Source: Escherichia phage vB_EcoM_ESCO9. From it: a stretch of DNA of 64,000 nucleotides. A program made the translations under genes and the position numbers. Shown here in pieces: positions 1-64,000 of this stretch; within the stretch, counting starts at the first letter, position 1, and each line of letters opens with the position of its first letter. The notes beneath the pieces were generated by a model. It worked only from the letters and a program-made list of their open reading frames with translations, searched no databases and was not told the origin of the DNA. The stretch lies in the sequence record OM386654.1, one strand, 5' to 3'.

Positions 1-947
1 TGGGTTGCCGTAGCTTCTTGTCATACTATGCAACAGAGCAAGGTGAAAAATATGATGGTCGTTTCAACTTAGGCGTAGTTTCTTTAAACTTACCTATCAT
101 TGCAGCAGAGTCCCGTGAAAAGGGCATCTTATTTACTGAACTGTTGGAACAACATATGGAGATGGCGTATAAGGCACATATGCTACGTGTTAACCGTATT
201 AGACATACCAAAGCATCTCAAAACCCTACATTGTTTATGGAAGGGGCTTTAGCTCGACTAGAAGCTAATGAAGAGATTGGTAAACTATTCGAAGGTGGTT
301 ATGCCTCTATTAGTATCGGTTATGTAGGTTTAGCAGAAGCTATGGAGATTTTATACCCAGGTAACACCAATCCAAAAGCAATGGGTAAAAACATCCTTCA
401 ATATATGAAGGATATCTGTGGCACATTTAAAGAACGTTCTGGTTTAGCTTTTAGTTTGTATGGAACACCAGCAGAATCCTTGTGCTATAAATTTGCCAAA
501 GCATTAAATGATCGCTATCCTGGTTCTATTGATCGTGACTACTTGACAAACTCTTTCCATCAACCTGTGTGGATGCACACTACCCCGTTCCAAAAGTGGG
601 ATTATGAGGAAGGTTTTGCACAAATCAGTAATGGTGGGAACATAGGCTATGTAGAAACACCAAACCTTAAAAATAACTTGCAAGCACTGGAAACCCTTGT
701 AGATTATGCCTACAACAAAATTCCTTATTTTGGCGTGAACCAACCTGTAGATCAGTGTTTCAAATGTGGTTTTCATGGTGAATTTAAGGCAACAGCTAAA
801 GGCTTCGAGTGTCCAATTTGTGGCAATCATGAGGAAGAATCTATATCTGTAATCAGAAGAGTGTCAGGATACCTGTCTGCCCCTAACTCTCGCCCTTATA
901 ATAAAGGTAAAATGCAAGAGGTATTAGAAAGGGAGAAACATTTTTGA
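1..947 (+). CDS. nrdD: Anaerobic ribonucleoside-triphosphate reductase NrdD, C-terminal part (gene starts upstream of window)
   Basis: Open frame runs to window start; C-terminal Zn-ribbon CFKCGFHGEF...CPICGN and glycyl-radical loop RVSGYLSAP typical of class III RNR. Confidence 0.85.
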   Translation, partial: GCRSFLSYYATEQGEKYDGRFNLGVVSLNLPIIAAESREKGILFTELLEQHMEMAYKAHMLRVNRIRHTKASQNPTLFMEGALARLEANEEIGKLFEGGYASISIGYVGLAEAMEILYPGNTNPKAMGKNILQYMKDICGTFKERSGLAFSLYGTPAESLCYKFAKALNDRYPGSIDRDYLTNSFHQPVWMHTTPFQKWDYEEGFAQISNGGNIGYVETPNLKNNLQALETLVDYAYNKIPYFGVNQPVDQCFKCGFHGEFKATAKGFECPICGNHEEESISVIRRVSGYLSAPNSRPYNKGKMQEVLEREKHF

Positions 948-1414
948 ATTACGCCGGATATGAACCTGTTGACATGCTCAACGGTGATGGTGTAAGATGC
1001 TCTTTGTGGGTGAGCGGTTGTAGCCACGGTTGCCGTGGCTGCTTTAACCAGAAAGCCTGGTCGTATAACTACGGACAAGAGTTCACTACTGAAACATTAG
1101 ATCTTATCTTGAAAGATTTATCTCGACCTTTCATTAAAGGATTAACAGTTTTAGGTGGTGAACCTCTTGACAAAGAGAACATTGACACTGTAGAGTATGT
1201 TCTTGAGAAGGTAAGAGATTGTTTTGGAAACAAAAAAGATATTGTCTTATATACAGGATATCTTTTTGAAGAAATTCCAGAAAAAATTAAAAAACTGGTT
1301 GACATAGTGATAGATGGTAAGTATGATATGAATCAACCAACAACGAAACGTTATAGAGGCTCAGATAATCAACGAATGTGGGTTAAGAAAGACAACATTT
1401 GGGAATCTGACTAA
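944..1414 (+). CDS. nrdG: Anaerobic RNR activating protein NrdG (radical SAM)
   Basis: N-terminus MNYAGYEPVDMLNGDGVRCSLWVSGCSHGCRGCFN matches NrdG pattern with CxxxCxxC cluster; TTG start overlaps nrdD stop, GGGAG RBS upstream. Confidence 0.8.
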   Translation: MNYAGYEPVDMLNGDGVRCSLWVSGCSHGCRGCFNQKAWSYNYGQEFTTETLDLILKDLSRPFIKGLTVLGGEPLDKENIDTVEYVLEKVRDCFGNKKDIVLYTGYLFEEIPEKIKKLVDIVIDGKYDMNQPTTKRYRGSDNQRMWVKKDNIWESD

Positions 1415-1434
1415 ATTAAATAGAGGAGAAAACT

Positions 1435-2595
1435 ATGTTTACAGTATTCGGCAATCAAATCTTTCTGCGTCAGAAATCTGGTACAGATATTGAAGAAATT
1501 CCAGCAGGAACTTTTGGTGTAGGTGTTACTCAAAGTGGTGAGTTCTTCCTGTATCCTAAAAACGATATGGAAGTCCCTTCAGTAACATACGGTGATACTG
1601 ATGATAAATCAGAACGTATTATCAAAACGTTCCTTAGCCGCAAAGGTAAAAACACAGGTGTTCTCCTTGAAGGTACGAAAGGTAGCGGTAAAACTTTGCA
1701 AGCTAAAATGCTGTCTTCTGCTCTTCGTGAAATGGGTATTCCTACTATTTCTATCGGTAGTGCTTTTAATGGTGAAGGCTTTATCAATTTTATGTCTAAA
1801 ATCACACAACCTGTGATGATTATGATCGATGAATTTGATAAACTGTATGCTGAAAAAGATGCACAAGATGGTTTGCTTACCCTGCTGGATGGTGTTGGTG
1901 GCTACGACAAACTGTTTGTATTGACTAAAAATGATGGTTATGTATCAGAATTTTTGCGTAATCGTCCTAGCCGTATTTTCTACAGTTTTAGCTATAAGAA
2001 ACTACCTAAAGCTACTATGGATGATTATCTGGCTAAAAATCTGGAGAACAAAGCCTTCTTACCAGATTTTGAAACGCTTTATAATCTCTCCGTGGATTTG
2101 AACTTTGATATTGTTCAGTCATTAGTAGAAGAACTTAACCGTTACCCTAATGACAAATTCTCTGATGCACTTGCATTGATGGGTATCAGTATTACTGAAC
2201 ACCGCTATGCTGCAAAAGAGGTTAAACTTCTGAAAGTTAACGGTGTAGATCGTACAGGAGATGTTTCGTCAGATACCGATATTGACGGTATGACAGCACA
2301 AGGTTTGTTTAGCGGTAATCGTTATGTTGTAGCTGTAGACCATAAACTAGGTGAAGAGCATCTTCCTGAAATGGAAGGGATTGTTACCGTAGAAGATAAA
2401 GATGAAGAAGGTGATTACTACTGGGGTGTAGACCGTATCTTGCTAACGTATGATGAAAAACACATTCGTACAATGGGTGGTGACGGCTATCACTTTATGT
2501 TCACCGATGATAAAGGTAACAACATTGAAGTTGTTATTAAAAACAAAGAACGTAAAAACTACACAGAGTATGTGTTTGGTGGTCGTTCTTACTAA
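1435..2595 (+). CDS. P-loop ATPase (AAA-like), function unknown
   Basis: Walker A GTKGSGKT and Walker B-like MIMIDEFD; RBS GAGGAG; followed by GAAA-loop hairpin. Confidence 0.5.
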   Translation: MFTVFGNQIFLRQKSGTDIEEIPAGTFGVGVTQSGEFFLYPKNDMEVPSVTYGDTDDKSERIIKTFLSRKGKNTGVLLEGTKGSGKTLQAKMLSSALREMGIPTISIGSAFNGEGFINFMSKITQPVMIMIDEFDKLYAEKDAQDGLLTLLDGVGGYDKLFVLTKNDGYVSEFLRNRPSRIFYSFSYKKLPKATMDDYLAKNLENKAFLPDFETLYNLSVDLNFDIVQSLVEELNRYPNDKFSDALALMGISITEHRYAAKEVKLLKVNGVDRTGDVSSDTDIDGMTAQGLFSGNRYVVAVDHKLGEEHLPEMEGIVTVEDKDEEGDYYWGVDRILLTYDEKHIRTMGGDGYHFMFTDDKGNNIEVVIKNKERKNYTEYVFGGRSY

Positions 2596-2603
2596 GTGAT
2601 AAA

Positions 2604-2628
2604 AGGAGGCGAAAGCCTCCTTTATTTA
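2604..2628 (+). terminator. Stem-loop (AGGAGGC-GAAA-GCCTCCT) followed by T-rich run
   Basis: Perfect 7-bp stem, GNRA-type loop, TTATTTAT downstream of ATPase stop. Confidence 0.45.
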
Positions 2629-2629
2629 T

Positions 2630-2833
2630 ATGGAGGGTATTATGGATCATTATTTTGTTTTTAAAGATAAAGTTGATACCGCAGGTGGTCACGTTGCTAA
2701 AAATGATCGTGACATTAAAGAAGTATTAGGAGATCTGATTAACATTTTAGAACAAAAAGAGTTGCTTTTAGATAAGGATATTGCTAGACTTCTTGGTGTG
2801 GGGATAAGTGACATACAAAGATTACCATTCTAA
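2630..2833 (+). CDS. Hypothetical protein (67 aa)
   Basis: ORF in co-directional gene array; no recognisable motif. Confidence 0.3.
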   Translation: MEGIMDHYFVFKDKVDTAGGHVAKNDRDIKEVLGDLINILEQKELLLDKDIARLLGVGISDIQRLPF

Positions 2834-2845
2834 AGGGGGAAGAAA

Positions 2846-3001
2846 ATGCTTACAGATGATGAATATAAAGCTATCCAAGAAAAACTAACGGAGCTTGAAA
2901 TTCTTGCTGTCAATATTAAAGATCAATCACATGCTGGAAAGTTACTACATCAAGAGATCAATAAAATTAAGCAGATGATATTCTTTTGGACGGAGGATTA
3001 A
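2846..3001 (+). CDS. Small hypothetical protein (51 aa), not in ORF track
   Basis: ATG preceded by strong RBS AAGGGGGAAG; fills otherwise empty gap; stop overlaps next gene region. Confidence 0.3.
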   Translation: MLTDDEYKAIQEKLTELEILAVNIKDQSHAGKLLHQEINKIKQMIFFWTED

Positions 3002-3003
3002 AA

Positions 3004-3660
3004 ATGACTGTTAAGCATATTTCTTTTGATGTATGGAATACTCTTATTACTGCTAATCCTTTGTATGCAGAAGAACGCAACAAGGTTATTGCCGAGTATG
3101 CCTCTTGTTCTGAGGCAGAAGCAGCTACTGTTTATAAAGAGGTAAAAACTCTCTTAGATTTAAAAGCAGAAAAAGGCATTTGTGGAACGTCTAAGGATGC
3201 TTGGGTAACACTTTCTACTCGTTTGAACATTGATCTTGACAAAGTGGATGGGTTAAAAAGAGATTGTTTGGCAATGTTTATAAAACATCCTCCAACATTG
3301 AATCCTGAACTTTGCAAGAAGTTGGAAGAGCTAAGTTCAACCTACTCTTTGAGTATTAAGAGCAATACTAATTTTGTACCAGGTAGTTTCTTAGCTGTAT
3401 ATTCTGGTTTAACAAAATTACCATTCGACTTTATGCATTTTTCTGACGAGTTTTGCTTGTGTAAACCAGATCCTAGGTTTTTTAAACTCTCTTTTGATGA
3501 AATGGTGACGTTTGATCTCGCACCAGAGGAGATTTTACACGTTGGAGATAGTTTGATTTATGATGGAAAAGCTGTTGACATAGGGATGAAGTTCTGTCAT
3601 ATTATTAATCCAGAAGACTTGTTGGCTAAACTTAAAAAAGAGGAACTTATTAATGCGTAA
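3004..3660 (+). CDS. HAD-superfamily hydrolase/phosphatase-like protein
   Basis: FDVWNTL N-terminal motif, CKPDPRFF (HAD motif III KP-D-P) and GDSLIYD (motif IV); RBS GGAGG. Confidence 0.6.
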   Translation: MTVKHISFDVWNTLITANPLYAEERNKVIAEYASCSEAEAATVYKEVKTLLDLKAEKGICGTSKDAWVTLSTRLNIDLDKVDGLKRDCLAMFIKHPPTLNPELCKKLEELSSTYSLSIKSNTNFVPGSFLAVYSGLTKLPFDFMHFSDEFCLCKPDPRFFKLSFDEMVTFDLAPEEILHVGDSLIYDGKAVDIGMKFCHIINPEDLLAKLKKEELINA

Positions 3661-4510
3661 TCAAATTCAACATTTTGCTAATACTTTTACTAACCTGAAG
3701 GAAGCAAAATTTAACATTGCAGATTATTCCAAACTAAAGTTTGGTAGTAACCAGGCAGCAAAAAGAATGGGGCGCATTCTGGCTGAAAGTTTCTTTTCTA
3801 AGTATGAAGAACGACTGGTAAATGAAAGTTTTGTTGTTATTCCATCTCCATATAACTATGTGAAAAATGCAGCTACAGTGTTATCTGAACATTTTGTAGA
3901 TCACCTCAACTACCTAATCTCTATCAAAGGTGGTAAACCAGTGGAGTGGGATATCGTTCATCGTAAAGTGAGCTATATCAATGATTATGGATTTCTTAGC
4001 AAAGAAGATCGTAAGGCTTTGATCGATGGTGACACTTTCTCTATCAATCGTGATTTCTGGGGTAATAAAACTCTGATTTTCATTGATGATGTTAATATTA
4101 CAGGAACGCACGAAGAAAAACTTATTGAAATTTTAGACAAAGAAGGTGTTGAAAACGATACGTTTTTCCTGTACTTTGCAAAGTATGAAGGTACAGAAGC
4201 CAACACCGAAGCTGCACTTAACTTCAACTATATCAATAACCTGGCAGCTTTTATTAAGATGATTAAGCAAGAAACTGATGCTAAATGTTTGGTTCGTCCT
4301 ATTAAGTATCTAATGAGTCAAAGCGAAGTTGATTTTAAAATTGCACTTTCACAGCTTCCTTTGTATTATGTAGAACAACTGTTCTTTGGTTGCCTTGCAG
4401 AAGGCTACAATAACATTGAAAAATATAAAGAGAACTTTGATTTTCTACGTCAATTTTTTGAAAGCAACATTATCAATAAATCTAATGTTAAAGGGGATTA
4501 TTATGTCTAA
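3653..4510 (+). CDS. Phosphoribosyltransferase (PRTase)-domain protein
   Basis: PRPP-binding type motif LIFIDDVNITGTHEE; start overlaps HAD stop (translational coupling). Confidence 0.55.
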   Translation: MRNQIQHFANTFTNLKEAKFNIADYSKLKFGSNQAAKRMGRILAESFFSKYEERLVNESFVVIPSPYNYVKNAATVLSEHFVDHLNYLISIKGGKPVEWDIVHRKVSYINDYGFLSKEDRKALIDGDTFSINRDFWGNKTLIFIDDVNITGTHEEKLIEILDKEGVENDTFFLYFAKYEGTEANTEAALNFNYINNLAAFIKMIKQETDAKCLVRPIKYLMSQSEVDFKIALSQLPLYYVEQLFFGCLAEGYNNIEKYKENFDFLRQFFESNIINKSNVKGDYYV

Positions 4511-5219
4511 TAAAGTAATGACTTTCGGAGATCCTATCACCAATATTACAGAAAAAGATTTTGGGCGTGTAGCAACAGATAAAGATGGTGTCTTAAGAAT
4601 TCGTGTACAAGGTATTACAGCACAGGATGAATATGCTGTGTATGTTTCAGGTCTTAACTATATTGATGATCGCATTACACAAAACTTTGCACTGATCGGT
4701 GGTGTAGAGAAAATGTACTGGGAAGATGAAATTGTAACAAGTTATCCAGCAGGTATCATTGAGGTATACGGTGATCTTTTAGCAGCAGCCGAGAGAGGCG
4801 ATATAGACGCTATAGCACACTGCTGTAACTGTTTTTGCACTATGGGTAGTGGTATTGCACCAAAAATTAAAAGTAAGTGGCCTGGGGCGTTTAAAGCAGA
4901 CTGTGCCACTAAACGTGGTGATTATAAAAAATTAGGTACGTTTACCAAGTATACAGAAAACAATTTGACAATTTATAATTTATATGGACAATATGGTTAT
5001 AGTCGTCGTGAGGAAGGCAAGCGTGACCTGAATTATGAAGCTATCTATAATGCGTTAGATAGTATGGGAGACGATGTTGTATCTTCAGGCGGTAAAATTG
5101 TAGGTTTACCAATGCTTGGTTGTGGTTTGGCTGGAGGTTCTTGGAATATTGTAAAACTTATGATCGAAGAAACTCTAGTAAACAAAGGTTTAAATGTAAT
5201 TGTTTACAAACTGAAATAA
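4503..5219 (+). CDS. Macro-domain-like protein (ADP-ribose binding/processing)
   Basis: DAIAHCCNC...GSGIA and LPMLGCGLAGG resemble macro-domain phosphate-binding loops; start ATG 4503 overlaps PRTase stop; RBS AAAGGGGA. Confidence 0.45.
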   Translation: MSNKVMTFGDPITNITEKDFGRVATDKDGVLRIRVQGITAQDEYAVYVSGLNYIDDRITQNFALIGGVEKMYWEDEIVTSYPAGIIEVYGDLLAAAERGDIDAIAHCCNCFCTMGSGIAPKIKSKWPGAFKADCATKRGDYKKLGTFTKYTENNLTIYNLYGQYGYSRREEGKRDLNYEAIYNALDSMGDDVVSSGGKIVGLPMLGCGLAGGSWNIVKLMIEETLVNKGLNVIVYKLK

Positions 5220-5228
5220 GGAGAAAGT

Positions 5229-5435
5229 ATGGCAGGTGTTTTAGCAGTATTAGGTTGTTTTATTGTTGTGTTCTTGATTGTGTTAATCCCTAGTTGGCTA
5301 CTGCTTTTAGCATACAATTATATGATTGACATTATCGGCTTAGACTGGCATCATGTTCCTGTAACGTTTTGGAGTGTAGTCTGTGTGACGTTCATTCTTG
5401 CGGTACTCCGTGGTATCTTTCAATCTAACAAATAA
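5229..5435 (+). CDS. Small membrane protein (68 aa, 2 predicted TM helices)
   Basis: Hydrophobic stretches VLAVLGCFIVVFLIVLIPSWLLLLAY and VTFWSVVCVTFILAVL; RBS AAGGAGAAAG. Confidence 0.4.
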   Translation: MAGVLAVLGCFIVVFLIVLIPSWLLLLAYNYMIDIIGLDWHHVPVTFWSVVCVTFILAVLRGIFQSNK

Positions 5436-5449
5436 GAGAGGATCTTTAT

Positions 5450-5698
5450 ATGCGTAAAGTAAATGTTGAAGTGCTTGAAAAATTTATAAACACCCGTGAT
5501 TGTACTATCGGCAAGGTTTACGAGGCTATTCTCATTGAAGATGGGGATGAAGTTCCTGCCCCGTATCATGCCTTTAACGGTCAGGTTAGCAAAGTGGAAG
5601 GTGGTCTTGCTATTTGCTTTATTGATGATGTAGGTGATGCTGTAGCTTTCCCTATCATTAACAAAGAAGATAAACTTAAAATTACAGAACTGAACTAG
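5450..5698 (+). CDS. Hypothetical protein (82 aa)
   Basis: ORF with RBS GAGAGGATC upstream; no recognised motif. Confidence 0.4.
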   Translation: MRKVNVEVLEKFINTRDCTIGKVYEAILIEDGDEVPAPYHAFNGQVSKVEGGLAICFIDDVGDAVAFPIINKEDKLKITELN

Positions 5699-5726
5699 TT
5701 GACTTTCTTTAAAAACAGTTTATAGT
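5699..5726 (+). promoter_or_regulatory. Sigma70-like promoter candidate (TTGACT-16-TATAGT) upstream of terC-like gene
   Basis: Near-consensus -35 and -10 hexamers with 16-nt spacer. Confidence 0.35.
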
Positions 5727-5738
5727 ATAAGATATAGA

Positions 5739-5757
5739 GCGGAGGATTGTCCTCCGC
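5739..5757 (+). other. Stem-loop in putative 5' UTR of terC-like gene (GCGGAGG-ATTGT-CCTCCGC), no U-tract
   Basis: Perfect 7-bp inverted repeat between promoter candidate and RBS GAGGAG. Confidence 0.35.
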
Positions 5758-5775
5758 ATTAAAGAGGAGATAAGA

Positions 5776-6753
5776 ATGCAACTGGGTTTCCCAATTATTG
5801 ATGTGGTTGTTTTAGTGGGTATTTTAGTGTTGTCGATTTGTATTGATTTCTTTGGCCACAGAGAAAACAAAGAAATTTCATTTAAATCTGCAATTGGTTG
5901 GTCAATTTTTTGGATTGGGGTATCATTAGCCTACTATGGTTTTGTATACTTCCAGCACGGTGCTGATTTTGCGAGCTTGTTCTTGAGTGGGTATGTGTTG
6001 GAGAAATCTCTTTCTGTAGATAACTTAGTAGTATTTGTGGCAGTATTCGCAAGTTTTGGTATTAAAAGCACACACTTGCAACACAAGATTCTACTTTGGG
6101 GTATTGCAGGTGCGATTGTCTTCCGAGGTGTGTTTGTAGCAGTAGGCACTTACTTGTTGAGTTTGGGTTGGTATGTTAATATCTTCTTCGGTGCTGTCAT
6201 CCTTTTCTGTGCGGCTAAAATGGTATTCGCTGGAGATAATGATGCAGAAGTTGATTACTCTAAACACTGGGCTACTCGCATTGTTCGTAAGCTGTTCCCT
6301 GTATCTGATCAGATGGATGGTGAGAAGTTCTTCACAATCAAAAATGGTGTTCGTGTAGCAACTCCGGCTCTGGTTTGTGTGTTTGTAATGGAAATGGTTG
6401 ACGTAATCTTTGCAGTAGACTCTGTTCCAGCAGTAATTGCAGTGACACAAGAACCTCTGCTGGTGTTCTCTTCGATGCTCTGTGCAATCTTAGGTTTACG
6501 TGCTCTGTTCTTTGTTCTTAGTGTTGCACTGAAGTATTTGGTTCATCTGGAGAAAGCAGTTATCGTAGTCCTGGTATTTGTGGGTGTAAAACTGATGTAT
6601 CATCCGTTTGCAGAAACTCTGCACGCAAAAGTGAGTTTCCTGCCAGCACACATTGATCCGACGATCAGTATGTATATTGTGTTAGGTACTCTTGGGTTGG
6701 GTGTTATTGCAAGTTTAATCTTCCCTGAAAAAGAAGACCAGACTGTTGCTTAA
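5776..6753 (+). CDS. terC: TerC-family integral membrane protein
   Basis: Multi-TM protein with duplicated TerC signature: LEKSLSVDNLVVFVAVF and EMVDVIFAVDSVPAVIAVT. Confidence 0.8.
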   Translation: MQLGFPIIDVVVLVGILVLSICIDFFGHRENKEISFKSAIGWSIFWIGVSLAYYGFVYFQHGADFASLFLSGYVLEKSLSVDNLVVFVAVFASFGIKSTHLQHKILLWGIAGAIVFRGVFVAVGTYLLSLGWYVNIFFGAVILFCAAKMVFAGDNDAEVDYSKHWATRIVRKLFPVSDQMDGEKFFTIKNGVRVATPALVCVFVMEMVDVIFAVDSVPAVIAVTQEPLLVFSSMLCAILGLRALFFVLSVALKYLVHLEKAVIVVLVFVGVKLMYHPFAETLHAKVSFLPAHIDPTISMYIVLGTLGLGVIASLIFPEKEDQTVA

Positions 6754-6760
6754 TTCATTA

Positions 6761-6782
6761 AGCCCCTTCGGGGGCTTTGTTG
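6761..6782 (+). terminator. Intrinsic terminator (AGCCCC-TTCG-GGGGCT + T-run)
   Basis: UUCG tetraloop hairpin followed by TTTGTTG just after terC-like stop. Confidence 0.5.
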
Positions 6783-6985
6783 AGGTGATCTGATGGTAGT
6801 TTTACGTGTTCTTTGGATTCTGTTTGAAAATATTTGTTTTGCTTTAGGGTTATTTTGTTTGATTTTTATCTTGACAACATACATTGATAACCATACAATT
6901 ACTATCAACAGGAACGGAGAACAGATGTATTGTTTCTCTAGGGATTTTAAAAATTGTGTTGAGACTTTAAATGAGAGGGTTACAA

Positions 6986-7576
6986 ATGAAAAACATTAAA
7001 TCTTTTATTGTTGCAGTTGTTTTAGGTAGTGCATTGCTGGTAGGTTGTGATGATTCTGAAAATGTACAAAATCAACGTTACCAACAAACACCAAATCAGA
7101 TGGTAGATGAACAATATGTAAATCAGCCTGCACCTCAAGTTGTTCAAGCAGCACCTGCACAACCTTCAACAGTTGTTGTGCAAGGAGGCGGCAGTGGTTC
7201 TTCTGGTGTAGGTGAGTTTGCTACAGGTATGCTTCTTGGTCATATGTTGAGTGGTAATAGTGGCGGTGGTGGTTATAGAGATGGTGGTAGCAGCACAACA
7301 ATTATTAATAACAACGCTGCTCCTACAACTAACAGTAAAGCATATACAACACAAAAGCATAGTTTTTATGATAAACAAGGAAATACATATACAACCACTA
7401 AACAAAACACAATTAAGCAGCAAAGTGTACAAACGTATTCACGCCCATCAACAACAAAAGTGAATAGTGATTACTCTGCTCGTAAGTCTTACTCAAGCCC
7501 TATTAGCTCTTATAGTAAGTCTTCGAAAAGTTATTCTTCGTCGAAACGTAGTTTTAGTAGCTCACGTCGTCGTTAA
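6986..7576 (+). CDS. Putative lipoprotein, Gly/Ser/Thr-rich
   Basis: Signal peptide with lipobox LLVGC; low-complexity S/T/G-rich mature region; RBS GAGAGG. Confidence 0.5.
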   Translation: MKNIKSFIVAVVLGSALLVGCDDSENVQNQRYQQTPNQMVDEQYVNQPAPQVVQAAPAQPSTVVVQGGGSGSSGVGEFATGMLLGHMLSGNSGGGGYRDGGSSTTIINNNAAPTTNSKAYTTQKHSFYDKQGNTYTTTKQNTIKQQSVQTYSRPSTTKVNSDYSARKSYSSPISSYSKSSKSYSSSKRSFSSSRRR

Positions 7577-7611
7577 TAATTTAATACAGATTAAATAAGA
7601 AGGAGAAACAG

Positions 7612-8463
7612 ATGAAACTAGAAGTTGGTAAAGTATATCGCCTGGAAGGTTGGATCTTTAATCAAGAAATCCTTGAGAAGAATAAAGATGGTTTTGAGTT
7701 TGTTGGTACTACCAAGGAAAGTATGCACGATGACGAATACTGTAAATTCGTTGGTAAAAATACAGGTCAAGAACAATTTTGCTTTAAGAGCGCAATCGGG
7801 GACTATGCTTCTGTAATGCCAACACCAGAAAAGACTTCGAAGCAATATACTGTCTTTGGTGTAAAACTTGAAGAACTTGTAGAACACCCACGTTTTGAAG
7901 AGTTCAAGGTTGCTGCAATGCGCAAGCATTCTGAAATTAAAATACATAATTTGTTTGATTTAGAAGATCGGTTTGATATCTTTATGTATGATCGCAGGGA
8001 AAAGCATTTTGATGCAACGACTTCAAAATTTGCTGCAACAGAGGATATTAAAATCCTTGATGTTGATACCTTTCTTGAGAGTGTATCGTTTGTATTCATT
8101 CCTAAATACAAAAAACGTAGTGATCATAAACGTGTGAAAGGAACTCCTCGTAAGAAACGTACTGTAAACAAAGCAACTTTGCACTTCACTTCTGGTGATA
8201 AATATACTCTCAAAGGGTTTGAAAGTGTTTTATATGATGCTGGAACAGGTAATATCAAGTTTATCATTAAGGCAACCTACAAAGGTACGGTATTGCACGA
8301 AGAGGCTGTTACACTACCTGTATTCGATATCTCTCGTGTTGAGGTACGGGGTGTTAAAGAGTCCTTCGATCTGGATTTCTTAACTACTAATGCTACTGGT
8401 TATGTTAATCTGGAAGCAGATGGAGCATTTATTACTACAAATTATTTAGATATGTTTGTTTAA
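7612..8463 (+). CDS. Hypothetical protein (283 aa)
   Basis: Long ORF with RBS AAGGAGAAA; no motif recognised. Confidence 0.45.
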   Translation: MKLEVGKVYRLEGWIFNQEILEKNKDGFEFVGTTKESMHDDEYCKFVGKNTGQEQFCFKSAIGDYASVMPTPEKTSKQYTVFGVKLEELVEHPRFEEFKVAAMRKHSEIKIHNLFDLEDRFDIFMYDRREKHFDATTSKFAATEDIKILDVDTFLESVSFVFIPKYKKRSDHKRVKGTPRKKRTVNKATLHFTSGDKYTLKGFESVLYDAGTGNIKFIIKATYKGTVLHEEAVTLPVFDISRVEVRGVKESFDLDFLTTNATGYVNLEADGAFITTNYLDMFV

Positions 8464-8531
8464 TACTTAATTTGTGTTATGATGGTGGTACAGAGGTATC
8501 ACCATCTACTAAAGAATATGGAGGAAATTGA

Positions 8532-9635
8532 ATGTCCAGTCCTTTTATCAGTGCCGTAAAAAGCAAACCGTCTGAAATGAGTGTATTCACGGCAACAACA
8601 GAAAAAAGTAAGTCTTTGTTTGCTCCAAGTGCTATGGATGCAAGCCCTGTATATGCCCCTGCTGTTGCACGACCTGTACAAATGCTGCCTCCAATGTCTC
8701 GTGAAGAGATTGAACAGGTTGGTGCTGATGCAGGACTTACTCTTCGTAACCTTAATGCTGAAGTGCTTAAACACCAGCGTTCATCTCAGGGAGATGAAAT
8801 GAGTGAACGTTTAACTGCACTTATTAAGCAAGCAAAGCAACTTGATCCTAACTCTATTAAACAATCTAAAGGCTTAGGTAAACTAGTTAAGAAAGTATTA
8901 GGTATGAAAGAAGATTTGTTTGGTGAATTTGACACCATCAATAATCGTATTGAAGGTTTGGTAAAGACACTACAAACAGACTTGAAAAAAGAAGAAGATT
9001 CTTTACGATATCTGCAACGTTTAGAAGAGGCTATTGCAAAATATGCTCTTAGCTTAAACAGGGATATAGAGCTTCTAACAGCTACTTATGAAAAAGAAGA
9101 AGTTCGCCTTAATACACTACCTGAAAATGAAGTAGAAGAGCGTCAACGTACTCGTGACACTATGGATCTGCTTGAAATTCGTATTGCAGATCTGAAAGCC
9201 TTACGTTTACTGTGCGTTCAGATGGGGCCACGTGTACAAAGTATGCAGAAAGTATCTGCAAGTTTGATGCGATCAGCCCGTAATATTGTGAATAATGTTA
9301 TTCCTGCTTACTCTGCAAACTTTTCTATGTATATTGAAAGTCTACGCCAGAAGAAAGCAGCCGATACGCAGAACAATGTACTGAATGAATTTAATGCTGC
9401 TATTGCAATGGGTAGTGATCTGGCTGCACAAAACCAGATTGAAGCTACACAACTTGCTAATCGTCAAGTATTGGATATTGAAACATTGCGTCGTGATCAA
9501 GAAAACTTAGTTAAAATGTTGGAAGAAACTAACCGAATCAACACTGAAGCCCGTGCTGCTCGTATTGATTACATTCAAGAAGTGCAATCTCTTGAAGATG
9601 GTATGATTCAAACTGTTAAACGTGGTCTACTTTAA
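8532..9635 (+). CDS. Coiled-coil protein, candidate TelA/KlaA-like toxic-anion-resistance family member
   Basis: 367-aa predominantly helical/coiled-coil protein; assignment rests mainly on size, composition and position between terC-like and terD-like genes. Confidence 0.35.
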   Translation: MSSPFISAVKSKPSEMSVFTATTEKSKSLFAPSAMDASPVYAPAVARPVQMLPPMSREEIEQVGADAGLTLRNLNAEVLKHQRSSQGDEMSERLTALIKQAKQLDPNSIKQSKGLGKLVKKVLGMKEDLFGEFDTINNRIEGLVKTLQTDLKKEEDSLRYLQRLEEAIAKYALSLNRDIELLTATYEKEEVRLNTLPENEVEERQRTRDTMDLLEIRIADLKALRLLCVQMGPRVQSMQKVSASLMRSARNIVNNVIPAYSANFSMYIESLRQKKAADTQNNVLNEFNAAIAMGSDLAAQNQIEATQLANRQVLDIETLRRDQENLVKMLEETNRINTEARAARIDYIQEVQSLEDGMIQTVKRGLL

Positions 9636-9648
9636 GGAGAAATATATT

Positions 9649-9855
9649 ATGAATATTAAAATTTACAAACTGTCTGGTTCTATGATTGCTGTTCAGTATG
9701 ACAATGAAGATCGTTATGTTCTCCTCCAGGATGCTTGGTTAGATGATCCTAATGTATTCACTGTCCTGCGAGAACTACGTTCTGTCTATACCTATTCTTC
9801 TAAAGATGGTTTTGACAATTCAACGATGGAATTGGTAAAAGAGGAGAATGTGTAA
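9649..9855 (+). CDS. Hypothetical protein (68 aa)
   Basis: ATG with RBS AAGGAGAAA. Confidence 0.4.
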   Translation: MNIKIYKLSGSMIAVQYDNEDRYVLLQDAWLDDPNVFTVLRELRSVYTYSSKDGFDNSTMELVKEENV

Positions 9856-10055
9856 TGAGTAAAGATATTCACTTAACTCGTGAAGAATTGCAAACCATTA
9901 TGGAAGATGCTTTCATTGATGGTTGGAAACAAGGTCAAGAATCAGATTGGTATGATGCCGAAGATTTTTTGTATTATCATATGACTGCACCTGTAGACGA
10001 GCAAACACACTCTGAAACAACTTTGGCTTTAATTGATCTTAAGGCTGGTGTATAA
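9855..10055 (+). CDS. Hypothetical protein (66 aa)
   Basis: ATG with RBS GAGGAG, start overlaps previous stop. Confidence 0.4.
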   Translation: MSKDIHLTREELQTIMEDAFIDGWKQGQESDWYDAEDFLYYHMTAPVDEQTHSETTLALIDLKAGV

Positions 10056-10618
10056 TGGGGTGTTTTAGTTTCTTGTGCAAAGAGTCTGGTAATGCTGCTC
10101 TTTCTACCTCTTTCGATGGCTCTCCTTGCTACCTATTTCTTTTGAAAGGTGGTAAGGTTGTCGAAGAGATGTATGGGAATTATGATAGCTATGGTAGTGT
10201 TTTCTCTAACGAAGAAGATAAACATGGCAATCGTAAAAGATTTAAGTGGTCTATGCCTTGGGAAGAAGTTTGTAATTTGATGTTCTCTTCCGATCTTGGA
10301 GATGGGATTGCTCTAGTATTAGAAGAGCACTTTACAGGCGAGATCCCAACAGAAAGATCTGAAGAAGACCCTAACCAGGGTTGGGGTGATGGGGAAGAAG
10401 ATCCAGATTGCTTCTTCAGCACTGAAAATAATAAATTTAAACGTGTTGACAATCCTTACCACAAAGTGCATAATACTTGCATTGAGACAGAAGAAGACTC
10501 AAAGCTAGAAATTGAAGATGATTTAGTTGTAACTATCTCTTTAAACGAGTTGCAAAAAATCACTAGAGAGGCTTTCTATTTAGGTTGGAAAGTAGGTAAA
10601 GGAGGAGATAGTGCTTAA
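10055..10618 (+). CDS. Hypothetical acidic protein (187 aa)
   Basis: ORF in coupled array; Asp/Glu-rich. Confidence 0.4.
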   Translation: MGCFSFLCKESGNAALSTSFDGSPCYLFLLKGGKVVEEMYGNYDSYGSVFSNEEDKHGNRKRFKWSMPWEEVCNLMFSSDLGDGIALVLEEHFTGEIPTERSEEDPNQGWGDGEEDPDCFFSTENNKFKRVDNPYHKVHNTCIETEEDSKLEIEDDLVVTISLNELQKITREAFYLGWKVGKGGDSA

Positions 10619-10880
10619 ATTTAATATCAAAGACGACAAATCAGATGAACCTAAATGTTTTGGAGAACTTGACGTAGGTGATACATTTGTATATTATGTT
10701 GCCTATCAAGATTCTGGTTTAGATACATTCAGAAATTTAGTGTTTATTAAGGTTAATACAAACCAAGCAATGTGTCTGAACGGTTCGCAAAGAGGTCAAC
10801 TTAGCTGTATTTCGTATGATACAGAAATGGTAGAAGTGGATTTAGAAGTTACTAACATTACACTCAGAAAGGAGAAATAA
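10611..10880 (+). CDS. Hypothetical protein (89 aa)
   Basis: GTG start with RBS AGGAGGAG. Confidence 0.4.
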   Translation: MLKFNIKDDKSDEPKCFGELDVGDTFVYYVAYQDSGLDTFRNLVFIKVNTNQAMCLNGSQRGQLSCISYDTEMVEVDLEVTNITLRKEK

Positions 10881-10881
10881 T

Positions 10882-11676
10882 ATGTCCAATAAAATCAGTC
10901 TTAAAAAACGTCAAGAAACTCTTACCGTATCTCTGCGTAAGAAAAAGATTAACGATGTTGTTCTTCGTGTCGGTAGTGCCTTAGATATTTCGGGTAGTAT
11001 GTGTGAGCTGTATCGTGATGGCACTGTTAGTGATTTTGTAGGTAAACTGCTGCCGTTTGGTATGAAGTTTGATGATAATGCACAGATTGACATGTGGGCT
11101 TTCAATAGTTCTTCTTTTGAACTGCCTCCTGCAACGGCTGATGTATATGATGATTATGTCGGCTCTTGTATGTCTAATGTTTGCATCAATGGTGGTACAG
11201 CTTATGCCCCAGTAATGCAAGAGATCTATGATACATACTTCGGTAGTGTACCTATGAAAAATATTACACGCGAAGTCGTTGAGTATGAAGAAGTTCCGGC
11301 TAAGGGTTTCCTTGCTAAACTAACTGGTAAAAAAGAACGTGTAGAAGTTACACGTACTGTTGTAGAACAGGTTGTAGATACTGATGCACAAGTTGATCGT
11401 ACTCCTGCAATGATTTTCTTCCAAACTGACGGGGAGAACATGGATACTTCAGCAGTACGTAGTTTGCTGAACAAACACCGCAACACTCCTGTTTACTGGT
11501 TTATGGTTGGTGTAGGCAATGCAAACTTTAAATTCCTGAAAGACTTGGCAAAAGAATACGATAATGTTGATTTTATCGGTATTGCAGATTTGTCCTTGTC
11601 TGACGAAGAACTTTACGATAAACTGCTATCCGAAGAGTTTGGTGAGTGGGTTAAAAAATTTGGAGCAAAAGCGTAA
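10882..11676 (+). CDS. vWA-domain protein (TerY-like) with TerD-like N-terminal segment
   Basis: MIDAS motifs LDISGSM, GGTAYAP and FFQTDGENMD; N-terminus MSNKISLKKRQETLTVSL resembles TerD N-terminus. Confidence 0.55.
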   Translation: MSNKISLKKRQETLTVSLRKKKINDVVLRVGSALDISGSMCELYRDGTVSDFVGKLLPFGMKFDDNAQIDMWAFNSSSFELPPATADVYDDYVGSCMSNVCINGGTAYAPVMQEIYDTYFGSVPMKNITREVVEYEEVPAKGFLAKLTGKKERVEVTRTVVEQVVDTDAQVDRTPAMIFFQTDGENMDTSAVRSLLNKHRNTPVYWFMVGVGNANFKFLKDLAKEYDNVDFIGIADLSLSDEELYDKLLSEEFGEWVKKFGAKA

Positions 11677-11683
11677 AAAACGC

Positions 11684-11711
11684 TTGACTTTGTAGAAAAG
11701 ATTAGTAAAAT
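11684..11711 (+). promoter_or_regulatory. Sigma70-like promoter candidate (TTGACT-16-TAAAAT) upstream of terD
   Basis: Consensus-like hexamers, 16-nt spacer, about 40 nt upstream of terD start. Confidence 0.4.
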
Positions 11712-11748
11712 AGACAACGTAAATTAACAACAAAGGAGATAATAAATT

Positions 11749-12345
11749 ATGACTCAGAAAATTTCCCTGAAAAAAGGTTCTAGCGAAAAAGTTTCTCTGA
11801 AAAAGATTGCACCAGCACTGAAACGCATTCGTCTGGAATTCTCTTGGAAATCTAACGAAAAACTGGATCTGGATGTTAGTGCTCTGATTTGCCGACACAA
11901 TGCATCTGGTCTGCCGGAACTGTTGTCTCCTCGCCACCTGGTGTGCTACGCGCAGAAATTTGATCCTGAACGTTCTACTTTTGCAGGTGAAGATGTTCGT
12001 GATGGTGTAGGACAGATGGAGCAGATTGATGTTACACTGGATAATATCTCTGCTGAAGCACAGGAAATTGCATTCGTAATTACTATTGATGACGAAACGG
12101 GTAAGAAACGCCTTGGTCACGCTACCGAAGGTTTCCTTAAAATCTTCGATGATGAACGTAATGTTGAACTGCTGGATTTTGACTTCTTGGCTCCAGAACT
12201 TGCAGGTAATACCATTTGCCACGTTGCCTCCCTGGTGCGGGAAGATAGCGAATGGAAACTGAAAGCATATGGTGTAGGTAAAGCTGGACTTGACATTTAT
12301 GATGTAGTTAAAGCGTTTGGCGCTGGCGACGATTGGTTCGAGTAA
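11749..12345 (+). CDS. terD: TerD-family protein
   Basis: ISLKKG...KVSLKK, LDLDVSALIC, FVITIDD, EWKLKAYGVG align in order with the TerD family pattern as recalled from E. coli TerD. Confidence 0.85.
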   Translation: MTQKISLKKGSSEKVSLKKIAPALKRIRLEFSWKSNEKLDLDVSALICRHNASGLPELLSPRHLVCYAQKFDPERSTFAGEDVRDGVGQMEQIDVTLDNISAEAQEIAFVITIDDETGKKRLGHATEGFLKIFDDERNVELLDFDFLAPELAGNTICHVASLVREDSEWKLKAYGVGKAGLDIYDVVKAFGAGDDWFE

Positions 12346-12354
12346 TAAATCATA

Positions 12355-12378
12355 GCGCCCTTCGGGGCGCATATTTTA
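12355..12378 (+). terminator. Intrinsic terminator (GCGCCC-TTCG-GGGCGC + AT/T-run)
   Basis: UUCG tetraloop hairpin immediately after terD stop. Confidence 0.5.
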
Positions 12379-12397
12379 AATAGAAGAGGAGAAAACA

Positions 12398-13000
12398 ATG
12401 GGTATTACTTTAGAAGGTCAAAAACTTATTCGTAGCGGTAATTTTCTTGTGGATATTGACAACAATGAAGATTATGCTTTAGAAGTTAGTGATGTACTGT
12501 TTAATGCTTTGCAGTCTGGTTTCAATTTTGAAGTTTATGAAGTAATCCGTGGAACTAAACTCAGAGATACCCTTGGATCAACTAGTGATGTTTATTCGGC
12601 AATCTGGCAATATTTCGGGTTAATGGATGGTAAGACATACCTTACTGATAGTTATTCTGAAGATGTTGTTTATCTTGATATGGAAGAGTTTCGTCGTCTG
12701 TTCAAAAATGAAGAAAATGAAGAAGAGGGTGAACTTTTTGAAGGAATTACTCTCGAAGGTAATGTTGAAATTGTGTATAAAGCAGGAAAAACATTCCACT
12801 TGCGCGAAAACGGTAAAGCAAAAGTTGATTTTGTAAACAAGACAGTAACAACTGAACATAATTATCTTAAAGATGGTCAACCAGCTTTTGAACGTGTAAC
12901 AATTAAATTTAAAGTATTGTCTGCACTAATTACGGATCAAGAACGTATTGATTTTGTAGAAGATGGTGTAGTAACTCATACGAAGGTCTACAACATCTAA
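12398..13000 (+). CDS. Hypothetical protein (200 aa)
   Basis: ORF with RBS AGAGGAG. Confidence 0.45.
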   Translation: MGITLEGQKLIRSGNFLVDIDNNEDYALEVSDVLFNALQSGFNFEVYEVIRGTKLRDTLGSTSDVYSAIWQYFGLMDGKTYLTDSYSEDVVYLDMEEFRRLFKNEENEEEGELFEGITLEGNVEIVYKAGKTFHLRENGKAKVDFVNKTVTTEHNYLKDGQPAFERVTIKFKVLSALITDQERIDFVEDGVVTHTKVYNI

Positions 13001-13010
13001 CAGGGTGTAA

Positions 13011-13029
13011 GAGGGGGATAATCCCCCTC
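13011..13029 (+). other. Stem-loop GAGGGGGA-TAA-TCCCCCTC (no U-tract)
   Basis: Perfect 8-bp inverted repeat after the 12398-13000 gene. Confidence 0.35.
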
Positions 13030-13032
13030 AAC

Positions 13033-13061
13033 TTGCAAAACAGCCTCTTCTGTGTTACAAT
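13033..13061 (+). promoter_or_regulatory. Sigma70-like promoter candidate (TTGCAA-17-TACAAT)
   Basis: Hexamers with 17-nt spacer upstream of cell wall hydrolase gene. Confidence 0.35.
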
Positions 13062-13092
13062 AAAAGTTCGTTTAACAAAATAGGAGGCAAGT

Positions 13093-13602
13093 TTGTCAAT
13101 AAAAACCTTTGTCGCAATTGCGTTACTATCCTTAACTGCTTTTACATTTACACCTGTCGTGGCGCAAGCCGAAGCTGCAAACGTAAAAACTGCTAAAGTA
13201 GTTCACAAGTGTACAAAGCGTGATAGTAAAGAAAATCTATTAGCTTGTGCAATCTATGCAGAAAGTCGTAATCAAGGAAAGCGCGGTATGTCTGCTGTTG
13301 GTAATGTAGTATTAAATAGGGCTAGAGATTCATATTTCCCTGATACTATAAAAGAAGTTTTGTTTCAAAAAGGACAATTCTCTTACACAAAGACATTCAA
13401 CGTTATGGAACGTGATAAGTGGAAGGAAGCTAAGGCTATAGCAGAACGTCTGCTTTATCTCGATACGCATTTTCCAGAATTACGAATTGCATTAGATATT
13501 ACAAAAGGAGCATTATACTTTAAAAAATCTACAATAAGAGCACACTGGGAAAAAGATATGGTTCTAGTGTACCGCTACAAAGAACATCAATTCTATCGCT
13601 AA
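13093..13602 (+). CDS. Secreted cell-wall hydrolase, SleB/Hydrolase_2-like
   Basis: N-terminal signal peptide (…FTPVVAQAEAANV); motif CAIYAESRNQG...GNVVLNRA...FSYTK typical of SleB-type cell wall hydrolases; TTG start with RBS AGGAGG. Confidence 0.6.
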   Translation: MSIKTFVAIALLSLTAFTFTPVVAQAEAANVKTAKVVHKCTKRDSKENLLACAIYAESRNQGKRGMSAVGNVVLNRARDSYFPDTIKEVLFQKGQFSYTKTFNVMERDKWKEAKAIAERLLYLDTHFPELRIALDITKGALYFKKSTIRAHWEKDMVLVYRYKEHQFYR

Positions 13603-13612
13603 GGAGATATAG

Positions 13613-13891
13613 ATGAAAGATGGCGTTATCGTTGCAAGTTATCTTGTTATTGGTCTTACAGAAGAGGATGTACATTACATTAGGAAACATTTAGAACAGT
13701 TTGCAATGATGTTCATCGAAGACGAAGACAATATGGATGTTTATTCAATTGAAATGATCAATGATAACGTCTATCCTTGTATAGCTTTACGAGTCGATGA
13801 AGATGTTTGGGAACGTTTTTCACGTAGTCACGATAATGTTGAATGTTCTATGGTTATGTCACAAAACAACATACTGGGAGTGTTACACTGA
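13613..13891 (+). CDS. Hypothetical protein (92 aa)
   Basis: ORF with RBS AAGGAG. Confidence 0.4.
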   Translation: MKDGVIVASYLVIGLTEEDVHYIRKHLEQFAMMFIEDEDNMDVYSIEMINDNVYPCIALRVDEDVWERFSRSHDNVECSMVMSQNNILGVLH

Positions 13892-14121
13892 TGGCTGATG
13901 TTATTGAGGTTAACTTTAAAACAAAAAAGAAAGTTGATAAGTATACAATCTTAAAAAATATTTGCGTTGTGTGCTTCAATTCTGTAATATATGACTCACG
14001 TAAGGGCGAAAATGAAAATGAACCTTACATCCAGATTTCTAAAGGTAAAGGGCAGTGTATCTGCAAAAACTGTGCTGTAGCAATTAAGGAGGTTGTAGAT
14101 GAAAACCATTGGGATCAATGA
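13891..14121 (+). CDS. Hypothetical small Cys-rich protein (possible zinc ribbon)
   Basis: ATG 13891 overlaps previous stop (ATGA); CVVC...CICKNC pattern. Confidence 0.35.
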   Translation: MADVIEVNFKTKKKVDKYTILKNICVVCFNSVIYDSRKGENENEPYIQISKGKGQCICKNCAVAIKEVVDENHWDQ

Positions 14122-14293
14122 TACTGGTGAAGTTGTAAAATCTTGGGATGATCTTAGTGGTATCCCTACAGATAAGCTGATTAAACTGCGTGATGTTTGT
14201 CGTGATCATCTTAATGAAACATATAAAGAGTATATGGAAGCACGAGATCACAGTTTAGCTATCCAAATGGAACTCGCAAAACGTAATCAATAG
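14099..14293 (+). CDS. Hypothetical protein (64 aa)
   Basis: ORF with RBS AAGGAGG. Confidence 0.35.
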   Translation: MKTIGINDTGEVVKSWDDLSGIPTDKLIKLRDVCRDHLNETYKEYMEARDHSLAIQMELAKRNQ

Positions 14294-14350
14294 GTAAAAC
14301 CATTTGGACTTTTTAGTCTAAAAATGCTAAAGTAATAATACGGAGGGAGT

Positions 14351-14914
14351 ATGATATTTCACATAACTCCCTATCTTTCTGGAGATATTGGAAAAGGTAT
14401 CAATGACACAATAAGTGTCTTACCAGAAGATAGTTGGATTTGCCTAAGAGACATTGATACAATGTTTCTTCTTCCAGAACAACCTGCTTGGCTGGAATCA
14501 ATTGTCCGTTCAAATCCTGATTTTGATGTTCTTGGTGCATCTTGTAACAGATTGGGATCAACATATCAATTATTTAATAATGAAAGAAGTGAAGATCCGA
14601 ATATATTACACCACATTGAGATTGCAAAAAGAGCACATCTAGAATGGGGAAACTCAATAGAGGAAGTACCTACAGATGCTATCTTAGCAGGATTCTTTCT
14701 TCTCTTTCGTAAGAGTCTGTGGAATGAAATTCCTTTTGAGGAAAGATCAATACAGTTTGATATAATTTTCTCTAAAGCATTGCACGCTAACAATAAAAGG
14801 CTAGGTTTACTACGTGGGTTATATTTATTTCACACATACCGTTTAGGTAATGATGATCCTAGAAAAGCTGTTTCACACCTTTTACATTGTCAAGACATGA
14901 ATAAAATTATTTAA
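14351..14914 (+). CDS. Hypothetical protein, possibly glycosyltransferase-related
   Basis: 187-aa ORF with RBS GGAGGGAG directly upstream of three GT-like genes; no firm motif. Confidence 0.35.
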   Translation: MIFHITPYLSGDIGKGINDTISVLPEDSWICLRDIDTMFLLPEQPAWLESIVRSNPDFDVLGASCNRLGSTYQLFNNERSEDPNILHHIEIAKRAHLEWGNSIEEVPTDAILAGFFLLFRKSLWNEIPFEERSIQFDIIFSKALHANNKRLGLLRGLYLFHTYRLGNDDPRKAVSHLLHCQDMNKII

Positions 14915-14923
14915 GGAGTTATT

Positions 14924-15610
14924 TTGGAAAATACAAAAATTGGTGTTGGTGTTATTACTGTAGGTAAGCGTCCTCTTAAAGATTATCTTGTGACTGATCC
15001 TAGTGCTACTTTTGTTGTACAGTATGATCGGGAACGAAAAGGTGTTGCATATGCTCGTAATGAACTGATGAAAAAGTTTTATGATGAAGGATATGATTAC
15101 TGGTTTATTTTTGATGATGATTGCTATCCTGTTGTTCAAGGTTGGGAAACATATTTTGTAAAACAGGCGAAGGAAAATGGTTGGGATTTCTTTGGTATGC
15201 CTGAATACTTTAAAGATAAAGTAAAAGGTATTGAAGGGGAAGTGGTTATTTGGGAGCTAGGAATGTGCCAGTTTGGTATGTATTCCCGTGCAGTTATTGA
15301 GAAAGCTGGCTATTTCCGCTCATACACCCACGGCTATGGGTATGAAGATGCAGAGTGGATTCATCGCGTCCCACTGGCAGGTTTGAACCGAGGTATTCAA
15401 GGCGTACCATGTCCTATTCGAATTATGGCGTTTATCCATCCTGATGATGTATTTGGAGACAATCCTTTACCTTTTGCGAATCTGTCAAAAGAAGAGAAAG
15501 AACAGGGGATTGGTGTAAACTGGGAACAATATAAACAATCCCTGGAGGATCTTCGCAATGGTAAAACTTTTATCTCTTATGAGGAGGCTCAAAAATATGG
15601 TAAATCCTAA
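14924..15610 (+). CDS. Putative glycosyltransferase (GT-A-like, DxD-type)
   Basis: Acidic motif FIFDDDCYP resembling DxD nucleotide-sugar-binding motif; TTG start with RBS AAGGAG. Confidence 0.4.
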   Translation: MENTKIGVGVITVGKRPLKDYLVTDPSATFVVQYDRERKGVAYARNELMKKFYDEGYDYWFIFDDDCYPVVQGWETYFVKQAKENGWDFFGMPEYFKDKVKGIEGEVVIWELGMCQFGMYSRAVIEKAGYFRSYTHGYGYEDAEWIHRVPLAGLNRGIQGVPCPIRIMAFIHPDDVFGDNPLPFANLSKEEKEQGIGVNWEQYKQSLEDLRNGKTFISYEEAQKYGKS

Positions 15611-16571
15611 TACTCCTGTACTTAAGTGTGATAATAAGTTAGGCAGTGGTTGTGATTACCATCGTATTGTAATGCCATTTGCTGGAAATACGTTTAAACC
15701 TAAGAAAGACGTTTTAGTTTTTAATAGAGTGTATTCTCGTGGATCAGACGAAGTTAAACGCCTGAAGGCACAAGGTGTTAAGATTATTGTTGATTTAGAT
15801 GATTTTTATTCGCTTAATCCTGAACATTATATGGCTGGCGTATTTACTAATCACTCAAAGACTATTGTAGAGATGATTAAGTTAGCAGATGTGGTTACTG
15901 TAACAACAGAATACCTAGCTTACAAAATTCGTCATTTAAATCGTAATGTTGTCGTTATTAGAAACGCACTACCTTACGACGAAGGTCAATTTACTTTGAC
16001 AAAAGACCGTTATTCTGACACGCCTATTATTTGGGCGGGAGGAGCAAGCCATGAACCTGATTTATCTCTTGTAGCTAATACATTTGATGATACGCTATTG
16101 ACAATTGCAGGGTATGAAGTGTATCCTTCTGCACCTGTTGGAAATAATAGTCAGTATCTAACTACTGCGGAGTGGGTTAAAGTAAAACGTAAAATTCCAA
16201 ATGCACAGTATAAACCAGCTATTAAAAATTTAGGTGAGTATATGTCTGTGTATGACGGTCACAGTATTGCAATTGCTCCTCTGGTAGATAATGACTTCAA
16301 CAACTGTAAAAGCAATTTGAAGATTTTGGAAGCAGGTGCAAAGGGTCTTCCTATTATCTGTTCTCCTGTGCTGCCGTACTTCAATCCGGTAGATGCAAAG
16401 GCTGTTATCTATGCAGACTCTAAAGCATCTTGGCATTATAAAGTTGTCAAGCTAATGAGGAACCCTAGATACACAGAAGATCGTGGTATGATGCTTGCAG
16501 AACACGTTCGTCTTAATTATAATCTTGCAGATGCTAATGAACTGCGTCGTCAAGTTATTGAAAGTCTTTAA
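15597..16571 (+). CDS. Putative GT-B fold glycosyltransferase (paralog 1)
   Basis: C-terminal motif KSNLKILEAGAKGLPIICSP resembles the GT-B E-x7-E/LEAxAxGxP sugar-donor motif; RBS GAGGAGG. Confidence 0.5.
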   Translation: MVNPNTPVLKCDNKLGSGCDYHRIVMPFAGNTFKPKKDVLVFNRVYSRGSDEVKRLKAQGVKIIVDLDDFYSLNPEHYMAGVFTNHSKTIVEMIKLADVVTVTTEYLAYKIRHLNRNVVVIRNALPYDEGQFTLTKDRYSDTPIIWAGGASHEPDLSLVANTFDDTLLTIAGYEVYPSAPVGNNSQYLTTAEWVKVKRKIPNAQYKPAIKNLGEYMSVYDGHSIAIAPLVDNDFNNCKSNLKILEAGAKGLPIICSPVLPYFNPVDAKAVIYADSKASWHYKVVKLMRNPRYTEDRGMMLAEHVRLNYNLADANELRRQVIESL

Positions 16572-16582
16572 TAAGGAGCTAT

Positions 16583-17527
16583 ATGCCTAATATTATTCTT
16601 GACACACGCGGAAATGAAAAGTATAGTGTATGTGATTTTCATAGAATCATTTTGCCATATAAACGCAAACTGACCATTAATCCTAAGCATAATATTTTTG
16701 TGTTCAATGGAGTACCAACACGTGGAAAGCCAGGTTTCCTGGCTCTTAAACAACTTGGGTTTAAATTGGTAATGGATCTGGATGATTCTTTAATTATTCC
16801 TGAAGGGCATATGCTTGAAGGATTATTTGAAAATCAAATCCGAGATGACCTAAAATGGTTCCTTGAAAGAAGTGATCTTGTAACTACAACAACTCCGGCA
16901 TTAAAGGTTGAATTAAGCCAATACAATGATAATGTACATATTGTGCCTAACGGACTACCTTTTGATGAAGGACAGTTTGTTCTTACTAAAGATCGTTATT
17001 CTAAAAGTCCACTGGTTTGGGCGGGAAGTGAAACACATAAACATGATTTAGCAATTCTTCCTGATTTTGGTAAAGATTTAACTTTATGTGGATTTCGTAG
17101 AGATCACGAAGAGTTAAGTAGTGCTCAATGGTTGCAAATTAAAGAAAATATTCAACCAGATTGTGTTTATGAAGGTATTCGTCCTTATGAGTGTTATATG
17201 GAAGCATACGATGGTCATCAAATCTCCATAGCTCCATTAGTAAATAATCATTTTAATAATGCCAAAAGTAATTTAAAAATTCTTGAAGCTGGTGCTAAAG
17301 GTTTGCCACTCGTTTGTTCGCCACGAGAGAACTATTATACTGAAGAATTTAAAGATCTAATCTTCTTTGCTGATTCAGTTAAAGAGTGGAAAGATATTGT
17401 AGAATACTTAATCGAATCCCCTGATGTTTGTATTGAGAAAGGATTGGCTCTTGCTAAGTATGTAAGAGATAACTACAATATTGATGATTTAAATGAAACC
17501 CGCAGACTGCTTATCGAGGATTTATAA
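16583..17527 (+). CDS. Putative GT-B fold glycosyltransferase (paralog 2)
   Basis: Clear paralog of 15597-16571 (shared FVFNGV/DLDD, LTKDRYS, DGHxISIAPLVNN.FNN.KSNLKILEAGAKGLP blocks); RBS AAGGAG. Confidence 0.5.
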   Translation: MPNIILDTRGNEKYSVCDFHRIILPYKRKLTINPKHNIFVFNGVPTRGKPGFLALKQLGFKLVMDLDDSLIIPEGHMLEGLFENQIRDDLKWFLERSDLVTTTTPALKVELSQYNDNVHIVPNGLPFDEGQFVLTKDRYSKSPLVWAGSETHKHDLAILPDFGKDLTLCGFRRDHEELSSAQWLQIKENIQPDCVYEGIRPYECYMEAYDGHQISIAPLVNNHFNNAKSNLKILEAGAKGLPLVCSPRENYYTEEFKDLIFFADSVKEWKDIVEYLIESPDVCIEKGLALAKYVRDNYNIDDLNETRRLLIEDL

Positions 17528-17796
17528 TGCACACTTTTGATTTTGAGTATAAACAAGATAATAAAGAACCTATTATTGTTGAAGTAGATTACTATTATGA
17601 AGAACCTAACCCTTTCTCACGAGAAAGTGATTGGGATTATTATGGTGGTCTTATTGTTGATGGTATTAGGTTTTATTCTGGTACAAAAGACCTTTTTGAT
17701 ATAGATATTTCCCCATCGGAAATTGTTTACCAATTTAAGAAACATATGGAAGATTTGGAAATGCAATATATTATGGAGACAAACGAATCATTTTAG
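17527..17796 (+). CDS. Hypothetical protein (89 aa)
   Basis: ATG overlapping previous stop. Confidence 0.4.
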   Translation: MHTFDFEYKQDNKEPIIVEVDYYYEEPNPFSRESDWDYYGGLIVDGIRFYSGTKDLFDIDISPSEIVYQFKKHMEDLEMQYIMETNESF

Positions 17797-17808
17797 TAGG
17801 AGAATCCT

Positions 17809-19581
17809 GTGTCTTATGTTGTAAATAAATATGGGTATAACATTGATCTAAGTCAAGAAGGACATACTGGGTGTCCTCGTTGTATGAAAGGAGGGCGTGA
17901 TCGATCACAAAACAATTTGATGGTATATGGCTTAGATGCCGATGAAGACCATCGAGGCGCACATTGTTTTTCTTGTGGCTTTACTATCCCTGATCAAAAA
18001 TGGTTAAATGCACACGGCGAAGAAATTGAAGAGGAGGATATCTTGGGTAGTGAGTTTAATCCAGAAGTACATGATAAACTAAAAGCCAGCACTGGAACTA
18101 ATCCAAAAGGTTATCGCGGTATTCGTGAAGATATCTCTAAGCCTTTCGGTGTACGTTATATGTACGATGAAGCTACTGGCGAAGTAATTTCAACACTATA
18201 CCCTACAACTAAAGATTACAATATTGCTGGGTATAAACAACGTATCGATCCAAAAGATTTCTCACATCCTATCGGTGAAACAGGAAAGGATTGTGATCTT
18301 TTTGGGGAGTTTAAATATCGTAACCACAGCGGTACTATTCTAATCGTTGGTGGTGAACACGATATGCTGGCTGCAACACAGATGCTAAAAGATTATAACA
18401 AGGGTGGTAAATATCCTGTTCCTGCTGTAGTATCTGGTACTTGTGGCGAAACATCTCTGCATAAGCAGCTTCAACATCGTTATAAATTCTTAGATCAATT
18501 TAAAAAGATTGTTCTATGTATGGATAATGATGAAGCTGGACGTGCAGCAGTTGAGAAATGTGTTAAAATCTTACCACGTAATAAAGTTTACGTGATGGAA
18601 CTAACGGATGTTAAAGATCCTAACCAGGCACTAGTAGAAGGAAAAATTGATCATTTTATTGATCGCTTTTTCAAAGCTAAACTGTACACACCTGCTGGTG
18701 TTTACGCTTCTAACGTACTATATGAAGCAGCCTTGGAATGCCTGGAAGCTAAAATGATCACCCTTCCTCCATTCATGCGTGTTGCTTCGAATATGTTAGG
18801 TGGAGGCTTGGTAGAAGAAGAAATTACTGTTATACTTGCAAAAACAAGTATCGGTAAGACACTGTTGGTTAACGAGATTACGAAACACATTATTCTTGCA
18901 CACCCAGAACATACTCTTGGTATTTTATCTTTGGAGGCAACGTATAAGAAGTATTCTCGTAACTTACTGTCTTCATTCTTGCATATCCCTCTTCACCGTA
19001 AAACGAAAGAAGAGAAGGAAAAGATTTTAAAAGATAATGAAGAAAAGATTCGTGATTTTTACGAACGAGAAGATGGAACACCACGTTTCTATGTTTGTGA
19101 TGATCGTGGAGCTAACGTAGATGTGATTAAAGAGAAGGTTCTGGAAATGATTATTTATTTCGGAGTAACCATTCTTGTTATCGACCCTTATTCTGACTTG
19201 CTTTCTGGTATGGACGTGTCACAACAAGAGGAACTTGCGACGTGGCTGAAACGCATTATGAAAGAGTATGCAATAACCATTGTTGTAATTTCACACGTTA
19301 AAAAGTCTTCTAACAATAGTAATGAACATATTGTAGAAGATGATGCAATGGGTAGTAGCTTCCTTGCTAAAGGTGCTGGTATCACAATTGCGCTGGAGCG
19401 TGATAAACAAGCTGAAGATCCTATGGAACGTAACCGCACATATTGCTACATTCTAAAGAACCGTGAGTTCTCAGAGACTGGTGCAGCAGGTAGTTTCTTC
19501 TATGAGATTAAAACAGCTACACTTCACGATTACGATCAATACACAAGTAACCCAGAGAATATTCCTGATGGTTCTTATTAA
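17809..19581 (+). CDS. DNA primase-helicase (Zn-ribbon/TOPRIM primase fused to DnaB-like helicase, T7 gp4-type)
   Basis: N-terminal CPRC...CFSCGF zinc ribbon; central acidic TOPRIM-like region; C-terminal P-loop LAKTSIGKT and Walker B LVIDPYSD; GTG start with RBS AGGAG. Confidence 0.7.
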   Translation: MSYVVNKYGYNIDLSQEGHTGCPRCMKGGRDRSQNNLMVYGLDADEDHRGAHCFSCGFTIPDQKWLNAHGEEIEEEDILGSEFNPEVHDKLKASTGTNPKGYRGIREDISKPFGVRYMYDEATGEVISTLYPTTKDYNIAGYKQRIDPKDFSHPIGETGKDCDLFGEFKYRNHSGTILIVGGEHDMLAATQMLKDYNKGGKYPVPAVVSGTCGETSLHKQLQHRYKFLDQFKKIVLCMDNDEAGRAAVEKCVKILPRNKVYVMELTDVKDPNQALVEGKIDHFIDRFFKAKLYTPAGVYASNVLYEAALECLEAKMITLPPFMRVASNMLGGGLVEEEITVILAKTSIGKTLLVNEITKHIILAHPEHTLGILSLEATYKKYSRNLLSSFLHIPLHRKTKEEKEKILKDNEEKIRDFYEREDGTPRFYVCDDRGANVDVIKEKVLEMIIYFGVTILVIDPYSDLLSGMDVSQQEELATWLKRIMKEYAITIVVISHVKKSSNNSNEHIVEDDAMGSSFLAKGAGITIALERDKQAEDPMERNRTYCYILKNREFSETGAAGSFFYEIKTATLHDYDQYTSNPENIPDGSY

Positions 19582-19591
19582 GGAGAGAAAT

Positions 19592-19987
19592 ATGAAAGAC
19601 AACGAAAATATCCTTTATGGGGTATCCCCTTCTGCGTTAGGGTATGATTATACGAAAACTGTTGCTAAGTTTAAATTTCAAGATGGATCGGAGTTAGAAC
19701 CATACGGTTATGCTTATGGTGAACATTTGTGGTTTGAGGATGGTTGCCTATACCTTCTCATTCAAACTACCAGTGGTTTTGTGGGAGAGCTTGTAGATCG
19801 TATGCTGAAAAATGTTAGTGATAAAGTTGTTCTTGATATCGCTAGTAAGGATGAAAACATTAATAACATTGTTTCCACTTTTAATGGTTTGACAGGCACT
19901 GTTAAAATTGAACGTGTAGGCTTGAGAAATACCAATGGTGTCCCTAATTGCCTTATTAAAGTACAACTAAGTGCTGACAATAAATAA
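19592..19987 (+). CDS. Hypothetical protein (131 aa)
   Basis: ATG with RBS AGGAGAG; in-frame upstream extension in ORF track overlaps primase and is unlikely. Confidence 0.45.
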   Translation: MKDNENILYGVSPSALGYDYTKTVAKFKFQDGSELEPYGYAYGEHLWFEDGCLYLLIQTTSGFVGELVDRMLKNVSDKVVLDIASKDENINNIVSTFNGLTGTVKIERVGLRNTNGVPNCLIKVQLSADNK

Positions 19988-19991
19988 CAAG

Positions 19992-20010
19992 AAGGGGCGA
20001 AAGCCCCTTT
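19992..20010 (+). terminator. Stem-loop AAGGGGC-GAAA-GCCCCTT
   Basis: GNRA-loop hairpin between genes; weak T-run. Confidence 0.4.
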
Positions 20011-20077
20011 ACAAAACAATTAATTTGTGGTACAGTATTAACAAATTAAGACTTTAGAAATATTTTAAGGAGGGAGA

Positions 20078-22657
20078 ATGGGAGCTTTTACTTTCGACAT
20101 TGAAAGTAACAACTTGCTTAATGACGAAAGTGTAGATTACTTGGCAAGTCCATATCGTTTAAAAGATAGTTTTGCAATGCACTGTATTGTGTGCGAAAGT
20201 CATGATACTGGAGAGATTATTGCTTTCCATGATGGTGATAAATATCTTTTCGATGGTCGTCCGTATATTGAGACTGACGGAAAGTATGAATACCGACTGG
20301 AGGAATATGAGCATTTAGAATATACCCATTTCCCTCTTAAAGATTTTCCTGATTTTGTAAATGGAACAGGTAAATTTAAAGGTAATTCAAACTATAAAAT
20401 TACCAAAGTAGTTGGACATAACATCATTAACTTTGACTTACTGGCAATTAAATTATTTTTTAAACTCAACTACAGTATTAAGTACAATACTTGGGGTAAT
20501 AGTAACATTGAAATTTGTGATACTATGATCTTAAGTAAGACACTAAACCCTGATCGCTTCGGTGGTCATAGTCTGGCAGAGTTATCTAAGAAAGCTGGAG
20601 GGGATGTTAAAATTGATTTTAGAAAAAACATCCCTGAAACTGAAAGATTTAAAACATTTGCAGCAGATATGCTGTATTACTGTATTTACGATAACAAAGC
20701 TAACACCGCAGTGTTCCGTTATTTGATGGAAGAGTGGGGTGATTATAATAAGTGGTCTGAACCATTTAACTTAGAACAACGTGTAGCTGATATTATTACA
20801 CGTCAAGAGCACCGTGGCTTTGCTTTCAATATGAAGCAAGCAGAAGATAATATTCGTGATCTGGATGCTCGAATGGAAGCATGTCGTTTAGAGGCAGAAC
20901 CTGTGCTACCTCCTAAACCTGCTACTAAAGGTTATTTGAAATCATTCATTCCACCTAAACTACAGTTTAAAAAGAATGGTGAACCTTCAAGTAACATGAT
21001 AAAGTTTGCAGAGAAACATTCTGGTGAACTTGTACAAAAAGAAGATGGTTGGTGGTTATTTGCATTAGGTAAAGAGTTTAAACTGCCTATTCCAGCAGAA
21101 GAACCTATTTGTGATCCTACAGTACCTGCTACTTTAGACGACACTACACATATTAAAAATTGGTTAGTTGGTTTAGGTTGGAGTCCATCTGAATATAAAG
21201 ATAAAGATATCACTCTTAAATCTGGCACTAAGATTAAGAAAGATGAAGCACAAATGGAGAAAGCTATTCGTGACTATGTTGATCAAACATTAGCATCTAA
21301 CTTCTGCCAGGATAGATGTGATCATCTGGAGTGCACACCAGAAACTTTGGAATGGAAACTAAGAGATCGTATTGCTAAAGCTAAAGGTCGTGGTGTTAAG
21401 GTGCTTACTAACCCTTCCTTTACAAAAGGGCAAGAGAAGGATATTTGTCCTAACTTGGAAGCACTAGGTGAAAAGTTTCCTTATGCTACGCAGATTGTGC
21501 AGTATCTTACGTATAAACATCGTAGAAACTCTATTCTAGGCGGTGGTGCTGATTGGGAAGAGGATGAAGAGGATTACGATAAAGGTTATCTGGCGGCAGT
21601 AAGGGCTGATGGTCGTATACCGACTCCTGCTGCAACGTGTGATGCAGCTACGTCTCGTATGAAACATAGGTTAGTAGCAAATATCCCACGTGTAACATCT
21701 CTGTACGGATATGAAATGCGTAACTTATTTGGTGTAGAAGTTCCAAAATACTTCCAAATTGGTTATGACTTTGATTCTCTTGAGGCAAAAATAGAATCAC
21801 ACTACTGTTGGCGGTACGAGCAGGAACCACATGAATATTGTAATGCTCTATTATTGGAAAAACCTAATGATGTTCATACAATGATGGCTCGACGTATTTC
21901 TGACACTATTGGTCGTAAGTTTGAACGAAGCCCTGCTAAATCTGTTAAGTATGGTATTACTTATGGTGCTCAAGCTGCAAAAGTAGCAAAAACTATAGGT
22001 AGTGATATGTATACAGGACAGCTTGTATACGATGCTTTCTGGGAAGCTGCAAAACCTCTTGCGCTTCTTAAAGAACGTCTGCATGATTTTTGGGTTAAAA
22101 CAGGTAAGAAATACATTCTTGGTATTGATGGTAGGAAAGTACCTACACGATCTGCACACGCAATACTTAACTCTCTGTTCCAGAGTGGTGGTGTTATTTG
22201 TGCAAAAAGAGCAATGGTTATCTACGACGATCTTATCGAAGAAGAAGGATTAGCTGTTGACTTTTTTGTTGATGACTGGAAAAATAAGTCATTCGTTCAA
22301 CAAATGATTGCATATCACGATGAAGCACAGCTTGAAGTAACTCGTGATCTGGTGCATTTTAAATGGTTCTCTAAAGAATCTTTAGGTTGGACTCAAGTTG
22401 ATGATCCAGAAGAACAAAAGAAAATTGATAAAGAATGTTTGGATAAGGTTAATGCCTGGAAAGAAGAGGAAGAGAAACGTACTGGCAAGATTTGGGCTAA
22501 CGTACATGAATCTCCGAAAGGTGGTTGGTTTACAGCCTACAGTCGTGCTGGAGAATTAGCATCTATCGCTGTTAATAAAGCTGGTGAGTATTACAATCTT
22601 AATGTACCTCTCACTGCTGGTTACGATGTTGGTAGTTCATGGTCAACTTGTCACTGA
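20078..22657 (+). CDS. DNA polymerase, family A (Pol I-like) with N-terminal 3'-5' exonuclease region
   Basis: Motif B-like RRISDTIGRKFERSPAKSVKYGITYGAQ and motif C YHDEAQLEV; 859 aa; RBS AAGGAGGGAG. Confidence 0.8.
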   Translation: MGAFTFDIESNNLLNDESVDYLASPYRLKDSFAMHCIVCESHDTGEIIAFHDGDKYLFDGRPYIETDGKYEYRLEEYEHLEYTHFPLKDFPDFVNGTGKFKGNSNYKITKVVGHNIINFDLLAIKLFFKLNYSIKYNTWGNSNIEICDTMILSKTLNPDRFGGHSLAELSKKAGGDVKIDFRKNIPETERFKTFAADMLYYCIYDNKANTAVFRYLMEEWGDYNKWSEPFNLEQRVADIITRQEHRGFAFNMKQAEDNIRDLDARMEACRLEAEPVLPPKPATKGYLKSFIPPKLQFKKNGEPSSNMIKFAEKHSGELVQKEDGWWLFALGKEFKLPIPAEEPICDPTVPATLDDTTHIKNWLVGLGWSPSEYKDKDITLKSGTKIKKDEAQMEKAIRDYVDQTLASNFCQDRCDHLECTPETLEWKLRDRIAKAKGRGVKVLTNPSFTKGQEKDICPNLEALGEKFPYATQIVQYLTYKHRRNSILGGGADWEEDEEDYDKGYLAAVRADGRIPTPAATCDAATSRMKHRLVANIPRVTSLYGYEMRNLFGVEVPKYFQIGYDFDSLEAKIESHYCWRYEQEPHEYCNALLLEKPNDVHTMMARRISDTIGRKFERSPAKSVKYGITYGAQAAKVAKTIGSDMYTGQLVYDAFWEAAKPLALLKERLHDFWVKTGKKYILGIDGRKVPTRSAHAILNSLFQSGGVICAKRAMVIYDDLIEEEGLAVDFFVDDWKNKSFVQQMIAYHDEAQLEVTRDLVHFKWFSKESLGWTQVDDPEEQKKIDKECLDKVNAWKEEEEKRTGKIWANVHESPKGGWFTAYSRAGELASIAVNKAGEYYNLNVPLTAGYDVGSSWSTCH

Positions 22658-22684
22658 CATCTCTTTGATTTTAAAGGAGTTTTT

Positions 22685-23281
22685 ATGCTTACCGTATATG
22701 GTGAAGGTATTAATGATTTGGAAGGCGAGAGTACGCTACCTGGTAGTAAGAAACTAACGCCGCATTATATGAAATGGATGGCTATGTTGGGGAGGTGTTA
22801 CTCCCCTTGTCAACAAGAACGTGATCCTTGTTATAATGGGGTGACGGTTTGTGAAGAATGGAAACTGTTCTCCAATTTCTACTCTTGGTTGCAAACTTGG
22901 GATAACTGGGAAAACTTAGAACTTGATAAAGATATTATAGGAGGGAGAGTTTACTCTCCCGATACCTGTCTTTTAGTAACAGGAGATCTTAACAAGTTCT
23001 TAGCTTATAGAGTAAGTAAAAGATCTCATGGGACTATGGTAGGATGTAGTTACGAAAAAGATCGTAAAAAGTATAAAGCCCATATTCAACGTGATGGACG
23101 TGTTATAACACTGGGACGTTTTAATACTGAAATTGAAGCGCATCTTTGTTGGTTGAAGGCTAAGGCAGAACAGCTTACAAAATTCTTTGAAACTGAAGAT
23201 GAAAGAGTTGTTCCACATCTTAAAGCACTATATAATGAAATGCTTGAGCATGTAGAACAACACAAAGAGTGGACACGATAG
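22685..23281 (+). CDS. AP2-domain protein, possible HNH/homing-endonuclease-like
   Basis: YKAHIQRDGRVITLGRFNTEIEAHLCW resembles AP2 DNA-binding domains found in phage homing endonucleases; Cys/His-rich N-terminal half. Confidence 0.4.
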   Translation: MLTVYGEGINDLEGESTLPGSKKLTPHYMKWMAMLGRCYSPCQQERDPCYNGVTVCEEWKLFSNFYSWLQTWDNWENLELDKDIIGGRVYSPDTCLLVTGDLNKFLAYRVSKRSHGTMVGCSYEKDRKKYKAHIQRDGRVITLGRFNTEIEAHLCWLKAKAEQLTKFFETEDERVVPHLKALYNEMLEHVEQHKEWTR

Positions 23282-23289
23282 GAGAAAAT

Positions 23290-23883
23290 ATGAATATTGA
23301 AGATCAAAAAGTACGAGCTTTAGAAGTATTACGTATGTGCCAACTGGTAGATCCGTTTGCAATTGTAGCTGGCGGCGCTGTACGTGACTGGCGATTAGAG
23401 AAACCTGCGCAAGATATTGACATTTACTTGCGTATGCCTAACCACAATACACTCGTGCTAGTAGAGAAGTTTTTGATGTTGGGTGTTGGTGCACGTAATG
23501 TTAAACAACTTACTAAGCAAACAGAACACACTTATGCCGAACTACCACATTTGAAATGGGTATTTGAAGCATACTATAAAGACCTTAAGTTTAACTTTAT
23601 GATCATGGAAGAAGGTGTACGCAGTGAAATCGTATGGAACTTTGATGTAGCTATTTGCCTGTGTTACTGGGATGGTCAAAATTATGTATATCATCCAGAT
23701 TTTGAATTTGCACTGAAAACTAATATTTGTACTATTAATCACCGCTACACAGGTAAAGAAGCACACGTCCGTAAAATGGCAGAACGTTTCCCTATGTTCC
23801 GCTTTGTAAAAGACGTTTTCATTCCCAAAGAACCAGAAGTACGTACACTGGATTCATTTAACAACGAAGAATTTAAGATTTAA
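23290..23883 (+). CDS. Nucleotidyltransferase, polymerase-beta/CCA-adding-enzyme head-domain-like
   Basis: GGAVRDW...DIDIY matches the GGxVRD...DxD head motif of class II tRNA nucleotidyltransferases/poly(A) polymerases; only ~200 aa (no obvious body/tail domains). Confidence 0.5.
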   Translation: MNIEDQKVRALEVLRMCQLVDPFAIVAGGAVRDWRLEKPAQDIDIYLRMPNHNTLVLVEKFLMLGVGARNVKQLTKQTEHTYAELPHLKWVFEAYYKDLKFNFMIMEEGVRSEIVWNFDVAICLCYWDGQNYVYHPDFEFALKTNICTINHRYTGKEAHVRKMAERFPMFRFVKDVFIPKEPEVRTLDSFNNEEFKI

Positions 23884-23886
23884 GTG

Positions 23887-23916
23887 TTGACAAACATTAT
23901 AATTATGTGTTATTAT
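23887..23916 (+). promoter_or_regulatory. Sigma70-like promoter candidate (TTGACA-18-TATTAT)
   Basis: Consensus -35, acceptable -10, upstream of 23927 ORF. Confidence 0.35.
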
Positions 23917-23926
23917 TAGGACTTGA

Positions 23927-24325
23927 ATGACAGATAATCGTTCTAAAATCTTAGTCGAGACGTTCTACAGTAGAGAAACTAATCGTCTTGAGCTAACTAA
24001 AAAAGATGTTGAACCTCAAGATAATACCTTTTTTATTCAAATACTATGTCTCTTTGGTGGATACAATCGTTTAACAGTGAGAGTAGAAAACAAAGAGATA
24101 TCTGAAACCACTATCACAAAACGTGAACTAATGCTACTACAGGATACAATACGAGATGTTTTGGATAATCCTGGAAAAGCAAAAGTAATTAACCTTGGTG
24201 GAGAAAAGATACAAATCCTCCATTTCGAAAGTGGTGAAATAGGATTTGGTATTGGTCTTGGTAAATACCTGTTGGAAGAAACTGACGCTACTCTTTTACG
24301 AGAGTTTTGTGTTAAAGTAATGTAA
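23927..24325 (+). CDS. Hypothetical protein (132 aa)
   Basis: ORF after promoter candidate. Confidence 0.4.
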   Translation: MTDNRSKILVETFYSRETNRLELTKKDVEPQDNTFFIQILCLFGGYNRLTVRVENKEISETTITKRELMLLQDTIRDVLDNPGKAKVINLGGEKIQILHFESGEIGFGIGLGKYLLEETDATLLREFCVKVM

Positions 24326-24341
24326 TTATAGAGGAGAATTT

Positions 24342-25289
24342 ATGCCAGTAATTAATTCTGAAATCGATCGTCGTACTAAAAAAGAAGCATTCTGGGCTGA
24401 AGGTATCGTTGAATATGTCAAACTAGATAAGTTTGATGAAATGAAAGTCTCTTATATTAAGGTTGCAGGTCAGCCAGATAAGAAAATTGAATCAACTCAC
24501 AAAGCATCCCTGCTTATTAAAGAGAAAGGTGCTGGTGCTGATGATAAAGGTGTTTGGGTTAGCCTAGGTGAAGTTAAACTGCACCCAGAACATGAAAACC
24601 TGCAAGTTAAAGATGGTGATAAGTGGATTACTATCGAAAAAGGTGTAGAAGTAACTATGGATGTTAAACCTTCCGAATGGAATGGCAAAACATACTACAA
24701 CTCCTCTAAAGGTAAAATCACTGTTCTTTCAACAGAAGGTGTTCAGCAAGCACAATCTTCTTCAAAAGGTGGAAATAAGCCATCTAATAACGAAGGTAGC
24801 AAGCCTAACTACAAAAAACGTGATACCGTAGGGATTGAAACAGGACACGCTGTAAACGGCGCTCTGGAGCTTCTACGTGCTGGTGTGAAAGGTGATGCTT
24901 TCGACTTGGCTGGTGTGGTACAATCTGCAACTGTTAATCTGAAAGCAGAAATTGCTAAAGATCGTGGCGTTGATGTGACTGACTATGATCTTGGTGCTTC
25001 AGTTGGACACGCAATTCTTAACGCTTGTCGTGATCATACAGGTAAAACTGTAACGGCAGAAGAGATTATTGAAGCTGCTCGTGAAGTTCTTGCTTTGTCT
25101 GATAAAGTAGCTGCTGCTATCCGTGGAATGTCTACCCCAGTACAAGAAGTTAAGAAAGAAACTAAAAAAGTAGAGAAAAAAGAGCCAGCACCGAAAGAAC
25201 CAGAACCTGTTGTTCAAGATTTCGATGATGATATCCCATTTGCTCCTATTGGTTTGCAGTATGGTCGAAATTTCCTGCACTGTTTCTAA
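24342..25289 (+). CDS. Hypothetical protein (315 aa), possible DNA-binding protein
   Basis: ORF with RBS GAGGAG in replication module; C-terminal acidic tail (DFDDDIPF) reminiscent of SSB-type tails but no firm motif. Confidence 0.4.
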   Translation: MPVINSEIDRRTKKEAFWAEGIVEYVKLDKFDEMKVSYIKVAGQPDKKIESTHKASLLIKEKGAGADDKGVWVSLGEVKLHPEHENLQVKDGDKWITIEKGVEVTMDVKPSEWNGKTYYNSSKGKITVLSTEGVQQAQSSSKGGNKPSNNEGSKPNYKKRDTVGIETGHAVNGALELLRAGVKGDAFDLAGVVQSATVNLKAEIAKDRGVDVTDYDLGASVGHAILNACRDHTGKTVTAEEIIEAAREVLALSDKVAAAIRGMSTPVQEVKKETKKVEKKEPAPKEPEPVVQDFDDDIPFAPIGLQYGRNFLHCF

Positions 25290-25312
25290 TAGTTAAATAT
25301 TGTGTGAATATA

Positions 25313-25337
25313 AGGAGCCTAACGGCTCCTTTTCTTT
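25313..25337 (+). terminator. Intrinsic terminator (AGGAGCC-TAAC-GGCTCCT + TTTCTTT)
   Basis: Perfect 7-bp stem followed by T-run. Confidence 0.5.
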
Positions 25338-25349
25338 GAAGGAGATATA

Positions 25350-26081
25350 ATGAGCGAATTTGTAAACAACACCGCATTAAACTACCTGCAAACCCTCGAA
25401 AGCAATAGTGTAGATTTGATTCTTACTGACCCACCATATGCTATTTCTCGTGACACAAATTTTCAGTCTGGAGAGCCTACTGGAAAAGATACGGATAGAT
25501 TCCGTGTATCTTACAACTTCGGTGATTGGGATGTTGTAGATATTCCTTACTTTAAAGAAGTATTCAAAGAAGCCTACAGGGTGCTTAGAAAAGGTGGTAC
25601 TTGCATAGTTTGGTATGATATCTGGAAGATCCAGGAACTACGTGAAATCCTTGAACCGCTTGGTTTTCGTATGTTCCGTACCATCGAATGGATTAAAACA
25701 AACCCTGTACCCATCAACAGTGGTGTTAACTACCTTAGTAACGCTAAAGAGATGGCTATTGTTTGTGTTAAAGGTTCGAAACCAACCTTCAATGCTTCCT
25801 ACCATAAGGGTGTGTTTGAGTATCCTATCTATCAAGGAGCAGATCGTTTTCATCCAACACAAAAACACTTGACTTTGTTTTGTGACCTTATTAATATACA
25901 CACCAACGAAGGAGATGTAGTCTTAGACTTCTTCTCTGGAAGTGCAACAACACAAGTTGCGGCACTTTTAACAGGTAGAGAATACTTAGGCTGTGAAGCC
26001 GATGTAAATATTTTTAAGCAAGCGGAGGAACGACTAAATGAGTACACTGAACAGCAAAATCACCCTGAAAGCACTGATTAA
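25350..26081 (+). CDS. DNA methyltransferase, beta-class amino-MTase (N6-adenine or N4-cytosine)
   Basis: Motif IV DPPY (LILTDPPYAI) precedes motif I-like VLDFFSGSATT; no adjacent restriction endonuclease recognised. Confidence 0.75.
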   Translation: MSEFVNNTALNYLQTLESNSVDLILTDPPYAISRDTNFQSGEPTGKDTDRFRVSYNFGDWDVVDIPYFKEVFKEAYRVLRKGGTCIVWYDIWKIQELREILEPLGFRMFRTIEWIKTNPVPINSGVNYLSNAKEMAIVCVKGSKPTFNASYHKGVFEYPIYQGADRFHPTQKHLTLFCDLINIHTNEGDVVLDFFSGSATTQVAALLTGREYLGCEADVNIFKQAEERLNEYTEQQNHPESTD

Positions 26082-26469
26082 CAATGGTATGAACCTGGAC
26101 TCTGGTCTGTCTCCAAAGATTTCTATGGCACGACTGGAACAAGTTACTGGTCTTCGTCAAGTAAGTAATGGCGGTAAGATTATTCGTGATGACGCTGTAC
26201 CTTTTAATAAGTTTCAGATTGAACGTCATTACGATCCTGTAACTGCAAGCCTCACTGGTGTAACTTTCTCAGGTTATCGTACTGCCGGATACCAGCGTAA
26301 AGTTGTAGCTGAACGTATTAAGAGTCGCAAACAGAAAATTGCGACATTGAAGAAACTGGTAGAGAAAGATGTTTCAGAACTTCTTAACCTGTATGAAACT
26401 CTTGAGACAAAAGGTGAAGATCATAAACTCTTCTCTAAAGAAGATGTAAGCGTAATTTTCACTGATTAA
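26038..26469 (+). CDS. Hypothetical protein (143 aa)
   Basis: ATG overlapping MTase 3' end; RBS GGAGGAACG. Confidence 0.4.
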   Translation: MSTLNSKITLKALINNGMNLDSGLSPKISMARLEQVTGLRQVSNGGKIIRDDAVPFNKFQIERHYDPVTASLTGVTFSGYRTAGYQRKVVAERIKSRKQKIATLKKLVEKDVSELLNLYETLETKGEDHKLFSKEDVSVIFTD

Positions 26470-26473
26470 GATA

Positions 26474-26506
26474 AAAGAAAAGGAGCCTAATGGCTCCTTT
26501 TTGTTT
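26474..26506. terminator. Bidirectional intrinsic terminator at convergent junction (A-run, AAGGAGCC-TAAT-GGCTCCTT, T-run)
   Basis: Perfect 8-bp stem flanked by A-tract and T-tract between last plus-strand gene and first minus-strand gene. Confidence 0.6.
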
Positions 26507-28391
26507 ATGTAACATTGACTGTAAATCTGACAAGAGGTGATAACACGTCATTATCAGCATCATAGTGTGCAACATCAAACACTGTTGTACCTGCTGCAAA
26601 TCCATATTGTTCAACCTGATCTGCATAAGTAAATGTGTAAGTGTTAGTATCCAGGGTTTGTTCTGTAAGAATTGCTGCTGTGAGGACGTTTACATTTCGG
26701 AAGTAATGTTTAGTATATCCTGCTGGTTCCCAAGAGACAATTGCATCTTGGTTAGCTTGTCTTACAGCGGCTCCTCCTGTTGGAACAGACATATCAACCC
26801 AAACAGGTGACGCTGATGTTAAGTCTGTACCGTCTGCTGCCGATTTAGCAAGTTTTGTAGCTGCTGTTTGATATACAGAAGAAATATAATGGATACGACC
26901 ATCAATACCTTCTTCATAAACATAACCACTGTAACGTTCAGCACCATCTACCCAAGAACCAATTATAACATCATCACGTGCTGTAGAGATGGTTCTTTGT
27001 ACATTTCTGTACTTCTGCCAATCCACACCATTAACTTCTACACCATATAAATAAGAACGTCCTAGGATCTGCCAAACAATTTTTGCTTGAGAAGCAGGAA
27101 CTATTGTACGCATCTTATCAAAGATAGCTATCGTAGCATCATGGTAACGTGTAGTGTTACTGTACCTACCTGCAACAGTCGAAGATGCTGATACAGCATC
27201 ATTTTCACCTTGTCCCCAAATAATTGCTTTAACCTTACTTGCATAAGGTGTGACTTTAGTGATAAAGTTAGTTAAGCATGGCCCATCTGCTGTGTTATCC
27301 AGATCATACCAGTAGTTGTCTGGTGTTCCTGTTCCGGCTTTATCATCTGCATATTTATCTGCTGCTGATGATCCAGAAGCTGCATTTAACGGAAGAACTT
27401 CAGCATTTGCTAAACCACGTTGCGTAGCATATGCATTACGGGCTGTTGTGCTACTCATTGCTGCTTTATTTGCACCAGATAGTTCTGTAAAGTGTGCATT
27501 TACGTTATCTTGTCCAGCAAAGACAATAACTTCTTTAATGAATGAATCATCTGTAGCTATTGAGCTATTAAAGATAACGGCTGCTGCTTTGGTGCTCTTA
27601 ACGCTAATTTTAAGGTATGTTGGAGCAAACCCATAAAGAGGAATAGAGTCAGAGATATCAAAGTAGGCGTAAGTATTTGTGGTTGTTGTAGTCCACTGGA
27701 CACTATTATCACTTAAATCTAATACTTCTACAGTATAAGTATCACCATCTAGCGGATCAGTTACATCCCAAGCAACACGAACGTCTCCATAACTGTTTGC
27801 CACGGCTGTTACATTAGAAATAACAGGAATAGCATTAACACCTAAATAAGAACTATCAGAGGCCACAACTGTTCCTTGATACGTTGCAGTACAACCTATA
27901 CGGCAATTACCATCTTTAAGAGCAGTTATTAATCCTGTAGGGCTTACAGTAGCTACTTCTGGATCTGTTGTGGTGTACGTAATTACCATGTCTGGAAGAT
28001 CTTTAGCACCTTCTGGACTGATTGTAGCAACCAACTGTTGAGTAGTGCCTACATCCATAGCTGATAGACTTTCAGTGTACACGCTTAATTCTGAAGCATA
28101 ACCACCAGATTGATCAGTTAAGACAGCACCTAAATTATTTTTAGCTGTCATTATTGCATCAAAACCACCTTCGGCAACAAACTCCATCATACCACTATTA
28201 TCTATAACCATTTTGGTATTATCTGAAGATGAAAAAGCTATATCAAATAACGCACCATCTTCCGGTGAAACTGTGTATGTCAGTTGCTTTTTACTACCAA
28301 CTATTGCAATACCAATAGAGGAAGTGGTTATAGATGTAGCTGTTACTACTGAAGCTGATGTTGTTGACATAAATAAAGGAATAGGATACAT
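26505..28391 (-). CDS. Tail fiber/structural protein with Ig-like (Big_2-type) domain and possible SGNH/SASA-type carbohydrate esterase domain
   Basis: TYTTTDPEVATVSPTGLITALKDGNCRIGCTATYQG resembles Big_2; AIIWGQGENDA resembles sialate-O-acetylesterase-type motif; position at start of late structural block. Confidence 0.45.
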   Translation of the reverse strand: MYPIPLFMSTTSASVVTATSITTSSIGIAIVGSKKQLTYTVSPEDGALFDIAFSSSDNTKMVIDNSGMMEFVAEGGFDAIMTAKNNLGAVLTDQSGGYASELSVYTESLSAMDVGTTQQLVATISPEGAKDLPDMVITYTTTDPEVATVSPTGLITALKDGNCRIGCTATYQGTVVASDSSYLGVNAIPVISNVTAVANSYGDVRVAWDVTDPLDGDTYTVEVLDLSDNSVQWTTTTTNTYAYFDISDSIPLYGFAPTYLKISVKSTKAAAVIFNSSIATDDSFIKEVIVFAGQDNVNAHFTELSGANKAAMSSTTARNAYATQRGLANAEVLPLNAASGSSAADKYADDKAGTGTPDNYWYDLDNTADGPCLTNFITKVTPYASKVKAIIWGQGENDAVSASSTVAGRYSNTTRYHDATIAIFDKMRTIVPASQAKIVWQILGRSYLYGVEVNGVDWQKYRNVQRTISTARDDVIIGSWVDGAERYSGYVYEEGIDGRIHYISSVYQTAATKLAKSAADGTDLTSASPVWVDMSVPTGGAAVRQANQDAIVSWEPAGYTKHYFRNVNVLTAAILTEQTLDTNTYTFTYADQVEQYGFAAGTTVFDVAHYDADNDVLSPLVRFTVNVT

Positions 28392-28410
28392 TTAATCTCC
28401 TTAAATAATA

Positions 28411-28426
28411 AGCCCCCGAAGGGGCT
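28411..28426. other. Stem-loop AGCCCC-CGAA-GGGGCT between tail fiber genes
   Basis: Perfect 6-bp inverted repeat; T-run on plus side. Confidence 0.35.
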
Positions 28427-28430
28427 TTGA

Positions 28431-30392
28431 TTATGTGCGTTTAGCAACAATAGCATCTACGTAATCGCCAACACCACAATATGTTAGTTGTAGTATTGTT
28501 ACTCCGTTAGGATCTGTATTAATATCACTAGAACCAATTACTTTGTAAGATGGATCTAAAGTAACAGTACGACCTCCAGTGGCATCTTGGATAAGATAAA
28601 CTATTGCAGAGAATGGTTTAGGTTTTGTGCTATCTTCGACACCAGGCCATGCTTTTATAGTAGAGTTACCAGTAAGATTCAACACATTCATGTTATGTGT
28701 TCCTGGAGGTGTCCAGTCACCTGTAACAGAGTTGTTGGTGTATGCTGTAACCTCTATAAAATTAGTTGTTACTTTTGTTGGAACTATATCTTGACCATCT
28801 ACAGAACTAGTGAGTTCTTCCCATGCTCCATCTTTACGAGCATAGATCTTACCGTCACTAGGTGCATCTGTGATGCTAGGCAGTGTACCTTGAGAAGTCC
28901 AGGCAGTTGCAGATGTTTTTAAGAACACCTCACCAGTGGAGATATTAAAGGCATAATCACCTTGTTTACCATCACTAGAAATTGGATCTGTTGTTTTAAC
29001 AATCCAAGTTGCACCGTCTGTACCGTTAGTACCAGCGTCACCTTTTTCACCCTTATCACCTTTCAAACTACCCATATCTACATATTCAGCAGTTTGAGTT
29101 TGTTCATCATAGGTGTAAATGTAAAGATGACCTGTATCTTCCGTCAGATAAGCATCACCGTAATTGGCTGTAGGAGGAAGTGCACTTGCAGACGCAACGT
29201 GTCCTTTTGCAGTGATTGGAGTACCAGCTAAACGACCAACATTTGTCCACTGTGTGGCTCCTTGCAACCAAACCCAAAGTTCATTATTGATCAGATAACC
29301 ATCACCATCTTCTCCAGTTTGTGGTAGTTCAGAAGTGTCAGTCAGAATATCAATAATTGTCAACCCTGCACCAGTTGGCCCCGTCAAGCCTTGTATACCC
29401 TGCTCACCTTGATCACCCTTGTCTCCCTTATCACCTTTTTCTCCTTTCAGAGAGGCAATATATTCATCAATAGTACCAACGTTACCAGCATTTAACCAGA
29501 CTTGATAAGCAGAATCACCAGTGTTACCCTTATCTCCTTTGTCGCCTTTATCTCCTTTTGGCCCCACTATAGCGCCCATATTGATCCATTCTACACCGTT
29601 TGACACGTATAGATATGTACCAATACTCCATGCTTGAGATGTGTTTCCAGGAGATGCAGAAGGAAGATCTGAAACAGAATTAGCTGCACCTTGGTAATCA
29701 AAACCATTAGCATTATTACCTGGTACACCTTGTGGCCCCTCTGGGCCAGGTTCCCCTTTATCACCTTTAATTGAAGCAAGATAATCTAGTTCTGTACCTT
29801 CATTTCCTGCTGCAAGCCATACTTCATAAGCAGATTTACCTTCTGGCCCCTGTGAGTTTACTTTTCTCCAAGCAGTGCCATCCCAAGCATACATATTCTC
29901 GCCTACAATCCATGCGTCACCTGCATTGTTTCCAGTTGTAGGTAATTGGTTGGTATTAGACAGCGTTCCTAATAGCTTTAATGGAGCACCTGGATCGCCT
30001 TTTAAAGAAGCCAACCACTCTGCCTCAGTACCTTGGAAACCATTGTCTACGGCAATCTGGTAAGCTGATTTACCAGCTTCTGGAATGGACTCTCTAAGAT
30101 CTTCAATTTCAGCTTCAATAGCATCTAATTCTGATTCTATTTGAGCAATGTCATCTGCATTACCCACATTTTTCCAAGCTGTATCTGAAATCCCTCCAGT
30201 AGATGTAGGAGTAGAGTTAGCAGGTACAACTTTAGGTAGAGAACCTTTCCACTGATAGTAGTTACCGTCAGTTTCAAAGAGCAATGCTTCACGAGCATCT
30301 CTTAAGGTAAAACCACTTGCAAAACTTCTACGCTTTCTATAGCGAGACTCTACCATGTCTGCAATGGCACTATTTGGACGTGTTAAAATCAC
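28431..30392 (-). CDS. Tail fiber protein with collagen-like Gly-X-Y repeats
   Basis: Multiple GxY tracts (GPKGDKGDKGDKG, KGEKGDKGDKGDQGEQGIQGLTGPTG, KGDKGEKGDAGTNG) and a thrice-repeated SAYxVW...LASxKG module. Confidence 0.6.
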   Translation of the reverse strand: MILTRPNSAIADMVESRYRKRRSFASGFTLRDAREALLFETDGNYYQWKGSLPKVVPANSTPTSTGGISDTAWKNVGNADDIAQIESELDAIEAEIEDLRESIPEAGKSAYQIAVDNGFQGTEAEWLASLKGDPGAPLKLLGTLSNTNQLPTTGNNAGDAWIVGENMYAWDGTAWRKVNSQGPEGKSAYEVWLAAGNEGTELDYLASIKGDKGEPGPEGPQGVPGNNANGFDYQGAANSVSDLPSASPGNTSQAWSIGTYLYVSNGVEWINMGAIVGPKGDKGDKGDKGNTGDSAYQVWLNAGNVGTIDEYIASLKGEKGDKGDKGDQGEQGIQGLTGPTGAGLTIIDILTDTSELPQTGEDGDGYLINNELWVWLQGATQWTNVGRLAGTPITAKGHVASASALPPTANYGDAYLTEDTGHLYIYTYDEQTQTAEYVDMGSLKGDKGEKGDAGTNGTDGATWIVKTTDPISSDGKQGDYAFNISTGEVFLKTSATAWTSQGTLPSITDAPSDGKIYARKDGAWEELTSSVDGQDIVPTKVTTNFIEVTAYTNNSVTGDWTPPGTHNMNVLNLTGNSTIKAWPGVEDSTKPKPFSAIVYLIQDATGGRTVTLDPSYKVIGSSDINTDPNGVTILQLTYCGVGDYVDAIVAKRT

Positions 30393-30410
30393 TTTACTAC
30401 TCCTTTTATA

Positions 30411-30428
30411 AAGGGGCTTTCGCCCCTT
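30411..30428. other. Stem-loop AAGGGGC-TTTC-GCCCCTT
   Basis: Perfect 7-bp inverted repeat between two minus-strand fiber genes, T-run on plus side. Confidence 0.35.
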
Positions 30429-30433
30429 TTTAA

Positions 30434-32848
30434 TTAAGCATTATTGACAGTAACAAAAGTAACAGGGTTCAGAGCTTTAATTTGTGTATTCTCTGCTGTA
30501 GGTGTTACAATTGGATCTGCAATATCTATTGTGTACAAACTATTTGTCACATATGTAGCACGTGCTATAGTTGTCACAAGATCGCCGCCATTTGCACCTG
30601 CACCTGGAATAACAATCTTAGTACCTGCTGCTTTAGCGTAGCCATTACTAGCCCAGTTTAAAGCATTAGACTGTAGATAGGTTTGACCTGTAACAGTTGC
30701 TTTTATTTTCTCGTTGGCACTAAAGAAAGCACCACCTACTGTAACAACATGTTTTTTACCGCTTGCACAATGAATAACTGTTCCAGTAGGGAATTCACGC
30801 CCACCTGGGAATTCATCATAAGCTGTAAAATATTGTTCAGAGATAGTAGTTAAAACTGGCCCACGATGACCTGTTCCATCAACAGCAGTTGGAACACCAA
30901 AGTTATTTCCAACCTGATCGCAACGATCCGTGTAGATTTTAGCAAAAGAAACTGTTGTTTCATCTCCGCTAAGTGCTGTACATCCTACCCACTTCATATA
31001 CGTGAATTGGCTGCGAGTATAGAAACCGCCACCACTTCCTTCTCCGCTTCCGTGTTGACCAATAAAGTCAATACTACGGCAACGAATATTATTAAAGGTA
31101 GAGCTAGATGGTAGCCCACGCCATTTAAAAACATTACAATTGATATTACTAACAATTGTAGAGTTTTCCCAGTCATCTGATCCAGATGTTGCAATCTCAA
31201 TTGAAGATTCTGGAATATCCAAATTCTTAATTGTAAAGTTAATTGGTGGCCCCGCATATCTTCCACTGTTAACACCCCAGTCAATAAAGACCATGCGTGT
31301 TGAAACAGACGGATCATTAAGCAGATAACCAGTTAAACCATCAACTTCAAAATCTTGGCATCCGTATAATGCAACACCACAAGTAGTTAAACCTGTACCT
31401 GTTGAAACTGCTGTGTTAGGATAAACTTCATTATCACGTATTGTGAAGTTTTTACCCATTTCAACGTGTAAACATTGACGGCAATTGTAAACCCTATTCC
31501 CAACGATACTGAAATTACGTACATATTGTGAATCAGGAACATCAACACCATATGGGCCACTACCTGCTACACCAATACCAATACCCCAGTTTGCACCTTG
31601 TCCAGAAGCATCTACGTTAGCAATGTGGTTATTCTCGATAATCAAACCTTCAGTGTAGTGTTTTTGAACTACGTTAAGTTCAATAGCATCACCTTTAATA
31701 TCGTGAATATAGTTGTTAGAGTAACGCCCGTAGGTCATTACTTCTCCAGTACCTTGTTGCAGGATCGCATATTTACAACCATACATTTCGTTGTAACTGA
31801 AGTCCAACGTACCTTCACTTGTCATTGCTTGCATTAAGAATGCTGCTGTAGATGTTGCGTTGGAGAAGATATTACGATAGAATCGGCAATCGCCACCTAA
31901 CATCTTAACATAACATTTTTCAAAGCGAACGTTTTCCATCCAACAGGACACAGTAGAAATCATTGTTCCACCGTTACCAGTGAATGTACCACCATACCAA
32001 CGAATACCAGACATAGCAATTGAGCTTGTGAATCTATAATTCTTATCTGCACGTACTTGAATGTTATTCGTGTTAGCGAAAGTAATGGTTTTTAAAATTG
32101 CTTGGGTATCATCGGTAACTCCATCACCAATTGCACCAAACTGCTCAGGCGTTACAAAGTATTGAGCTTGTAACAGGTTGCCTCCAGATGGAAGACCAAC
32201 CATTGCTGCACCAGTGGTAGATGACAAAAGGTTTTTCTCTACGTAAGAAGTAGAGGCTGTTGTTTTACCAATAAAAGCAAACAATTTGTTAGGTAGACCA
32301 GTAGACGGATCTAAACCTAATGGTTCTGCCAGAATAATTTTACTATCTTTGATAGTAAATGCTTCACCTTGAATCTGAATTACACCGTTAATGGTGACAA
32401 TAGCATTATCAAAGATATAAGGAGGACTGATTTCTGTTTCATATCCTGTAGCACCTTTAAAATACCAAGGATACACATCTGAAGCTAACTGTTCAGTTTT
32501 AAGAGCGTACAGAGTCCAGTTACTATCTCCTACAGGTGTACCCTGCATAGGTACAGGGTTAGCAGTAGTGGCAGATGGGGCATAATAGTATCCACTCAAG
32601 ATACCGTTTTCAAAATAACGTAACTGGTTAAATACAGTTTCAGTTGATCCTGCTGACCAAGCAACAGGACTCTTAAAGAAGAAGTTATCAACAAGTGCTT
32701 TACGCAGTGTAGGTATTAAACCTGTTTCGGTTTCTACAGTTGCTGTAGCATCCCCATTAATAACATCATGCATCTGGTTAGACGAGAATATAACCAGATC
32801 AACACCTTGTTCTAGTGTCGTAGCAGGATATGTTGGAAAATTCGCCAT
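30434..32848 (-). CDS. Tailspike-like protein, probable right-handed beta-helix (pectate-lyase fold) domain
   Basis: 804 aa; repetitive N/G/T-rich segments (NNYIHDIKGDAIELN, VGNRVYNC) typical of parallel beta-helix repeats. Confidence 0.5.
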   Translation of the reverse strand: MANFPTYPATTLEQGVDLVIFSSNQMHDVINGDATATVETETGLIPTLRKALVDNFFFKSPVAWSAGSTETVFNQLRYFENGILSGYYYAPSATTANPVPMQGTPVGDSNWTLYALKTEQLASDVYPWYFKGATGYETEISPPYIFDNAIVTINGVIQIQGEAFTIKDSKIILAEPLGLDPSTGLPNKLFAFIGKTTASTSYVEKNLLSSTTGAAMVGLPSGGNLLQAQYFVTPEQFGAIGDGVTDDTQAILKTITFANTNNIQVRADKNYRFTSSIAMSGIRWYGGTFTGNGGTMISTVSCWMENVRFEKCYVKMLGGDCRFYRNIFSNATSTAAFLMQAMTSEGTLDFSYNEMYGCKYAILQQGTGEVMTYGRYSNNYIHDIKGDAIELNVVQKHYTEGLIIENNHIANVDASGQGANWGIGIGVAGSGPYGVDVPDSQYVRNFSIVGNRVYNCRQCLHVEMGKNFTIRDNEVYPNTAVSTGTGLTTCGVALYGCQDFEVDGLTGYLLNDPSVSTRMVFIDWGVNSGRYAGPPINFTIKNLDIPESSIEIATSGSDDWENSTIVSNINCNVFKWRGLPSSSTFNNIRCRSIDFIGQHGSGEGSGGGFYTRSQFTYMKWVGCTALSGDETTVSFAKIYTDRCDQVGNNFGVPTAVDGTGHRGPVLTTISEQYFTAYDEFPGGREFPTGTVIHCASGKKHVVTVGGAFFSANEKIKATVTGQTYLQSNALNWASNGYAKAAGTKIVIPGAGANGGDLVTTIARATYVTNSLYTIDIADPIVTPTAENTQIKALNPVTFVTVNNA

Positions 32849-33189
32849 TAATTTTTGTCCTTACTTTGTGTGCGCTTCGTAATCTCCTCTAACATTAATT
32901 GAACAGGAGCATTTTTTAAATCCATTATTTTTTCAATCTTCTGTTCTAAGGCAGTGTTATTTGCCATTAATGTAGAGTTGATCTGGTTAAGCATTTGAGC
33001 AAGTTCTGCTTTGGTAGCATAAGTGGATTCAACAAACACCAACTTCTTTTCTAGTTCGCGGTATTTGTCTTCCATTTTATCCAAATCACTTGCCATATCA
33101 TCTATCTTCTGTTTGAAGACCACCCAGATTACGCCAATAAGAGGGATAATCGCCTCTTTAGCGATATCCCATACTTCTGTTAGCTCCAT
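32848..33189 (-). CDS. Hypothetical protein with one TM helix and coiled coil (113 aa)
   Basis: IIPLIGVIWVVF hydrophobic helix then charged coiled-coil. Confidence 0.4.
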   Translation of the reverse strand: MELTEVWDIAKEAIIPLIGVIWVVFKQKIDDMASDLDKMEDKYRELEKKLVFVESTYATKAELAQMLNQINSTLMANNTALEQKIEKIMDLKNAPVQLMLEEITKRTQSKDKN

Positions 33190-33198
33190 ACATTGCCC

Positions 33199-33750
33199 CT
33201 ATTTCTTAGGTCTTGTAGGCCAAGTTATATTAGGTGCATCTTCAACGTTAATTTGAATTAATGTTGCACGATAGAGTTTAACTTTTCCTAACCAATCTTT
33301 TTGTTCTTCAGATAAACCTTGTAATTCCTCTAAATCTTGAATCGCAGACACTTGATTCGTAGCCCAAGTTAGCTCCTTTTCTAACTTAAGAGTAGCATCT
33401 TCAATAGCAAGATTATTGTGAGGAACAAACTTACCTTCAACATATTGCCAAGAGCCAATATTACTTTCATCTTCTATTTTATCTGGTACATTATATGTAA
33501 CTAAAATAGATTGTCCGGCAGGGAAATAGGTAGTAACATCTTTAGTAGCACCACGTACAATATTATTATCATCTAAGGTAATAAAATAAGCGTCGGGATA
33601 TTCTACCATCAAAGTTTTTTGAAGCTGATACCAGTCGTTACCATCTTTGTCTTGCAAAAAACCACCACCAACAGAAAGATAAAGAATATTTTCTTCTGTT
33701 AATTCTGGTTCATACAATTCAAAACCTGTAAAAATAACGTCTTTTTTCAT
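33199..33750 (-). CDS. Hypothetical tail-associated protein (183 aa)
   Basis: ORF within fiber gene cluster. Confidence 0.35.
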   Translation of the reverse strand: MKKDVIFTGFELYEPELTEENILYLSVGGGFLQDKDGNDWYQLQKTLMVEYPDAYFITLDDNNIVRGATKDVTTYFPAGQSILVTYNVPDKIEDESNIGSWQYVEGKFVPHNNLAIEDATLKLEKELTWATNQVSAIQDLEELQGLSEEQKDWLGKVKLYRATLIQINVEDAPNITWPTRPKK

Positions 33751-33759
33751 AGACTCTCC

Positions 33760-34743
33760 TTACGAAACGTTGGTTACTGTTATCCAGCTACCATTAATAT
33801 AATATTGTAGCGGGGCTGACCAATACCAAGCACCACGAAGTTCTTTCTTGTCACCAAAACCCCAACCTGTGATCACGTGACCAGCATAGAAACGAGACTC
33901 AGACACACCAGCTTGGATACGTGTTCCAAGACGGATAGCAGACACAACAGAAGAAACTCTATTGTTAATGCTATTAATTTGGCCTTGCAAGTTACTATTA
34001 ACGTTGTTAATATTATTTTGCAGTGTGCTTTGCAATGAGTTTAGTCTGGAGTTAAGATAATCTAATCTTACAAGAGCATTACCATTACCAGTATCTTGAC
34101 CAGAATTAGAGCGAGGGTTGTCTATTAAAACATAACCTGCATCATATAAACGGACTGCACAAGATGTTCCTCCAGTCGATGGGTTCATTCTATAAATATA
34201 GAGTTGACCACCTGCACCTGGTTCAGAGGACATATTACCTACTGTTTGTCCGTTGTAGTTTCTAAAAAATAATGTTGCAGGATCTGTAGCACCTGTACCA
34301 CAAGTGTAAATATCACCTGCATAGATAGCACCACCATTATCACGCTTAACAAGAACATTCCCTACAACTTGGTTTGATGTTGCGTCTGTAATGTTAGCTG
34401 ATAAGTGATTATGGCTGTTATCTACGACTTGAATAGATAATGTTACAGCAGCATTACCATTCCATGTAACTTCACCTGTAGCATCACCTGCCATTGTAAT
34501 TTTAGTACCGACTATAGGAAGATATGTAGTAGGCAATGTTGGGAAGAATTCATCTTGCATATAGCGAATCCAAGACCCAATATTGTTTAAGATCCAGTTC
34601 ATTTCTTCACAAGTCATAATCTGACCAAAGTCCATACCAACATTACGGATGGTTTCTTTTGGTCTAATCTTGTTTGTGTTTCCCGTTCCTGGGAGGGTTA
34701 CTGTTTGTGTCGCCCAGTCAGGGTAGTATTGTGGCTTTGCCAT
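33760..34743 (-). CDS. Tail fiber protein (327 aa)
   Basis: N/Q/S-rich coiled segment (NINNVNSNLQGQINSINN) typical of fiber shafts. Confidence 0.45.
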   Translation of the reverse strand: MAKPQYYPDWATQTVTLPGTGNTNKIRPKETIRNVGMDFGQIMTCEEMNWILNNIGSWIRYMQDEFFPTLPTTYLPIVGTKITMAGDATGEVTWNGNAAVTLSIQVVDNSHNHLSANITDATSNQVVGNVLVKRDNGGAIYAGDIYTCGTGATDPATLFFRNYNGQTVGNMSSEPGAGGQLYIYRMNPSTGGTSCAVRLYDAGYVLIDNPRSNSGQDTGNGNALVRLDYLNSRLNSLQSTLQNNINNVNSNLQGQINSINNRVSSVVSAIRLGTRIQAGVSESRFYAGHVITGWGFGDKKELRGAWYWSAPLQYYINGSWITVTNVS

Positions 34744-34756
34744 TAAGAGTAACTCC

Positions 34757-35386
34757 TTATTCTATTTGAGCTATCAGCATAGTCATTCGCCCTGTATCAT
34801 CTCCTTCAGCCTCTGTGTAAAGAGAACCTAAACCACCTATACCATGAGGTGGAGTTGTGGCATAATAGGAAGTGAAACCAAAGGCTGCACCAGCTTTCGC
34901 ACCTAAGCGATAACTACTTAGGATCGGGAAAACGTTAAGTAACTGTGCTACTGCCTGATCGGATTGTAGACACAAATTATAAAAGAATACGTCGAATGTT
35001 TTATTTAATCCAACGTATGTATTGATCGTTTCTTTTTCTGTTCCTGTAAAACGAGCGAACATATCAATGATATCATCTCGCGTACCAGAAGACGCAACAC
35101 GATAAGCCCTGATTTTTAATATTGTACGATACTCTTCATCTGTAGCACCATTTCTTTCCATCCCCATCTCTTCACCAATAAGATCTAAATACTTACCAGT
35201 TGCAGTAGAGATTAAGCGGTGTTTGGCAAGATAGATCATTGCCTGATCTATCTTTTGTTTTTCGCTAGAAATGATATAGAGTAGTTTGACAATGTTCGGA
35301 GAAGATTTAAAATCTTCAATCAGTAGGTCTTTAACATCTTCATTGATACTATCCCACGTTGTCACATGGTCAACACTCACTGCCAT
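34757..35386 (-). CDS. Baseplate-associated protein (209 aa)
   Basis: Position adjacent to baseplate J-like gene. Confidence 0.35.
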   Translation of the reverse strand: MAVSVDHVTTWDSINEDVKDLLIEDFKSSPNIVKLLYIISSEKQKIDQAMIYLAKHRLISTATGKYLDLIGEEMGMERNGATDEEYRTILKIRAYRVASSGTRDDIIDMFARFTGTEKETINTYVGLNKTFDVFFYNLCLQSDQAVAQLLNVFPILSSYRLGAKAGAAFGFTSYYATTPPHGIGGLGSLYTEAEGDDTGRMTMLIAQIE

Positions 35387-35388
35387 TT

Positions 35389-36876
35389 TTAGACTCCGTA
35401 CTCGTAGGAAATATTATCAAGGTCAAAGGATGGTACAACATTGTACGCTGGAGTGATATCTCCCTCATTATATTTACTGTCATCCTCAGTATTAAGTTTA
35501 ACATAAACACGGAGAGAAGTCAAGCGTCCGAACGCAAGTGCAGAATAAATTACACCTTTTATCTGATCGTTAGTTACTGTTGACCCTAGCTCAAAATAAG
35601 CCTGTAAGTTTGCAAGAGCAGAAACAATATTTTCCCTTTCTGTTGTACTTAGCACACTACCATTGCCAGTTTGATACACCAGTTTAAGTGAATATTCAGC
35701 ATTGTCACCAGGAGAAAAACGAATTACTTCTTGACCGCCATCTTCTGTTACGATAGTAATTGCTGTTGTACCATAGGTTAAGGTGTTAATAGGCTTAGTA
35801 TTATAAATAACCTGTGCAACTTCTTCTGCTGTACCACCATACACAATAGTCTGGAATGTCATAGCTGGAGCATGTTCCTGATCATGTAATGTAGGGTTAT
35901 CATAAATCTTAACCTTTGTCACACCATCTGTCAGTAGCAGGGCTTTAACAATAGCAGCACGAGTAGCAGCATTAGCTTCATCCATATTATCATTGAAACG
36001 AGAACGGAATTCTGCATCTGTTTCAACATCTGTACCTGGAGAGAATGGATAGAAGTTACCTGTATCTAAAAAGCCTGTAAACGTTGAAGAAATACCTGTG
36101 ATACTTTCTGTACCTACTGGATTATAACCAACGTCTGAACACGTAACTGGAATTTCACTCCATTTTGTACCAATTGCAATAGATGCGTAAAATTTCACTG
36201 GTGTTACTAGACCTATTGGGTTAACATTATCTTCTGGATTATAACCCATATAAACATTACTAGCATCATTCCATACTAAAGCACGATCTGTTGTTGATAC
36301 GTTAGCTTTAATGAAATTCGTGAGATCTAAAATAAAGTTTGTATTGCTAGGACTTAATGTTTTACTGTTAAGACCACCATCAATAGCACTTTGAATGTAG
36401 AAAGTAATAGAAGTTTCACCAGAAGCTGTTGCGTTTGCTTTAGAAATGGTGTATGCTCCAATCTTAGCATTCAACATTGTTGGTGCACTGACATAATATG
36501 TCAAATCGTTATCGGCATTAAAATAAACATCTGTGCTTAGTTCATAAGTCCAAGCTGCCTTATTGTTAGATTTAACATAAGCATAACCACTACCAGCAGA
36601 AGCAGCTTTACGATAAAAACCTCTTTTAGAGAAGATTTCATCAAGGTAAATACCTTCTGCACCATCTAAGGTTTGGGTATTGTAAACACCTTGCATACCT
36701 TCCCAAAGGGTGTAATCTGTATATGCAATAATACGAAACAGTTGACCAAAGACAGTATCTTCAGATGTAGCTGTATCTGCACCGAAAGTGTTTTTCAATG
36801 CTGTCATATAATTATTTAAAATATCATCAAACGTTGGAATTACAAAACCAGCATCTGTTAAACCATAATCTGCCAT
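35389..36876 (-). CDS. Baseplate wedge protein (gpJ-like), tentative
   Basis: 495 aa; size and position in baseplate cluster. Confidence 0.4.
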   Translation of the reverse strand: MADYGLTDAGFVIPTFDDILNNYMTALKNTFGADTATSEDTVFGQLFRIIAYTDYTLWEGMQGVYNTQTLDGAEGIYLDEIFSKRGFYRKAASAGSGYAYVKSNNKAAWTYELSTDVYFNADNDLTYYVSAPTMLNAKIGAYTISKANATASGETSITFYIQSAIDGGLNSKTLSPSNTNFILDLTNFIKANVSTTDRALVWNDASNVYMGYNPEDNVNPIGLVTPVKFYASIAIGTKWSEIPVTCSDVGYNPVGTESITGISSTFTGFLDTGNFYPFSPGTDVETDAEFRSRFNDNMDEANAATRAAIVKALLLTDGVTKVKIYDNPTLHDQEHAPAMTFQTIVYGGTAEEVAQVIYNTKPINTLTYGTTAITIVTEDGGQEVIRFSPGDNAEYSLKLVYQTGNGSVLSTTERENIVSALANLQAYFELGSTVTNDQIKGVIYSALAFGRLTSLRVYVKLNTEDDSKYNEGDITPAYNVVPSFDLDNISYEYGV

Positions 36877-37121
36877 TAGTTATCCTCCTTATCAGGGGCA
36901 GGTGATCTGCCCCAACGTAAATCTATTAAATTCTTCATTAGTCTGGATGGTGTGATCATAAAAACAAAAGCCCAGCCCATCCATTCAGGAATTTCTTTAT
37001 CAATTCCCAAATAAATAAACATACTGGACATAACAATCATACCAATAGCATTCCAAACTTTAGTAGAACTGACTTTATTATCAGGATATGTACAGAACAT
37101 ACCTATTAAAAATTTTCTCAT
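36876..37121 (-). CDS. Small membrane protein with two TM helices (holin-like topology)
   Basis: VWNAIGMIVMSSMFIYLGI and WMGWAFVFMITP hydrophobic segments; charged C-terminus. Confidence 0.35.
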   Translation of the reverse strand: MRKFLIGMFCTYPDNKVSSTKVWNAIGMIVMSSMFIYLGIDKEIPEWMGWAFVFMITPSRLMKNLIDLRWGRSPAPDKEDN

Positions 37122-37630
37122 GGTGCGTTCTCATTACTTTTTAAATCACGATATACAGCTAATTCCCCAAGGTCTACAGAACCCGCTGAATGCACAAGTA
37201 CAGCAGCACTAAGACTAATGGCAGTAGTACCTGGGGCAATATCAGCAGGTAGGGAAAGCGGGGTTTCTGTTACCAACTTGCATCTATATAAAACGTTGGA
37301 GATGTAGTTGTGGACCCTTCAATCGATATTTGTCCTGTTGAAGCATTAATGGTGGCCATTGCCATGCCAAATGAAACGCCATCAGCAGTGAACGGTACAG
37401 GGACATTTTTGGTTACTTTTGGTCTGCACCACCTTGGCAGCGTTGGAATTATCATAACTTGGTATTTTTGTAATCGACTGTAGAGTAAGGTCAGTGGCTA
37501 AAACCACTCCAGTGTCAGTAAGAAAGTTGGAAACTGTGCTTTTAACAGTCTTATCAGGTTGGTCTAAAACCAGGTAATCTGAACCATTAACTTTTGATGT
37601 TTCGGGTAAATTAGTAATTGTAGTTGACAT
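37119..37630 (-). pseudogene. Tail-fiber-related gene apparently disrupted by two frameshifts
   Basis: Three consecutive overlapping reading frames (37630-37382, 37455-37270, ~37280-37118) each encode protein-like sequence; first segment shares N-terminal motif with 42683-43156 gene. Confidence 0.35.
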
Positions 37631-37638
37631 TTTTACTC

Positions 37639-39798
37639 CTATATATAAAATTTTTGTGTTGTTACTAAATCTTCTCCAGATTTAGTGGCTAATGTAATTC
37701 CACTTATGGTGGCAATCGTAACATTTACCTGTTTAAGAGTGATATCTTGCAAATAGCAATTCAAAGGCACATTACCCATATAAAAAACTTGGGATTTTGA
37801 ATTAAGAACAGTTATTGAATCATGCATTATTTGTGGATAAGCCCATATGTATTGATATAAACCAACAAACTTCTGGTCATTCAATACAATATTACCTATA
37901 ATCATTTTCCACAAATATGTCCTATAGTTTGATTCAGGATCAAAGCCATATAATGGTGCTAGAGTTGCATCTGGAACAAACCCTGCAAGATAATGTATCT
38001 TATCATAACTAAAACCTAGTTGCTCATTAGGTATTGTGATAGCGTCAAAAGATCTTTCCATCTTACCTTCCAACAACCAATCATAACATTCTGAACAATA
38101 AAAATCAAAGTTTTCTGGGATATAATAATCTTTAGGGAAGTTAACAAATTCCATCATACCGTTACCTAAGATGGATGGTACAAATGGTAACAATGTAACT
38201 TTTGCCCCAGGATATGCTAATCTAGTATCTGTTGCAAATTTAGCAACACGCAGTCCTAATGTTTTAGATAGGAATGCATAATATTCATCATATGGTGTAC
38301 CAGTTTTATAATTCTTAACTGTACCAACATCTTGTGCATATAATCCAGTTTCATTATTAAATGCAACTTTGGTTGTATAATCATAAATACACGGTAGATT
38401 GGTAGCTGTATTATACCACCACCACGGTTCACCAACCTGAATAATAACCGGAAGATCATTAGCAGCGGATATAGAAGCTATCTTATTTATTACACCTTGT
38501 AAATAATTCATCCCTTCATCAATTGAAGGAGATAAAACATAACTTGGTGGCTCATAACCTGTAGCAGCCAGATCATCATTCCAAGTATGTTGTACCCATT
38601 CTACAGGACACACTGTACTCATAAGTTCAAAACTTAAGGAGTTCATTACTGTGTAGCCCATAGCTTTTGCATTAGCGTGGAAGTTATCAAACCAGGCTTC
38701 TGTTGCTGGGTTTAAATATTCTGTTCTGTTCAAAGCCCATTTATTAGAGCCAGCGTCCCAACTAAATTGATAATAATGTGACATACCATTATAGTGGTTA
38801 ATCATATCCCTATAACCTAATCTGTAGGTGTTAGAAATAACTCGCTCTGGGGTAAGGTTATACATATCATCATAAGATGTACACATTCTTATGGTGTGTG
38901 CTGGAACATTTAAATTACCCATATTCATCATACTATAACCCGTATCAGGTTCCAGTATGGTAAACTTAAAGGAAAGATCCTCATTGTCTACAGGAATAAT
39001 ATCTTCAATTTCTTGATACCTTGTGGAGATCAAGGAGAAGAACATATTATCTATCTGTGTAGTGTCAACAACAATATCATTTTCTGGCCCAGATTTTAAA
39101 TTTGAGAAATCTAATTTTATTGTTGCTGTTTTACCATCCTCTGAAACTTCTTCTGCATAAAAGTTTAGAGATACATAATGAACTGTTTCATCCTTCAGTG
39201 TCACTGTTAAGGATGGCAATAATTTTTCTTCTTTTAATCCAGGAACACCTTGACTAAGTTCCATTTTAAACCAAAGTTTCTCTTTACTTAAGTCAGAATG
39301 TTCTTGGTAGCCTAATCCTTTGTGATCATATTTATCGTAAGTTGACCAAATAATCCCAGCAAGACCAGCCACTGTCCTATTAACCATTCTTGCTGTGAAA
39401 GAATCACCATTAGAGATAATAGAACAACTTTCTGTTGCTTGAGAATCTATTGTCCAAAACTTAGGATCAAACATTCTAGACTTCACAACAGGCCAAGTTA
39501 GCGGGGTTGTATTCGATTGATCAGTCGTAATAACACAACGAATTTCTTCATTGATCATCATGTTATTTTGACTTATGCTAGTAATCTCAAGAGTAAAATA
39601 AAGATCTAAAGAGTTTGCCGGACGTTCATATACATCAACCACTACAGTAGCAGAATCTGCATCAGAAGGGAACGTTACTGTTCCCTGTTTAGCTACATAA
39701 TCTCTACCAGCGACCGCCGTTCCATCGACGGTCTTATAGCTGAATGAACTGGCATTTACTCTCGTATTTCGAGTTACAGTAAAAATAGCCTGTTTCAT
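37639..39798 (-). CDS. Tail/baseplate protein with N-terminal Calx-beta-like domain
   Basis: FSYKTVDGTAVAGRDYVAKQGTVTFPSDADSATVVVDV resembles Calx-beta motif. Confidence 0.45.
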   Translation of the reverse strand: MKQAIFTVTRNTRVNASSFSYKTVDGTAVAGRDYVAKQGTVTFPSDADSATVVVDVYERPANSLDLYFTLEITSISQNNMMINEEIRCVITTDQSNTTPLTWPVVKSRMFDPKFWTIDSQATESCSIISNGDSFTARMVNRTVAGLAGIIWSTYDKYDHKGLGYQEHSDLSKEKLWFKMELSQGVPGLKEEKLLPSLTVTLKDETVHYVSLNFYAEEVSEDGKTATIKLDFSNLKSGPENDIVVDTTQIDNMFFSLISTRYQEIEDIIPVDNEDLSFKFTILEPDTGYSMMNMGNLNVPAHTIRMCTSYDDMYNLTPERVISNTYRLGYRDMINHYNGMSHYYQFSWDAGSNKWALNRTEYLNPATEAWFDNFHANAKAMGYTVMNSLSFELMSTVCPVEWVQHTWNDDLAATGYEPPSYVLSPSIDEGMNYLQGVINKIASISAANDLPVIIQVGEPWWWYNTATNLPCIYDYTTKVAFNNETGLYAQDVGTVKNYKTGTPYDEYYAFLSKTLGLRVAKFATDTRLAYPGAKVTLLPFVPSILGNGMMEFVNFPKDYYIPENFDFYCSECYDWLLEGKMERSFDAITIPNEQLGFSYDKIHYLAGFVPDATLAPLYGFDPESNYRTYLWKMIIGNIVLNDQKFVGLYQYIWAYPQIMHDSITVLNSKSQVFYMGNVPLNCYLQDITLKQVNVTIATISGITLATKSGEDLVTTQKFYI

Positions 39799-39806
39799 TA
39801 TTTTCC

Positions 39807-42683
39807 TTATTTGGTTACATCAACACTAATATCATTCATAGTTAGAACAGTTAGTGTTGGTATGTTACTATTATCCAAAATTGGTAAAGCGTTTTGAGGG
39901 TTTAGTTTACGATACAAGGCATATAAACCAAAACCACGTAATAGTTCTCCAGCATGGAAACCAAAGAACATTCCGTTATCTGAATCTGGGCGTGGTGCAA
40001 CACTCCAGCAACCATTCATCGGATGGTTAGGGGAAAGCACAATATAGTTTTGCTGAATCAGATCAAAACATCTGTCTGCTACAATACCAATGTTTGGAAT
40101 TTGTGAATCATAACCTGCCAAGCCCATGATTGAACAACCAGCCATAAACAGTGCAGACATATGACTAGTAAAGTCATCAATAGGTGCAAGAACTGTACCA
40201 TCTGGGTTAAAGATAGTTGGTGTTCTTCCATCATTATTGTCTTGGAACCATTTAAGGTAGTTGATCCAATTTTTACAAACAGTTACTAGTTTTTCAGGAG
40301 GTGTTTCTCCTCTTTGTACAAGTTCGTATACAGTATGACAAGCACAGTAGAATGCACGAGCTTCATAACCATCCCACGCTTTTTCATTCCAGTGTTTCAT
40401 TGTAAACGTATTAGGTTCACCGTATTTTCTTGCATCCCAACGATCCCACACATATGCTTGTGCCATAGGCCCAGGCATCACAGGATCAAACGTGTTATAA
40501 AACCACATTTGAGCATCATACAAGAAATCAATACTGTTGTTTAAACGTGTCCAATCAATATCCCTACCTGCGAAACAGTATAAGGAAGGATACTGGTATC
40601 CTGGGTATGGAATACCACGCCATCCATCGTATAATGCAGTGTTTGGGTCACTGATATTAGAGAATGGAATTATTCCTGGTGTGTAATTAAGACTATTTAA
40701 CTTATAGTCAATAATAGTACAATCACCTAACTTAGCAGTATGAGGACTTGAAGCCTGTACAGTAATACGGAAGTACATGGTATAATCATCACCAGAAGAT
40801 GACGAATATCTTTCAGGTACATCGTTAATACAATAGAAATCTATTGTTCCTGTTAAACCATTGACAGGAGCCGTATCAAGAACTAAATTTACCTGATCTA
40901 CAGCAGTAAGATTTATTGCTGAAGGTTTAGGATCTGTTTCTGGATGATTAGGCTGGTAAGCACTTAACTTAAAAGCAGAGGCTGATAAAGTCTTCGTACT
41001 CCATGCCCCTTGCGTTTTAGGCAGCATAGCCCACCATCTCCAACCTTGATCATCCGTGATAGTCATGTTAAAGTCATCTTCATATGTTCTATATGTAATA
41101 GACTTAACATTAGCTTTTGATGTAGGAGTTAACCAAAAACCAACAGTAACACCACCATCCGTATCCATTGATGCAGTAACAATCTGGTCATTATTAGTTC
41201 CAGCAATACCTGTTACATACTTATATTGTACCACAGTATTGTCACCCCAGTCAACAATAATTCGCGGATCTGCGATAATATATGTTCCACCACTAGGAGG
41301 GGTACTTCTCATAAAGCTGGATAGTGGAATATCCATGCTTGTCATATTAGCTGTACCTAGTGGTAAGCCACAGCGGTAAGTTACTGTGTTATTTTCATCT
41401 TTGGTCTTACTTAATTCCAACTCTGGACGGAAAAGAATACCATGTCCTGCGTCATCTACACCTTGAAACTGGACTCGTAACTTAGAGTTCTGATCAACTT
41501 TAAACCAAATGGCTTGCTGTTCTAATGTTGTTTGAGCAGCAACATCTTGTCTAATAACAATATAGCCTAAAGTATCTCTTGAATATTTAGGTATTGCTGT
41601 AGATGGATACGAATAATCGTAAGAGATGCCATCTGTAAACGGGATAGTTGCATATGTAGACTTACGGAAGAATTTATCAAACATATCAATGTTTGAGTAA
41701 TCTTGACACACTAACAGTGAAGACTGCCAGCATAGCCAATATTTTCTTTCTCCTGTAATTTGGTACATCAGGTAATTAGCATCACACCACCAAGTTTCAG
41801 CATCTGACGCATTATCCTGAAAGCCCATTTCTACCGGAACGTTAACTGGTCTGTTATGCCACATAGTGTTACGCTCCATTAAATAACCACCGTGTTCAAC
41901 AGGGTTACAAGTCGCGTAGTTAAATTTATATGTACCGTTTACAGAAGTATTTTTTAGTTGAACTGTTCCGTATTGAGATGTTGGAAAACCTTCTTCTAAG
42001 ATATTCCCATCCCAGTCAACTTTACGTCCTAGACGATCAATGATCCAATCAACATCCCATTGATCTCCCTTCTTAGACCAATCTGTTGTACCATCTGCAT
42101 TAACAGCATACACTGTAGCGTTTACAGAGTTCCATCCTAGATTACCATTAAAAGCAAACCATGCTTTGTCAAGGTATTCTCCCCAATGAGGAGCACCATG
42201 AGGAATAACTGTTCTGCCGTTAGTCCACGTCATTAAGCTACCCTTAAAACCTCCGTGTGTAGGGTAGCCATCATCTGTAAGAGGATAGTGCGCAAGACGT
42301 GGTTCTTTACCGTTAATAATCCAGTTAGGGCGATATTTTGCTGGCGGATCTGGGATAGGTTGACCACCAAAGAAGTAATCTATATAGGCTTGCCAATATT
42401 TTTTAGCAGAGTCTAAATACTTTGTATCGCCGGAAGCCAGGTATGCATAAGCGCAACCAAGAATAAGCACGGATTGACCTTCTGTTGTAGCATCCCCGTT
42501 TGGTTGCCCTTCTTGAGCAGTCCAGTTTATAAAGTGTCTGTTATTAGCTAGAACGTTTTGTGGGTTTAATACATAGTGTTGCACTGTAGGATCTACAGTT
42601 AAACCTGTATTACGATCTAAGAACTGAATATGTCCATCGATCAGTTGAAAAACATTGTCAATTCTGTGCTTAATTCTTGACAT
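39807..42683 (-). CDS. Large tail/baseplate-associated protein (958 aa), possible carbohydrate-active domain
   Basis: Size and position; aromatic-rich segments; no definitive motif. Confidence 0.45.
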   Translation of the reverse strand: MSRIKHRIDNVFQLIDGHIQFLDRNTGLTVDPTVQHYVLNPQNVLANNRHFINWTAQEGQPNGDATTEGQSVLILGCAYAYLASGDTKYLDSAKKYWQAYIDYFFGGQPIPDPPAKYRPNWIINGKEPRLAHYPLTDDGYPTHGGFKGSLMTWTNGRTVIPHGAPHWGEYLDKAWFAFNGNLGWNSVNATVYAVNADGTTDWSKKGDQWDVDWIIDRLGRKVDWDGNILEEGFPTSQYGTVQLKNTSVNGTYKFNYATCNPVEHGGYLMERNTMWHNRPVNVPVEMGFQDNASDAETWWCDANYLMYQITGERKYWLCWQSSLLVCQDYSNIDMFDKFFRKSTYATIPFTDGISYDYSYPSTAIPKYSRDTLGYIVIRQDVAAQTTLEQQAIWFKVDQNSKLRVQFQGVDDAGHGILFRPELELSKTKDENNTVTYRCGLPLGTANMTSMDIPLSSFMRSTPPSGGTYIIADPRIIVDWGDNTVVQYKYVTGIAGTNNDQIVTASMDTDGGVTVGFWLTPTSKANVKSITYRTYEDDFNMTITDDQGWRWWAMLPKTQGAWSTKTLSASAFKLSAYQPNHPETDPKPSAINLTAVDQVNLVLDTAPVNGLTGTIDFYCINDVPERYSSSSGDDYTMYFRITVQASSPHTAKLGDCTIIDYKLNSLNYTPGIIPFSNISDPNTALYDGWRGIPYPGYQYPSLYCFAGRDIDWTRLNNSIDFLYDAQMWFYNTFDPVMPGPMAQAYVWDRWDARKYGEPNTFTMKHWNEKAWDGYEARAFYCACHTVYELVQRGETPPEKLVTVCKNWINYLKWFQDNNDGRTPTIFNPDGTVLAPIDDFTSHMSALFMAGCSIMGLAGYDSQIPNIGIVADRCFDLIQQNYIVLSPNHPMNGCWSVAPRPDSDNGMFFGFHAGELLRGFGLYALYRKLNPQNALPILDNSNIPTLTVLTMNDISVDVTK

Positions 42684-43156
42684 TAAATCACTCCTGCCAT
42701 CACTAAACTACCTATCCAGGTAGCTCCATTATCATAACTAACAAATTCAAAAATATCTGTAGCTCCCTGTTTATAACTCAAAACAGGAGCGCGACCAAAA
42801 CTCCATTTAACAGATTGAGGCCACGTTACTTTATTTGCTCCACTGCCTTGACGTAGGGATAGAGTAAAGTTTTGAACAATGTTAGTTGTAACTGGAACAT
42901 TACTAAATGAAATACTGCAAGTTGGACTAGATAAAGTGGCAGAGAAATACTCTGCCGTGCTAATATCTAAAGCTAGGGTATTTGTAACAGTACCCCTTGC
43001 AGAAAGACGATTTCGTGTAACACCAGCACCCGCAAGAAGAACACGTAATGATGTTTTCTTAGTGATGCCTGATTGATCTGTTACAAAATAATCTGTGTCT
43101 GAAACAGATGTTGTTACAGGTAGATCAGACACCTTGATTGTAGTTAAATCAGCCAT
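42683..43156 (-). CDS. Small tail-fiber-related protein (157 aa)
   Basis: N-terminal motif TIKVSDLPVTTSVSDTDYFVTDQSGITKKTSL shared with 37382-37630 segment. Confidence 0.45.
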   Translation of the reverse strand: MADLTTIKVSDLPVTTSVSDTDYFVTDQSGITKKTSLRVLLAGAGVTRNRLSARGTVTNTLALDISTAEYFSATLSSPTCSISFSNVPVTTNIVQNFTLSLRQGSGANKVTWPQSVKWSFGRAPVLSYKQGATDIFEFVSYDNGATWIGSLVMAGVI

Positions 43157-43784
43157 TATTATTTGTAGCTCCCATTGTTGCTGTTATAGCATAGTTGTAA
43201 TTGGTTGCAAGACCTTTATTGGCTTCGTTAACAAGGTATTTTTCAATCAATGCCTCGTTAGACCACTCATTCCACCAAGTAGAATAAGTATCTTTAGGAA
43301 GACCAACAATGTTAATAAAGCGATAGAGTCTATTTGCAGATTCAACAATTTCAAATGCTTCACAAGTGATTGCTGCATTATCATCACCAGCTTCTGGATA
43401 AATATATTCTTCAGACGGCTGTGTACTGAATAGCGCACTAACAACTTGTTCACCAACTGTAACAGTAACGTTCATTGAGTAATACCTATCATCTCTATCA
43501 TAAGAGGAAGTGTAGGAATTAATATTATCTATATAAACATTACTTGCGATAGTTGATAAGAAAATGCGATCAACAATCTCTTTCTTCTTGGCAACACCAA
43601 TAATCTCTTGCAGATATGGAACCCCAAAATTAGAATTGAGGAACCATTCTCCACGGAAAGTTCTAAGTGTTATTCCAAGCGTCTGTGCTGCAATTTCACT
43701 TTTAGTTGTGGTTAGTGTTAAATCACCATCCACCATTACTAAATCGTTAGAACCATCAAGTTTTAAATCAAATGGTATTCCCAT
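43149..43784 (-). CDS. Baseplate protein (211 aa)
   Basis: Position in baseplate cluster. Confidence 0.4.
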   Translation of the reverse strand: MGIPFDLKLDGSNDLVMVDGDLTLTTTKSEIAAQTLGITLRTFRGEWFLNSNFGVPYLQEIIGVAKKKEIVDRIFLSTIASNVYIDNINSYTSSYDRDDRYYSMNVTVTVGEQVVSALFSTQPSEEYIYPEAGDDNAAITCEAFEIVESANRLYRFINIVGLPKDTYSTWWNEWSNEALIEKYLVNEANKGLATNYNYAITATMGATNNNG

Positions 43785-43787
43785 CTG

Positions 43788-44525
43788 TTAACCTCCATTT
43801 GGTTTGTCGGAAGTAACAGTGCTACCACCAGTTTCAACACCGCGCACAGGGTGTGTATGTGTGTGTAAACCAATGCCACCACTATCTTTCATACGACCGT
43901 CAGGTGTGATTGTTAAACCGTTTAAATTTACAGTACCACCTTTATATGTCATAGTCCCACCTTGCAGTGTAAGTTTTCCTCCTCCTGCATCAGTAAGAAC
44001 GATACTGTTTGGTGTCATATCTATTTTCATACCTTGTGTGTTGTACACAGATATATTACCGTTAGGATCAAACGAAGCGTAAGTTTGCTTATTATTTGAG
44101 ATAACAACTTTTTCAGAATCTACTTCTTCTGAAGAATCTGTAGCTGTTGCTATCTTAGGAATAAAACAGGCTGGATACAAACCACAAGGTTGAATTAATG
44201 TTCCGCTGCTGGCTGTATCTCCGTCTGTCTGGAAAGCATTCGACGGATCTCTTTCTGAAAAGACAACAACACCAATATCTCCTGCTTTAATTGGAAATGA
44301 AATTCTACCTGTACCACCACCATTTACCATAAAAGGAACATCGTGGAATGTTGGGTAATCTATTTCATCTTCAGTAGATCTGGTATTTTTTACGATAGAT
44401 TCTAAAGTTACTGTCTTAGATCCATAATCTACACCAATTACCCTTACAGGTAAAGATGTATGTACTTCCGCAACTTGCTCGTTGATTAGTCCACGGATTG
44501 CTGTTACAAAATTTAAAGCATCCAT
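43788..44525 (-). CDS. Baseplate hub/spike protein (gpV-like), tentative
   Basis: Gly-rich beta-structure-like C-terminus (GGTVNLNGLTITPDG...HTHTHP). Confidence 0.4.
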   Translation of the reverse strand: MDALNFVTAIRGLINEQVAEVHTSLPVRVIGVDYGSKTVTLESIVKNTRSTEDEIDYPTFHDVPFMVNGGGTGRISFPIKAGDIGVVVFSERDPSNAFQTDGDTASSGTLIQPCGLYPACFIPKIATATDSSEEVDSEKVVISNNKQTYASFDPNGNISVYNTQGMKIDMTPNSIVLTDAGGGKLTLQGGTMTYKGGTVNLNGLTITPDGRMKDSGGIGLHTHTHPVRGVETGGSTVTSDKPNGG

Positions 44526-44527
44526 TT

Positions 44528-45538
44528 CTAGCCCTTCTTAATAATTGCAGATACAGATACAGACTCTACTTCAGTTGTCCAGTCTTTACCTTCCCTATCA
44601 CCTGTATGAACAACAGACACCACCTTAAAACCACCATCGTAGTTATGGCTCTTGAGCCAAACAGTTTTTTCTGGTAAGATAGCACCGTTCATTTCACATC
44701 TGAACTTAACACCATCTGTAGGCTTTTTAGCTTTCTTAGAAGATTTAGTTACTTTTTGTGTCGGTTTAATATCGTTGTGGAAAGGTTCTGGACTACCAAT
44801 TAAACCTGTTTCTGCACTAATATATGCGCATCTTGCACTAGACATTTGTGATCTTGGTGTCACGTAAACAGATCCATCTTGTATCGACACATTGTGATCA
44901 ATACCTTTACAGATACTTTCTAAGTAATGTGATGTGTTACCACACATAGCTGTTGCAGATGATAAAGTTTTCTCTGTGTCTACGTGAATATTACCTTCTG
45001 TAGTACCTAAATCTTTAACTAAGTCTTTAACAACCTTACTTACTTTTGTACCTTTCGGATAACTTCGGCTTGTCCTTGCTTCGGAGATGTTAATACCACC
45101 ATCCAGACAATGTAACACTGTACGTCTGTCTGTATTGTTAAAAGTATCACTCACCCATTGCACCGTTCCCTTAAAGATCATAATTAACTCTTGACCTTCA
45201 TAACCTACTGCCAAAGCAACAGCCAAGTTGTTACGAATACCTTTGTTAATATAATTAACAGTATCATCACTTAGGTTATAAATAGTTATCTCGGCTTGAT
45301 TAGGATCTTTATTATTATCTTTTCTTATTGTGAAAGATATTTGGTGCTCCGTAATAACATACAAATTAGGGGTTGATTTTTTAGCATCCCCTAGTTTAGT
45401 ATCTAAGTCTACTGTAGATTTGAAAGAGGAATTTTTTGTCCTTTTTTCTTTAGTATTAGTAGCTGTACCTATTAATAGTTTGTATGCTCTGTTTAGATTG
45501 GGTGCAGGAGCTTTTGTGTAATTTCTTTCTTCTGCCAT
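44528..45538 (-). CDS. Baseplate/tail protein (336 aa)
   Basis: Position between spike and tape measure. Confidence 0.4.
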   Translation of the reverse strand: MAEERNYTKAPAPNLNRAYKLLIGTATNTKEKRTKNSSFKSTVDLDTKLGDAKKSTPNLYVITEHQISFTIRKDNNKDPNQAEITIYNLSDDTVNYINKGIRNNLAVALAVGYEGQELIMIFKGTVQWVSDTFNNTDRRTVLHCLDGGINISEARTSRSYPKGTKVSKVVKDLVKDLGTTEGNIHVDTEKTLSSATAMCGNTSHYLESICKGIDHNVSIQDGSVYVTPRSQMSSARCAYISAETGLIGSPEPFHNDIKPTQKVTKSSKKAKKPTDGVKFRCEMNGAILPEKTVWLKSHNYDGGFKVVSVVHTGDREGKDWTTEVESVSVSAIIKKG

Positions 45539-45554
45539 TTAAAAACTCCTTTTA

Positions 45555-45974
45555 TCATGCTTGATATGGAAGAGCGTCGATATAAACCAAAGCAAATCTT
45601 TTATCTACACCTGTGTCATAGTAATTAGGTCTACCGTTTATTTTAACAGTATCTACCAAATAGAGTTGACCATCCGGCACAGATTCTATATACTTATATG
45701 GTTCTAGAAGATCTAAACCATTGGTTACTTTAAAAGTTACACTAGGATTGTCTCCTGATAATCCTAATTGCATTTGCCACGCTTGATCTCTTGTGTTCCA
45801 TCTCAAACGTATATCATAATCTACTCCATCGAGAGTTACTGTATATGTTTGGTCTGGGTACTGTTCTGTAGGTAAGTACCAAGAATAATAACCTAAATTT
45901 CGATCAATAAATACTGCATTGTAGCCACTATTAGATGTGCTTCTACTGATCTTTGAATAAGATGAAATAGCCAA
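45555..45974 (-). CDS. Hypothetical tail protein (139 aa)
   Basis: ORF in tail cluster. Confidence 0.4.
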   Translation of the reverse strand: MAISSYSKISRSTSNSGYNAVFIDRNLGYYSWYLPTEQYPDQTYTVTLDGVDYDIRLRWNTRDQAWQMQLGLSGDNPSVTFKVTNGLDLLEPYKYIESVPDGQLYLVDTVKINGRPNYYDTGVDKRFALVYIDALPYQA

Positions 45975-45985
45975 AAATTTTCTCC

Positions 45986-46696
45986 TTATTTTTTACCATC
46001 TGCACTGTGATCACTAAGATGTTCTGTACCAGTTGCTTTCCCTGTTCTTGCATCCAAATCAGCATCTGGACTAGTACCTTTCTTGTTTTTAACACCTGTA
46101 TTCTTATTTGGTTTTGTCTTAAGTGCAATAGCATTTGTTTCCCCGTAAGAAACTAATCTTACTTGTTCAAATTCCAAGTCAAATTGCATTGCATATTCTG
46201 TTTGATATTCATATGATATGCCTTTCAAAATAACATTCTCATACACCTTATGTTCTGTTATTAAAATAATAGGCTGTCTTTCATCAAATATTTTATCTAA
46301 GTAAGTAATTGCTTGACTGATACGAGTACCGTTAACACCAGCACTATATAGCATATCTCGCATTAATCTTACAGGTGTCTCTGTAATCATTCCTGATAAA
46401 GAGAAAGTATTATTCTTAACTTGAACGTGATCCGATACATTAGCACCATTTTCTACAGGATAGCTAGTAACATCTGCTTGACGTTTTACACCGATATTTG
46501 GAACAGCATCAAAAACTATAGCTTGGTAGTTTTGAATATATTGATCACTTGCACTATTGTAAACACTTGCTAAAATACAAAAACCATTCTCCCCTTTCAC
46601 AGTAGAGGCAGAGTTATTTGTGTTTTTTGTAGAATTTATATCTTGTTCCGCTTTATAAACCGCTTGAACGTGTTGTTCTGGAGTGTTTGCTGCCAT
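45986..46696 (-). CDS. Hypothetical tail protein (236 aa)
   Basis: ORF downstream of tape measure. Confidence 0.4.
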   Translation of the reverse strand: MAANTPEQHVQAVYKAEQDINSTKNTNNSASTVKGENGFCILASVYNSASDQYIQNYQAIVFDAVPNIGVKRQADVTSYPVENGANVSDHVQVKNNTFSLSGMITETPVRLMRDMLYSAGVNGTRISQAITYLDKIFDERQPIILITEHKVYENVILKGISYEYQTEYAMQFDLEFEQVRLVSYGETNAIALKTKPNKNTGVKNKKGTSPDADLDARTGKATGTEHLSDHSADGKK

Positions 46697-46780
46697 ATAA
46701 TTTTACCTCTTAATGTGATAAGAAACATTCTCCCTTATCACTCATTTTATCACGAAAAACAACTCTTTGTCAAGACAAAT

Positions 46781-46805
46781 AAAAAGCCCCGCCGAAGCGA
46801 GGCTT
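46781..46805 (-). terminator. Intrinsic terminator on minus strand after tape measure gene (GCCUCGC-UUCG-GCGGGGC + U-tract)
   Basis: Hairpin with G-U pair and UUCG loop followed on the minus strand by TTTTTATTT. Confidence 0.5.
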
Positions 46806-46811
46806 TATGCA

Positions 46812-48791
46812 TTAACCACCAGTAGAAGATTGTCCACTGCTTAACTGAAGAGTTAAACCTTGTGAGAAGTTACTAAAACTGGTATTCATTGTCGCATCTA
46901 GATAATTACTAAAACCATAGCCATCTGGAATAACATTAATCTGGAATGCGTTATCTGGGATAACAACCGTATTCTCTACACTTAATGGTACTGGAACACC
47001 TTGGCGTGGTGTTAGCATAGATGCTGTTAAATCAGGTCTATTGTAACCGATACTAGAAGCACTTGGGTTTAAGGCACTAGTTAAGAAACTACTATCAAAG
47101 TCACCTAAAGGTTGATTTTCAGGTTTATATTGATCTCTTCCAATAGGCCAATAAGCCCAAGGATTACCACCAACCTGTGCATCGTACCCATACTGCGTAC
47201 CATTATAATAATCTCTTACAGCTTCTTTAGTATTGTTTTTTGGCCCAACCTTATTTGAAAAATCAAGGAAATATTTCGCAATTTTTGCAAGGCTACTTAC
47301 AATACTACCAGACATTTCACCAAGACCACGAGCAGCTTCTTGGAAAGTTTTCATATTCTCTGCAAAATCTGGTGCAGATTTTAAACCATCCATGAATCCT
47401 ATAAGTAAGTTATTGGTAAAACCTTCTCCTGCTGCACTAATTTGTGCTCTTAGCTTAACAAAATCTTGTGCTGCTTTGATGTTTTCATCGTTAAGAGTTG
47501 CTCCTGAATTTTTTAACATATCCAAGACTTTCATGTACTCTTTACCGTTATCCAAAAACATACGTTGGTAGTGCATTAAGTCATCACCAAGGTTTTCCAT
47601 CAAACGACCAATTTGCGCGGAGTTCATTCCTCTTTTTTGACCTTCATTAACAAGTGCTTGAACAAAGTCTAAAGGTCTGTTCTGGAATTTAGCAACGTCT
47701 TCTTTTGACCAACCAAATTGGTTCATGATTTCATTAATACCACTATCTCCACCTTTCCATTTACCTGATTTTTCATCAAATTCAGAGTGGAGTACAGTAT
47801 TACCTAAACGTTCACGAACGTCTTTAATATTGTCAATGGCTTTAATAATGCTGGCAGAGTCTACACCGTTCATCTCACCCCAAGTACGCATTGTTAAAAT
47901 TGCATTAGGGTTTACCTGTACGTTCTGACCACCTTTACTAACCATATTAATACGTTCTGCCGCAGTTGTGATACTTTCAGCTATTTTGCTTATACCTTGA
48001 TATAAACCAGCACCTAAAAGAGCAGCACCAAACATAGCAGGGTTAAGAGCAATAGCAGCATTACCTACACCAGATAGCTTACGTTGTCTATCTCGTTGTC
48101 TTGCTTCTTTCTCTCTTCTTTGCTGACGTTCGAAATCCTTTCTTTCTCTTTCTCGGATACGCTGTCTTCTTTTATCTTCTGCTTCTTGCAGACGGGCAAT
48201 TCTACGTCTAGCTCTCTCTTCATCAAGAAGTTGTGCATTCTTCTCTCTATGAGATCTGCGTAGTTCTTCTAACTGTCTAGCCAAAGTATTATTCATTTGT
48301 TGGCTAGTGATTACACCTTTACGATAAAGTTCAACAGTTTCTTCTACAATCTTTTTAGATTTTTCTAGAATTCTGCTGTCTGCTTTTGTAAAAGGCATAG
48401 CTTTAAAACTAAAATCGTCTTGCTTCATATTAGCAAGTGCTGCACGTTTAGCGGCGGCTTCTGCGGCTCTTTCCTCTGGTGTCTTACGTCCTCCAGAAGA
48501 TCCAGAACCACCTCTACCACTTCCTCCTTTTCCACCACCACTTGAACCTCCGGTTGGTGGGATTGGTGGAGGATTACCGCCGCCAAGACCTGACATTTGC
48601 TGCCTTATTCTTTTAGCATACTCTTCCATACTTTTAAACTGACGACGCATTTTAGTCATATTTAAAGATGGTTCAATAGATTCTGTAAAAGTTTTAAGGT
48701 TTTTAATTGCGTCTTTAGTATTTTTTAAACTGTCTTTATCTACAGTAAACGTTACTGTATTCTTAATCTTGGAAGTGTTAATTTCTAACAA
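46812..48791 (-). CDS. Tail tape measure protein
   Basis: 659 aa; Gly-rich tract (GGGNPPPIPPTGGSSGGGKGGSGRGG) and Arg/Glu coiled-coil region; position after tail assembly chaperones. Confidence 0.6.
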   Translation of the reverse strand: MLEINTSKIKNTVTFTVDKDSLKNTKDAIKNLKTFTESIEPSLNMTKMRRQFKSMEEYAKRIRQQMSGLGGGNPPPIPPTGGSSGGGKGGSGRGGSGSSGGRKTPEERAAEAAAKRAALANMKQDDFSFKAMPFTKADSRILEKSKKIVEETVELYRKGVITSQQMNNTLARQLEELRRSHREKNAQLLDEERARRRIARLQEAEDKRRQRIRERERKDFERQQRREKEARQRDRQRKLSGVGNAAIALNPAMFGAALLGAGLYQGISKIAESITTAAERINMVSKGGQNVQVNPNAILTMRTWGEMNGVDSASIIKAIDNIKDVRERLGNTVLHSEFDEKSGKWKGGDSGINEIMNQFGWSKEDVAKFQNRPLDFVQALVNEGQKRGMNSAQIGRLMENLGDDLMHYQRMFLDNGKEYMKVLDMLKNSGATLNDENIKAAQDFVKLRAQISAAGEGFTNNLLIGFMDGLKSAPDFAENMKTFQEAARGLGEMSGSIVSSLAKIAKYFLDFSNKVGPKNNTKEAVRDYYNGTQYGYDAQVGGNPWAYWPIGRDQYKPENQPLGDFDSSFLTSALNPSASSIGYNRPDLTASMLTPRQGVPVPLSVENTVVIPDNAFQINVIPDGYGFSNYLDATMNTSFSNFSQGLTLQLSSGQSSTGG

Positions 48792-48810
48792 GGGTAATCC
48801 TCCGTATTAC

Positions 48811-49038
48811 TTATGAATCTGGAATTAATTTTTTCATAGCCGTATCCAGTTCTCTTATTGTTCTCTGTTGACCACGTTTAATATCCGCATCTTTAACGTG
48901 AAGATCTTGTACATAATCTTCGAATGTTAAATATTCATAAATTTTAAGTAGATAATCTACACCATAATTATCTAACGAGGACAAGGTTTCGGAGGTATTC
49001 TTAATTACCTTACAAAGAATTACTTCATACCATGTCAA
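48811..49038 (-). CDS. Tail assembly chaperone-like small protein (75 aa)
   Basis: Position between tube/chaperone and tape measure. Confidence 0.35.
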   Translation of the reverse strand: MTWYEVILCKVIKNTSETLSSLDNYGVDYLLKIYEYLTFEDYVQDLHVKDADIKRGQQRTIRELDTAMKKLIPDS

Positions 49039-49085
49039 GCTAAGGGTTTGTGAGGCAATTTCAATTGCTGATTTAATTGCCGGAC

Positions 49086-49568
49086 TTAACTCTTCGCTAG
49101 AGTCTCTATTCCTTGAAATTGGGTCAACAGTTTTCCGAAACCTCGTTTGAAAAAAGGGGCATAGTTCACCTCAAGAACTTTTGCAGCTAAGTCAACAACT
49201 AATTCTGGGTGAGCAAAAAACAATTCATCAAAATTATCGGAAACACTGTGACCTGCTTCTGTGTAAACTTCATCTAAAATTTTACGTAAGAATGCGGCTA
49301 AGTTTTTTTCTTCCAGACCACTGAATAACTGGATCAGCGCCATAGCAATACGAGCTTCTAGATCTTCATCTGCTGACATAAGAGCAGTATTATACATTGT
49401 CATAGGAACAGCTAGTACACTACCTAGTTCTGGAATCCTTTCAAAAACTTTAGTTGGACTCCACTTGAGAACTCTAAATTTTACACTGCGTCCTTCATCC
49501 AGATCAATTTCAACCATTACTTCTGGACGAGCAAATTTTGCAATAGTATTATCTTTTTGTTGTTCCAT
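49086..49568 (-). CDS. Tail assembly chaperone (160 aa), tentative
   Basis: Acidic protein immediately upstream of tape measure. Confidence 0.4.
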   Translation of the reverse strand: MEQQKDNTIAKFARPEVMVEIDLDEGRSVKFRVLKWSPTKVFERIPELGSVLAVPMTMYNTALMSADEDLEARIAMALIQLFSGLEEKNLAAFLRKILDEVYTEAGHSVSDNFDELFFAHPELVVDLAAKVLEVNYAPFFKRGFGKLLTQFQGIETLAKS

Positions 49569-49585
49569 TATTTCCTCTCTCTTTA

Positions 49586-49612
49586 AAAATAAAGGGCATT
49601 TCTGCCCTTTTT
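49586..49612 (-). terminator. Intrinsic terminator after tail tube gene (AAGGGCA-GAAA-TGCCCTT with flanking A/T runs)
   Basis: Perfect 7-bp hairpin immediately downstream of tube stop, U-tract on minus strand. Confidence 0.5.
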
Positions 49613-49613
49613 A

Positions 49614-50093
49614 TTACTGAATAGTTAGAGCACTAATAGAGTTAAGTGCGTTAACACCAACACCTACAGTAGAACGAAGTAGGCTTGCATCTTTAAGACC
49701 AATTACCCATTGGTTTTCTTGAATAGTTTCACCAATAGTATCGTCCGGTTGGCTTTGAATCCAACCAATTGTGCTGATATAATATCCGCGAGGGTCTTCT
49801 AGATATACGCTAAATGCTACTTGACGAGTAGAATACATCGTTTGTGCATAAGCAGCAAGAACTTCGTTTGCTGGGGAAGTACGTTGCAGTGACATTGTTA
49901 GCGTACCTAAGCGGTTACGACTAAGCGCCAAGGAAACGTCACCATCAGTACCTGAATATGGGTTGATGATATCGTTAGTTTTGTTAATAACAATTTTGGT
50001 ATCTGCGGCGAAACCCCAAGGTTCCCAACCACCCAAAGACAGGATTACTTGAGAAGGATCATAGGCCATTACGCCAGTAAGCATTTTATCCAA
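49614..50093 (-). CDS. Tail tube protein
   Basis: 159 aa ORF directly downstream of sheath gene. Confidence 0.5.
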   Translation of the reverse strand: MDKMLTGVMAYDPSQVILSLGGWEPWGFAADTKIVINKTNDIINPYSGTDGDVSLALSRNRLGTLTMSLQRTSPANEVLAAYAQTMYSTRQVAFSVYLEDPRGYYISTIGWIQSQPDDTIGETIQENQWVIGLKDASLLRSTVGVGVNALNSISALTIQ

Positions 50094-50125
50094 AGTGGAT
50101 CTCCTTTTATACTACTTTTCATATA

Positions 50126-50150
50126 AGCGGGGTTGCCCCCGCTGCTTTTA
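50126..50150. other. Stem-loop AGCGGGG-TTGC-CCCCGCT between sheath and tube genes
   Basis: Perfect 7-bp inverted repeat; T-run only on plus side. Confidence 0.35.
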
Positions 50151-50151
50151 A

Positions 50152-51558
50152 TTATGAAGATACAGTAGAGCTATTGGAATTCTGGCTATTTGCAGTGCGG
50201 TTCGTCAGAACGTTTACCTGCACTTTAACATAGTGGAAGAATCCAGCATATACGTATTCAATAACCATACCATCAACCAAACGTGCATTGATTTGAGCAT
50301 CAGTCATATCTGCACGAGATGGGATATAGATAGTAGGTTTAAGGCTTACCAGAAGTCCTGTTTCCTCTGAAGTTACTACCTCATTGGCAATAGAACCATT
50401 GTTAATACCTACTTGGATTGGGTTTGCAGTAACAGCCTGACGAATCAAAGCAAGACCAGCAGAAGTTGCTCTAACACCGCTACCAAGCATAGATTGCTGT
50501 TTAAATAGAGTGAACAGAGATTCTTCTACGCGAGCTTTGAACCACAGAGCGTGTACCACATAGTCAACATAGAAACCACTAACCATGAAACCATCACGGT
50601 AGAACAGAACACCGTGTTCTTTACGGTAAATATTACCATTCTGTTGAACGATAAAGTTTTCTGCTGTCTGACCAAGTTTTTCAATCTCGATACCAACAAG
50701 GGTTTTACCATGCAGGGTAGTAGTACCTGGTGTTGCAGAGCAGATAGAACCAACTACAGCAGCCTCTGGGAACACTGTATCAGCGTTAGTCATCCACAAT
50801 GCCATACAAGTGTTATTGTAGCCCATATCACCTAAGCGTTCTAGAATGTTATCTTCTTCTTTAGTTAGAACACCTGGTTGCGAGGTAGAGAAGAAATACA
50901 CTTTATCATGCTCTTCTACATAACCTGCTAGATCGATAATATCTTGTTCTGCGTGAGAATCAGATAGTAACCAGAACCAACTGTTTTCATAATCTGCAAT
51001 TTTAGTAATATCTTCTAAGATATCATTTGCATATTCTACTTTAGTTGTGAATCCTGAACTATCCATAGTAGCGTATTTACCTGCAACTGGGGTTACAGTG
51101 ATAACACTACCATCATTTGATACAGTGAAGAATTCTTTATACACTGTGTCTGCGTTGATCATTTCTGTTAAACCAACAACAATCTCTTGCGCAGTTGCAG
51201 TATCATCGGCAACAAACTTGAAGTCCTTGCTTTTTGAATTTGCTTTAATAGTGATAACGTAAGTTGCACTATCTTCAACTACTGGAGTTAGAGTCGTTTT
51301 AGAAACATCACGCTTACCGACGATAACTTGTTCTGGTGCGAACAGACCGTCAAATAGTAGTTTTGCCATTTTATAAGCTGGATCGGCAGTGCCAAAACCT
51401 GCTTGCAGAAGTGCGTCTGAAGAAGTGAAATAATCTACAAGATTGCCAGTAACGTTATGCCCTGTAAGAATTAGAGGGATATCAAACTGTGTTTCACTAA
51501 TTGAAGTAGCACCGTAGGTAAGGGTTACGGAAACTACCTTATCACGAAAAGTTGCCAT
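50152..51558 (-). CDS. Tail sheath protein
   Basis: 468 aa ORF upstream of tube; sheath-tube-chaperone-tape measure order. Confidence 0.55.
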   Translation of the reverse strand: MATFRDKVVSVTLTYGATSISETQFDIPLILTGHNVTGNLVDYFTSSDALLQAGFGTADPAYKMAKLLFDGLFAPEQVIVGKRDVSKTTLTPVVEDSATYVITIKANSKSKDFKFVADDTATAQEIVVGLTEMINADTVYKEFFTVSNDGSVITVTPVAGKYATMDSSGFTTKVEYANDILEDITKIADYENSWFWLLSDSHAEQDIIDLAGYVEEHDKVYFFSTSQPGVLTKEEDNILERLGDMGYNNTCMALWMTNADTVFPEAAVVGSICSATPGTTTLHGKTLVGIEIEKLGQTAENFIVQQNGNIYRKEHGVLFYRDGFMVSGFYVDYVVHALWFKARVEESLFTLFKQQSMLGSGVRATSAGLALIRQAVTANPIQVGINNGSIANEVVTSEETGLLVSLKPTIYIPSRADMTDAQINARLVDGMVIEYVYAGFFHYVKVQVNVLTNRTANSQNSNSSTVSS

Positions 51559-51578
51559 TTATGCTCCTGTTAGAAACT

Positions 51579-52280
51579 TTATTCCAATGAATTATCCGTT
51601 GGGATATACTTAATTAATGATCCATCATCAGTCGTCGTAAAGTAATAAGTTTTACTTCTGTGAGCAACAATGTAAATCTTATCCAAAGGAAGATCTATTG
51701 GAGTAGGATCATCGTAATCATCTCTGAACGAATGAATGTTCATATTAATTGCTTCAATTTCGGTAGTTACTAAATCCTCAATAACCATCGTAGTATTGAA
51801 TGTAAGAAATATTCTCGCTCTTTGTTCAGTTTTATCTCCATCCAGAACAGTGTTAGCCTGTGCAACATTTGTTGCAGATAAGAAGCTAATACCTTTGGAA
51901 TAAAGATACTGGTATTTTAATTCATCTGCACCACGAAGTGCCGCAAGAACATAACTTAAAAGTGTCATGGGTCTTCCTCTAAAAGCCATAAGTTCTATTT
52001 CATACTTATTGTCCATTAGATAGGAAAACGCATCTTCACTAAAAGAATATTTTTGTGACCAACCACCTGAATCATCAGATGATACAATACGTAATGTCAG
52101 ATATGGGGTTGTTGGTTTAACAAATGGTTTATCCATAGCATAAACCGGAAGCCCCACTAGTCTTTGTAAGAACTTAGCGATATTTAATAATATCGTATTT
52201 TCATACAATTCAATTTGTTCATAGATATTAGCCAAAATTACCACCCTCCTCAGAATATGAATAGGTGTTATTCTGGTCAT
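51579..52280 (-). CDS. Head-tail joining/tail completion protein (233 aa), tentative
   Basis: Position between head genes and sheath. Confidence 0.35.
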   Translation of the reverse strand: MTRITPIHILRRVVILANIYEQIELYENTILLNIAKFLQRLVGLPVYAMDKPFVKPTTPYLTLRIVSSDDSGGWSQKYSFSEDAFSYLMDNKYEIELMAFRGRPMTLLSYVLAALRGADELKYQYLYSKGISFLSATNVAQANTVLDGDKTEQRARIFLTFNTTMVIEDLVTTEIEAINMNIHSFRDDYDDPTPIDLPLDKIYIVAHRSKTYYFTTTDDGSLIKYIPTDNSLE

Positions 52281-52644
52281 CTAGAATAGCAACACAATGT
52301 GTGTGTATTAAGAAAGATGTTCTTGTCCAGTCTTTCAAAGAATAAATGGAAAACCATTGTCCATCTATTAGTATTTGGTCAGATAATTGATCTGATCCTT
52401 GCTGGATGCCTCTGATTTCTGTTTTTGTCCAGAAGCTATATTGTGCCTTAGATCTGTATCCTTCTGGCAGTGCTTGAAGTGTTCTACCTGATATTGGTTG
52501 CAAACTTGCAGCCTCTATTGTAAAGTCTTCGTATGCTACTGTATTACCCATATTGGAAATTGGCGAATCAGGATCTTGAACATAGGTTCTTTTACGACCC
52601 TGATACGTTGTAAGATCAAGGAGAGTAAATTGGTCTAATAGCAT
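52228..52644 (-). CDS. Hypothetical head-tail protein (138 aa)
   Basis: ORF; 3' end overlaps next gene start. Confidence 0.35.
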   Translation of the reverse strand: MLLDQFTLLDLTTYQGRKRTYVQDPDSPISNMGNTVAYEDFTIEAASLQPISGRTLQALPEGYRSKAQYSFWTKTEIRGIQQGSDQLSDQILIDGQWFSIYSLKDWTRTSFLIHTHCVAILDDQNNTYSYSEEGGNFG

Positions 52645-52688
52645 TGTATCTCCTTTTTAGTATACATCAAAAACAGACTTATTGCAAG

Positions 52689-53177
52689 TTATTTTTTAGA
52701 ACGACCCTTCTTGATTTCTGATTCAATACTGTTAATTAAGTGTCCAGTATCAATAAGAATATGAGAAGAGTAGTTACCTTTATCTCTACGGATTTTAATA
52801 GTCACAGGAGATAGTGGTCTATAACGTTGCAGAGCAATCGCTTTAGCAATAGATTCTCGTGAAACTTTTGCAATAGGTTCAAAGGCAGCTAAACCCCTTC
52901 CACGAAGTAAATAATTTCTAAACACTTCATCAAAATGTTTAGGTATTTCTTTGCTGGCGTGGACTGCACCATCTGTTAAAAACGGACGTGCAGGAGTATT
53001 GTTTGTTTCATTACCAAATTGTTGTATGGCAGCAATTGCAGGGATAGTGAGATCTGATTCTGGATGGCGAACAGCAGTAAGAAAACCAGCATCTATTTCT
53101 ATATTATCCAGAGCCAGCATTTTACTAAAATATTCATCTAACGACATATCATCGCCACGTTTGATCTCACATTTCAT
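52689..53177 (-). CDS. Hypothetical head-tail protein (162 aa)
   Basis: ORF in connector region. Confidence 0.35.
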   Translation of the reverse strand: MKCEIKRGDDMSLDEYFSKMLALDNIEIDAGFLTAVRHPESDLTIPAIAAIQQFGNETNNTPARPFLTDGAVHASKEIPKHFDEVFRNYLLRGRGLAAFEPIAKVSRESIAKAIALQRYRPLSPVTIKIRRDKGNYSSHILIDTGHLINSIESEIKKGRSKK

Positions 53178-53725
53178 TATTTATCCCTTCTGTAGTAACC
53201 AATGGGGCCATAGTTTCTGGCATACTTGATATTTCTCGTGTGTCGATCTACACTGCCAACACCACCTAAACCATTTACTGAATTAGGATCACTGTTGACA
53301 CGATCAATTTCACGAGCATCAACACCACCAACTAATACTTTACTCGTTACACCTCTACCAGAAGTACAACCAGGTATCATCATATCACCATCAAGATATC
53401 CTTTATAGATATTTTCCCAAGGTGAGATGTATTCTGTCTGTCCAGTACCAAAGGTTACTTCAACCTGTACTTCGCCAACTTTCTCTTTTCTAGAAAGAGC
53501 ACCACCTGTCTGTGTATTATGATTTAGTACGTCTGTATTCCACAAATATTCAAGTACAGAGATCAGACTGTTCCACAATACGGCACATTTATTGGCATCA
53601 TCATTTCCTAGCACATCTATCCACGTTTGAATGATCTGTTCAATCATTGCATCAGGAAGCGTTTCTTGTGAAGGATTAAACACCAATATGCGGATCATAG
53701 GTACAAGGTCACTAGCTACAAGCAT
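53177..53725 (-). CDS. Hypothetical head-tail protein (182 aa)
   Basis: ORF in connector region. Confidence 0.35.
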   Translation of the reverse strand: MLVASDLVPMIRILVFNPSQETLPDAMIEQIIQTWIDVLGNDDANKCAVLWNSLISVLEYLWNTDVLNHNTQTGGALSRKEKVGEVQVEVTFGTGQTEYISPWENIYKGYLDGDMMIPGCTSGRGVTSKVLVGGVDAREIDRVNSDPNSVNGLGGVGSVDRHTRNIKYARNYGPIGYYRRDK

Positions 53726-53737
53726 GTAAACCTCCTG

Positions 53738-54106
53738 TTACTTTTTAGTGCGCTGTGCACGTTTCTTTGCTGGTGTGTCTACTGCTTTAACTTCAATTTT
53801 ATCTTGCGTTTTTAATTCTACAGGGGCATAATCTTCATAGCTAACGAGATAGTAGCCAGGATGTTCTTCACTTCCGAAAGGATGAACCTGAATCCCTGTC
53901 TCTTCACGTAGACGAACTAAGAAGTGAATAAAGTTACCGCCAAGGGCTACTCTACCATCTGTAGTATAGAATGACATAGGTGGAGCAACACTAAGTGTCT
54001 TACCTGCATCTAAGGCAGGAGATAGTGAAGCAAAATCCATAATCATTTCATGGTAGCTAAAATATGTTTTCAGTACAGCGTTACCCATAATCGTGTTTCC
54101 TCTCAT
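53738..54106 (-). CDS. Hypothetical head completion protein (122 aa)
   Basis: ORF immediately downstream of capsid gene terminator. Confidence 0.35.
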   Translation of the reverse strand: MRGNTIMGNAVLKTYFSYHEMIMDFASLSPALDAGKTLSVAPPMSFYTTDGRVALGGNFIHFLVRLREETGIQVHPFGSEEHPGYYLVSYEDYAPVELKTQDKIEVKAVDTPAKKRAQRTKK

Positions 54107-54124
54107 TGTTAGTGGGACACATAA

Positions 54125-54158
54125 TAAAAAAGCCCACCCGCAAGGGGCAGGCTTTTTA
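54125..54158 (-). terminator. Intrinsic terminator after major capsid gene
   Basis: GC-rich imperfect hairpin (GCCTGCCCC-TTGC-GGGTGGGC on minus strand) followed by TTTTTTATTAT. Confidence 0.5.
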
Positions 54159-54173
54159 GAATCCCGTTAAGGA

Positions 54174-55175
54174 TTAAGCAGTAGTCAGTTTAACTACCAG
54201 TTCTGGACGGGTATTAACCGCCAGCAGGGAGAATTCAGACTGTAGCTGTACAGTGCGGTGTTCAGATACCATAAAGGTATACAGATCACGAGCAACAGTG
54301 TTAGCCAGTTCTGGAGTATCCGCTGGAGCATAGTGCGCCTGGAACATATCTGGAATACCCATTGGCAGAACAAACGCTTCACCAGCAGGGATGTTACCGT
54401 GGATATCTTCGATGTAGGTTACACCATTCCATTCGAATACCTGAACGTCCATATTACCGCTTAGGCGGTCACGCAGAAGGTTCGGAGTACCTTGGAAGTA
54501 TTGATAAGCCTGGCGAACAAACGGAGAGTTAACCAGAGAAGCAAAGAACTCACGAGAGCACAGAGCAACGATACGAGTAGCGGTAGAACCGTCTTGTTTC
54601 TGATCGATGATGTATGCACGAGCTTCTTTCTCAATGGTAGCAGCCGGAGAAACAGTAGTAGAAGCGAAATCTACAGATACTGATTTCTGGGTAGCACCCC
54701 ATTCGGTGTACCAGTTGTATGCAGAGTTAGCTGCACCACCAACACCATTGTATGCACGACCCATTACTGCTTCTGCAAAGATTTTTTCTTTAGTTTTTGC
54801 AACATCACGCAGGATTTGAGTCATATAGCGGTTAACAACTTCCGCTTCGGTACGCAGGTTATCATTGATGCCACCCATAGCGAAGCTACGGAAGGATTGA
54901 ATATCCTGTGCCTTAATGTTCTTATCCAGAGGGAAGAACGGAATACGGAAGACTTTAACGCTTGGAGCGTCCATAGTCAGGAAGTTACGCTCACCACCAC
55001 GTTCACGTGCTGGGATCAGACCATCTGCATTTTTCTGTCTGCCAATTTCGATAGCAGTGGTAGCATGATACTGAACATCAAACAGGTTCAGACTTGCGAT
55101 AAGTGTATCAGGAGTTTCTTGTAGCTCAATCATTGGGCTAAAGTCAACAACCTGATCTAAGATAATAGCTGGCAT
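54174..55175 (-). CDS. Major capsid protein (tentative)
   Basis: 333 aa ORF downstream of scaffold/decoration genes, followed by strong terminator; order portal-scaffold-capsid. Confidence 0.55.
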   Translation of the reverse strand: MPAIILDQVVDFSPMIELQETPDTLIASLNLFDVQYHATTAIEIGRQKNADGLIPARERGGERNFLTMDAPSVKVFRIPFFPLDKNIKAQDIQSFRSFAMGGINDNLRTEAEVVNRYMTQILRDVAKTKEKIFAEAVMGRAYNGVGGAANSAYNWYTEWGATQKSVSVDFASTTVSPAATIEKEARAYIIDQKQDGSTATRIVALCSREFFASLVNSPFVRQAYQYFQGTPNLLRDRLSGNMDVQVFEWNGVTYIEDIHGNIPAGEAFVLPMGIPDMFQAHYAPADTPELANTVARDLYTFMVSEHRTVQLQSEFSLLAVNTRPELVVKLTTA

Positions 55176-55196
55176 GTATAAATCTCCTATTAAAAA

Positions 55197-55589
55197 TTAA
55201 GAAGTGAAAACAACTTTTTCAGTCAGTTTCAGATCGTGAGTTTCCAGTGCTGCAACGCCAGCGTCATCAATCAGATCACCACTCTTGTAGTAAACTGCAT
55301 AACGGTTGAGAGTCAGGTCACGTACACCAACAACTGCGGTGAAAGTGTCACCTACTGCAACATCATCGATCCCGAACAGTGCGTCAGTCCACAGCAGAAC
55401 TTTAACAGCTTCACCAGCAGAAGCAGCTTCTGTGTTGTCAGCTTTCAGTACAGAACCAATTTTCATGGTTGCAGTTTTAACCAGGTTCACTTCACGAACA
55501 CAGTGACCTAGGTCAGAACTAAATACTCCACCCAGAACAAGGTGTCCAAATTCCTGGCGGTAGTTTGATAAAGAAATTCCAGTTGCCAT
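55197..55589 (-). CDS. Capsid accessory/decoration protein (tentative)
   Basis: 130 aa ORF between scaffold and capsid genes. Confidence 0.3.
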   Translation of the reverse strand: MATGISLSNYRQEFGHLVLGGVFSSDLGHCVREVNLVKTATMKIGSVLKADNTEAASAGEAVKVLLWTDALFGIDDVAVGDTFTAVVGVRDLTLNRYAVYYKSGDLIDDAGVAALETHDLKLTEKVVFTS

Positions 55590-55607
55590 TAATTAAATCT
55601 CCTTAGA

Positions 55608-63567: not shown

Positions 63568-64000
63568 ATAAATTACTTCAGTGTTACCACAAAGTGACGA
63601 ACTGCTTTTCGTGCAGCAGAAGCCAGAGGCTTAGCATACTTAAGTTCATCTTTTTCCATTATAAATTCTCTTTTAAATGAAAATGCAGGACTTATTGGCA
63701 TTGCCTGCGCAAGCCCTCAAGGGGAACATAGGTTTTTGTATATTTAACGACCAGGATAACCATAAACCCGTCATCATTCACATTCAAGAGGTACACCATA
63801 AAACTGCCGGGGTCTTAAAACTATAATGATTCGCAAATCATTAATCAGACAGTTCGATGGCTCCTCGATTTTAGCTCACACTAAGGCAGTGAATCTCCAA
63901 TAAACTAAAAAATCACTTAAAAAGAACCGCTAGAGTTTGAAGGAGAAAACCATGAGCGAAAAGAGAAATTTTCTCTAGCGATTCCATTTAAATAATCTTG

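What the first reader, a model, noticed from the sequence alone, without database searches (positions are those of the whole stretch)
10882..11676. vWA (MIDAS) protein with a TerD-like N-terminal segment directly upstream of terD
The MIDAS motifs (DISGSM, GGT, TDGxN) indicate a metal-dependent adhesion/interaction domain, as in TerY proteins. The N-terminus (ISLKKRQETLTVSL) mirrors the TerD N-terminal sequence of the neighbouring gene (ISLKKGSSEKVSLKK), suggesting a shared interaction or recognition segment or partial domain duplication. The architecture is unusual for a phage protein.
Basis: seen in the sequence. Interest (0 to 1): 0.6.

Follow-up and report, generated by a model that had tools for sequence, protein, structure and literature searches.

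The report
Phage TerF-type vWA protein beside TerD
This is the already catalogued phi92 gp173-type von Willebrand A protein of a phage-borne "tellurite-resistance" (Ter) gene cluster; its TerD-like N-terminal motif is a real, family-wide sequence pattern, but it is predicted to be a helix belonging to the vWA module, not a piece of TerD.

Summary
The ORF 10882-11676 (+, 264 aa) is real and has a complete MIDAS. It belongs to Pfam vWA-TerF-like (PF10138, 134 bits), the copine-like vWA of TerF, not the TerY type. The window is a phi92-like E. coli myovirus, and the gene is the phi92 gp173 orthologue (PHROG 5359), annotated elsewhere as "VWA domain-containing protein". It lies in a large + strand Ter cluster: HAD, PRTase_3, Macro, TerC, TelA, vWA, TerD. 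TerC/TelA/vWA/TerD cassettes recur in other phage contigs and are described in the literature.

The N-terminal resemblance to TerD is more than chance: pairwise E is only 0.086, but profile-profile P is about 1e-4 and 0 of 300 shuffles reach the score. It is not a local or recent duplication. The Lys-rich h-x-L-x-K repeat (2-4 units) precedes the vWA core throughout the family, at a fixed 19-20 residues before the MIDAS Asp, including in TerD-vWA fusions, where it lies after the TerD domain. Codons differ between the two genes.

AlphaFold predicts this segment as a confident helix in two subfamilies, whereas the TerD N-terminus is a beta-hairpin with an invariant Gly. So this is an ordinary stand-alone TerF-type vWA ("split TerF") with a conserved helix that Pfam does not model. 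Interest is low.

The parts
10882..11676 (+). Stand-alone TerF-type (copine-like) vWA/MIDAS protein, phi92 gp173 orthologue
   Evidence: PF10138 7e-39, 134.5 bits against a cutoff of 29.4; PHROG 5359 7e-96; AF2 pLDDT 88.6 with a vWA fold; Foldseek best hits RGLG1/2 and BON1 copine vWA
10882..10962 (+). Conserved N-terminal extension (aa 1-27): two Lys-rich h-x-L-x-K units (ISLKK...VSLRK), predicted helix alpha0 (aa 7-20), outside the Pfam model
   Evidence: Pfam model starts at aa 28-29; L7, K9, L18, K20 invariant or nearly so; helix in AF2; present in 87 of 95 representatives
10984..11001 (+). MIDAS motif 1, DISGSM (D35-x-S37-x-S39)
   Evidence: Invariant in 60 homologues
11191..11199 (+). 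MIDAS threonine loop, GGT (aa 104-106)
   Evidence: At least 90% conserved
11425..11439 (+). MIDAS motif 3, TDGEN (aa 182-186)
   Evidence: D183 and G184 invariant, T182 at least 90% conserved
11242..11391 (+). Clade-specific insertion (about aa 121-170), predicted as a long beta-hairpin arm with the conserved tip GF.aKL.GKK
   Evidence: AF2 strands E125-139 and E151-165, pLDDT 67-84; absent in P0058, P0062, P0064 and the TerF fusions
11749..12345 (+). TerD (phi92 gp172 orthologue), a divergent TerD-domain protein
   Evidence: PF02342 5e-28; PDB 2kxt 8.6e-15
8532..9635 (+). TelA (phi92 gp178 orthologue)
   Evidence: PF05816 5e-34; PHROG 5890 'tellurite resistance'
5776..6753 (+). TerC/Alx-family membrane protein (phi92 gp182 orthologue)
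   Evidence: PF03741 1e-38; TIGR03718 322.8 bits, above its cutoff
3653..4510 (+). Ter-associated ComF-like phosphoribosyltransferase
   Evidence: PF15610 PRTase_3 1.5e-41
2986..3660 (+). HAD-family phosphatase of the Ter metabolite module
   Evidence: PF00702 1e-5; NCBIfam HAD-IA hits, all below their curated cut-offs
4386..5219 (+). Macro-domain protein (annotated start about 4503 in phage Paula)
   Evidence: PF01661 3e-7; DarG-like macrodomain 8e-13, below cutoff

Best explanation
The ORF encodes a stand-alone TerF-type von Willebrand A domain, equivalent to the C-terminal half of bacterial TerF. Bacterial TerF fuses an N-terminal TerD domain to this vWA, so the phage effectively carries a 'split TerF' whose TerD partner is the next gene. 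Shown: family membership, an intact MIDAS metal site, a copine-like vWA fold, and conserved linkage with TerD, TelA and TerC in several phage lineages and in a bacterial Ter operon. Also shown: the N-terminal 25-27 residues are a conserved, Lys-rich part of the vWA module at a fixed distance from the first core strand, and are predicted helical. Inferred: the MIDAS-bound divalent cation captures an acidic side chain of a partner protein. The vWA protein would then act as a metal-dependent adaptor in a complex under the inner membrane with the Ca2+-binding TerD, TelA and the TerC metal transporter. That complex may respond to a nucleotide-like product of the upstream PRTase/HAD/Macro genes. In the infected cell the module would alter envelope and metal physiology, most plausibly to exclude superinfecting phages or colicins or to buffer stress, as proposed for plasmid and jumbo-phage Ter systems. 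The likeness of the N-terminal motif to the TerD N-terminus is a shared short sequence pattern. It is either convergent or a very old remnant, not a structural TerD fragment and not a recent duplication. The confidence of 0.6 is for the whole statement: about 0.95 for the identity and family assignment, about 0.4 for the inferred mechanism and role.
For: PF10138 at 134.5 bits against a cutoff of 29.4, with generic VWA below its cutoff. PHROG 5359. MIDAS residues invariant. AF2 pLDDT 88.6 and pTM 0.79 with a Rossmann-like vWA topology. Foldseek top hits are RGLG1/2 and BON1 copine vWA; the profile search hits BON1 at 2e-4. Cluster content HAD/PRTase_3/Macro/TerC/TelA/vWA/TerD. Ter linkage in other loci: TerC-TelA-vWA-TerD in a 340-kb phage contig, TelA-vWA-TerC-TerD, TerD-vWA-TerC, the syntenic 153-kb phage contig, and a Paenibacillus full Ter operon. 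TerD-vWA fusions are abundant (2740 hits) and carry the same motif after a variable linker, as does the Klebsiella plasmid TerF. The motif is present in 87 of 95 representatives, with its last unit 19-20 aa before the MIDAS Asp. It is a helix in two independent AF2 models (aa 7-20, pLDDT 75-93; aa 221-235, pLDDT 91-93), while the TerD N-terminus forms strands E3-5 and E10-12. Different codons are used for the shared residues. Literature: phage Ter cassettes with the TerF vWA, proposed to act against superinfection (PMC7824862); phage phiKp34 'terF C-terminal vWA domain' next to terD; the top BFVD hit is the vWA of phage ME3.
Against: No experiment bears on the function of any phage Ter gene. 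The mechanism is inference from comparative genomics and from the general behaviour of MIDAS domains. PADLOC has no model for these proteins. The helix call rests on AlphaFold only. The segment's hydrophobic moment is higher at beta periodicity than at helical periodicity (0.45 against 0.09), and the unit spacing varies (modes 8 and 11), so its real conformation is not settled. One bacterial homologue is an orphan without Ter neighbours. The phage TerD has a degenerate Ca2+-binding motif, so Ca2+ signalling may not apply.
Confidence: 0.6

Rival explanations
1. One reading: the N-terminal segment is a TerD-derived piece (a partial domain duplication, or a shared recognition segment). Through it the vWA protein docks onto TerD or onto a partner shared with TerD, for example by beta-strand exchange or augmentation with the TerD sandwich.
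For: The sequence pattern match is non-random (hhalign P about 1e-4, 0 of 300 shuffles) and unique among plausible genes of the window. Both segments are built from tandem h-x-L-x-K units. The hydrophobic periodicity of the vWA segment is more beta-like than helical. The two domains are genetically linked or fused in most contexts.
Against: AF2 gives a confident helix for the segment in two subfamilies, and strands for the true TerD N-terminus. TerD has an invariant Gly at the hairpin turn where the vWA segment has Arg or Lys. The TerD Pfam model does not hit residues 1-35. The natural fusion has pTM 0.54 and a disordered linker, so no confident inter-domain contact is predicted. The segment is kept in an orphan vWA without a TerD neighbour. 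There is no DNA-level similarity, so any duplication would be ancient and family-wide rather than phage-specific.
Confidence: 0.1
2. It is a TerY-type vWA protein, as the finding says: a vWA working with the TerY C-terminal domain and the associated kinase/phosphatase signalling genes of terWXY-type loci.
For: A generic vWA/MIDAS signature is present; a weak PF00092 hit at 3e-4.
Against: The best family is PF10138 vWA-TerF-like, by more than 110 bits over PF00092, which is below its gathering score. No TerY_C or other extra domain is detected. No kinase or PP2C neighbours occur in the window cluster. All homologues carry PF10138.
Confidence: 0.02
3. It is a vWA co-chaperone unrelated to Ter function, for example a MoxR/AAA+-associated vWA used in virion or tail assembly, and merely lies near Ter genes.
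For: vWA-AAA+ pairs exist in phages (PMC7824862). An AAA-type ATPase ORF lies at 1435-2595 in the window.
Against: The ATPase is 8 kb away and is not MoxR-like (only a weak PF00004 hit). Across distant phages the vWA gene travels with TelA, TerC and TerD, not with an ATPase. The domain family is the one fused to TerD in bacteria.
Confidence: 0.03

Closest known systems
TerF of the terZABCDEF operon (IncHI2/IncHI1B plasmids, E. coli O157 ter island); Pfam PF10138 vWA-TerF-like
   Same: The same vWA family with the same MIDAS. The same Lys-rich h-S-L-x-K repeat lies in front of the vWA core (Klebsiella TerF: RISLEKK...ISLAKK.SISLAKHKL). Same association with TerD, TerC and Ter-type PRTase/HAD genes.
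   Different: TerF is a fusion of an N-terminal TerD domain, a linker and the vWA. The phage protein is the vWA half alone, with TerD encoded separately and downstream (reverse order). The phage clade also has a ~45-residue beta-hairpin insertion that the fusions lack.
Phage Ter cassettes already described: Acinetobacter phage vB_AbaM_ME3, Caulobacter jumbo phages, Klebsiella phage phiKp34 (gp131 terF-vWA, gp132/133 terD, gp135 telA); phi92 gp172-gp187
   Same: The same gene set (TerC, TelA, TerF-type vWA, TerD, with or without PRTase/HAD). The ME3 vWA is the best viral structural match (3.5e-14). The window is 98-99% identical to phi92 and Paula.
   Different: Nothing essential. This is the same cassette in a ~147-kb Justusliebigvirus rather than in a jumbo phage.
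Copine / BONZAI1 and RGLG1/2 vWA domains (eukaryotes)
   Same: Closest solved folds (Foldseek E about 2e-6, TM about 0.57) and the only significant PDB sequence-profile hit (BON1, 2e-4). Analogous pairing of a Ca2+-binding beta-sandwich (C2 in copines, TerD here) with a MIDAS vWA domain.
   Different: 10-16% identity. Copines are single C2-C2-vWA chains that bind membranes through C2 domains. Here the beta-sandwich is a TerD domain on a separate polypeptide, and no membrane binding has been shown.
TerD domain (PF02342; PDB 2kxt, 3ibz)
   Same: The N-terminal 16-20 residues share the tandem h-S-L-x-K-K/G pattern with the vWA N-extension.
   Different: In TerD these residues form the first two beta-strands, with an invariant Gly at the turn. 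The vWA segment lacks the Gly, is predicted helical, and is followed by a vWA fold rather than a beta-sandwich.

Membership tests
vWA-TerF-like (Pfam PF10138) | Profile HMM match above the curated gathering score | tested here: met
   134.5 bits against a cutoff of 29.4, E = 7e-39, in two stretches split by the insertion
vWA-TerF-like (Pfam PF10138) | Complete MIDAS (DxSxS, Thr loop, Asp after beta4) | tested here: met
   D35, S37, S39, T106 and D183 present; invariant or at least 90% conserved in 60 homologues
vWA-TerF-like (Pfam PF10138) | vWA (Rossmann-like alpha/beta) fold, closest to copine-type vWA | tested here: met
   AF2 pLDDT 88.6; Foldseek hits RGLG1/2, BON1 and integrin I domains. 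This is a prediction, not an experimental structure.
vWA-TerF-like (Pfam PF10138) | Gene-neighbourhood association with Ter genes (TerD, TerC, TelA/TerB) | tested here: met
   In the window and in 5 of the 6 other distinct contexts examined (the exception is)
TerF proper (TerD-vWA fusion protein) | N-terminal TerD domain fused to the vWA domain in one polypeptide | tested here: not met
   No PF02342 hit in the 264-aa protein or in its first 35 residues. TerD is a separate downstream gene.
TerF proper (TerD-vWA fusion protein) | Metal binding at the MIDAS and a role in tellurite, phage or colicin resistance | not testable with these tools
   Requires biochemistry and genetics
TerY-type vWA | Generic VWA domain plus TerY C-terminal domain, with terW/terX and kinase/phosphatase neighbours | tested here: not met
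   PF00092 at 21.4 bits is below its cutoff of 23.8; no further domain detected; no such neighbours
TerD domain (PF02342), for residues 1-27 | Match to the TerD profile and a beta-hairpin conformation of the N-terminal strands | tested here: not met
   No Pfam hit at E <= 1 for residues 1-35. hhalign probability is only 53% over 16 columns. Predicted as a helix.

The most novel reading that the evidence does not exclude
The Lys-rich tandem h-x-L-x-K repeat that precedes every TerF-type vWA core may be an ancient remnant or mimic of the TerD N-terminal beta-hairpin. It would act as a conformationally switchable docking element. On its own it is helical against the vWA core, but it could pair as a strand with the TerD sandwich, or bind the same acidic or membrane partner as the TerD N-terminus, and so physically couple TerD and vWA even when they are encoded separately, as in this phage. 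This would give the first mechanistic handle on how Ter complexes assemble.
Probability: 0.1. Interest if true: 0.5.

Novelty: already known. Interest (0 to 1): 0.2.

Why it matters
It matters little as a discovery. The gene, its family and the phage Ter cassette are already catalogued, and a role against superinfecting phages has already been proposed. Two modest points may be useful. First, phi92-like coliphages, which are easy to manipulate, carry a nearly complete and compact Ter system (PRTase/HAD/Macro, TerC, TelA, vWA, TerD). That makes them a practical model for testing what Ter systems do, which remains unresolved decades after their discovery. Second, the vWA-TerF module has a conserved ~25-residue Lys-rich N-terminal element that the Pfam model leaves out. 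It is a cheap target for mutagenesis when mapping TerD-vWA or membrane interactions.

Tried and rejected
- Translating window 10882-12345 as one chain, to mimic a vWA-TerD complex for AlphaFold, was rejected by the tool because of 4 stop codons. I used the natural TerD-vWA fusion P0057 instead.
- The Foldseek afdb50 library was unavailable.
- Anantharaman, Iyer & Aravind 2012 (Mol Biosyst), the key Ter comparative-genomics paper, is not held, so I could not check whether the N-terminal motif was noted there.
- PADLOC gave no hits for any Ter protein. NCBIfam has no model for the vWA, TerD or TelA proteins.
- Searching PDB sequences with the single protein gave nothing. The profile search gave only BON1 and RGLG.
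- The promoter/terminator scan was not above shuffled expectation (39 against 33.3 +/- 4.9 promoter-like sites; 9 against 6.9 +/- 2.5 terminator-like sites), so I make no operon-structure claim beyond tight spacing on the same strand.
- A recent duplication of the terD 5' end was rejected, because MAFFT finds no in-register DNA similarity and the codons for the shared residues differ.
- The TerY and MoxR-cochaperone readings were rejected on the HMM results and gene neighbourhoods.

Full report
**What is there.** The window is a phi92-like Escherichia myovirus (Justusliebigvirus, Stephanstirmvirinae). Positions 8500-13000 are 99.0% identical to phage Paula and 98% to phi92, and 110 phage records match the region. 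The ORF at 10882-11676 (+) is real: 264 aa, an ATG start, and a GGAG ribosome-binding site upstream. It corresponds to Phi92_gp173 / Paula_0145 ("conserved hypothetical protein") and to ALITA WWP17731 ("VWA domain-containing protein"). A 2015 RAST annotation of a phi92-like contig already labelled it as a Ter protein (PMC4690881).

**Family.**
- Pfam assigns it to vWA-TerF-like (PF10138; E = 7e-39; 134.5 bits against a cutoff of 29.4). The generic VWA model (21.4 bits) and Copine score below their cutoffs.
- PHROGs places it in phrog_5359 over its full length.
- All 64 word-indexed homologues carry PF10138. An exhaustive phmmer search finds 1225 clusters at 50% identity with E <= 1e-3, mostly stand-alone proteins of 220-280 aa.
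- The MIDAS is complete and conserved. D35, S37, G38, S39, M40, D183 and G184 are invariant. G104, G105, T106 and T182 are at least 90% conserved.
- The AlphaFold2 model built on 60 homologues is confident (pLDDT 88.6, pTM 0.79) and has a vWA topology.
- The nearest solved folds are the copine-type vWA domains RGLG1/2 and BONZAI1 (Foldseek E about 2e-6). BON1 is also the only significant PDB hit for the sequence profile (2e-4).

**Context.** The cluster is much larger and lies entirely on the + strand:

| Coordinates | Gene product | Evidence |
|---|---|---|
| 2986-3660 | HAD hydrolase | |
| 3653-4510 | ComF-like PRTase_3 (PF15610, 1.5e-41) | |
| 4386-5219 | Macro domain | |
| 5776-6753 | TerC/Alx (TIGR03718, above cutoff) | |
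| 6971-7576 | Ser/Gly-rich protein with a lipobox-like signal | |
| 8532-9635 | TelA (PF05816, 5e-34) | |
| 9622-10880 | four small ORFs | |
| 10882-11676 | the vWA protein | |
| 11749-12345 | TerD | |

The same core recurs in distant phage contigs:
- TerC-TelA-vWA-TerD on a 340-kb contig.
- TelA-vWA-TerC-TerD.
- TerD-vWA-TerC.
- A syntenic 153-kb phage contig.

In Paenibacillus the stand-alone vWA heads a full Ter operon (TerB, four TerD genes, TerC, C-C lyase, PRTase). One bacterial homologue is an orphan.

Phage Ter cassettes containing the "TerF vWA" have been described and proposed to act against superinfecting phages (PMC7824862). Klebsiella phage phiKp34 has a "terF C-terminal vWA domain" gene next to terD. 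The best BFVD structural match is the vWA of Acinetobacter phage ME3, the phage singled out in that review. The architecture is therefore not unusual for a phage.

**The N-terminal resemblance to TerD.**
- Pairwise BLASTP gives 11/20 identities but only E = 0.086.
- A profile of the vWA N-extension (residues 1-27, 60 sequences) aligns to columns 1-16 of a TerD profile with hhalign P = 3e-5 to 1.4e-4. None of 300 column shuffles approaches the score (null 9.4 +/- 2.3, maximum 18, observed 26.4).
- Among the window's 186 ORFs, the double motif h-x-L-x-K-[KRG]...h-x-L-x-K occurs only in these two genes plus one antisense ORF, against 0.12 expected. TerD is the best hit, after the vWA protein itself, of an N-extension HMM (E = 0.023; the next is 2.9).

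**The interpretation does not hold.**
1. *The motif is a constitutive part of the vWA-TerF module.* Pfam's model begins only at residue 28-29, yet L7, K9, L18 and K20 are invariant or nearly so.
   - Of 95 diverse representatives with a DxSGSM motif, 87 carry 2-4 tandem h-x-h-x-[KR] units. The last unit starts a fixed 19-20 residues before the MIDAS Asp in 71 of the 92 that have any unit.
   - In TerD-vWA fusions (2740 hits) the motif follows the TerD domain and a variable acidic/Ala-rich linker (consensus LSxIDLRKKxVxxTLEKKxLT).
   - The classical Klebsiella plasmid TerF also has it.
2. *The DNA of the two gene starts shows no in-register similarity.* The codons for shared residues differ (Ser AGT against TCC, Leu CTT against CTG). 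A recent local duplication is excluded.
3. *The predicted structures differ.* AlphaFold predicts the segment as a helix in the phage protein (residues 7-20, pLDDT 75-93). It does the same, independently, in the natural fusion P0057 (residues 221-235, pLDDT 91-93). In that same model the genuine TerD N-terminus forms strands E3-5 and E10-12.
4. *A key residue differs.* TerD has an invariant Gly at the hairpin turn (KKG) where the vWA segment has Arg or Lys.
5. *The Pfam TerD model does not hit residues 1-35*.
6. *No confident inter-domain contact is predicted.* The fusion model has pTM 0.54 and a disordered linker (residues 193-218, pLDDT below 50).

**Caveats.**
- The helix rests on prediction alone.
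- The segment's hydrophobic moment is larger at beta periodicity (0.45) than at helical periodicity (0.09).
- Unit spacing varies, with modes at 8 and 11 residues. That difference of about one helical turn mildly favours a helix, but it does not settle the matter.
- An ancient origin from a TerD N-terminus, or a role in docking to TerD, cannot be excluded. I put this at about 10%.

**How it most likely works.**
- *Shown:* a MIDAS vWA domain genetically coupled to TerD, TelA and TerC.
- *Inferred from the known behaviour of MIDAS domains and from the comparative-genomic model of Ter systems (as summarised in PMC7824862):* the MIDAS cation coordinates an acidic residue of a partner. The protein would then serve as a metal-dependent adaptor in a sub-membrane assembly with TerD, TelA and the TerC metal transporter, possibly responding to a nucleotide-like product of the upstream PRTase/HAD/Macro genes.
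- *Inferred role during infection:* the module would remodel envelope and metal physiology to exclude competing phages or colicins, or to buffer stress.
- No experiment on any phage Ter gene was found.

**Verdict.** This is an ordinary, already catalogued gene. The proposed meaning is not supported: it is not TerY-like, not a TerD-like segment or duplication, and not unusual for a phage. The only mildly new descriptive points are the conserved N-terminal element that Pfam does not model, and a clade-specific beta-hairpin insertion (about residues 121-170).

Noticed in passing
window 2986-5219 (+): HAD hydrolase, Ter-type PRTase_3 (PF15610) and a Macro-domain protein lie in a row upstream of TerC. 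The Macro domain resembles the DarG antitoxin macrodomain (8e-13, below cutoff). This could be the Ter nucleotide-metabolite module, or possibly an anti-DarT (DNA ADP-ribosylation) counter-defence.
   Followed up: partly
window 11749-12345 (+), TerD residues ~80-95: The phage-clade TerD has a shortened, de-acidified version of the conserved acidic motif (bacterial GDNRSGAGDDDDE against phage GEDVRDGVGQ--ME). From memory, this motif forms the Ca2+-binding sites in Klebsiella TerD, so Ca2+ binding may be altered or lost. This TerD is only about 30% identical to bacterial TerDs, and only 22 word-indexed homologues were found.
   Followed up: partly
window 11242-11391 (+), vWA residues ~121-170: A ~45-residue insertion in the vWA fold is predicted as a long beta-hairpin arm (E125-139, E151-165; pLDDT 67-84) with the conserved tip motif GF.aKL.GKK. 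It is present in the phage clade and, in shortened form, in some bacterial homologues (e.g. P0055), but absent from the TerD-vWA fusions and the shortest homologues.
   Followed up: partly
window 6971-7576 (+): A Ser/Gly-rich 201-aa protein with a lipobox-like signal (…ALLVGC) sits between TerC and TelA. It matches PHROG 21570, of unknown function.
   Followed up: no
window 12398-13000 (+): A 200-aa protein directly after TerD (phrog_22473, phi92 gp171) has no Pfam or NCBIfam hit. The genes at the same position in other phage Ter loci (261, 293 and 254 aa; Band_7 in L011) gave no tblastn match to the window.
   Followed up: partly
window 11684-11711 and 12355-12370: A promoter-like TTGACT-16-TAAAAT lies in the 72-nt vWA-terD spacer. 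A GC-rich hairpin, GCGCCCTTCGGGGCGC, lies immediately after the terD stop codon. The overall site counts are not above shuffled expectation.
   Followed up: no
L006 7661-8901 (Klebsiella plasmid NZ_CP015501.1): The classical terF reads as two overlapping ORFs in different frames (TerD half at 7661-8332, vWA half at 8146-8901). This may be a frameshifted terF on this plasmid. The PLSDB gene table lists no gene there.
   Followed up: no
window 18-1414 (+) and 14351-17527 (+): The anaerobic ribonucleotide reductase genes NrdD (C-terminal part) and NrdG lie upstream of the Ter cluster. A run of putative glycosyltransferase genes (so annotated in phage ALITA; the one ORF scanned here, 14351-14914, had no Pfam hit) and a SleB-like cell-wall hydrolase (13093-13602) lie downstream.
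   Followed up: no

Follow-up and report, generated by a model that had tools for sequence, protein, structure and literature searches.

Whether the secreted cell-wall hydrolase encoded at 13093-13602 in Escherichia phage vB_EcoM_ESCO9 is the enzyme that lyses the host, or an enzyme with another task in the cell wall, is the question raised by this locus. The window analyzed here is a stretch of 64,000 nucleotides of the phage (OM386654.1); it belongs to Justusliebigvirus (phi92-like) and shares 99.9% identity with phage VEcB. The gene, hereafter the SleB gene, is set in a replication/metabolism module on the plus strand. Its family carries the label endolysin in both RefSeq and PHROG, and the orthologues are annotated as "endolysin/cell wall hydrolase".

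Several families of large, virulent phages of enterobacteria keep a Sec-secreted SleB beside interchangeable canonical endolysins, and this retention is notable for a gene that was dispensable in the sole transposon screen covering it. An answer would tell whether the exported muralytic enzymes of Gram-negative phages act beyond lysis, and whether "endolysin", as assigned automatically through PHROG 938, is a misleading label for the gene in such genomes. The SleB gene and the dispersed layout around it are already known: more than 50 near-identical genomes annotate the gene, and earlier descriptions of Stephanstirmvirinae, Vequintavirinae, and T5-like phages include the arrangement of two lytic enzymes without a cassette.

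The SleB gene and its upstream signals

The ORF at 13093-13602 is real, with a TTG start preceded by AGGAGG (Table 1), and this weak start codon is conserved across two genera. The GC-rich hairpin upstream has no T-run and is therefore not a canonical intrinsic terminator; it is kept in the Phapecoctavirus Schickermooser with altered loop and stem bases. A comparable hairpin-plus-promoter layout is found ahead of the DNA polymerase gene at 20078. The promoter candidate matches the consensus at 9 of 12 positions and has the TG, and its -35 and TGn -10 elements are conserved in the sister genus, where the surrounding sequence has diverged.

The type of promoter was considered as a clue to timing and rejected. 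Since the late structural genes are also preceded by sigma-70-like sites, no early or late expression can be deduced for the SleB gene, and the T4-type late motif TATAAATA was not enriched (7 found against 6.7 expected). Nor does the "early region", in which the gene had been placed by an earlier note on this DNA, tell much about function, as the holin and endolysin of T5 are also located in its early region (PMC3326045).

Table 1. Coordinates in the window of the SleB gene, its signals, and the genes discussed with it. TMD, transmembrane domain.
Feature	Position	Strand	Details
GC-rich hairpin GAGGGGG-ATAAT-CCCCCTC	13011..13029	+	Between the upstream gene and the SleB gene
Sigma-70-like promoter candidate TTGCAA-N17-TACAAT	13033..13061	+	Upstream TG (extended -10)
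Shine-Dalgarno AGGAGG	13082..13087	+	5 nt 5' of the TTG start; kept in the sister genus
Secreted SleB/CwlJ-family (Hydrolase_2) cell-wall hydrolase CDS	13093..13602	+	169 aa; VEcB gp190 / phi92 gp170
Predicted Sec-type signal peptide	13093..13170	+	Residues 1-26 (MSIKTFVAIALLSLTAFTFTPVVAQA, next residue E); hydropathy, homologue alignment
Putative catalytic Glu57, codon GAA	13261..13263	+	Motif Y-A-E-S; alignment
Hydrolase_2 (PF07486) domain	13273..13596	+	Residues 61-168
Two-TMD protein	5229..5435	+	68 aa; PHROG 16065; beside TerC
Membrane protein in tail-fibre module	36876..37121	-	81 aa; PHROG 1322; one or two TMDs
o-Spanin	61061..61390	-	109 aa; lipoprotein signal MRKHLLALCLVLALMMTG, next residue C; lipobox MMTG-C19
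i-Spanin	61296..61727	-	143 aa; N-terminal TMD (residues 15-37), then a long, largely polar periplasmic region

The product is predicted to be an exported muralytic enzyme

The protein scored 72.1 bits with PF07486, for which the Pfam cutoff is 27 (E 6.5e-20, covering positions 2-100 of the 100 in the profile), and also matched PHROG 938 "endolysin". In the AF2 model, the core had pLDDT values of 81-95, and the only significant PDB fold matches in Foldseek were the SleB catalytic domains 4FET and 4F55 (probability 1.00, TM-target 0.68-0.71). The structural core begins at about residue 36 and takes in the invariant Cys40 and Cys52, while residues 27-45 form a short linker/strand. Glu57 is invariant among 20 homologues, is conserved in T5, rV5, phiTE, PaP1, and Bas54, and lines up with the Glu in the Y-G-E-S motif of the B. 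cereus and B. anthracis SleB proteins. We take the Glu of the SleB Y-x-E-S/A-R motif to be the catalytic residue, hence the putative role given to Glu57.

Bacillus SleB, a spore cortex lytic transglycosylase (4F55, 4FET), shares this motif and the catalytic fold, whereas the identity is only ~23-24%, and the phage protein has no YpeB partner. The N-terminal PG-binding domain of Bacillus SleB proper was not found in the 169-aa protein, which has a single Pfam domain. Because the host is E. coli, the substrate cannot be the muramic-delta-lactam cortex. The protein is thus probably a small single-domain muralytic enzyme, predicted to be a lytic transglycosylase (the bond cleaved is presumed) with Glu57 as the catalytic acid. 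No biochemically characterized Hydrolase_2 endolysin of a Gram-negative phage was found in the literature searched.

By hydropathy and inspection, the N-terminus has the tripartite form of a Sec signal, with MSIK as the n-region, FVAIALLSLTAFTF as the h-region, a TP turn, and VVAQA before Glu as the c-region. A predicted SPase I site (by inspection only) follows A26, or A24, with Pro at -6 and A-x-A, and the small -3/-1 residues are kept in most of the 20 homologues. Orthologues have signal peptides too, including those of rV5 (…SLPVVA/A, the slash marking the site), T5 (…FSSQA/S), phiTE (…APALA/K), BIS47, and Bas54. Among the 168 closest family representatives, 141 had an export-type N-terminal signal (111 signal-peptide-like, 12 lipoprotein-like, and 18 hydrophobic). 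Judged from this architecture, the protein would be exported and cleaved. With the signal architecture, PF07486, and the SleB fold all found, the earlier description of a SleB-type hydrolase with a Sec signal was confirmed.

A T4-type lysozyme is encoded beyond the window and the lysis genes are dispersed

The SleB gene had been said to encode the only recognizable peptidoglycan hydrolase. This is true of the 64-kb window alone and is an artifact of it, because the 148-kb genome of the reference phage VEcB encodes, beyond the window, a soluble T4 e-type lysozyme (gp056, PF00959), which is 50.3% identical to T4 e and matches T4 lysozyme chains with E-values of 3e-54 to 1e-51. In VEcB coordinates, it lies ~83 kb from the SleB gene. 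Besides VEcB, ~130 Stephanstirmvirinae records carry this lysozyme. Near-identical copies were present in 55 + 79 records for the lysozyme and in 54 + 77 for the SleB gene, and a full-length T4 e homologue co-occurs with the SleB gene in essentially all Stephanstirmvirinae. Ten tail/baseplate proteins encoded in the window were also compared with Pfam in search of a concealed lysozyme, and none showed a muralytic domain.

Pairs of this kind have been reported elsewhere. A signal-peptide SleB accompanies a canonical endolysin in Phapecoctavirus (a GH24 lysozyme; PMC10793346), BME3/PVP-SE1 (PMC12210895), Septuagintavirus (PMC11370258), Certrevirus CB7 (PMC7344957), and T5-like phages (PMC11180984, PMC3326045). 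In rV5-like, Certrevirus, and T5-like phages, the canonical endolysin alongside the signal-peptide SleB homologue is a different one in each.

The spanin pair proposed at 61061-61727 is real and lies 47.5-48.1 kb from the SleB gene. It has the features of a two-component spanin, namely a TMD, a lipobox Cys, and overlapping genes. The o-spanin gene, which has a 95-nt overlap with the 3' end of the i-spanin gene, is immediately upstream of that for the large terminase; the i-spanin is annotated "Rz-like spanin" in VEcB. At the o-spanin locus, the RefSeq record of VEcB has only a truncated 60-aa "hypothetical protein".

When the window ORFs were checked for TMDs, no transmembrane protein was found adjoining the SleB gene or upstream of the spanins, where the ORFs at 61938-62794 have no TMD, in line with the earlier remark that no holin adjoins either locus. 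The two small membrane proteins named there as holin-like, at 5229-5435 and 36876-37121, do exist, but they are not the complete set: the window also encodes others at 6793-6999 and 6971-7576 (a lipoprotein), and the remainder of the genome several more. A scan of nine small membrane proteins, taken from the window and from other parts of VEcB, against PHROGs and Pfam gave no match to a holin family. The best holin candidate within the window, unproven as such, is the protein at 36876-37121, whose homologues occur in 371 phage records, rV5-like phages included. Its Bas54 orthologue, bas54_0039, had insertions at 0 of 19 sites and was scored "Essential", although polarity on the fibre gene downstream, itself essential, may account for this. 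The protein at 5229-5435 resembles a class II holin in topology only and, with 131 records, is confined to Stephanstirmvirinae-like genomes. Despite its annotation as "hol-like chemotaxis", VEcB gp090 was rejected as a holin because it has no TMD.

With the SleB gene at 13.1 kb, the spanins at 61 kb, and the lysozyme outside the window, a canonical holin-endolysin-spanin cassette was not found, and the view that the lysis functions are dispersed is borne out. T4 is similar in that its e-type lysozyme, spanins (pseT.3/pseT.2), and holin (t) are scattered without a cassette; in contrast, T4 has no secreted SleB-type enzyme, and the phi92-like phage has no recognizable T-type holin.

Since the probable main lysis enzyme, the T4-type lysozyme, lies beyond the window, the SleB protein is most likely a Sec-exported accessory muralytic enzyme and not the principal endolysin, to which we assign a probability of roughly 0.55. 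For ESCO9 itself, this role is suggested by analogy with its relatives. The protein would be translated from the weak TTG start, exported by the Sec pathway, and cut after Ala26; a probable Cys40-Cys52 disulfide may stabilize it in the periplasm, where, in the infected cell, it would degrade host peptidoglycan in an accessory capacity. The principal pathway would consist of the soluble T4 e-type lysozyme, a holin, and the overlapped i-/o-spanin pair by the terminase gene, all dispersed in the way known from T4, T5, and rV5.

The orthologue is dispensable in phage Bas54

Data on essentiality were taken from the supplementary tables of the HIDEN-SEQ preprint (10.1101/2025.11.20.689424), a transposon screen of Bas54, an rV5-like phage. 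In Bas54, the SleB orthologue is bas54_0065, which shares 41% identity with the ESCO9 protein (E 1e-40), has PF07486, and retains its signal peptide, both Cys, and the Glu. In this screen, which concerns a phage of another subfamily on two laboratory hosts, bas54_0065 had insertions at 32 of 36 sites and was scored "Non-essential", whereas bas54_0202 had none at 24 sites and was scored "Essential"; the spanin genes had zero insertion reads (10.1101/2025.11.20.689424). We found bas54_0202 to be a homologue of lambda R (E 3e-56 to 1AM7). These results back the earlier suspicion that the SleB protein is not a classical endolysin. As Bas54 can dispense with SleB while its endolysin is essential, SleB at native levels cannot lyse cells alone. 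The second strain of the screen gave no host-dependent SleB phenotype (log2FC -0.88, p 0.50; 10.1101/2025.11.20.689424).

The CRISPRi-ART data on T5 carry less weight. The SleB homologue T5.083 was scored "Not Fit", but this datum is weak because the method scores known endolysins likewise, T5 lys among them; T4 e is mentioned where the CRISPRi-ART paper discusses limitations of the method. Recombinant CB7_83, the Certrevirus homologue, was toxic in E. coli (PMC7344957, as data not shown), which fits an active exported muralytic enzyme.

Alternative roles of the SleB protein

The earlier note had also considered SAR-like logic, in which an uncleaved N-terminal segment keeps the enzyme inactive and attached to the inner membrane as long as no pinholin has depolarized it. 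The segment does have 22 uncharged residues (T5-A26), 45% of them Ala, Ser, or Thr; the Pakpunavirus PaP1 homologue has an uncleavable-looking N-terminal TMD, and a Gly-rich two-TMD protein is encoded downstream in Certrevirus. However, the segment contains no Gly and lacks a Cys that could cage the enzyme through a disulfide, its core runs for 14 residues before the helix is broken at Pro21, with A-x-A following, and the orthologue cores of 12-14 residues are too short for anchoring. No pinholin-like gene adjoins the SleB gene, the flanking ORFs having no TMD and the nearest two-TMD ORF being 7.7 kb off. The E. coli OmpA signal peptide ends in …ATVAQA, and the likeness of the c-region VVAQA to it also speaks against SAR. 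A cleaved signal peptide is therefore the likelier form, and a SAR endolysin appears quite improbable. Another proposal is that the SleB protein is the principal endolysin, exported independently of a holin as is Lys44 of Oenococcus phage fOg44 and unleashed when a holin collapses the PMF, the e-type lysozyme being secondary. The "endolysin" label of RefSeq and PHROG, the signal peptide, and the toxicity of the CB7 homologue are in its favor, as is the precedent of exported endolysins, reviewed together with their PMF dependence (PMC6116005). Lys44, though, is the sole endolysin of a phage with a Gram-positive host, whereas here a cytoplasmic lysozyme coexists, with a full-length T4 e homologue in essentially all Stephanstirmvirinae; in Bas54 the SleB orthologue is non-essential and the cytoplasmic endolysin essential, and in T5 a defined holin-endolysin pair is encoded at another locus. 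We consider this proposal improbable. Least credible is the suggested part in ejection, with the protein as a virion-associated lysin for DNA entry: although the phage is a myophage, the domain is muralytic, and no other tail lysozyme domain is detectable in the baseplate proteins of the window, such a part is very unlikely because the predicted export signal is cleavable, the gene lies outside the structural module (on the opposite strand, ~13 kb away), and the orthologous phage can dispense with SleB. There is also no fusion to a structural domain.

A dedicated non-lytic function in the periplasm, in which the peptidoglycan of the infected cell would be remodeled for some end other than lysis, is a tentative possibility. 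Examples would be conditioning of the envelope against superinfecting phages or lysis from without, making room for envelope-spanning phage complexes, and countering an envelope-linked defence. It would agree with the dispensability of SleB in Bas54 beside an essential canonical endolysin, and with the presence of SleB in ~1,150 phage records of unrelated families, always outside lysis cassettes. The neighbors point the same way: the gene lies directly upstream of rIIA/rIIB in rV5, Bas53, Bas54, and Mydovirus, and in the window it stands beside a TerC/TelA/TerF/TerD envelope-stress-type cluster. The retention of the weak TTG start across two genera is a further point for it. On the other side, the strictly conserved catalytic Glu and the toxicity of expression in E. 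coli are as expected of a lytic enzyme, a second host of Bas54 gave no host-dependent phenotype, and in Certrevirus a two-TMD holin-like gene follows the SleB gene. This last arrangement also counts against the accessory reading and hints at a genuine lysis role in that genus. Near-universal conservation over several phage families argues for a real function, which is possibly dedicated and non-lytic. The signal-peptide SleB might, with some doubt, be a conserved, lab-dispensable periplasmic peptidoglycan-remodeling factor of T5-like, rV5-like, and phi92-like coliphages; if so, it may serve superinfection exclusion or resistance to lysis from without, or help only on stationary-phase or modified walls.

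Comparison with related phages

The SleB gene was compared with what related phages encode. Phi92 gp170, VEcB gp190, and the Phapecoctavirus hydrolase are 97-99% identical to the ESCO9 protein within the genus and ~75% in the sister genus. The Stephanstirmvirinae orthologues have the same synteny (TerD, SleB, small ORFs, glycosyltransferases), the same upstream hairpin and promoter, and the TTG start; nothing material differs, and the window represents another isolate.

In Vequintavirinae, rV5 ORF2 "SleB", Bas54 bas54_0065, and Certrevirus CB7_83 are 34-41% identical to the ESCO9 protein and resemble it in the signal peptide, the Cys-x11-Cys pair, the putative catalytic Glu, and size. There too, the SleB gene is in the replication module, apart from the spanins at the terminase gene. 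Its neighbors differ, being rIIA/rIIB in Vequintavirus and Mydovirus and a two-TMD protein in Certrevirus, whereas Ter genes and glycosyltransferases are found here. The partner endolysin differs as well: it is of the lambda-R type, an M15 peptidase, or another lysozyme in Vequintavirinae, and of the T4 e type here. T5 "sleb" (T5.083) likewise has a signal peptide and Hydrolase_2, with ~36% identity over the catalytic domain, and lies in the early region distant from the hol-lys pair; unlike the ESCO9 protein, it is 149 aa long, has another Cys pattern, and belongs to a siphovirus.

Sequence, fold, and expression signals of the SleB-type hydrolase

The product of the SleB gene is a conserved single-domain enzyme of the SleB fold with an intact putative catalytic Glu and a Sec-type signal, and its ORF was found exactly at the position and on the strand reported in the earlier note. 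Residues 61-168 matched PF07486 (Hydrolase_2, 'Cell Wall Hydrolase') with 72.1 bits (E 6.5e-20; gathering score 27), and the protein also matched PHROG 938 'endolysin'. The only solved structures related to it by sequence were the Bacillus SleB catalytic domains 4F55 and 4FET. Glu57 (Y-A-E-S) aligned with the motif Glu of SleB (Y-G-E-S) and, like Cys40 and Cys52, was invariant in an alignment of 20 homologues. The AlphaFold model, for which 20 homologues formed the input alignment, was confident in its core (most blocks from residue 41 onward at pLDDT 81-95, the 83-99 loop excepted), and the significant Foldseek matches to this model in the PDB were SleB catalytic domains only (probability 1.00, TM-target 0.68-0.71).

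Residues 1-26 read MSIK/FVAIALLSLTAFTF/TP/VVAQA|E, with a short basic n-region, a hydrophobic core of 14 residues, a turn at Pro -6, and small amino acids in positions -3/-1. This tripartite n/h/c layout supports, by sequence, the Sec-type signal peptide proposed earlier. The 20 homologues, at 60-98% identity, shared a conserved hydrophobic core and had a variable c-region that nearly always retained the small -3/-1 residues. Signals of a typical cleavable type end the leaders of the T5 (…FSFSSQA|SHD), rV5 (…SLPVVA|APK), phiTE (…APALA|KEN), and BIS47 (…GPVIA|EPL) orthologues, and the Bas54 orthologue has a cleavable-type signal too; the PaP1 homologue carries an N-terminal TMD in place of the signal peptide. 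A library of 1.84 billion representatives contained 6,144 relatives at E <= 0.001, and the N-termini of the closest 168 were signal-peptide-like in 111, lipoprotein-like in 12, and otherwise hydrophobic in 18. We infer that the signal peptide would be cleaved at the predicted site.

Judged from the upstream signals, the gene probably has a promoter of its own, a conserved sigma-70-like candidate behind a conserved hairpin. The pattern recurs upstream of the DNA polymerase gene, as a GC-rich hairpin without a T-run followed directly by TT(G/T)(C/A)CAAAAC… N … TG(T/G)nTACA(A/G)T; the copy before the SleB gene is kept in Phapecoctavirus with altered stem and loop bases. The promoter type cannot time expression, because late genes are also preceded by similar sigma-70-like sites and the T4 late motif was not enriched. 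Likewise, location in an 'early region' says nothing on function, because T5 hol and lys also lie within the T5 early region. The TTG start (13093-13095) is common to Justusliebigvirus and Phapecoctavirus (GTG in rV5), and its conservation may be a way of limiting how much of a potentially lethal exported enzyme is made.

Features of the window (TMD, transmembrane domain)
Feature	Position	Strand	Remarks
TerC	5776-6753	+	annotated in VEcB; about 8 TMDs
Tellurite-resistance/stress-type cluster, phage-borne	5776-12345	+	immediately upstream of SleB gene
68-aa TMD protein	6793-6999	+	within Ter cluster
Lipoprotein	6971-7576	+	within Ter cluster; lipobox LVG-C, then Asp
TelA	8532-9635	+	PF05816, E 5e-34
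vWA-TerF-like	10882-11676	+	E 7e-39
TerD	11749-12345	+	E 5e-28
Intergenic hairpin and sigma-70-like promoter candidate	13011-13061	+	conserved; upstream of SleB gene
Shine-Dalgarno AGGAGG	13082-13087	+	precedes TTG of SleB gene
SleB gene	13093-13602	+	TTG start, 169 aa
Glycosyltransferase genes	14351-17527	+	four in a run, just downstream of SleB gene
Recurrent hairpin/promoter pattern	19988-20077	+	upstream of DNA polymerase gene
113-aa protein	32848-33189	-	tail-fibre module; weak N-terminal TMD; C-terminal part largely charged, helix-prone
81-aa membrane protein	36876-37121	-	PHROG 1322; embedded in tail-fibre module
o-spanin	61061-61390	-	109 aa; starts MRKHLLALCLVLALMMTG|C (lipoprotein signal); directly upstream of large terminase gene
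i-spanin	61296-61727	-	TMD residues 15-37, then long, largely polar periplasmic region

A second lytic enzyme and distribution across phages

Identity of the window was 99.9% to VEcB, an Escherichia phage of the genus Justusliebigvirus (Stephanstirmvirinae), and 97-99% to phi92 and related phages. Since the VEcB genome measures 147.7 kb, the window amounts to under half of the phage genome. VEcB encodes a T4 e-type lysozyme outside the window, a soluble protein of 166 aa without an export signal. It matched Phage_lysozyme PF00959 and T4 lysozyme chains (E about 1e-52), with 50.3% full-length identity to T4 gene e. Copies were present at >=95% identity in 55 records and at 60-90% in 79, and the corresponding counts for the SleB gene were 54 and 77, indicating that both genes co-occur throughout the subfamily. 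The claim that the SleB enzyme is the only recognisable peptidoglycan hydrolase therefore holds within the window, where no muralytic domain was found in ten tail/baseplate proteins, but not for the phage; it is a product of the window cutting off the remaining genome.

The gene is an already known and annotated feature, labelled 'endolysin', 'cell wall hydrolase', or 'SleB' in related records (phi92 gp170, VEcB gp190). 'Two endolysins' or 'two lytic proteins', the signal peptide of the SleB-like protein, and the absence of a classic lysis cassette have been published for such phages (PMC7344957, PMC12210895, PMC10793346, PMC11180984), as has toxicity of the SleB-like protein on expression in E. 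coli (PMC7344957).

SleB homologues were found by tblastn in 1,147 phage records, and in every case examined the gene lay in the replication/early module, outside the lysis cassette. It is located in the early region >20 kb from hol-lys in T5, directly upstream of rIIA-rIIB in rV5, Bas53, Bas54, and Mydovirus BIS47, and before a 65-aa two-TMD protein in Certrevirus phiTE/CB7 (PMC7344957); Phapecoctavirus shares the TerD, SleB, glycosyltransferase order of the window. The canonical partner endolysin varies by clade: GH24 of T4 e type in Stephanstirmvirinae (PMC10793346), lambda R type in Vequintavirus (bas54_0202 versus 1AM7, E 3e-56), an M15 peptidase in T5, Septuagintavirus, and CB7, and a lysozyme in PVP-SE1/BME3. 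The T5 early region additionally carries, ~1.7 kb upstream of sleb, an M14 zinc-carboxypeptidase-family gene, ORF082 (AY587007 44324-44992), whose product is a second potential peptidoglycan/muropeptide-processing enzyme outside the lysis cassette. Several GenBank records under the name 'Campylobacter phage' (among them MG065639 A150, MG065661 C9, MG065662 A142) share genes at 98-100% identity with E. coli phi92-like/rV5-like phages and are probably mislabelled or contaminant assemblies.

Orthologue screens

The HIDEN-SEQ transposon screen covers the rV5-like Bas54 (phage MaxBurger; preprint 10.1101/2025.11.20.689424). The SleB orthologue bas54_0065 (41% full-length identity, E 1e-40) matches PF07486 and retains the signal peptide, the Cys pair, and the Glu. 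It took insertions at 32 of 36 sites ('Non-essential'), with high reads on both hosts (916 versus 499, not significant), and the cytoplasmic lambda-R-type endolysin bas54_0202 took none at 24 sites ('Essential'); no reads were recorded for either spanin (10.1101/2025.11.20.689424). Thus, at native levels, the secreted SleB enzyme is neither required for lysis nor a substitute for the canonical endolysin. The T5 homologue T5.083 was 'Not Fit' in CRISPRi-ART, to which we gave little weight because T5 lys was also 'Not Fit' and T4 e is cited among the method's limitations.

Spanins and holin candidates

The spanin pair at 61061-61727 proved real, with an i-spanin TMD and an o-spanin lipoprotein signal; the o-spanin ORF begins inside the i-spanin gene, with an overlap of 95 nt. 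In RefSeq VEcB (NC_052663.1 55715-55897), the o-spanin is mis-annotated as a truncated 60-aa 'hypothetical protein'. As the earlier note had stated, no holin adjoins the hydrolase or the spanins: ORFs neighbouring the SleB gene and those upstream of the spanins encode no TMD proteins, nor do those adjoining the e-type lysozyme gene. Both holin-like small membrane proteins named there exist, but they are not the only ones, as the 68-aa protein and the lipoprotein of the Ter cluster, and several outside the window, show.

The proposed holin search gave no match to holin families in PHROGs/Pfam for any of nine small membrane proteins; the holin was likewise unidentifiable to CPT annotators in the rV5-like phage LL12 (PMC6658697). 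The best candidate is the 81-aa protein, because 371 phage records (Stephanstirmvirinae, Vequintavirinae including rV5-like phages, and beyond) contain a conserved copy and its orthologue bas54_0039 had transposon insertions at 0 of 19 sites, for which a polar effect on an essential downstream fibre gene is another explanation. It is a candidate for either the missing holin of the supergroup or an essential tail-assembly factor. The 113-aa protein of the same module is labelled 'lipoprotein' (PHROG 15210) yet has no lipobox, and matched the Rz-like spanin PHROG 739 weakly (E 5e-4).

Role of the SleB enzyme

The most probable role is that of an accessory muralytic factor (confidence 0.55). The enzyme would be exported by Sec, cleaved by SPase I after A26 (or A24), and stabilised as a periplasmic protein with a Cys40-Cys52 disulfide; it would then cut the MurNAc-GlcNAc bond, as in SleB, and may nick the sacculus, weaken it in advance, or help finish its degradation. 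Lysis proper would fall to the soluble e-type lysozyme, a holin, and the spanins. The dispersal of lysis genes described earlier fits the separate locations of these genes, and a non-principal role fits the Bas54 data. The same data argue against the enzyme as principal exported endolysin, which we regard as unlikely.

The main rival, a dedicated non-lytic role, is possible though doubtful. An envelope-related neighbourhood, rIIA/B in rV5-like phages and the TerC/TelA/TerF/TerD cluster in the window, speaks for it, and near-universal conservation of a gene dispensable in the laboratory calls for a conditional benefit. A SAR endolysin, with the N-terminal segment as an uncleaved anchor, is quite improbable: the segment lacks Gly and has a helix-breaking Pro and an A-x-A site, hydrophobic cores in orthologues span 12-14 residues, and no pinholin adjoins the gene. 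The ejection role suggested in the earlier note runs against the evidence, since the SleB gene lies outside the structural module, and a virion lysin is very improbable indeed.

Other observations on the neighbourhood

One gene of the glycosyltransferase run (14924-15610) matched the TET-associated glycosyltransferase PF20691 below threshold (E 1.6e-4, 22 bits, cutoff 27.5), and VEcB has dTDP-rhamnose pathway genes outside the window. These genes may hint at a modification of DNA or of surface glycans. In VEcB (NC_052663.1 117814-121423, which includes window 18-947), the annotation splits the large subunit of the anaerobic ribonucleotide reductase into three pieces (gp165, gp166, gp168), with the ORF gp167 lying between them, which suggests interruption by an intron or homing element.

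Follow-up and report, generated by a model that had tools for sequence, protein, structure and literature searches.

A four-gene glycosyltransferase cluster in the replication region of Escherichia phage vB_EcoM_ESCO9: predicted enzymes, rhamnose supply and candidate acceptors

Gene layout and conservation

The DNA analysed here (the window) is a 64,000-nucleotide stretch of Escherichia phage vB_EcoM_ESCO9 (OM386654.1). Positions 14351–17527 hold four tightly packed glycosyltransferase (GT) open reading frames (orfs) on the + strand, all at the coordinates first given in a preliminary description of the sequence. GT1 (14351–14914) encodes a soluble 187-aa protein, probably a small GT-A-like glycosyltransferase, and GT2 (14924–15610) a 228-aa protein with a GT-A fold and a DxD motif contained in FIFDDDCYP; these are the orf and the DxD-type gene that had been noted to precede a pair of paralogs. 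The pair itself, GT3 (15597–16571; 324 aa) and GT4 (16583–17527; 314 aa), is of GT-B type, resembling the GT4 enzyme family. Their paralogy stands, with full-length BLASTP alignment at 41% identity (E 3e-83), and both carry LKILEAGAKGLP, sharing the C-terminal LEAGAKGLP motif that had been singled out.

Each of the four genes is preceded at 5–9 nt by a ribosome binding site (GGAGG or AGGAG), and the intergenic distances within the cluster range from −14 to +11 nt, with a 14-nt overlap where GT3 begins within GT2. This GT3 start, at 15597, has a GAGGAGG ribosome binding site and is aligned with the GT4 N-terminus; position 15558 is annotated in some records. An 89-aa orf of unassigned function (17527–17796, + strand; phrog_4240, E 3.9e-34) overlaps GT4 by 1 nt and is translationally coupled to it, and an orf of ~83–87 aa is also present between the GT-B gene and the primase-helicase gene in related phages and contigs. 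GC3 of the GT genes is in line with that of their neighbours. Kyte-Doolittle values over 19-residue stretches reach at most 1.21 in the four proteins, too low for a membrane helix.

The cluster was correctly placed between a lysis enzyme and the replication genes: a SleB-type cell-wall hydrolase gene (13093–13602; Pfam Hydrolase_2, E 6.5e-20) lies on one side, and the primase-helicase (17809–19581) and DNA polymerase (20078–22657) genes on the other. Its described distance from structural genes holds in relative terms only, as tail-fibre genes start on the opposite strand ~9 kb downstream. An envelope-related block—TerC, TelA, TerD, vWA-TerF, a lipoprotein, and a secreted cell-wall hydrolase—adjoins the cluster, and this Ter-type cluster carries PRTase_3, HAD, and Macro domains. 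No + strand terminator was found in 12900–20200, and hence none before the primase gene; together with the position in a replication/metabolism gene array, this suggests early or middle expression. The promoter/terminator scan as a whole was uninformative (33 promoter-like sites versus 26.5 expected).

The window belongs to a Justusliebigvirus (phi92-like) and is 98.9% identical to phage VEcB, with one difference in a tailspike gene. Genes outside the window were read from the VEcB genome and not from ESCO9 itself; since the identity is short of 100%, statements about them rest on this proxy genome. All four genes were already annotated as GTs in RefSeq. Of the 56 phage records that match the 3.2-kb cluster, 55 do so with at least 95% identity, including Bas61 EmilieFrey (98.4%) and ESCO8 and ESCO32 (98.5–98.6%). 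Orthologs with 66–78% amino acid identity are present in Phapecoctavirus and in allied Klebsiella and Citrobacter phages, and GT content varies among relatives.

The predicted enzymes

A GT-B model, a GT-A fold and the membership of all four proteins in PHROG glycosyltransferase families bear out the earlier identification, and leave little doubt that the cluster encodes glycosyltransferases. GT3 and GT4 are, from the structural model, GT-B enzymes of the GT4-like type and are predicted to be retaining. The AlphaFold2 model of GT4 (pLDDT 93.7, pTM 0.91) was compared with the PDB using Foldseek, and nearly all of the top 50 matches are GT-B glycosyltransferases, led by members of the GT4 family with E-values down to 5.5e-10; the best of them are TreT, GlgM, BshA, PglA, MshA, SdgB, TarM, and GtfC. 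The donor-binding motif in GT4 is K228-S229-x2-K232-x2-E235-AGAKGLP, in which the second Glu of an EX7E-type motif (E235 in LEAGAKGLP) is invariant; the first Glu position seems, by inspection, to be Asn-type. Against Pfam Glyco_trans_1_2 GT4 scores 26.8 bits (cutoff 25) and GT3 15.8 bits; GT3 has weak Pfam matches, to Glyco_trans_1_4 and Glyco_trans_1_2, and a PHROG match to phrog_7162 (E 3.4e-149).

GT2 is modelled as a single-domain GT-A fold (AlphaFold2 pLDDT 89.5). Residues D64-D65-D66 are invariant across its family, a YGYED motif is similar to the beta4GalT/GT2 catalytic region, and the enzyme is predicted to be metal-dependent and inverting. Foldseek matches in PDB and BFVD are to generic GT-A enzymes (STIV A197, WrtF, TarP, COLGALT1/LH3, and giant-virus GTs), and the PHROG matches are phrog_2456 (E 3.5e-79) and phrog_1579 (E 7e-11).

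GT1, probably a GT-A-like glycosyltransferase, is the least certain of the four. Its family alignment has an invariant D34-x-D36 (RDIDT), and its best PHROG match is phrog_14179 ('glycosyltransferase', E 5.5e-113), followed by a match to phrog_26101 (E 9.6e-24) over the C-terminal half of that family; no match was found in Pfam, NCBIfam, or PDB sequences. It is homologous to the C-terminal half of gp39 of Cellulophaga phage phi18:2, the N-terminal half of which is a TOD1_MUCI70 GT-like domain, and its homologs are always found within phage sugar islands. Comparison of the GT1 and GT2 families with hhalign gave 0.7%, which is not significant, though the DxD regions were aligned.

DNA as a candidate acceptor

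The preliminary description took the location of the cluster to suggest sugar hypermodification of phage DNA as an anti-restriction system, and DNA glycosylation had been proposed for such phages by Olsen 2020 (PMC7552041). The GTs would then move rhamnose or other sugars onto modified phage DNA bases and so block restriction. The arrangement does resemble that of the T-even phages, with GT-B and GT-A enzymes among the replication genes of a large lytic coliphage and a position beside those genes like that of alpha-gt and beta-gt. However, T-even glucosylation combines the gp42 dCMP hydroxymethylase with alpha-GT, beta-GT, or T6 ggt, whereas no hydroxymethylase and no homology to T6 alpha-GT or ggt is detectable here, and DNA of this phage group is cut by restriction enzymes both in vivo and in vitro. 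The phi92-like BASEL phages Bas60–62 are 'exceptionally susceptible' to restriction-modification (RM) systems (Maffei 2021, PMC8594841), and the resistance to restriction digestion expected of hypermodified DNA is contradicted by published HincII digestion of DNA of the Justusliebigviruses ESCO8, ESCO9, and ESCO32 (PMC10269720). We found no nucleoside analysis of the phi92-like group in the literature.

A search for base-modifying enzymes in the proxy genome, using orfs of at least 130 aa, gave no match at E 1e-3 or better to a ThyA-type hydroxymethylase or TET/JBP, and no DpdA; this Pfam scan covered orfs lying outside both the structural block and a set of large genes already annotated, with the sensitivity of Pfam itself. 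The thymidylate synthase of the proxy genome is ThyX-type. A C5-cytosine methyltransferase is encoded and could in principle feed a TET-type pathway, as in TAGT (PF20691) systems, which combine a C5-methyltransferase, TET, and a GT. GT2 has weak local similarity to TAGT around its DxD motif, but the score is 22.1 bits, under the gathering threshold of 27.5, and spans residues 26–79 only; moreover, unlike in TAGT systems, no TET/JBP was found in the scan and the methyltransferase gene is not linked to the GT cluster, from which it is ~87 kb distant.

Direct comparisons with DNA glycosyltransferases are similarly negative. T6 ggt, the beta-glucosyl-HMC alpha-GT, is a TAGT member (PMC13390438), and the GT2 family profile compared with it gave an hhalign value of 0.7%. 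In favour of a relation stands a weak local match around the DxD to phrog_842 (T6 beta-glucosyl-HMC alpha-GT; E 4.5e-5). The GT3/4 family profile gave 0.9% with T6 alpha-GT, the only T-even enzyme (not beta-GT) in that comparison, and neither T4 alpha-GT nor beta-GT appears among the top 50 Foldseek PDB matches of GT4. A set of four GTs that varies in content between relatives is also more usual in systems that assemble oligosaccharides than in those that decorate bases.

RM sensitivity, HincII cutting, and the lack of detected base-activating enzymes and DNA-GT homology together mean that DNA glycosylation is not supported. We regard it as very improbable, and an acceptor other than DNA as highly likely. 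Still more improbable is a sparse or sequence-specific rhamnosylation that dispenses with a hydroxymethyl handle: it could occur at sites first marked by one of the orphan methyltransferases of the phage, or directly on a base, and would be too rare to protect from the RM systems and HincII so far tried.

Rhamnose supply and non-DNA acceptors

The genes for RmlA, RmlB, RmlC, and RmlD, which make dTDP-L-rhamnose, lie outside the 64-kb window; in the proxy genome all four proteins score above NCBIfam equivalog cutoffs. RmlD is present in 156 of 50,697 phage records, and its distribution mirrors that of the GT cluster, with 106 Escherichia records against 106, 106, and 105 for GT genes, and equal numbers of RmlD and GT cluster records among those labelled Campylobacter (5 and 5), Justusliebigvirus (3 and 3), and Phapecoctavirus (3 and 3). 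The pathway is thus co-inherited with the cluster, and rhamnose is rather likely to be the donor for at least one of the GTs.

The best reading, which we put forward tentatively, is that the cluster forms a module for glycan assembly, fed with rhamnose, whose targets are virion proteins. The four soluble GTs, which share a transcription unit with the replication genes, would make up this module, at least one of them using dTDP-L-rhamnose supplied by the phage RmlABCD. Working one after another in the host cytoplasm during infection, they would assemble a short oligosaccharide that contains rhamnose. This would be transferred to a structural protein of the phage, with subunits of the capsid, tail, or fibres as the most likely acceptor, and the virions would carry glycans as those of some mycobacteriophages do.

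In the virion O-glycosylation of mycobacteriophages (Che8, Corndog, and Myrna), too, the phage encodes soluble GTs in clusters. By hhalign, the GT2 family matches the N-terminal GT-A domain of Boomer gp102 (99.3%, E 1.4e-20, 194 columns). This protein is a GT of Cluster F mycobacteriophages, encoded at the right end of the genome in the slot of the Che8 GT genes; in a tblastn search GT2 matched ~350 Mycobacterium phage records. A 2023 study by Freeman et al. in Cell Host Microbe, cited via PMC11256854, reportedly found that the Che8 GTs carry out virion glycosylation. The experimentally characterised Che8 GTs, gp108–110, however, each gave an hhalign value below 1% against GT2, so that no relation was detected, and the mycobacteriophage link is therefore to uncharacterised relatives. 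The present system also differs in having a Gram-negative host, a 147-kb myovirus genome, GTs in the replication region, and its own dTDP-rhamnose supply.

Gene context gives further hints of a protein acceptor. The GT3/4 family profile matches gp6 of Streptomyces phage KimJongPhill at 99.8%, and actinophage relatives of GT3/4 adjoin packaging genes. Small-phage homologs lie repeatedly in or beside head/packaging modules: before terS; with an acetyltransferase and GT2 before terS; between terL and a putative portal gene; in Cellulophaga phi18:2, between portal/MuF and protease/MCP; and, with GT2, a deacetylase, and two Methyltransf_24 genes, between terminase and portal/capsid. DNA methylases are common in the slot just upstream of terS in small phages, which makes three of the homolog contexts ambiguous. 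A Burkholderia homolog adjoins an intimin/invasin adhesin gene, a hint of a protein substrate.

Self-supplied rhamnose combined with several GTs is also known where a proteinaceous shell is decorated, as in the fibril glycans of Mimivirus and the BclA and spore-crust glycans of Bacillus, which are made with Rml/Sps enzymes and CgeB-type GTs. CgeB-type GTs belong to Pfam Glyco_trans_1_2, the family that GT4 matches, and the structural neighbours of GT2 include giant-virus GTs; the likeness is one of analogy. A collagen-like lateral tail fibre (28431–30392, − strand) was considered as a rhamnosylated BclA-like target and dropped, because its repeats are GDK-type and not GXT and no lysyl hydroxylase was found.

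Several observations tell against our tentative preference for a virion protein as the acceptor. No report of a glycosylated virion protein in the phi92-like group was found in the literature, and a 2026 cryo-EM study of phi92, in which head, connector, tail, and baseplate were modelled, never mentions glycans or unassigned density; as flexible glycans are often invisible, this silence is weak evidence. Early or middle expression would suit a takeover of the host no less than decoration of the virion, and GT4-like enzymes often use lipid-linked or polymer acceptors (PglA, TarM, and PimB').

These last two points favour the main rival, remodelling of the host envelope, which we consider possible but somewhat unlikely. 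Here the soluble GTs would work on the cytoplasmic side of the inner membrane and use phage-made dTDP-rhamnose to modify LPS core or undecaprenyl-linked intermediates (ECA, NGR glycan, O-antigen, or capsule), masking the receptors of the phage on infected cells and debris and so causing superinfection exclusion and protecting progeny. The envelope-related Ter/lipoprotein/hydrolase block adjoins the cluster, a paralog bears the BLAST-derived name 'RfaG' in one record, and surface glycans (ECA/NGR) and the first outer-core glucose of LPS are recognised by these phages (PMC8594841, PMC11990801). On the other hand, no membrane-anchored partner (flippase, Wzy, or Gtr-type) is seen within the window, homologs of three of the GT families occur inside head modules of small phages, including those of Gram-positive hosts, and no report of seroconversion by these strictly lytic phages was found in the literature consulted.

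Another soluble target—a host or non-structural phage protein, or a small molecule, modified for host takeover or counter-defence—is a less likely acceptor still. The molecule modified might, for example, be made by the adjacent block of Ter/PRTase/HAD/macro genes, and such a role would suit the early/middle operon context. Ter-type clusters have reportedly been predicted by Anantharaman, Iyer and Aravind (2012) to make a nucleoside-like metabolite, and the GT4-fold enzymes BshA, MshA, and pterin glucosyltransferase act on small molecules. The GT and Ter blocks are, however, linked by adjacency in this lineage only, and GT homologs occur in many phages without any Ter genes.

Phages of the Justusliebigvirus and Phapecoctavirus groups infect a very broad range of hosts, which makes them of interest as candidate agents in therapy and biocontrol, and all retain the four-GT cluster and the complete rhamnose pathway. 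'Rhamnose DNA modification' is still repeated in the literature for them, and is contradicted by the existing RM and restriction-digest data. Should the envelope of the host be remodelled instead, lytic phages would prove to have a new way of masking receptors. If, as we tentatively prefer, the glycan decorates virions, virion glycosylation would be extended from actinophages to coliphages, and this may, though we put it no higher than a tentative suggestion, be the first such system among phages of Gram-negative hosts, and one with its own supply of rhamnose. In mycobacteriophages virion glycosylation shapes antibody recognition, and a virion glycan here, if real, would therefore bear on the immunogenicity of therapeutic phages.

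Organization of the glycosyltransferase locus

The stretch 14351-17527 holds, as the preliminary description had it, a cluster of adjacent genes assigned to glycosyltransferases (GTs). There are four, all on the + strand, and they are referred to here as GT1 (14351-14914, 187 aa), GT2 (14924-15610, 228 aa, containing FIFDDDCYP), GT3 (15597-16571, 324 aa) and GT4 (16583-17527, 314 aa). The setting reported there, between a lysis enzyme and replication genes, also holds: on the upstream side are three small ORFs and a cell-wall hydrolase of SleB type (13093-13602), and downstream are a primase-helicase (17809-19581) and a DNA polymerase (20078-22657). Each GT gene is preceded by a strong ribosome-binding site, the intergenic spacing is -14 to +11 nt, and GC3 is like that of the neighboring genes. 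From 12900 to 20200 the + strand shows no terminator-like site, which makes co-transcription of the cluster with the primase-helicase and DNA polymerase probable. All four ORFs are already annotated as glycosyltransferases in RefSeq, and the BASEL collection labels two as 'putative glycosyltransferases' and two as 'putative disaccharide synthases'. Public records disagree on the start of GT3, which is an upstream ATG at 15558 (337 aa) in BASEL and 15597 (324 aa) in RefSeq; judging from the ribosome-binding site and the alignment to its GT4 paralog, we favor 15597.

The 3.2-kb GT region is 100% identical to that of Escherichia phage VEcB (NC_052663.1), a phi92-like Justusliebigvirus used here as a proxy for genes outside the window, and 55 of the 56 matching phage records show at least 95% identity. 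Five records labelled 'Campylobacter phage', with C. jejuni as host (MG065639, MG065645, MG065650, MG065656 and MG065689), are 98-99% identical across the locus to E. coli Justusliebigvirus/Phapecoctavirus genomes; mislabelled hosts, or else contaminating coliphage genomes, are the probable explanation. No end-to-end match to the window was found in the phage collection searched. Across all 64 kb, the window and VEcB share 98.9% identity, with one variable tailspike position differing: at 37121-37494 the window is without the tailspike gene of roughly 2.2 kb found there in VEcB. In phi92, this site is apparently where the gp143 endosialidase is encoded. ESCO32 has no gene there (PMC10269720). 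The lateral tail-fibre protein (28431-30392, - strand) contains several short collagen-like segments with many GDK/GEK triplets (e.g. GPKGDKGDKGDKGNTGD); the Pfam scan of VEcB ORFs of at least 130 aa, whose coverage is given below, detected no lysyl hydroxylase.

Upstream of the GT cluster is a long + strand Ter-type block (1435-12345), which encodes an AAA ATPase (about 1435-2595), a HAD hydrolase (about 3004-3660), a PRTase_3/ComF-like protein (about 3653-4510), a Macro domain (about 4503-5219), TerC (about 5776-6741), TelA (about 8532-9635), a vWA-TerF-like protein (10882-11676) and TerD (11749-12345), and is also found in related Klebsiella phages and metagenomic contigs. The block resembles the Ter-associated 'nucleoside-like metabolite' modules that Anantharaman, Iyer and Aravind (2012) are reported to have predicted. 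Within it, a + strand ORF of roughly 200 aa (about 6971-7576) has a lipoprotein-type N-terminus (…ALLVGC), a long low-complexity C-terminal tail rich in Ser, Thr, Tyr and Lys (…SYSSPISSYSKSSKSYSSSKRSFSSSRRR), and no match in Pfam. A 315-aa + strand 'hypothetical protein' adjoining the Dam methylase (about 24342-25289) likewise has no Pfam match and ends in …DFDDDIPF; acidic tails of this kind are typical of single-stranded DNA-binding proteins, and it is probably the phage SSB.

Assignment of the four proteins

GT3 and GT4 are paralogs, as previously described, with 41% identity over their full length (E 3e-83) and a common LKILEAGAKGLP motif. The AlphaFold model of GT4 (pLDDT 93.7) has a GT-B fold, and its best PDB matches are enzymes of the family designated GT4—TreT, GlgM, BshA, PglA, MshA, SdgB, TarM and GtfC—with no T4 DNA glucosyltransferase among the top 50. 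It narrowly passes the Pfam Glyco_trans_1_2 cutoff (26.8 against 25), and donor-motif residues K228, S229, K232 and E235 are invariant in a 41-sequence family alignment. The GT2 model (pLDDT 89.5) adopts a generic GT-A fold; the DDD motif is invariant, and a YGYED segment is like the catalytic region of beta4GalT/GT2 enzymes. GT1 matches only PHROG 'glycosyltransferase' families, with nothing found in Pfam or PDB, and its D-x-D is invariant. Cellulophaga phage gp39 combines an N-terminal TOD1/MUCI70 GT-like domain with a C-terminal half homologous to GT1. GT1 is a probable glycosyltransferase. All four proteins lack segments with the hydrophobicity of a membrane helix. The GT families of this locus are poorly covered by curated models.

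Rhamnose supply and the DNA-modification reading

RmlA, B, C and D, the dTDP-L-rhamnose pathway, are encoded in the VEcB genome outside the 64-kb window, all scoring above NCBIfam equivalog cutoffs. RmlD is present in only 156 of 50,697 phage records, with organism counts that mirror those of the GT genes; the GT cluster and RmlABCD are inherited together. A Klebsiella relative has its GT content reduced to GT1 and one GT-B gene, and such variation among relatives is typical of glycan diversification.

The complete pathway was described in phi92-like phages and Phapecoctavirus by Olsen et al. (2020), who suggested that hydroxymethylated bases are rhamnosylated (PMC7552041); both the DNA-glycosylation idea and the GT genes themselves are already in the literature. 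The phi92-like BASEL phages are 'exceptionally susceptible' to restriction-modification (RM) systems 'despite ... a putative dTDP glycosylation machinery' (Maffei et al. 2021; PMC8594841), and Bas61 EmilieFrey carries the cluster at 98.4% identity. In an APEC phage collection, failure of HincII to cut was confined to ESCO10, ESCO47 and ESCO58, and DNA of the Justusliebigviruses ESCO8, ESCO9 and ESCO32 was cut (PMC10269720); ESCO8 and ESCO32 have the cluster at 98.5-98.6% identity.

Among VEcB ORFs of at least 130 aa outside the structural block, and apart from a set of large genes with existing annotation, a Pfam scan detected a C5-cytosine methyltransferase and N6/N4 methyltransferases but neither Tet_JBP nor DpdA nor a hydroxymethylase. 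Thymidylate synthase in VEcB is of the ThyX type rather than the ThyA type. GT2 scores below threshold against TAGT (PF20691, TET-associated glycosyltransferase), with the match confined to the DxD region. Family profiles give no relation between GT2 and T6 ggt, which is classed with TAGT (PMC13390438), or between GT3/4 and T6 alpha-GT. Given the published RM and HincII data together with these enzyme and profile comparisons, bulk hypermodification of the phage DNA is very unlikely, and sparse, site-specific modification is a remote possibility. From the preliminary description, the glycosyltransferase identity stands, and the claim that made the locus attractive, anti-restriction decoration of DNA with sugars, is largely refuted by existing data. 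The VEcB genome has several orphan methyltransferases; a Sir2-family protein is encoded close to a C5-cytosine DNA methyltransferase among its early genes, outside the window (12187-15317 of NC_052663.1). Elsewhere this genome has genes for NAD salvage (NAMPT, PRPP synthase) and for a protein with a NADAR domain.

Homologs and candidate acceptors

In its N-terminal domain, Mycobacterium phage Boomer gp102 is related to the GT2 family (hhalign probability 99.3%, E 1.4e-20); GT2 matches about 350 Mycobacterium phage records. The GT3/4 family is related over its full length to Streptomyces phage KimJongPhill gp6 (99.8%). Virion O-glycosylation by phage GTs was reportedly demonstrated by Freeman (2023) in Che8, a cluster F mycobacteriophage, and PMC11256854 echoes this. 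Che8 gp108-110 have no detectable relation to GT2, so that the mycobacteriophage link runs through uncharacterised relatives at the equivalent genome position.

Small phages with modular genomes carry homologs of all three GT families within or next to their head and packaging genes. A GT-A and GT-B pair directly precedes terS, terL, portal and capsid genes in one, an acetyltransferase and GT2 homolog precede terS in another, and in a third a GT-B gene is between terL and a putative portal gene; in KimJongPhill the GT-B gene, with a UDP-glucose dehydrogenase and a methyltransferase, is before terS. A GT1-type gene is found between portal/MuF and protease/MCP in Cellulophaga phi18:2, and another shares the interval from terminase to portal/capsid with GT2, two Methyltransf_24 genes and a deacetylase. 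Further homologs are in sugar islands near replication genes, and one from Burkholderia adjoins an intimin/invasin adhesin gene.

We propose that the four soluble GTs would act in the cytoplasm of the infected cell, using dTDP-L-rhamnose from the phage pathway and host UDP-sugars, with GT2 predicted as a metal-dependent inverting enzyme and GT3 and GT4 as retaining ones, and would jointly build a short oligosaccharide whose acceptor is not DNA and is most likely to be found among the structural proteins of the virion, a reading that we hold at somewhat less than even odds. Counting against virion glycosylation are the early/middle operon context, the ambiguity of homolog positions just upstream of terS, and the silence on glycans of a 2026 phi92 cryo-EM study (PMC13450770). 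The main rival, that the GTs remodel host envelope glycans, draws on the phi92-like receptors, which are ECA/NGR and LPS core glucose (PMC8594841, PMC11990801), and on the adjoining envelope-related Ter block; we regard it as unlikely, at about one chance in several. The locus falls outside both the TAGT and the T-even DNA GT systems, agrees only in part with the mycobacteriophage virion-glycosylation system, and is best regarded as one more of the phage-encoded glycan-assembly clusters, a class already known. The four-GT and Rml system is conserved, in therapeutically relevant phages, and its target is a tractable question.

Follow-up and report, generated by a model that had tools for sequence, protein, structure and literature searches.

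The seg and mob genes of phage T4 are free-standing homing endonuclease genes, elements that pass through a cycle of invasion, decay and loss (the Goddard and Burt model). A further group, the IPA-HNH genes, was described by Barth et al. 2023 (PMC10448857); its designated members are gp59, gp114-115 and gp209 of phage ICP1, together with the 'central HEGs' of Table S5. According to these authors, 29% of IPA-HNH genes adjoin DNA polymerase genes, the commonest neighbourhood reported, and HHsearch detects a relation between the IPA-HNH domain and HNH.

The restriction enzyme PacI has no catalytic histidine; in its place it uses a loop tyrosine, together with aspartate and asparagine metal ligands (PMC5714182, PMC4081073). 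It belongs to His-Me finger group 20, described as predominantly viral (Jablonska et al. 2017). The systematic classification of His-Me fingers includes three groups without the histidine, and two of these bind DNA but are catalytically dead.

We analysed a window of 64,000 nucleotides from Escherichia phage vB_EcoM_ESCO9 (OM386654.1), a phi92-like E. coli myovirus of the genus Justusliebigvirus with 99.7% identity to phage VEcB. A candidate homing endonuclease gene with an AP2 domain, below called the AP2 gene, was found beside its DNA polymerase gene.

The AP2 gene and its insertion site

The AP2 gene starts with ATG at 22685 and ends with TAG at 23279-23281. The original prediction had placed it immediately downstream of the DNA polymerase gene, and its coordinates were exact: the start lies 27 nt after the polymerase stop. 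The locus contains the following features.

20078 to 22657, + strand: family-A DNA polymerase gene (859 aa), which lies upstream and anchors the insertion site (Pfam DNA_pol_A 4.5e-13, PHROG 17 3.8e-111)
22635 to 22657, + strand: hypervariable stretch formed by the final ~8 polymerase codons and adjoining the insertion; a candidate for the recognition site or for a co-conversion tract
22674 to 22679, + strand: Shine-Dalgarno box AAGGAG of the AP2 gene, five nt before the ATG (sequence, junction alignment)
22678 to 23277, + strand: predicted inserted cassette of 600 bp, junctions ambiguous by about 2 nt (alignment of phAPEC8, which is empty, with nieznany, phiWec186 and the window)
22685 to 23281, + strand: free-standing IPA-HNH/AP2 homing-endonuclease-like gene, 198 aa plus stop (ORF listing, PHROG 953 8.5e-74, homology, pN/pS)
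23278 to 23284, + strand: resident sequence ATAGGAG, serving as Shine-Dalgarno region for the next gene and also supplying the stop codon TAG (23279-23281) of the AP2 gene
23290 to 23883, + strand: nucleotidyltransferase gene, the downstream neighbour in Justusliebigvirus (PHROG 1614 1e-34; start as annotated in VEcB and alia)

The AP2 gene is under purifying selection, with pN/pS between alleles of 0.12-0.35 (0.09-0.23 for the N-terminal domain alone). The 198-codon frame is intact in at least 23 genomes, and tblastn finds homologues of the protein in 1,467 phage records. Homologues are often multicopy in other phages; no paralogue was found in the 64-kb window. RefSeq records of sister phages already label the gene "HNH endonuclease". 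Scans for promoters and terminators revealed no signals dedicated to the AP2 gene, and promoter-like matches were at chance level (24 observed versus 23 +/- 4.4 expected). A component of a defence system was considered and rejected, because PADLOC gave just two marginal matches and no passing stretch.

In Phapecoctavirus genomes that lack the gene, the site is occupied by a GC-rich hairpin, and the cassette takes the place of 15 bp of it (GGCTTCTGCCCCTTT). In the Phapecoctavirus alleles that were compared, the hairpin is kept in all five empty alleles and lost in all six occupied ones, and a serine codon TCC among the last polymerase codons is changed in five of the six occupied versus none of the five empty alleles. 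The Shine-Dalgarno box of the AP2 gene spans the upstream junction: of AAGGAG, the bases AAGG are resident and correspond to what was the hairpin's 5' arm, and the final AG belongs to the cassette. The downstream junction is identical in both genera despite different downstream genes.

Among close relatives within Justusliebigvirus, ~23 (27 records) have the gene, ~25 (27 records) have a decayed relic, and one carries a fresh internal deletion in the gene. Examples are VEcB and alia with the gene, muut with the relic and outra with the deletion. In the sister genus Phapecoctavirus the gene occupies the same site in ~9 genomes (10 records), among them nieznany, and is absent from at least 50, including phAPEC8 and ESCO13. 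The presence/absence polymorphism expected of a mobile element is therefore found at exactly this site in two genera, and the gene does not combine conserved presence with a lack of nuclease motifs and a clear place in a non-endonuclease family. The 'empty' alleles of Justusliebigvirus contain a homologue of the C-terminal tail, about 75% identical; all of them are relics and none is a virgin target, which counts against the homing reading.

Across the genera the cassette is 86.8% identical, versus 73-78% for the polymerase gene, with an abrupt rise from 78% to 90% identity at the boundary. The AP2 gene itself is mosaic. Diversity peaks at the junction, with pi of 0.074 at the polymerase terminus versus a background of about 0.01. 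Three haplotypes of the polymerase end are observed, each with and without the gene (all six combinations with the gene state occur), and markers at distances below 40 bp are shuffled relative to the presence of the gene. Both the local diversity peak and this shuffling agree with the suggestion that the gene marks a recombination hotspot. A search for a correlation between haplotype and gene presence found none in Justusliebigvirus, which again counts against ongoing homing in this genus; the correlation is seen only against the virgin alleles of Phapecoctavirus. There, occupied and empty alleles diverge chiefly within the final ~20-30 nt of the polymerase gene, with 4.9 differences in the last polymerase bin versus about 0.5 per 30 nt upstream. 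In principle, ordinary recombination without endonuclease-driven homing could produce the same polymorphism, and the alleles sampled are few and phylogenetically non-independent.

Domains of the predicted protein

The protein consists of two domains and a tail.

22685 to 23020, + strand: N-terminal IPA-HNH domain (residues 1-112), with beta-beta-alpha preceded by a helical subdomain (AlphaFold2 pLDDT 92.4 for the full-length model, 90.2 for the N-terminal domain)
22916 to 23002, + strand: predicted beta-beta-alpha core (residues 78-106), putative metal/active site without histidine (models, conservation)
22925 to 22933, + strand: D81-K82-D83, near-invariant
22952 to 22954, + strand: Y90, near-invariant, in the loop between the strands 78-81 and 96-99
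22991 to 22993, + strand: N103, near-invariant
23033 to 23179, + strand: AP2 DNA-binding domain (residues about 117-165; family profile, Foldseek)
23180 to 23278, + strand: C-terminal helical tail (residues 166-198), with model helices 166-170 and 176-191

The AP2 domain is below the threshold in a Pfam scan of the single 198-aa sequence. However, the AP2-like motif that had been noticed there is borne out by the family profile, by relatives and by structure. The family profile, compared with PDB sequences, matches the AP2 domains of WRI1 (E=2.3e-4), ERF096 and ERF1, and PF00847 is matched by 7 of 33 relatives (best 1.9e-5). In the full-length AlphaFold2 model (pLDDT 92.4), strands 121-124, 129-136 and 139-146 form a three-stranded sheet packed on the helix 149-164, and Foldseek superposes this domain on the AP2 domain of WRI1 at 1.5 A (53 columns, probability 1.0). 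The sheet and helix together with the pattern G-V...K-[WY]-x-A-x-I...L-G-x-F-x-T-x-E-E-A are those of AP2/ERF domains (PF00847). In the PHB05/arall allele, the AP2 sheet differs from that of the window allele at six positions. When the whole model was compared with PDB by Foldseek, only AP2 matches were obtained.

The protein belongs to the IPA-HNH family. BLASTP against the IPA-HNH proteins from Table S5 of Barth et al. yields nearly full-length matches to QCQ64615.1 (E=3e-37) and QCQ64599.1 (E=2e-35), and the ICP1 homologue ADX89390.1 (ICP1_2001_A), which is probably gp209, judging by the locus-tag number, matches the 198-aa protein with E=1e-23. The family of the N-terminal domain comprises 34,488 representative clusters. 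Relatives carry additional zinc-finger or HTH modules, a typical trait of homing endonucleases. No nuclease assay of any IPA-HNH protein was found in the literature searched.

In the model of the N-terminal domain, strands 78-81 and 96-99 are followed by the helix 100-106. Positions D81, K82, D83, Y90, C95 and N103 are conserved at 96-99% in 153 distant domain instances (D81 and N103 96% each, K82 97%, Y90 99%). None of these 153 instances has histidine at position 82, and there is no conserved histidine within residues 74-107. D81 and N103, situated 22 residues apart, match the aspartate and asparagine expected as metal ligands in His-Me fingers and may well play this role.

The original prediction had called the gene HNH-like and its N-terminus Cys/His-rich. 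The former holds in part: a beta-beta-alpha unit is predicted, but there is neither a match to an HNH family in Pfam, NCBIfam or PDB sequence and profile searches nor a conserved histidine, and without the catalytic histidine the motif falls outside the canonical HNH. The latter does not hold, as residues 1-112 contain five cysteines and one histidine and lack both CxxC and HxxH pairs; of the cysteines, C95 alone is nearly invariant, C38 and C56 being common.

Direct comparisons with HNH proteins gave little. Alignment by hhalign of the N-terminal domain profile with I-HmuI alone, with a 36-sequence I-HmuI/HNH_3 family and with trimmed cores, both local and global, had probability below 1%, and the HHsearch-type HNH detection described by Barth et al. 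was not reproduced with our profiles, which are shallow. Foldseek comparison of the domain model with PDB produced 13 matches, eight of them His-Me nucleases and individually insignificant; the top one is PacI 3ldy (TM 0.44, 122 columns, E=1.4, probability 0.21, not significant). Among PDB sequences, the domain profile found chance-level matches only, for instance deoxycytidine kinase (E=0.33), and these were rejected.

It is conceivable, at slightly less than even chances, that the IPA-HNH domain is an active beta-beta-alpha-metal nuclease without the catalytic histidine, where Lys82 and/or Tyr90 serve as base or nucleophile and Asp81/Asp83 with Asn103 hold the metal, and that its target in the coliphages is the polymerase 3' terminus and the hairpin.

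Possible roles of the gene

The AP2 gene is probably a free-standing IPA-HNH homing endonuclease gene, that is, a selfish mobile cassette. The site polymorphism, the decay alleles, the exact cassette, the similarity across genera and the IPA-HNH homology all support the selfish homing-endonuclease-like element of the original prediction. The gene would be co-transcribed with the replication genes. The C-terminal AP2 domain would bind a specific sequence located where the polymerase gene ends and in the intergenic hairpin of cassette-less genomes, and the N-terminal beta-beta-alpha domain would cut near the bound site with one metal ion on Asp81/Asp83 and Asn103, Lys82 and/or the loop Tyr90 standing in for the missing general-base histidine in the manner of the PacI tyrosine. 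In a co-infection, the break would be repaired from the cassette-bearing genome, and the 600-bp cassette would be copied together with a short polymerase flank. Such an insertion would remove the hairpin and rewrite the polymerase terminus, and therefore the carrier is presumably immune to its own enzyme. Later decay of the element would give rise to the relic and internal-deletion alleles.

An active nuclease that does not, or no longer does, home is unlikely. Such a protein could attack co-infecting relatives or satellites, through interference competition or marker exclusion, or function in DNA processing, and the presence/absence pattern would then reflect an accessory gene that is exchanged by ordinary homologous recombination and lost by deletion. 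Free recombination does occur in these phages, as shown by mosaicism, all Justusliebigvirus empties are relics, the flanking haplotypes are uncorrelated with presence, and PMC10448857 reports that ICP1 and the phi92-like phages Muut and Inny have turned HEG-associated nuclease domains against satellites. However, the same cassette lies between the same junctions in two genera with unlike downstream genes, and it is more similar across the genera than its flanks; precise loss of the hairpin and change concentrated at the polymerase terminus are the footprints expected of site-specific invasion. The homing and non-homing roles of a nuclease are compatible and not mutually exclusive.

The absence of a conserved histidine could also mean that the protein is a domesticated, catalytically dead DNA binder, which would regulate transcription or replication in a sequence-specific way or silence a gene of the host or of a competitor, on the model of Smad MH1, the CapR+AP2 'CasPR' repressors or I-TevI as an autorepressor. 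His-Me fingers without activity are already known from Smad MH1 and Enpp, and AP2-containing phage proteins silence cas genes by binding alone (10.64898/2026.02.23.707548). Purifying selection and the position inside the replication operon without a promoter of its own point the same way. Yet a pure binding scaffold does not need the expected metal residues (Asp, Asn) and the loop tyrosine, which are 96-99% invariant, and the gene is dispensable, being absent from about half of the close relatives. Decay, one exact site in two genera, multiple copies elsewhere and essential-gene neighbours typify selfish nucleases rather than regulators, and the Cys-rich CapR zinc finger on which CasPRs rely is absent here; a CapR-type finger was rejected, as its cysteine pattern is missing. 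We therefore consider a dead binder quite unlikely. Finally, a chance ORF or a functionless decaying pseudogene is hardly credible: the single sequence has no Pfam or NCBIfam match, and nothing else speaks for it, whereas the Shine-Dalgarno box, the frame intact in at least 23 genomes, the pN/pS of 0.12-0.35, a model with pLDDT 92 and tens of thousands of homologues speak against it, selection and homology refuting it.

For this genome, the finding means little, since it merely adds another selfish nuclease-like gene to those known beside essential genes. On the other hand, a very clean natural series of virgin hairpin site, occupied site, relic and fresh deletion exists among the phi92-like and phAPEC8-like coliphages, which are easily grown in E. 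coli. With this series, IPA-HNH homing, target recognition and co-conversion are directly testable. The locus also marks a recombination boundary beside the polymerase gene, which matters for comparing and engineering phages that are therapeutic candidates. The interesting question raised by the family is the catalytic chemistry of the histidine-less domain. If it cuts, a very large family represents a distinct catalytic variant of homing endonucleases in the His-Me superfamily; if it does not, thousands of "HNH endonuclease" annotations refer to DNA-binding proteins.

Comparison with known systems

Similarly to the seg and mob genes of T4, the AP2 gene is intergenic, free-standing and situated beside an essential gene, and it shows presence/absence, decay products and raised flanking divergence. 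The T4 genes, however, belong to the GIY-YIG and canonical HNH families, and homing, the cleavage site and co-conversion have been measured there, whereas here they are predicted.

In I-HmuI (1U3E) and the HNH-AP2 proteins (Magnani et al. 2004), as here, a nuclease domain is followed by a DNA-binding module; in the HNH-AP2 proteins the AP2 domain is likewise the specificity module. D81, K82 and N103 fall on D74, H75 and N96 of I-HmuI, with the same 22-residue spacing, in an ungapped alignment made by inspection; hhalign found nothing, and thus the register comes from inspection only. The differences from I-HmuI are the replacement of His75 by lysine, the absence of a NUMOD4/HNH_3 match in the 198-aa protein, and the part preceding beta-beta-alpha, which is helical here and a beta-sheet in I-HmuI.

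PacI (3LDY/3M7K) also lacks the catalytic histidine and has a helical N-terminal part before beta-beta-alpha. In both proteins an aspartate and an asparagine are available as metal ligands and a tyrosine lies in the loop between the strands, Y90 being a candidate equivalent of the PacI residue. However, each PacI subunit holds two Cys4 zinc sites, whereas the 198-aa protein has no Cys4 motif; PacI is a homodimeric restriction enzyme with an 8-bp palindromic site, whereas the 198-aa protein carries an AP2 domain.

The IPA-HNH genes of Barth et al. 2023 share with the AP2 gene the two-domain architecture and full-length homology (E=1e-23 to 3e-37). They too are missed by the Pfam HNH models (HNH_3), are free-standing, lie beside a DNA polymerase gene in 29% of cases, and vary in presence among related phages near essential genes. 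The present gene differs in residing in another phage lineage, the Stephanstirmvirinae coliphages, which were not found among the listed entries of the supplementary tables of that paper. Three things are apparently new relative to its main text: the alleles reduced to a relic, the precisely placed ends of the cassette, and a D-K-D/Y/N signature that lacks histidine. The AP2 gene is an ordinary further member of the known IPA-HNH family, whose genes are classed as free-standing homing endonuclease genes.

The gene and its locus

The window derives from a phi92-like Escherichia myovirus: in megablast, positions 20078-24325 align with Escherichia phage VEcB (Stephanstirmvirinae, Justusliebigvirus) at 99.7% identity and 100% query coverage, and 55 close records reach a coverage of 80% or more. 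The AP2-domain ORF lies exactly at the predicted coordinates, 27 nt after the polymerase stop codon.

Features around the studied gene
17809-19581, T7-like primase-helicase, further upstream
19592-19987, + strand, 131-aa ORF between primase-helicase and polymerase, annotated 'endonuclease' or 'endonuclease/hydrolase' in VEcB, phi92 and ECGD1
20078-22657, + strand, family-A DNA polymerase, 859 aa (Pfam DNA_pol_A, 4.5e-13; PHROG 17, 3.8e-111)
22674-22679, + strand, Shine-Dalgarno box AAGGAG of the studied gene, from the sequence
22685-23281, + strand, studied gene, ATG 22685 to TAG 23279-23281, 198 codons, from the ORF listing
23290 (start), + strand, nucleotidyltransferase, next gene 3', start as annotated in relatives

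The ORF is a real gene. Its frame is unbroken in all gene-carrying relatives examined, allele comparisons by the Nei-Gojobori method give a pN/pS of 0.12-0.35 for the whole gene and of 0.09-0.23 for residues 28-112, tblastn detects homologues in 1,467 phage records, frequently with 2-6 in one genome, and the AlphaFold2 model built from a 33-sequence alignment is confident (mean pLDDT 92.4, pTM 0.85). A chance ORF is thus excluded. No paralogue was found within the window.

The stop codon of the gene lies inside the Shine-Dalgarno region of the nucleotidyltransferase gene (GATAGGAG). The mechanical ORF list starts the latter at GTG 23269, overlapping the 3' end of the studied gene; ATG 23290, preceded by AGGAG and annotated in relatives, is more plausible. 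Promoter-like matches are at chance level (24 observed vs 23 +/- 4.4 expected). As a scan found no promoter-like or terminator-like site between the polymerase and the studied gene, the latter is presumably co-transcribed with the replication module.

The polymerase gene of relatives holds inteins at two sites, equivalent to window positions 21806 and ~21956 (L002:1501-4815 and L006:331-3900 in loci of relatives). The phi92 insert has 245 aa and follows residue 576, between ESHY and CWRY; that of nieznany has 324 aa and follows residue ~626. Both start with CVP and finish with TGN. The window polymerase contains neither intein. The polymerase locus of this phage group has three different selfish insertions, the studied gene included. 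Five 'Campylobacter phage' records (host C. jejuni; MG065639, MG065645, MG065656, MG065689, MG065650) are 96-97% identical at the locus to phi92-like and phAPEC8-like E. coli phages, and are likely to reflect mislabelling or contamination.

Insertion anatomy and population pattern

In the sister genus Phapecoctavirus, 10 records, representing 9 distinct genomes, have the gene directly after the polymerase stop, and at least 50 lack it. Here the empty site is a clean one, consisting of the polymerase stop, a GC-rich hairpin AAGGGGCTTCTGCCCCTT (-17 kcal/mol, z = -2.9 vs shuffles), ATAGGAG and the next gene. Alignment of empty and occupied alleles reveals a 600-bp cassette (window 22678-23277) in place of 15 bp, GGCTTCTGCCCCTTT. 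The Shine-Dalgarno box of the gene is half resident, the junction falling between AAGG and AG, and the resident ATAGGAG supplies the stop codon. The junctions are identical in Justusliebigvirus and Phapecoctavirus although the downstream genes differ.

The hairpin and an identical polymerase terminus with the serine codon TCC are kept in all five empty Phapecoctavirus alleles examined. The hairpin is lost in all six occupied alleles examined, and TCC is changed to AGC, AGT or ACA in five of them. In the last polymerase bin, occupied and empty alleles show 4.9 differences, compared to ~0.5 per 30 nt in the 560 nt before it. Site-specific invasion, accompanied by short co-conversion or by escape of the target site, is expected to leave such footprints; the alleles compared are few and phylogenetically non-independent. 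The window and phiWec186 share 86.8% identity in the cassette, 73% in the polymerase, and 77.7% in its last 600 nt. This difference, and the rise from ~78% to ~90% at the cassette boundary, indicate that the cassette moved between the genera after their divergence.

Three GC-rich intergenic hairpins of the window are closely similar to the sister-genus hairpin replaced by the cassette:
19992-20009, AAGGGGCTTTCGCCCCTT
25312-25331, AAGGAGCCTAACGGCTCCTT
26477-26502, GAAAAGGAGCC...GGCTCCTTTTT
Should GC-rich elements of this kind be what the AP2 domain recognises, the three hairpins may serve as secondary binding sites.

A search with the gene finds it in 27 Justusliebigvirus records. A search with a gene-less allele gives 27 contiguous records, 27 that the gene interrupts, and one (outra) with a 448-bp internal deletion. 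After removal of GenBank/RefSeq duplicates, ~23 have the gene, 25 lack it and one has the deletion; the presence-absence polymorphism named as a check in the original prediction is therefore seen in both genera. All "empty" Justusliebigvirus alleles have one common 136-bp spacer. Because it retains the Shine-Dalgarno box and ATG of the gene and an 88-bp copy of its 3' end (~75% identity, still reading ...VVPH), these alleles are old deletion relics, not virgin sites.

Nucleotide diversity among 13 alleles is ~0.01 in neighbouring genes, 0.02-0.14 inside the studied gene, and 0.074 in the bin formed by the spacer and the final 58 nt of polymerase sequence. A second, smaller peak (pi 0.03-0.05 at 19500-19900) coincides with the 131-aa ORF, which has no Pfam match at E<=0.01. 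The last eight polymerase codons form three haplotypes, each occurring both with and without the gene; all six combinations are present, with the markers under 40 bp away from the junction, which supports the suspected recombination hotspot. Several Justusliebigvirus alleles (ECGD1, L010:5610-6197; pEC-M2929-1AR.1, ESCO32, KKP_3264, PaulScherrer) match the window gene only from nt 81, and their first ~27 codons (MVYGHGIFDGDSTVRSPGGAMHPGY...) match the Phapecoctavirus nieznany type. There is thus a recombination breakpoint inside the gene, which is itself mosaic. The exact replacement of hairpin base pairs, the higher similarity of the cassette than of the polymerase across genera, and the relic and deletion alleles all uphold the proposal of a mobile selfish element.

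Domains and family

As a single sequence, the studied protein has no match above any Pfam threshold. The profile of 33 relatives matches PDB AP2 domains of WRI1 (E=2.3e-4), ERF096, AtERF1 and TEM1 at residues ~118-165, and seven of the 33 match PF00847 individually (best 1.9e-5). In the AlphaFold2 model, strands 121-124, 129-136 and 139-146 and helix 149-164 superpose on DNA-bound WRI1 at 1.5 A over 53 columns (Foldseek probability 1.00). Thus the AP2-like motif of the original prediction is confirmed by both profile and model.

Strands 2-3 of the AP2 sheet are the DNA-contacting surface in AP2/ERF proteins. The alleles of PHB05 and arall (L009, L011) differ from the window by K127N, H132N, Q134K, R135V, V139M and I140K, clustered in these strands (equivalent to window ~23060-23105). 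Their AP2 segment has four times the synonymous divergence of the remaining gene (window vs PHB05, 0.44 compared to 0.10 in the N-domain). This suggests exchange of the DNA-recognition module, possibly with altered DNA specificity.

Residues 1-112 contain five cysteines and one histidine, with no CxxC and no HxxH pair, and thus the predicted Cys/His-rich N-terminus is not seen, nor is a zinc-finger signature. No established HNH family was matched in Pfam, NCBIfam or PDB profile searches, and hhalign probabilities against I-HmuI alone or a purpose-built 36-member NUMOD4+HNH_3 profile were below 1%. The protein matches PHROG families labelled "HNH endonuclease" (phrog_953, 8.5e-74), a label that comes from annotation and tests nothing. 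The models contain a helical subdomain followed by strand 78-81, a loop, strand 96-99 and helix 100-106, that is, a beta-beta-alpha unit. An exhaustive profile search yielded 34,488 representative clusters of N-domain homologues at E<=1e-3. In 153 domain instances, drawn from 146 representatives that are distant from one another, the conserved residues are D81 (96%), K82 (97%), D83 (97%), Y90 (99%), C95 (99%) and N103 (96%); none has histidine at position 82. Hence the HNH-like character is only partly confirmed, the models having a beta-beta-alpha unit but the sequence neither an HNH family match nor the histidine. Some family members of 400-570 aa (profile matches P0223, P0224, P0225, P0227, P0231, P0292) contain the domain twice, being either tandem duplications or fusions of two such genes.

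IPA-HNH homing endonuclease genes, defined by Barth, Dunham and Seed in 2023 (PMC10448857), combine an atypical N-terminal HNH-related domain, detected by HHsearch only, with a C-terminal AP2 domain. The founders are ICP1 gp59, gp114/115 and gp209; the authors count 431 genes in 240 phages, 29% adjoining DNA polymerase genes. Full-length homology links the studied protein to two Rheinheimera phage Barba31A proteins (E=3e-37 and 2e-35), both central IPA-HNH genes in Table S5 of that paper, and it is also homologous to an ICP1 protein (E=1e-23); homology thus directly demonstrates its membership. No phi92-like carriers were found among the table entries examined, and no activity assay for any IPA-HNH member was found in the literature searched. 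Longer relatives have, in addition, an HTH module or zinc fingers of the DUF723 or DUF4379 type; homing endonucleases commonly show such a modular DNA-binding architecture. RefSeq records, among them those of VEcB, alia and PHB05, already annotate the gene as "HNH endonuclease", and the family is known since 2023. What appears to be new relative to the literature consulted is the D-K-D/Y/N signature without histidine and its parallel in PacI, the precise delimitation of the cassette within a hairpin, and a natural series that is complete across two coliphage genera, with virgin, occupied, relic and freshly deleted sites.

Proposed mechanism and comparison with known nucleases

The gene is probably a free-standing homing-endonuclease gene. 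Its existence, domains, family membership, insertion anatomy and population pattern are established by the results above, and we infer cleavage, target and residue roles as follows. The AP2 domain would recognise the polymerase terminus and hairpin in cassette-less genomes, and the beta-beta-alpha domain would cut using one metal ion, Lys82 and/or Tyr90 standing in for the missing histidine. A co-infecting carrier would serve as the repair template, recombinational repair copying in the cassette along with a few bases of its flanks. The carriers themselves would be safe from cleavage since their hairpin is gone and the terminus altered. Later the homing element would decay.

One rather unlikely alternative is that an active nuclease now serves competition, not homing, the polymorphism coming from ordinary recombination. 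RepA_N-T5orf172 nucleases, presumed to act against E. coli phage satellites, are reported from the phi92-like phages Muut and Inny (and Mt1B1_P17), so other nuclease domains of the homing-endonuclease-gene kind are active players in this group (PMC10448857). Slightly less probable still is a catalytically dead DNA-binding regulator, for which the missing histidine and the existence of AP2-based silencers such as CasPRs speak.

In an ungapped register set by inspection, D74, H75 and N96 of I-HmuI (sequence identical to PDB 1U3E) are opposite D81, K82 and N103, with identical 22-residue spacing and LVT paired with WVT. Foldseek with the N-domain model alone gave 13 PDB chains at E<=10, eight of them His-Me nucleases and none individually significant, including PacI, Gme HNH nickase (1.7 A over 36 columns), colicin E9, pyocin AP41 and TasH. 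The best match, also not significant, is PacI (E=1.4, TM 0.44, 122 columns). Two kinds of His-Me fingers without histidine are described (PMC5714182, PMC4081073): in PacI, a loop tyrosine substitutes and one Asp and one Asn are the metal ligands, whereas Smad MH1 and Enpp are catalytically dead and only bind. Because the studied family keeps the Asp, the Asn and the loop Tyr almost invariantly, the PacI-like active option seems to fit better than the dead one. That the domain is an active nuclease with a non-histidine base is put forward tentatively, a little short of an even chance; if true, this would extend the His-Me superfamily in a moderately important way.
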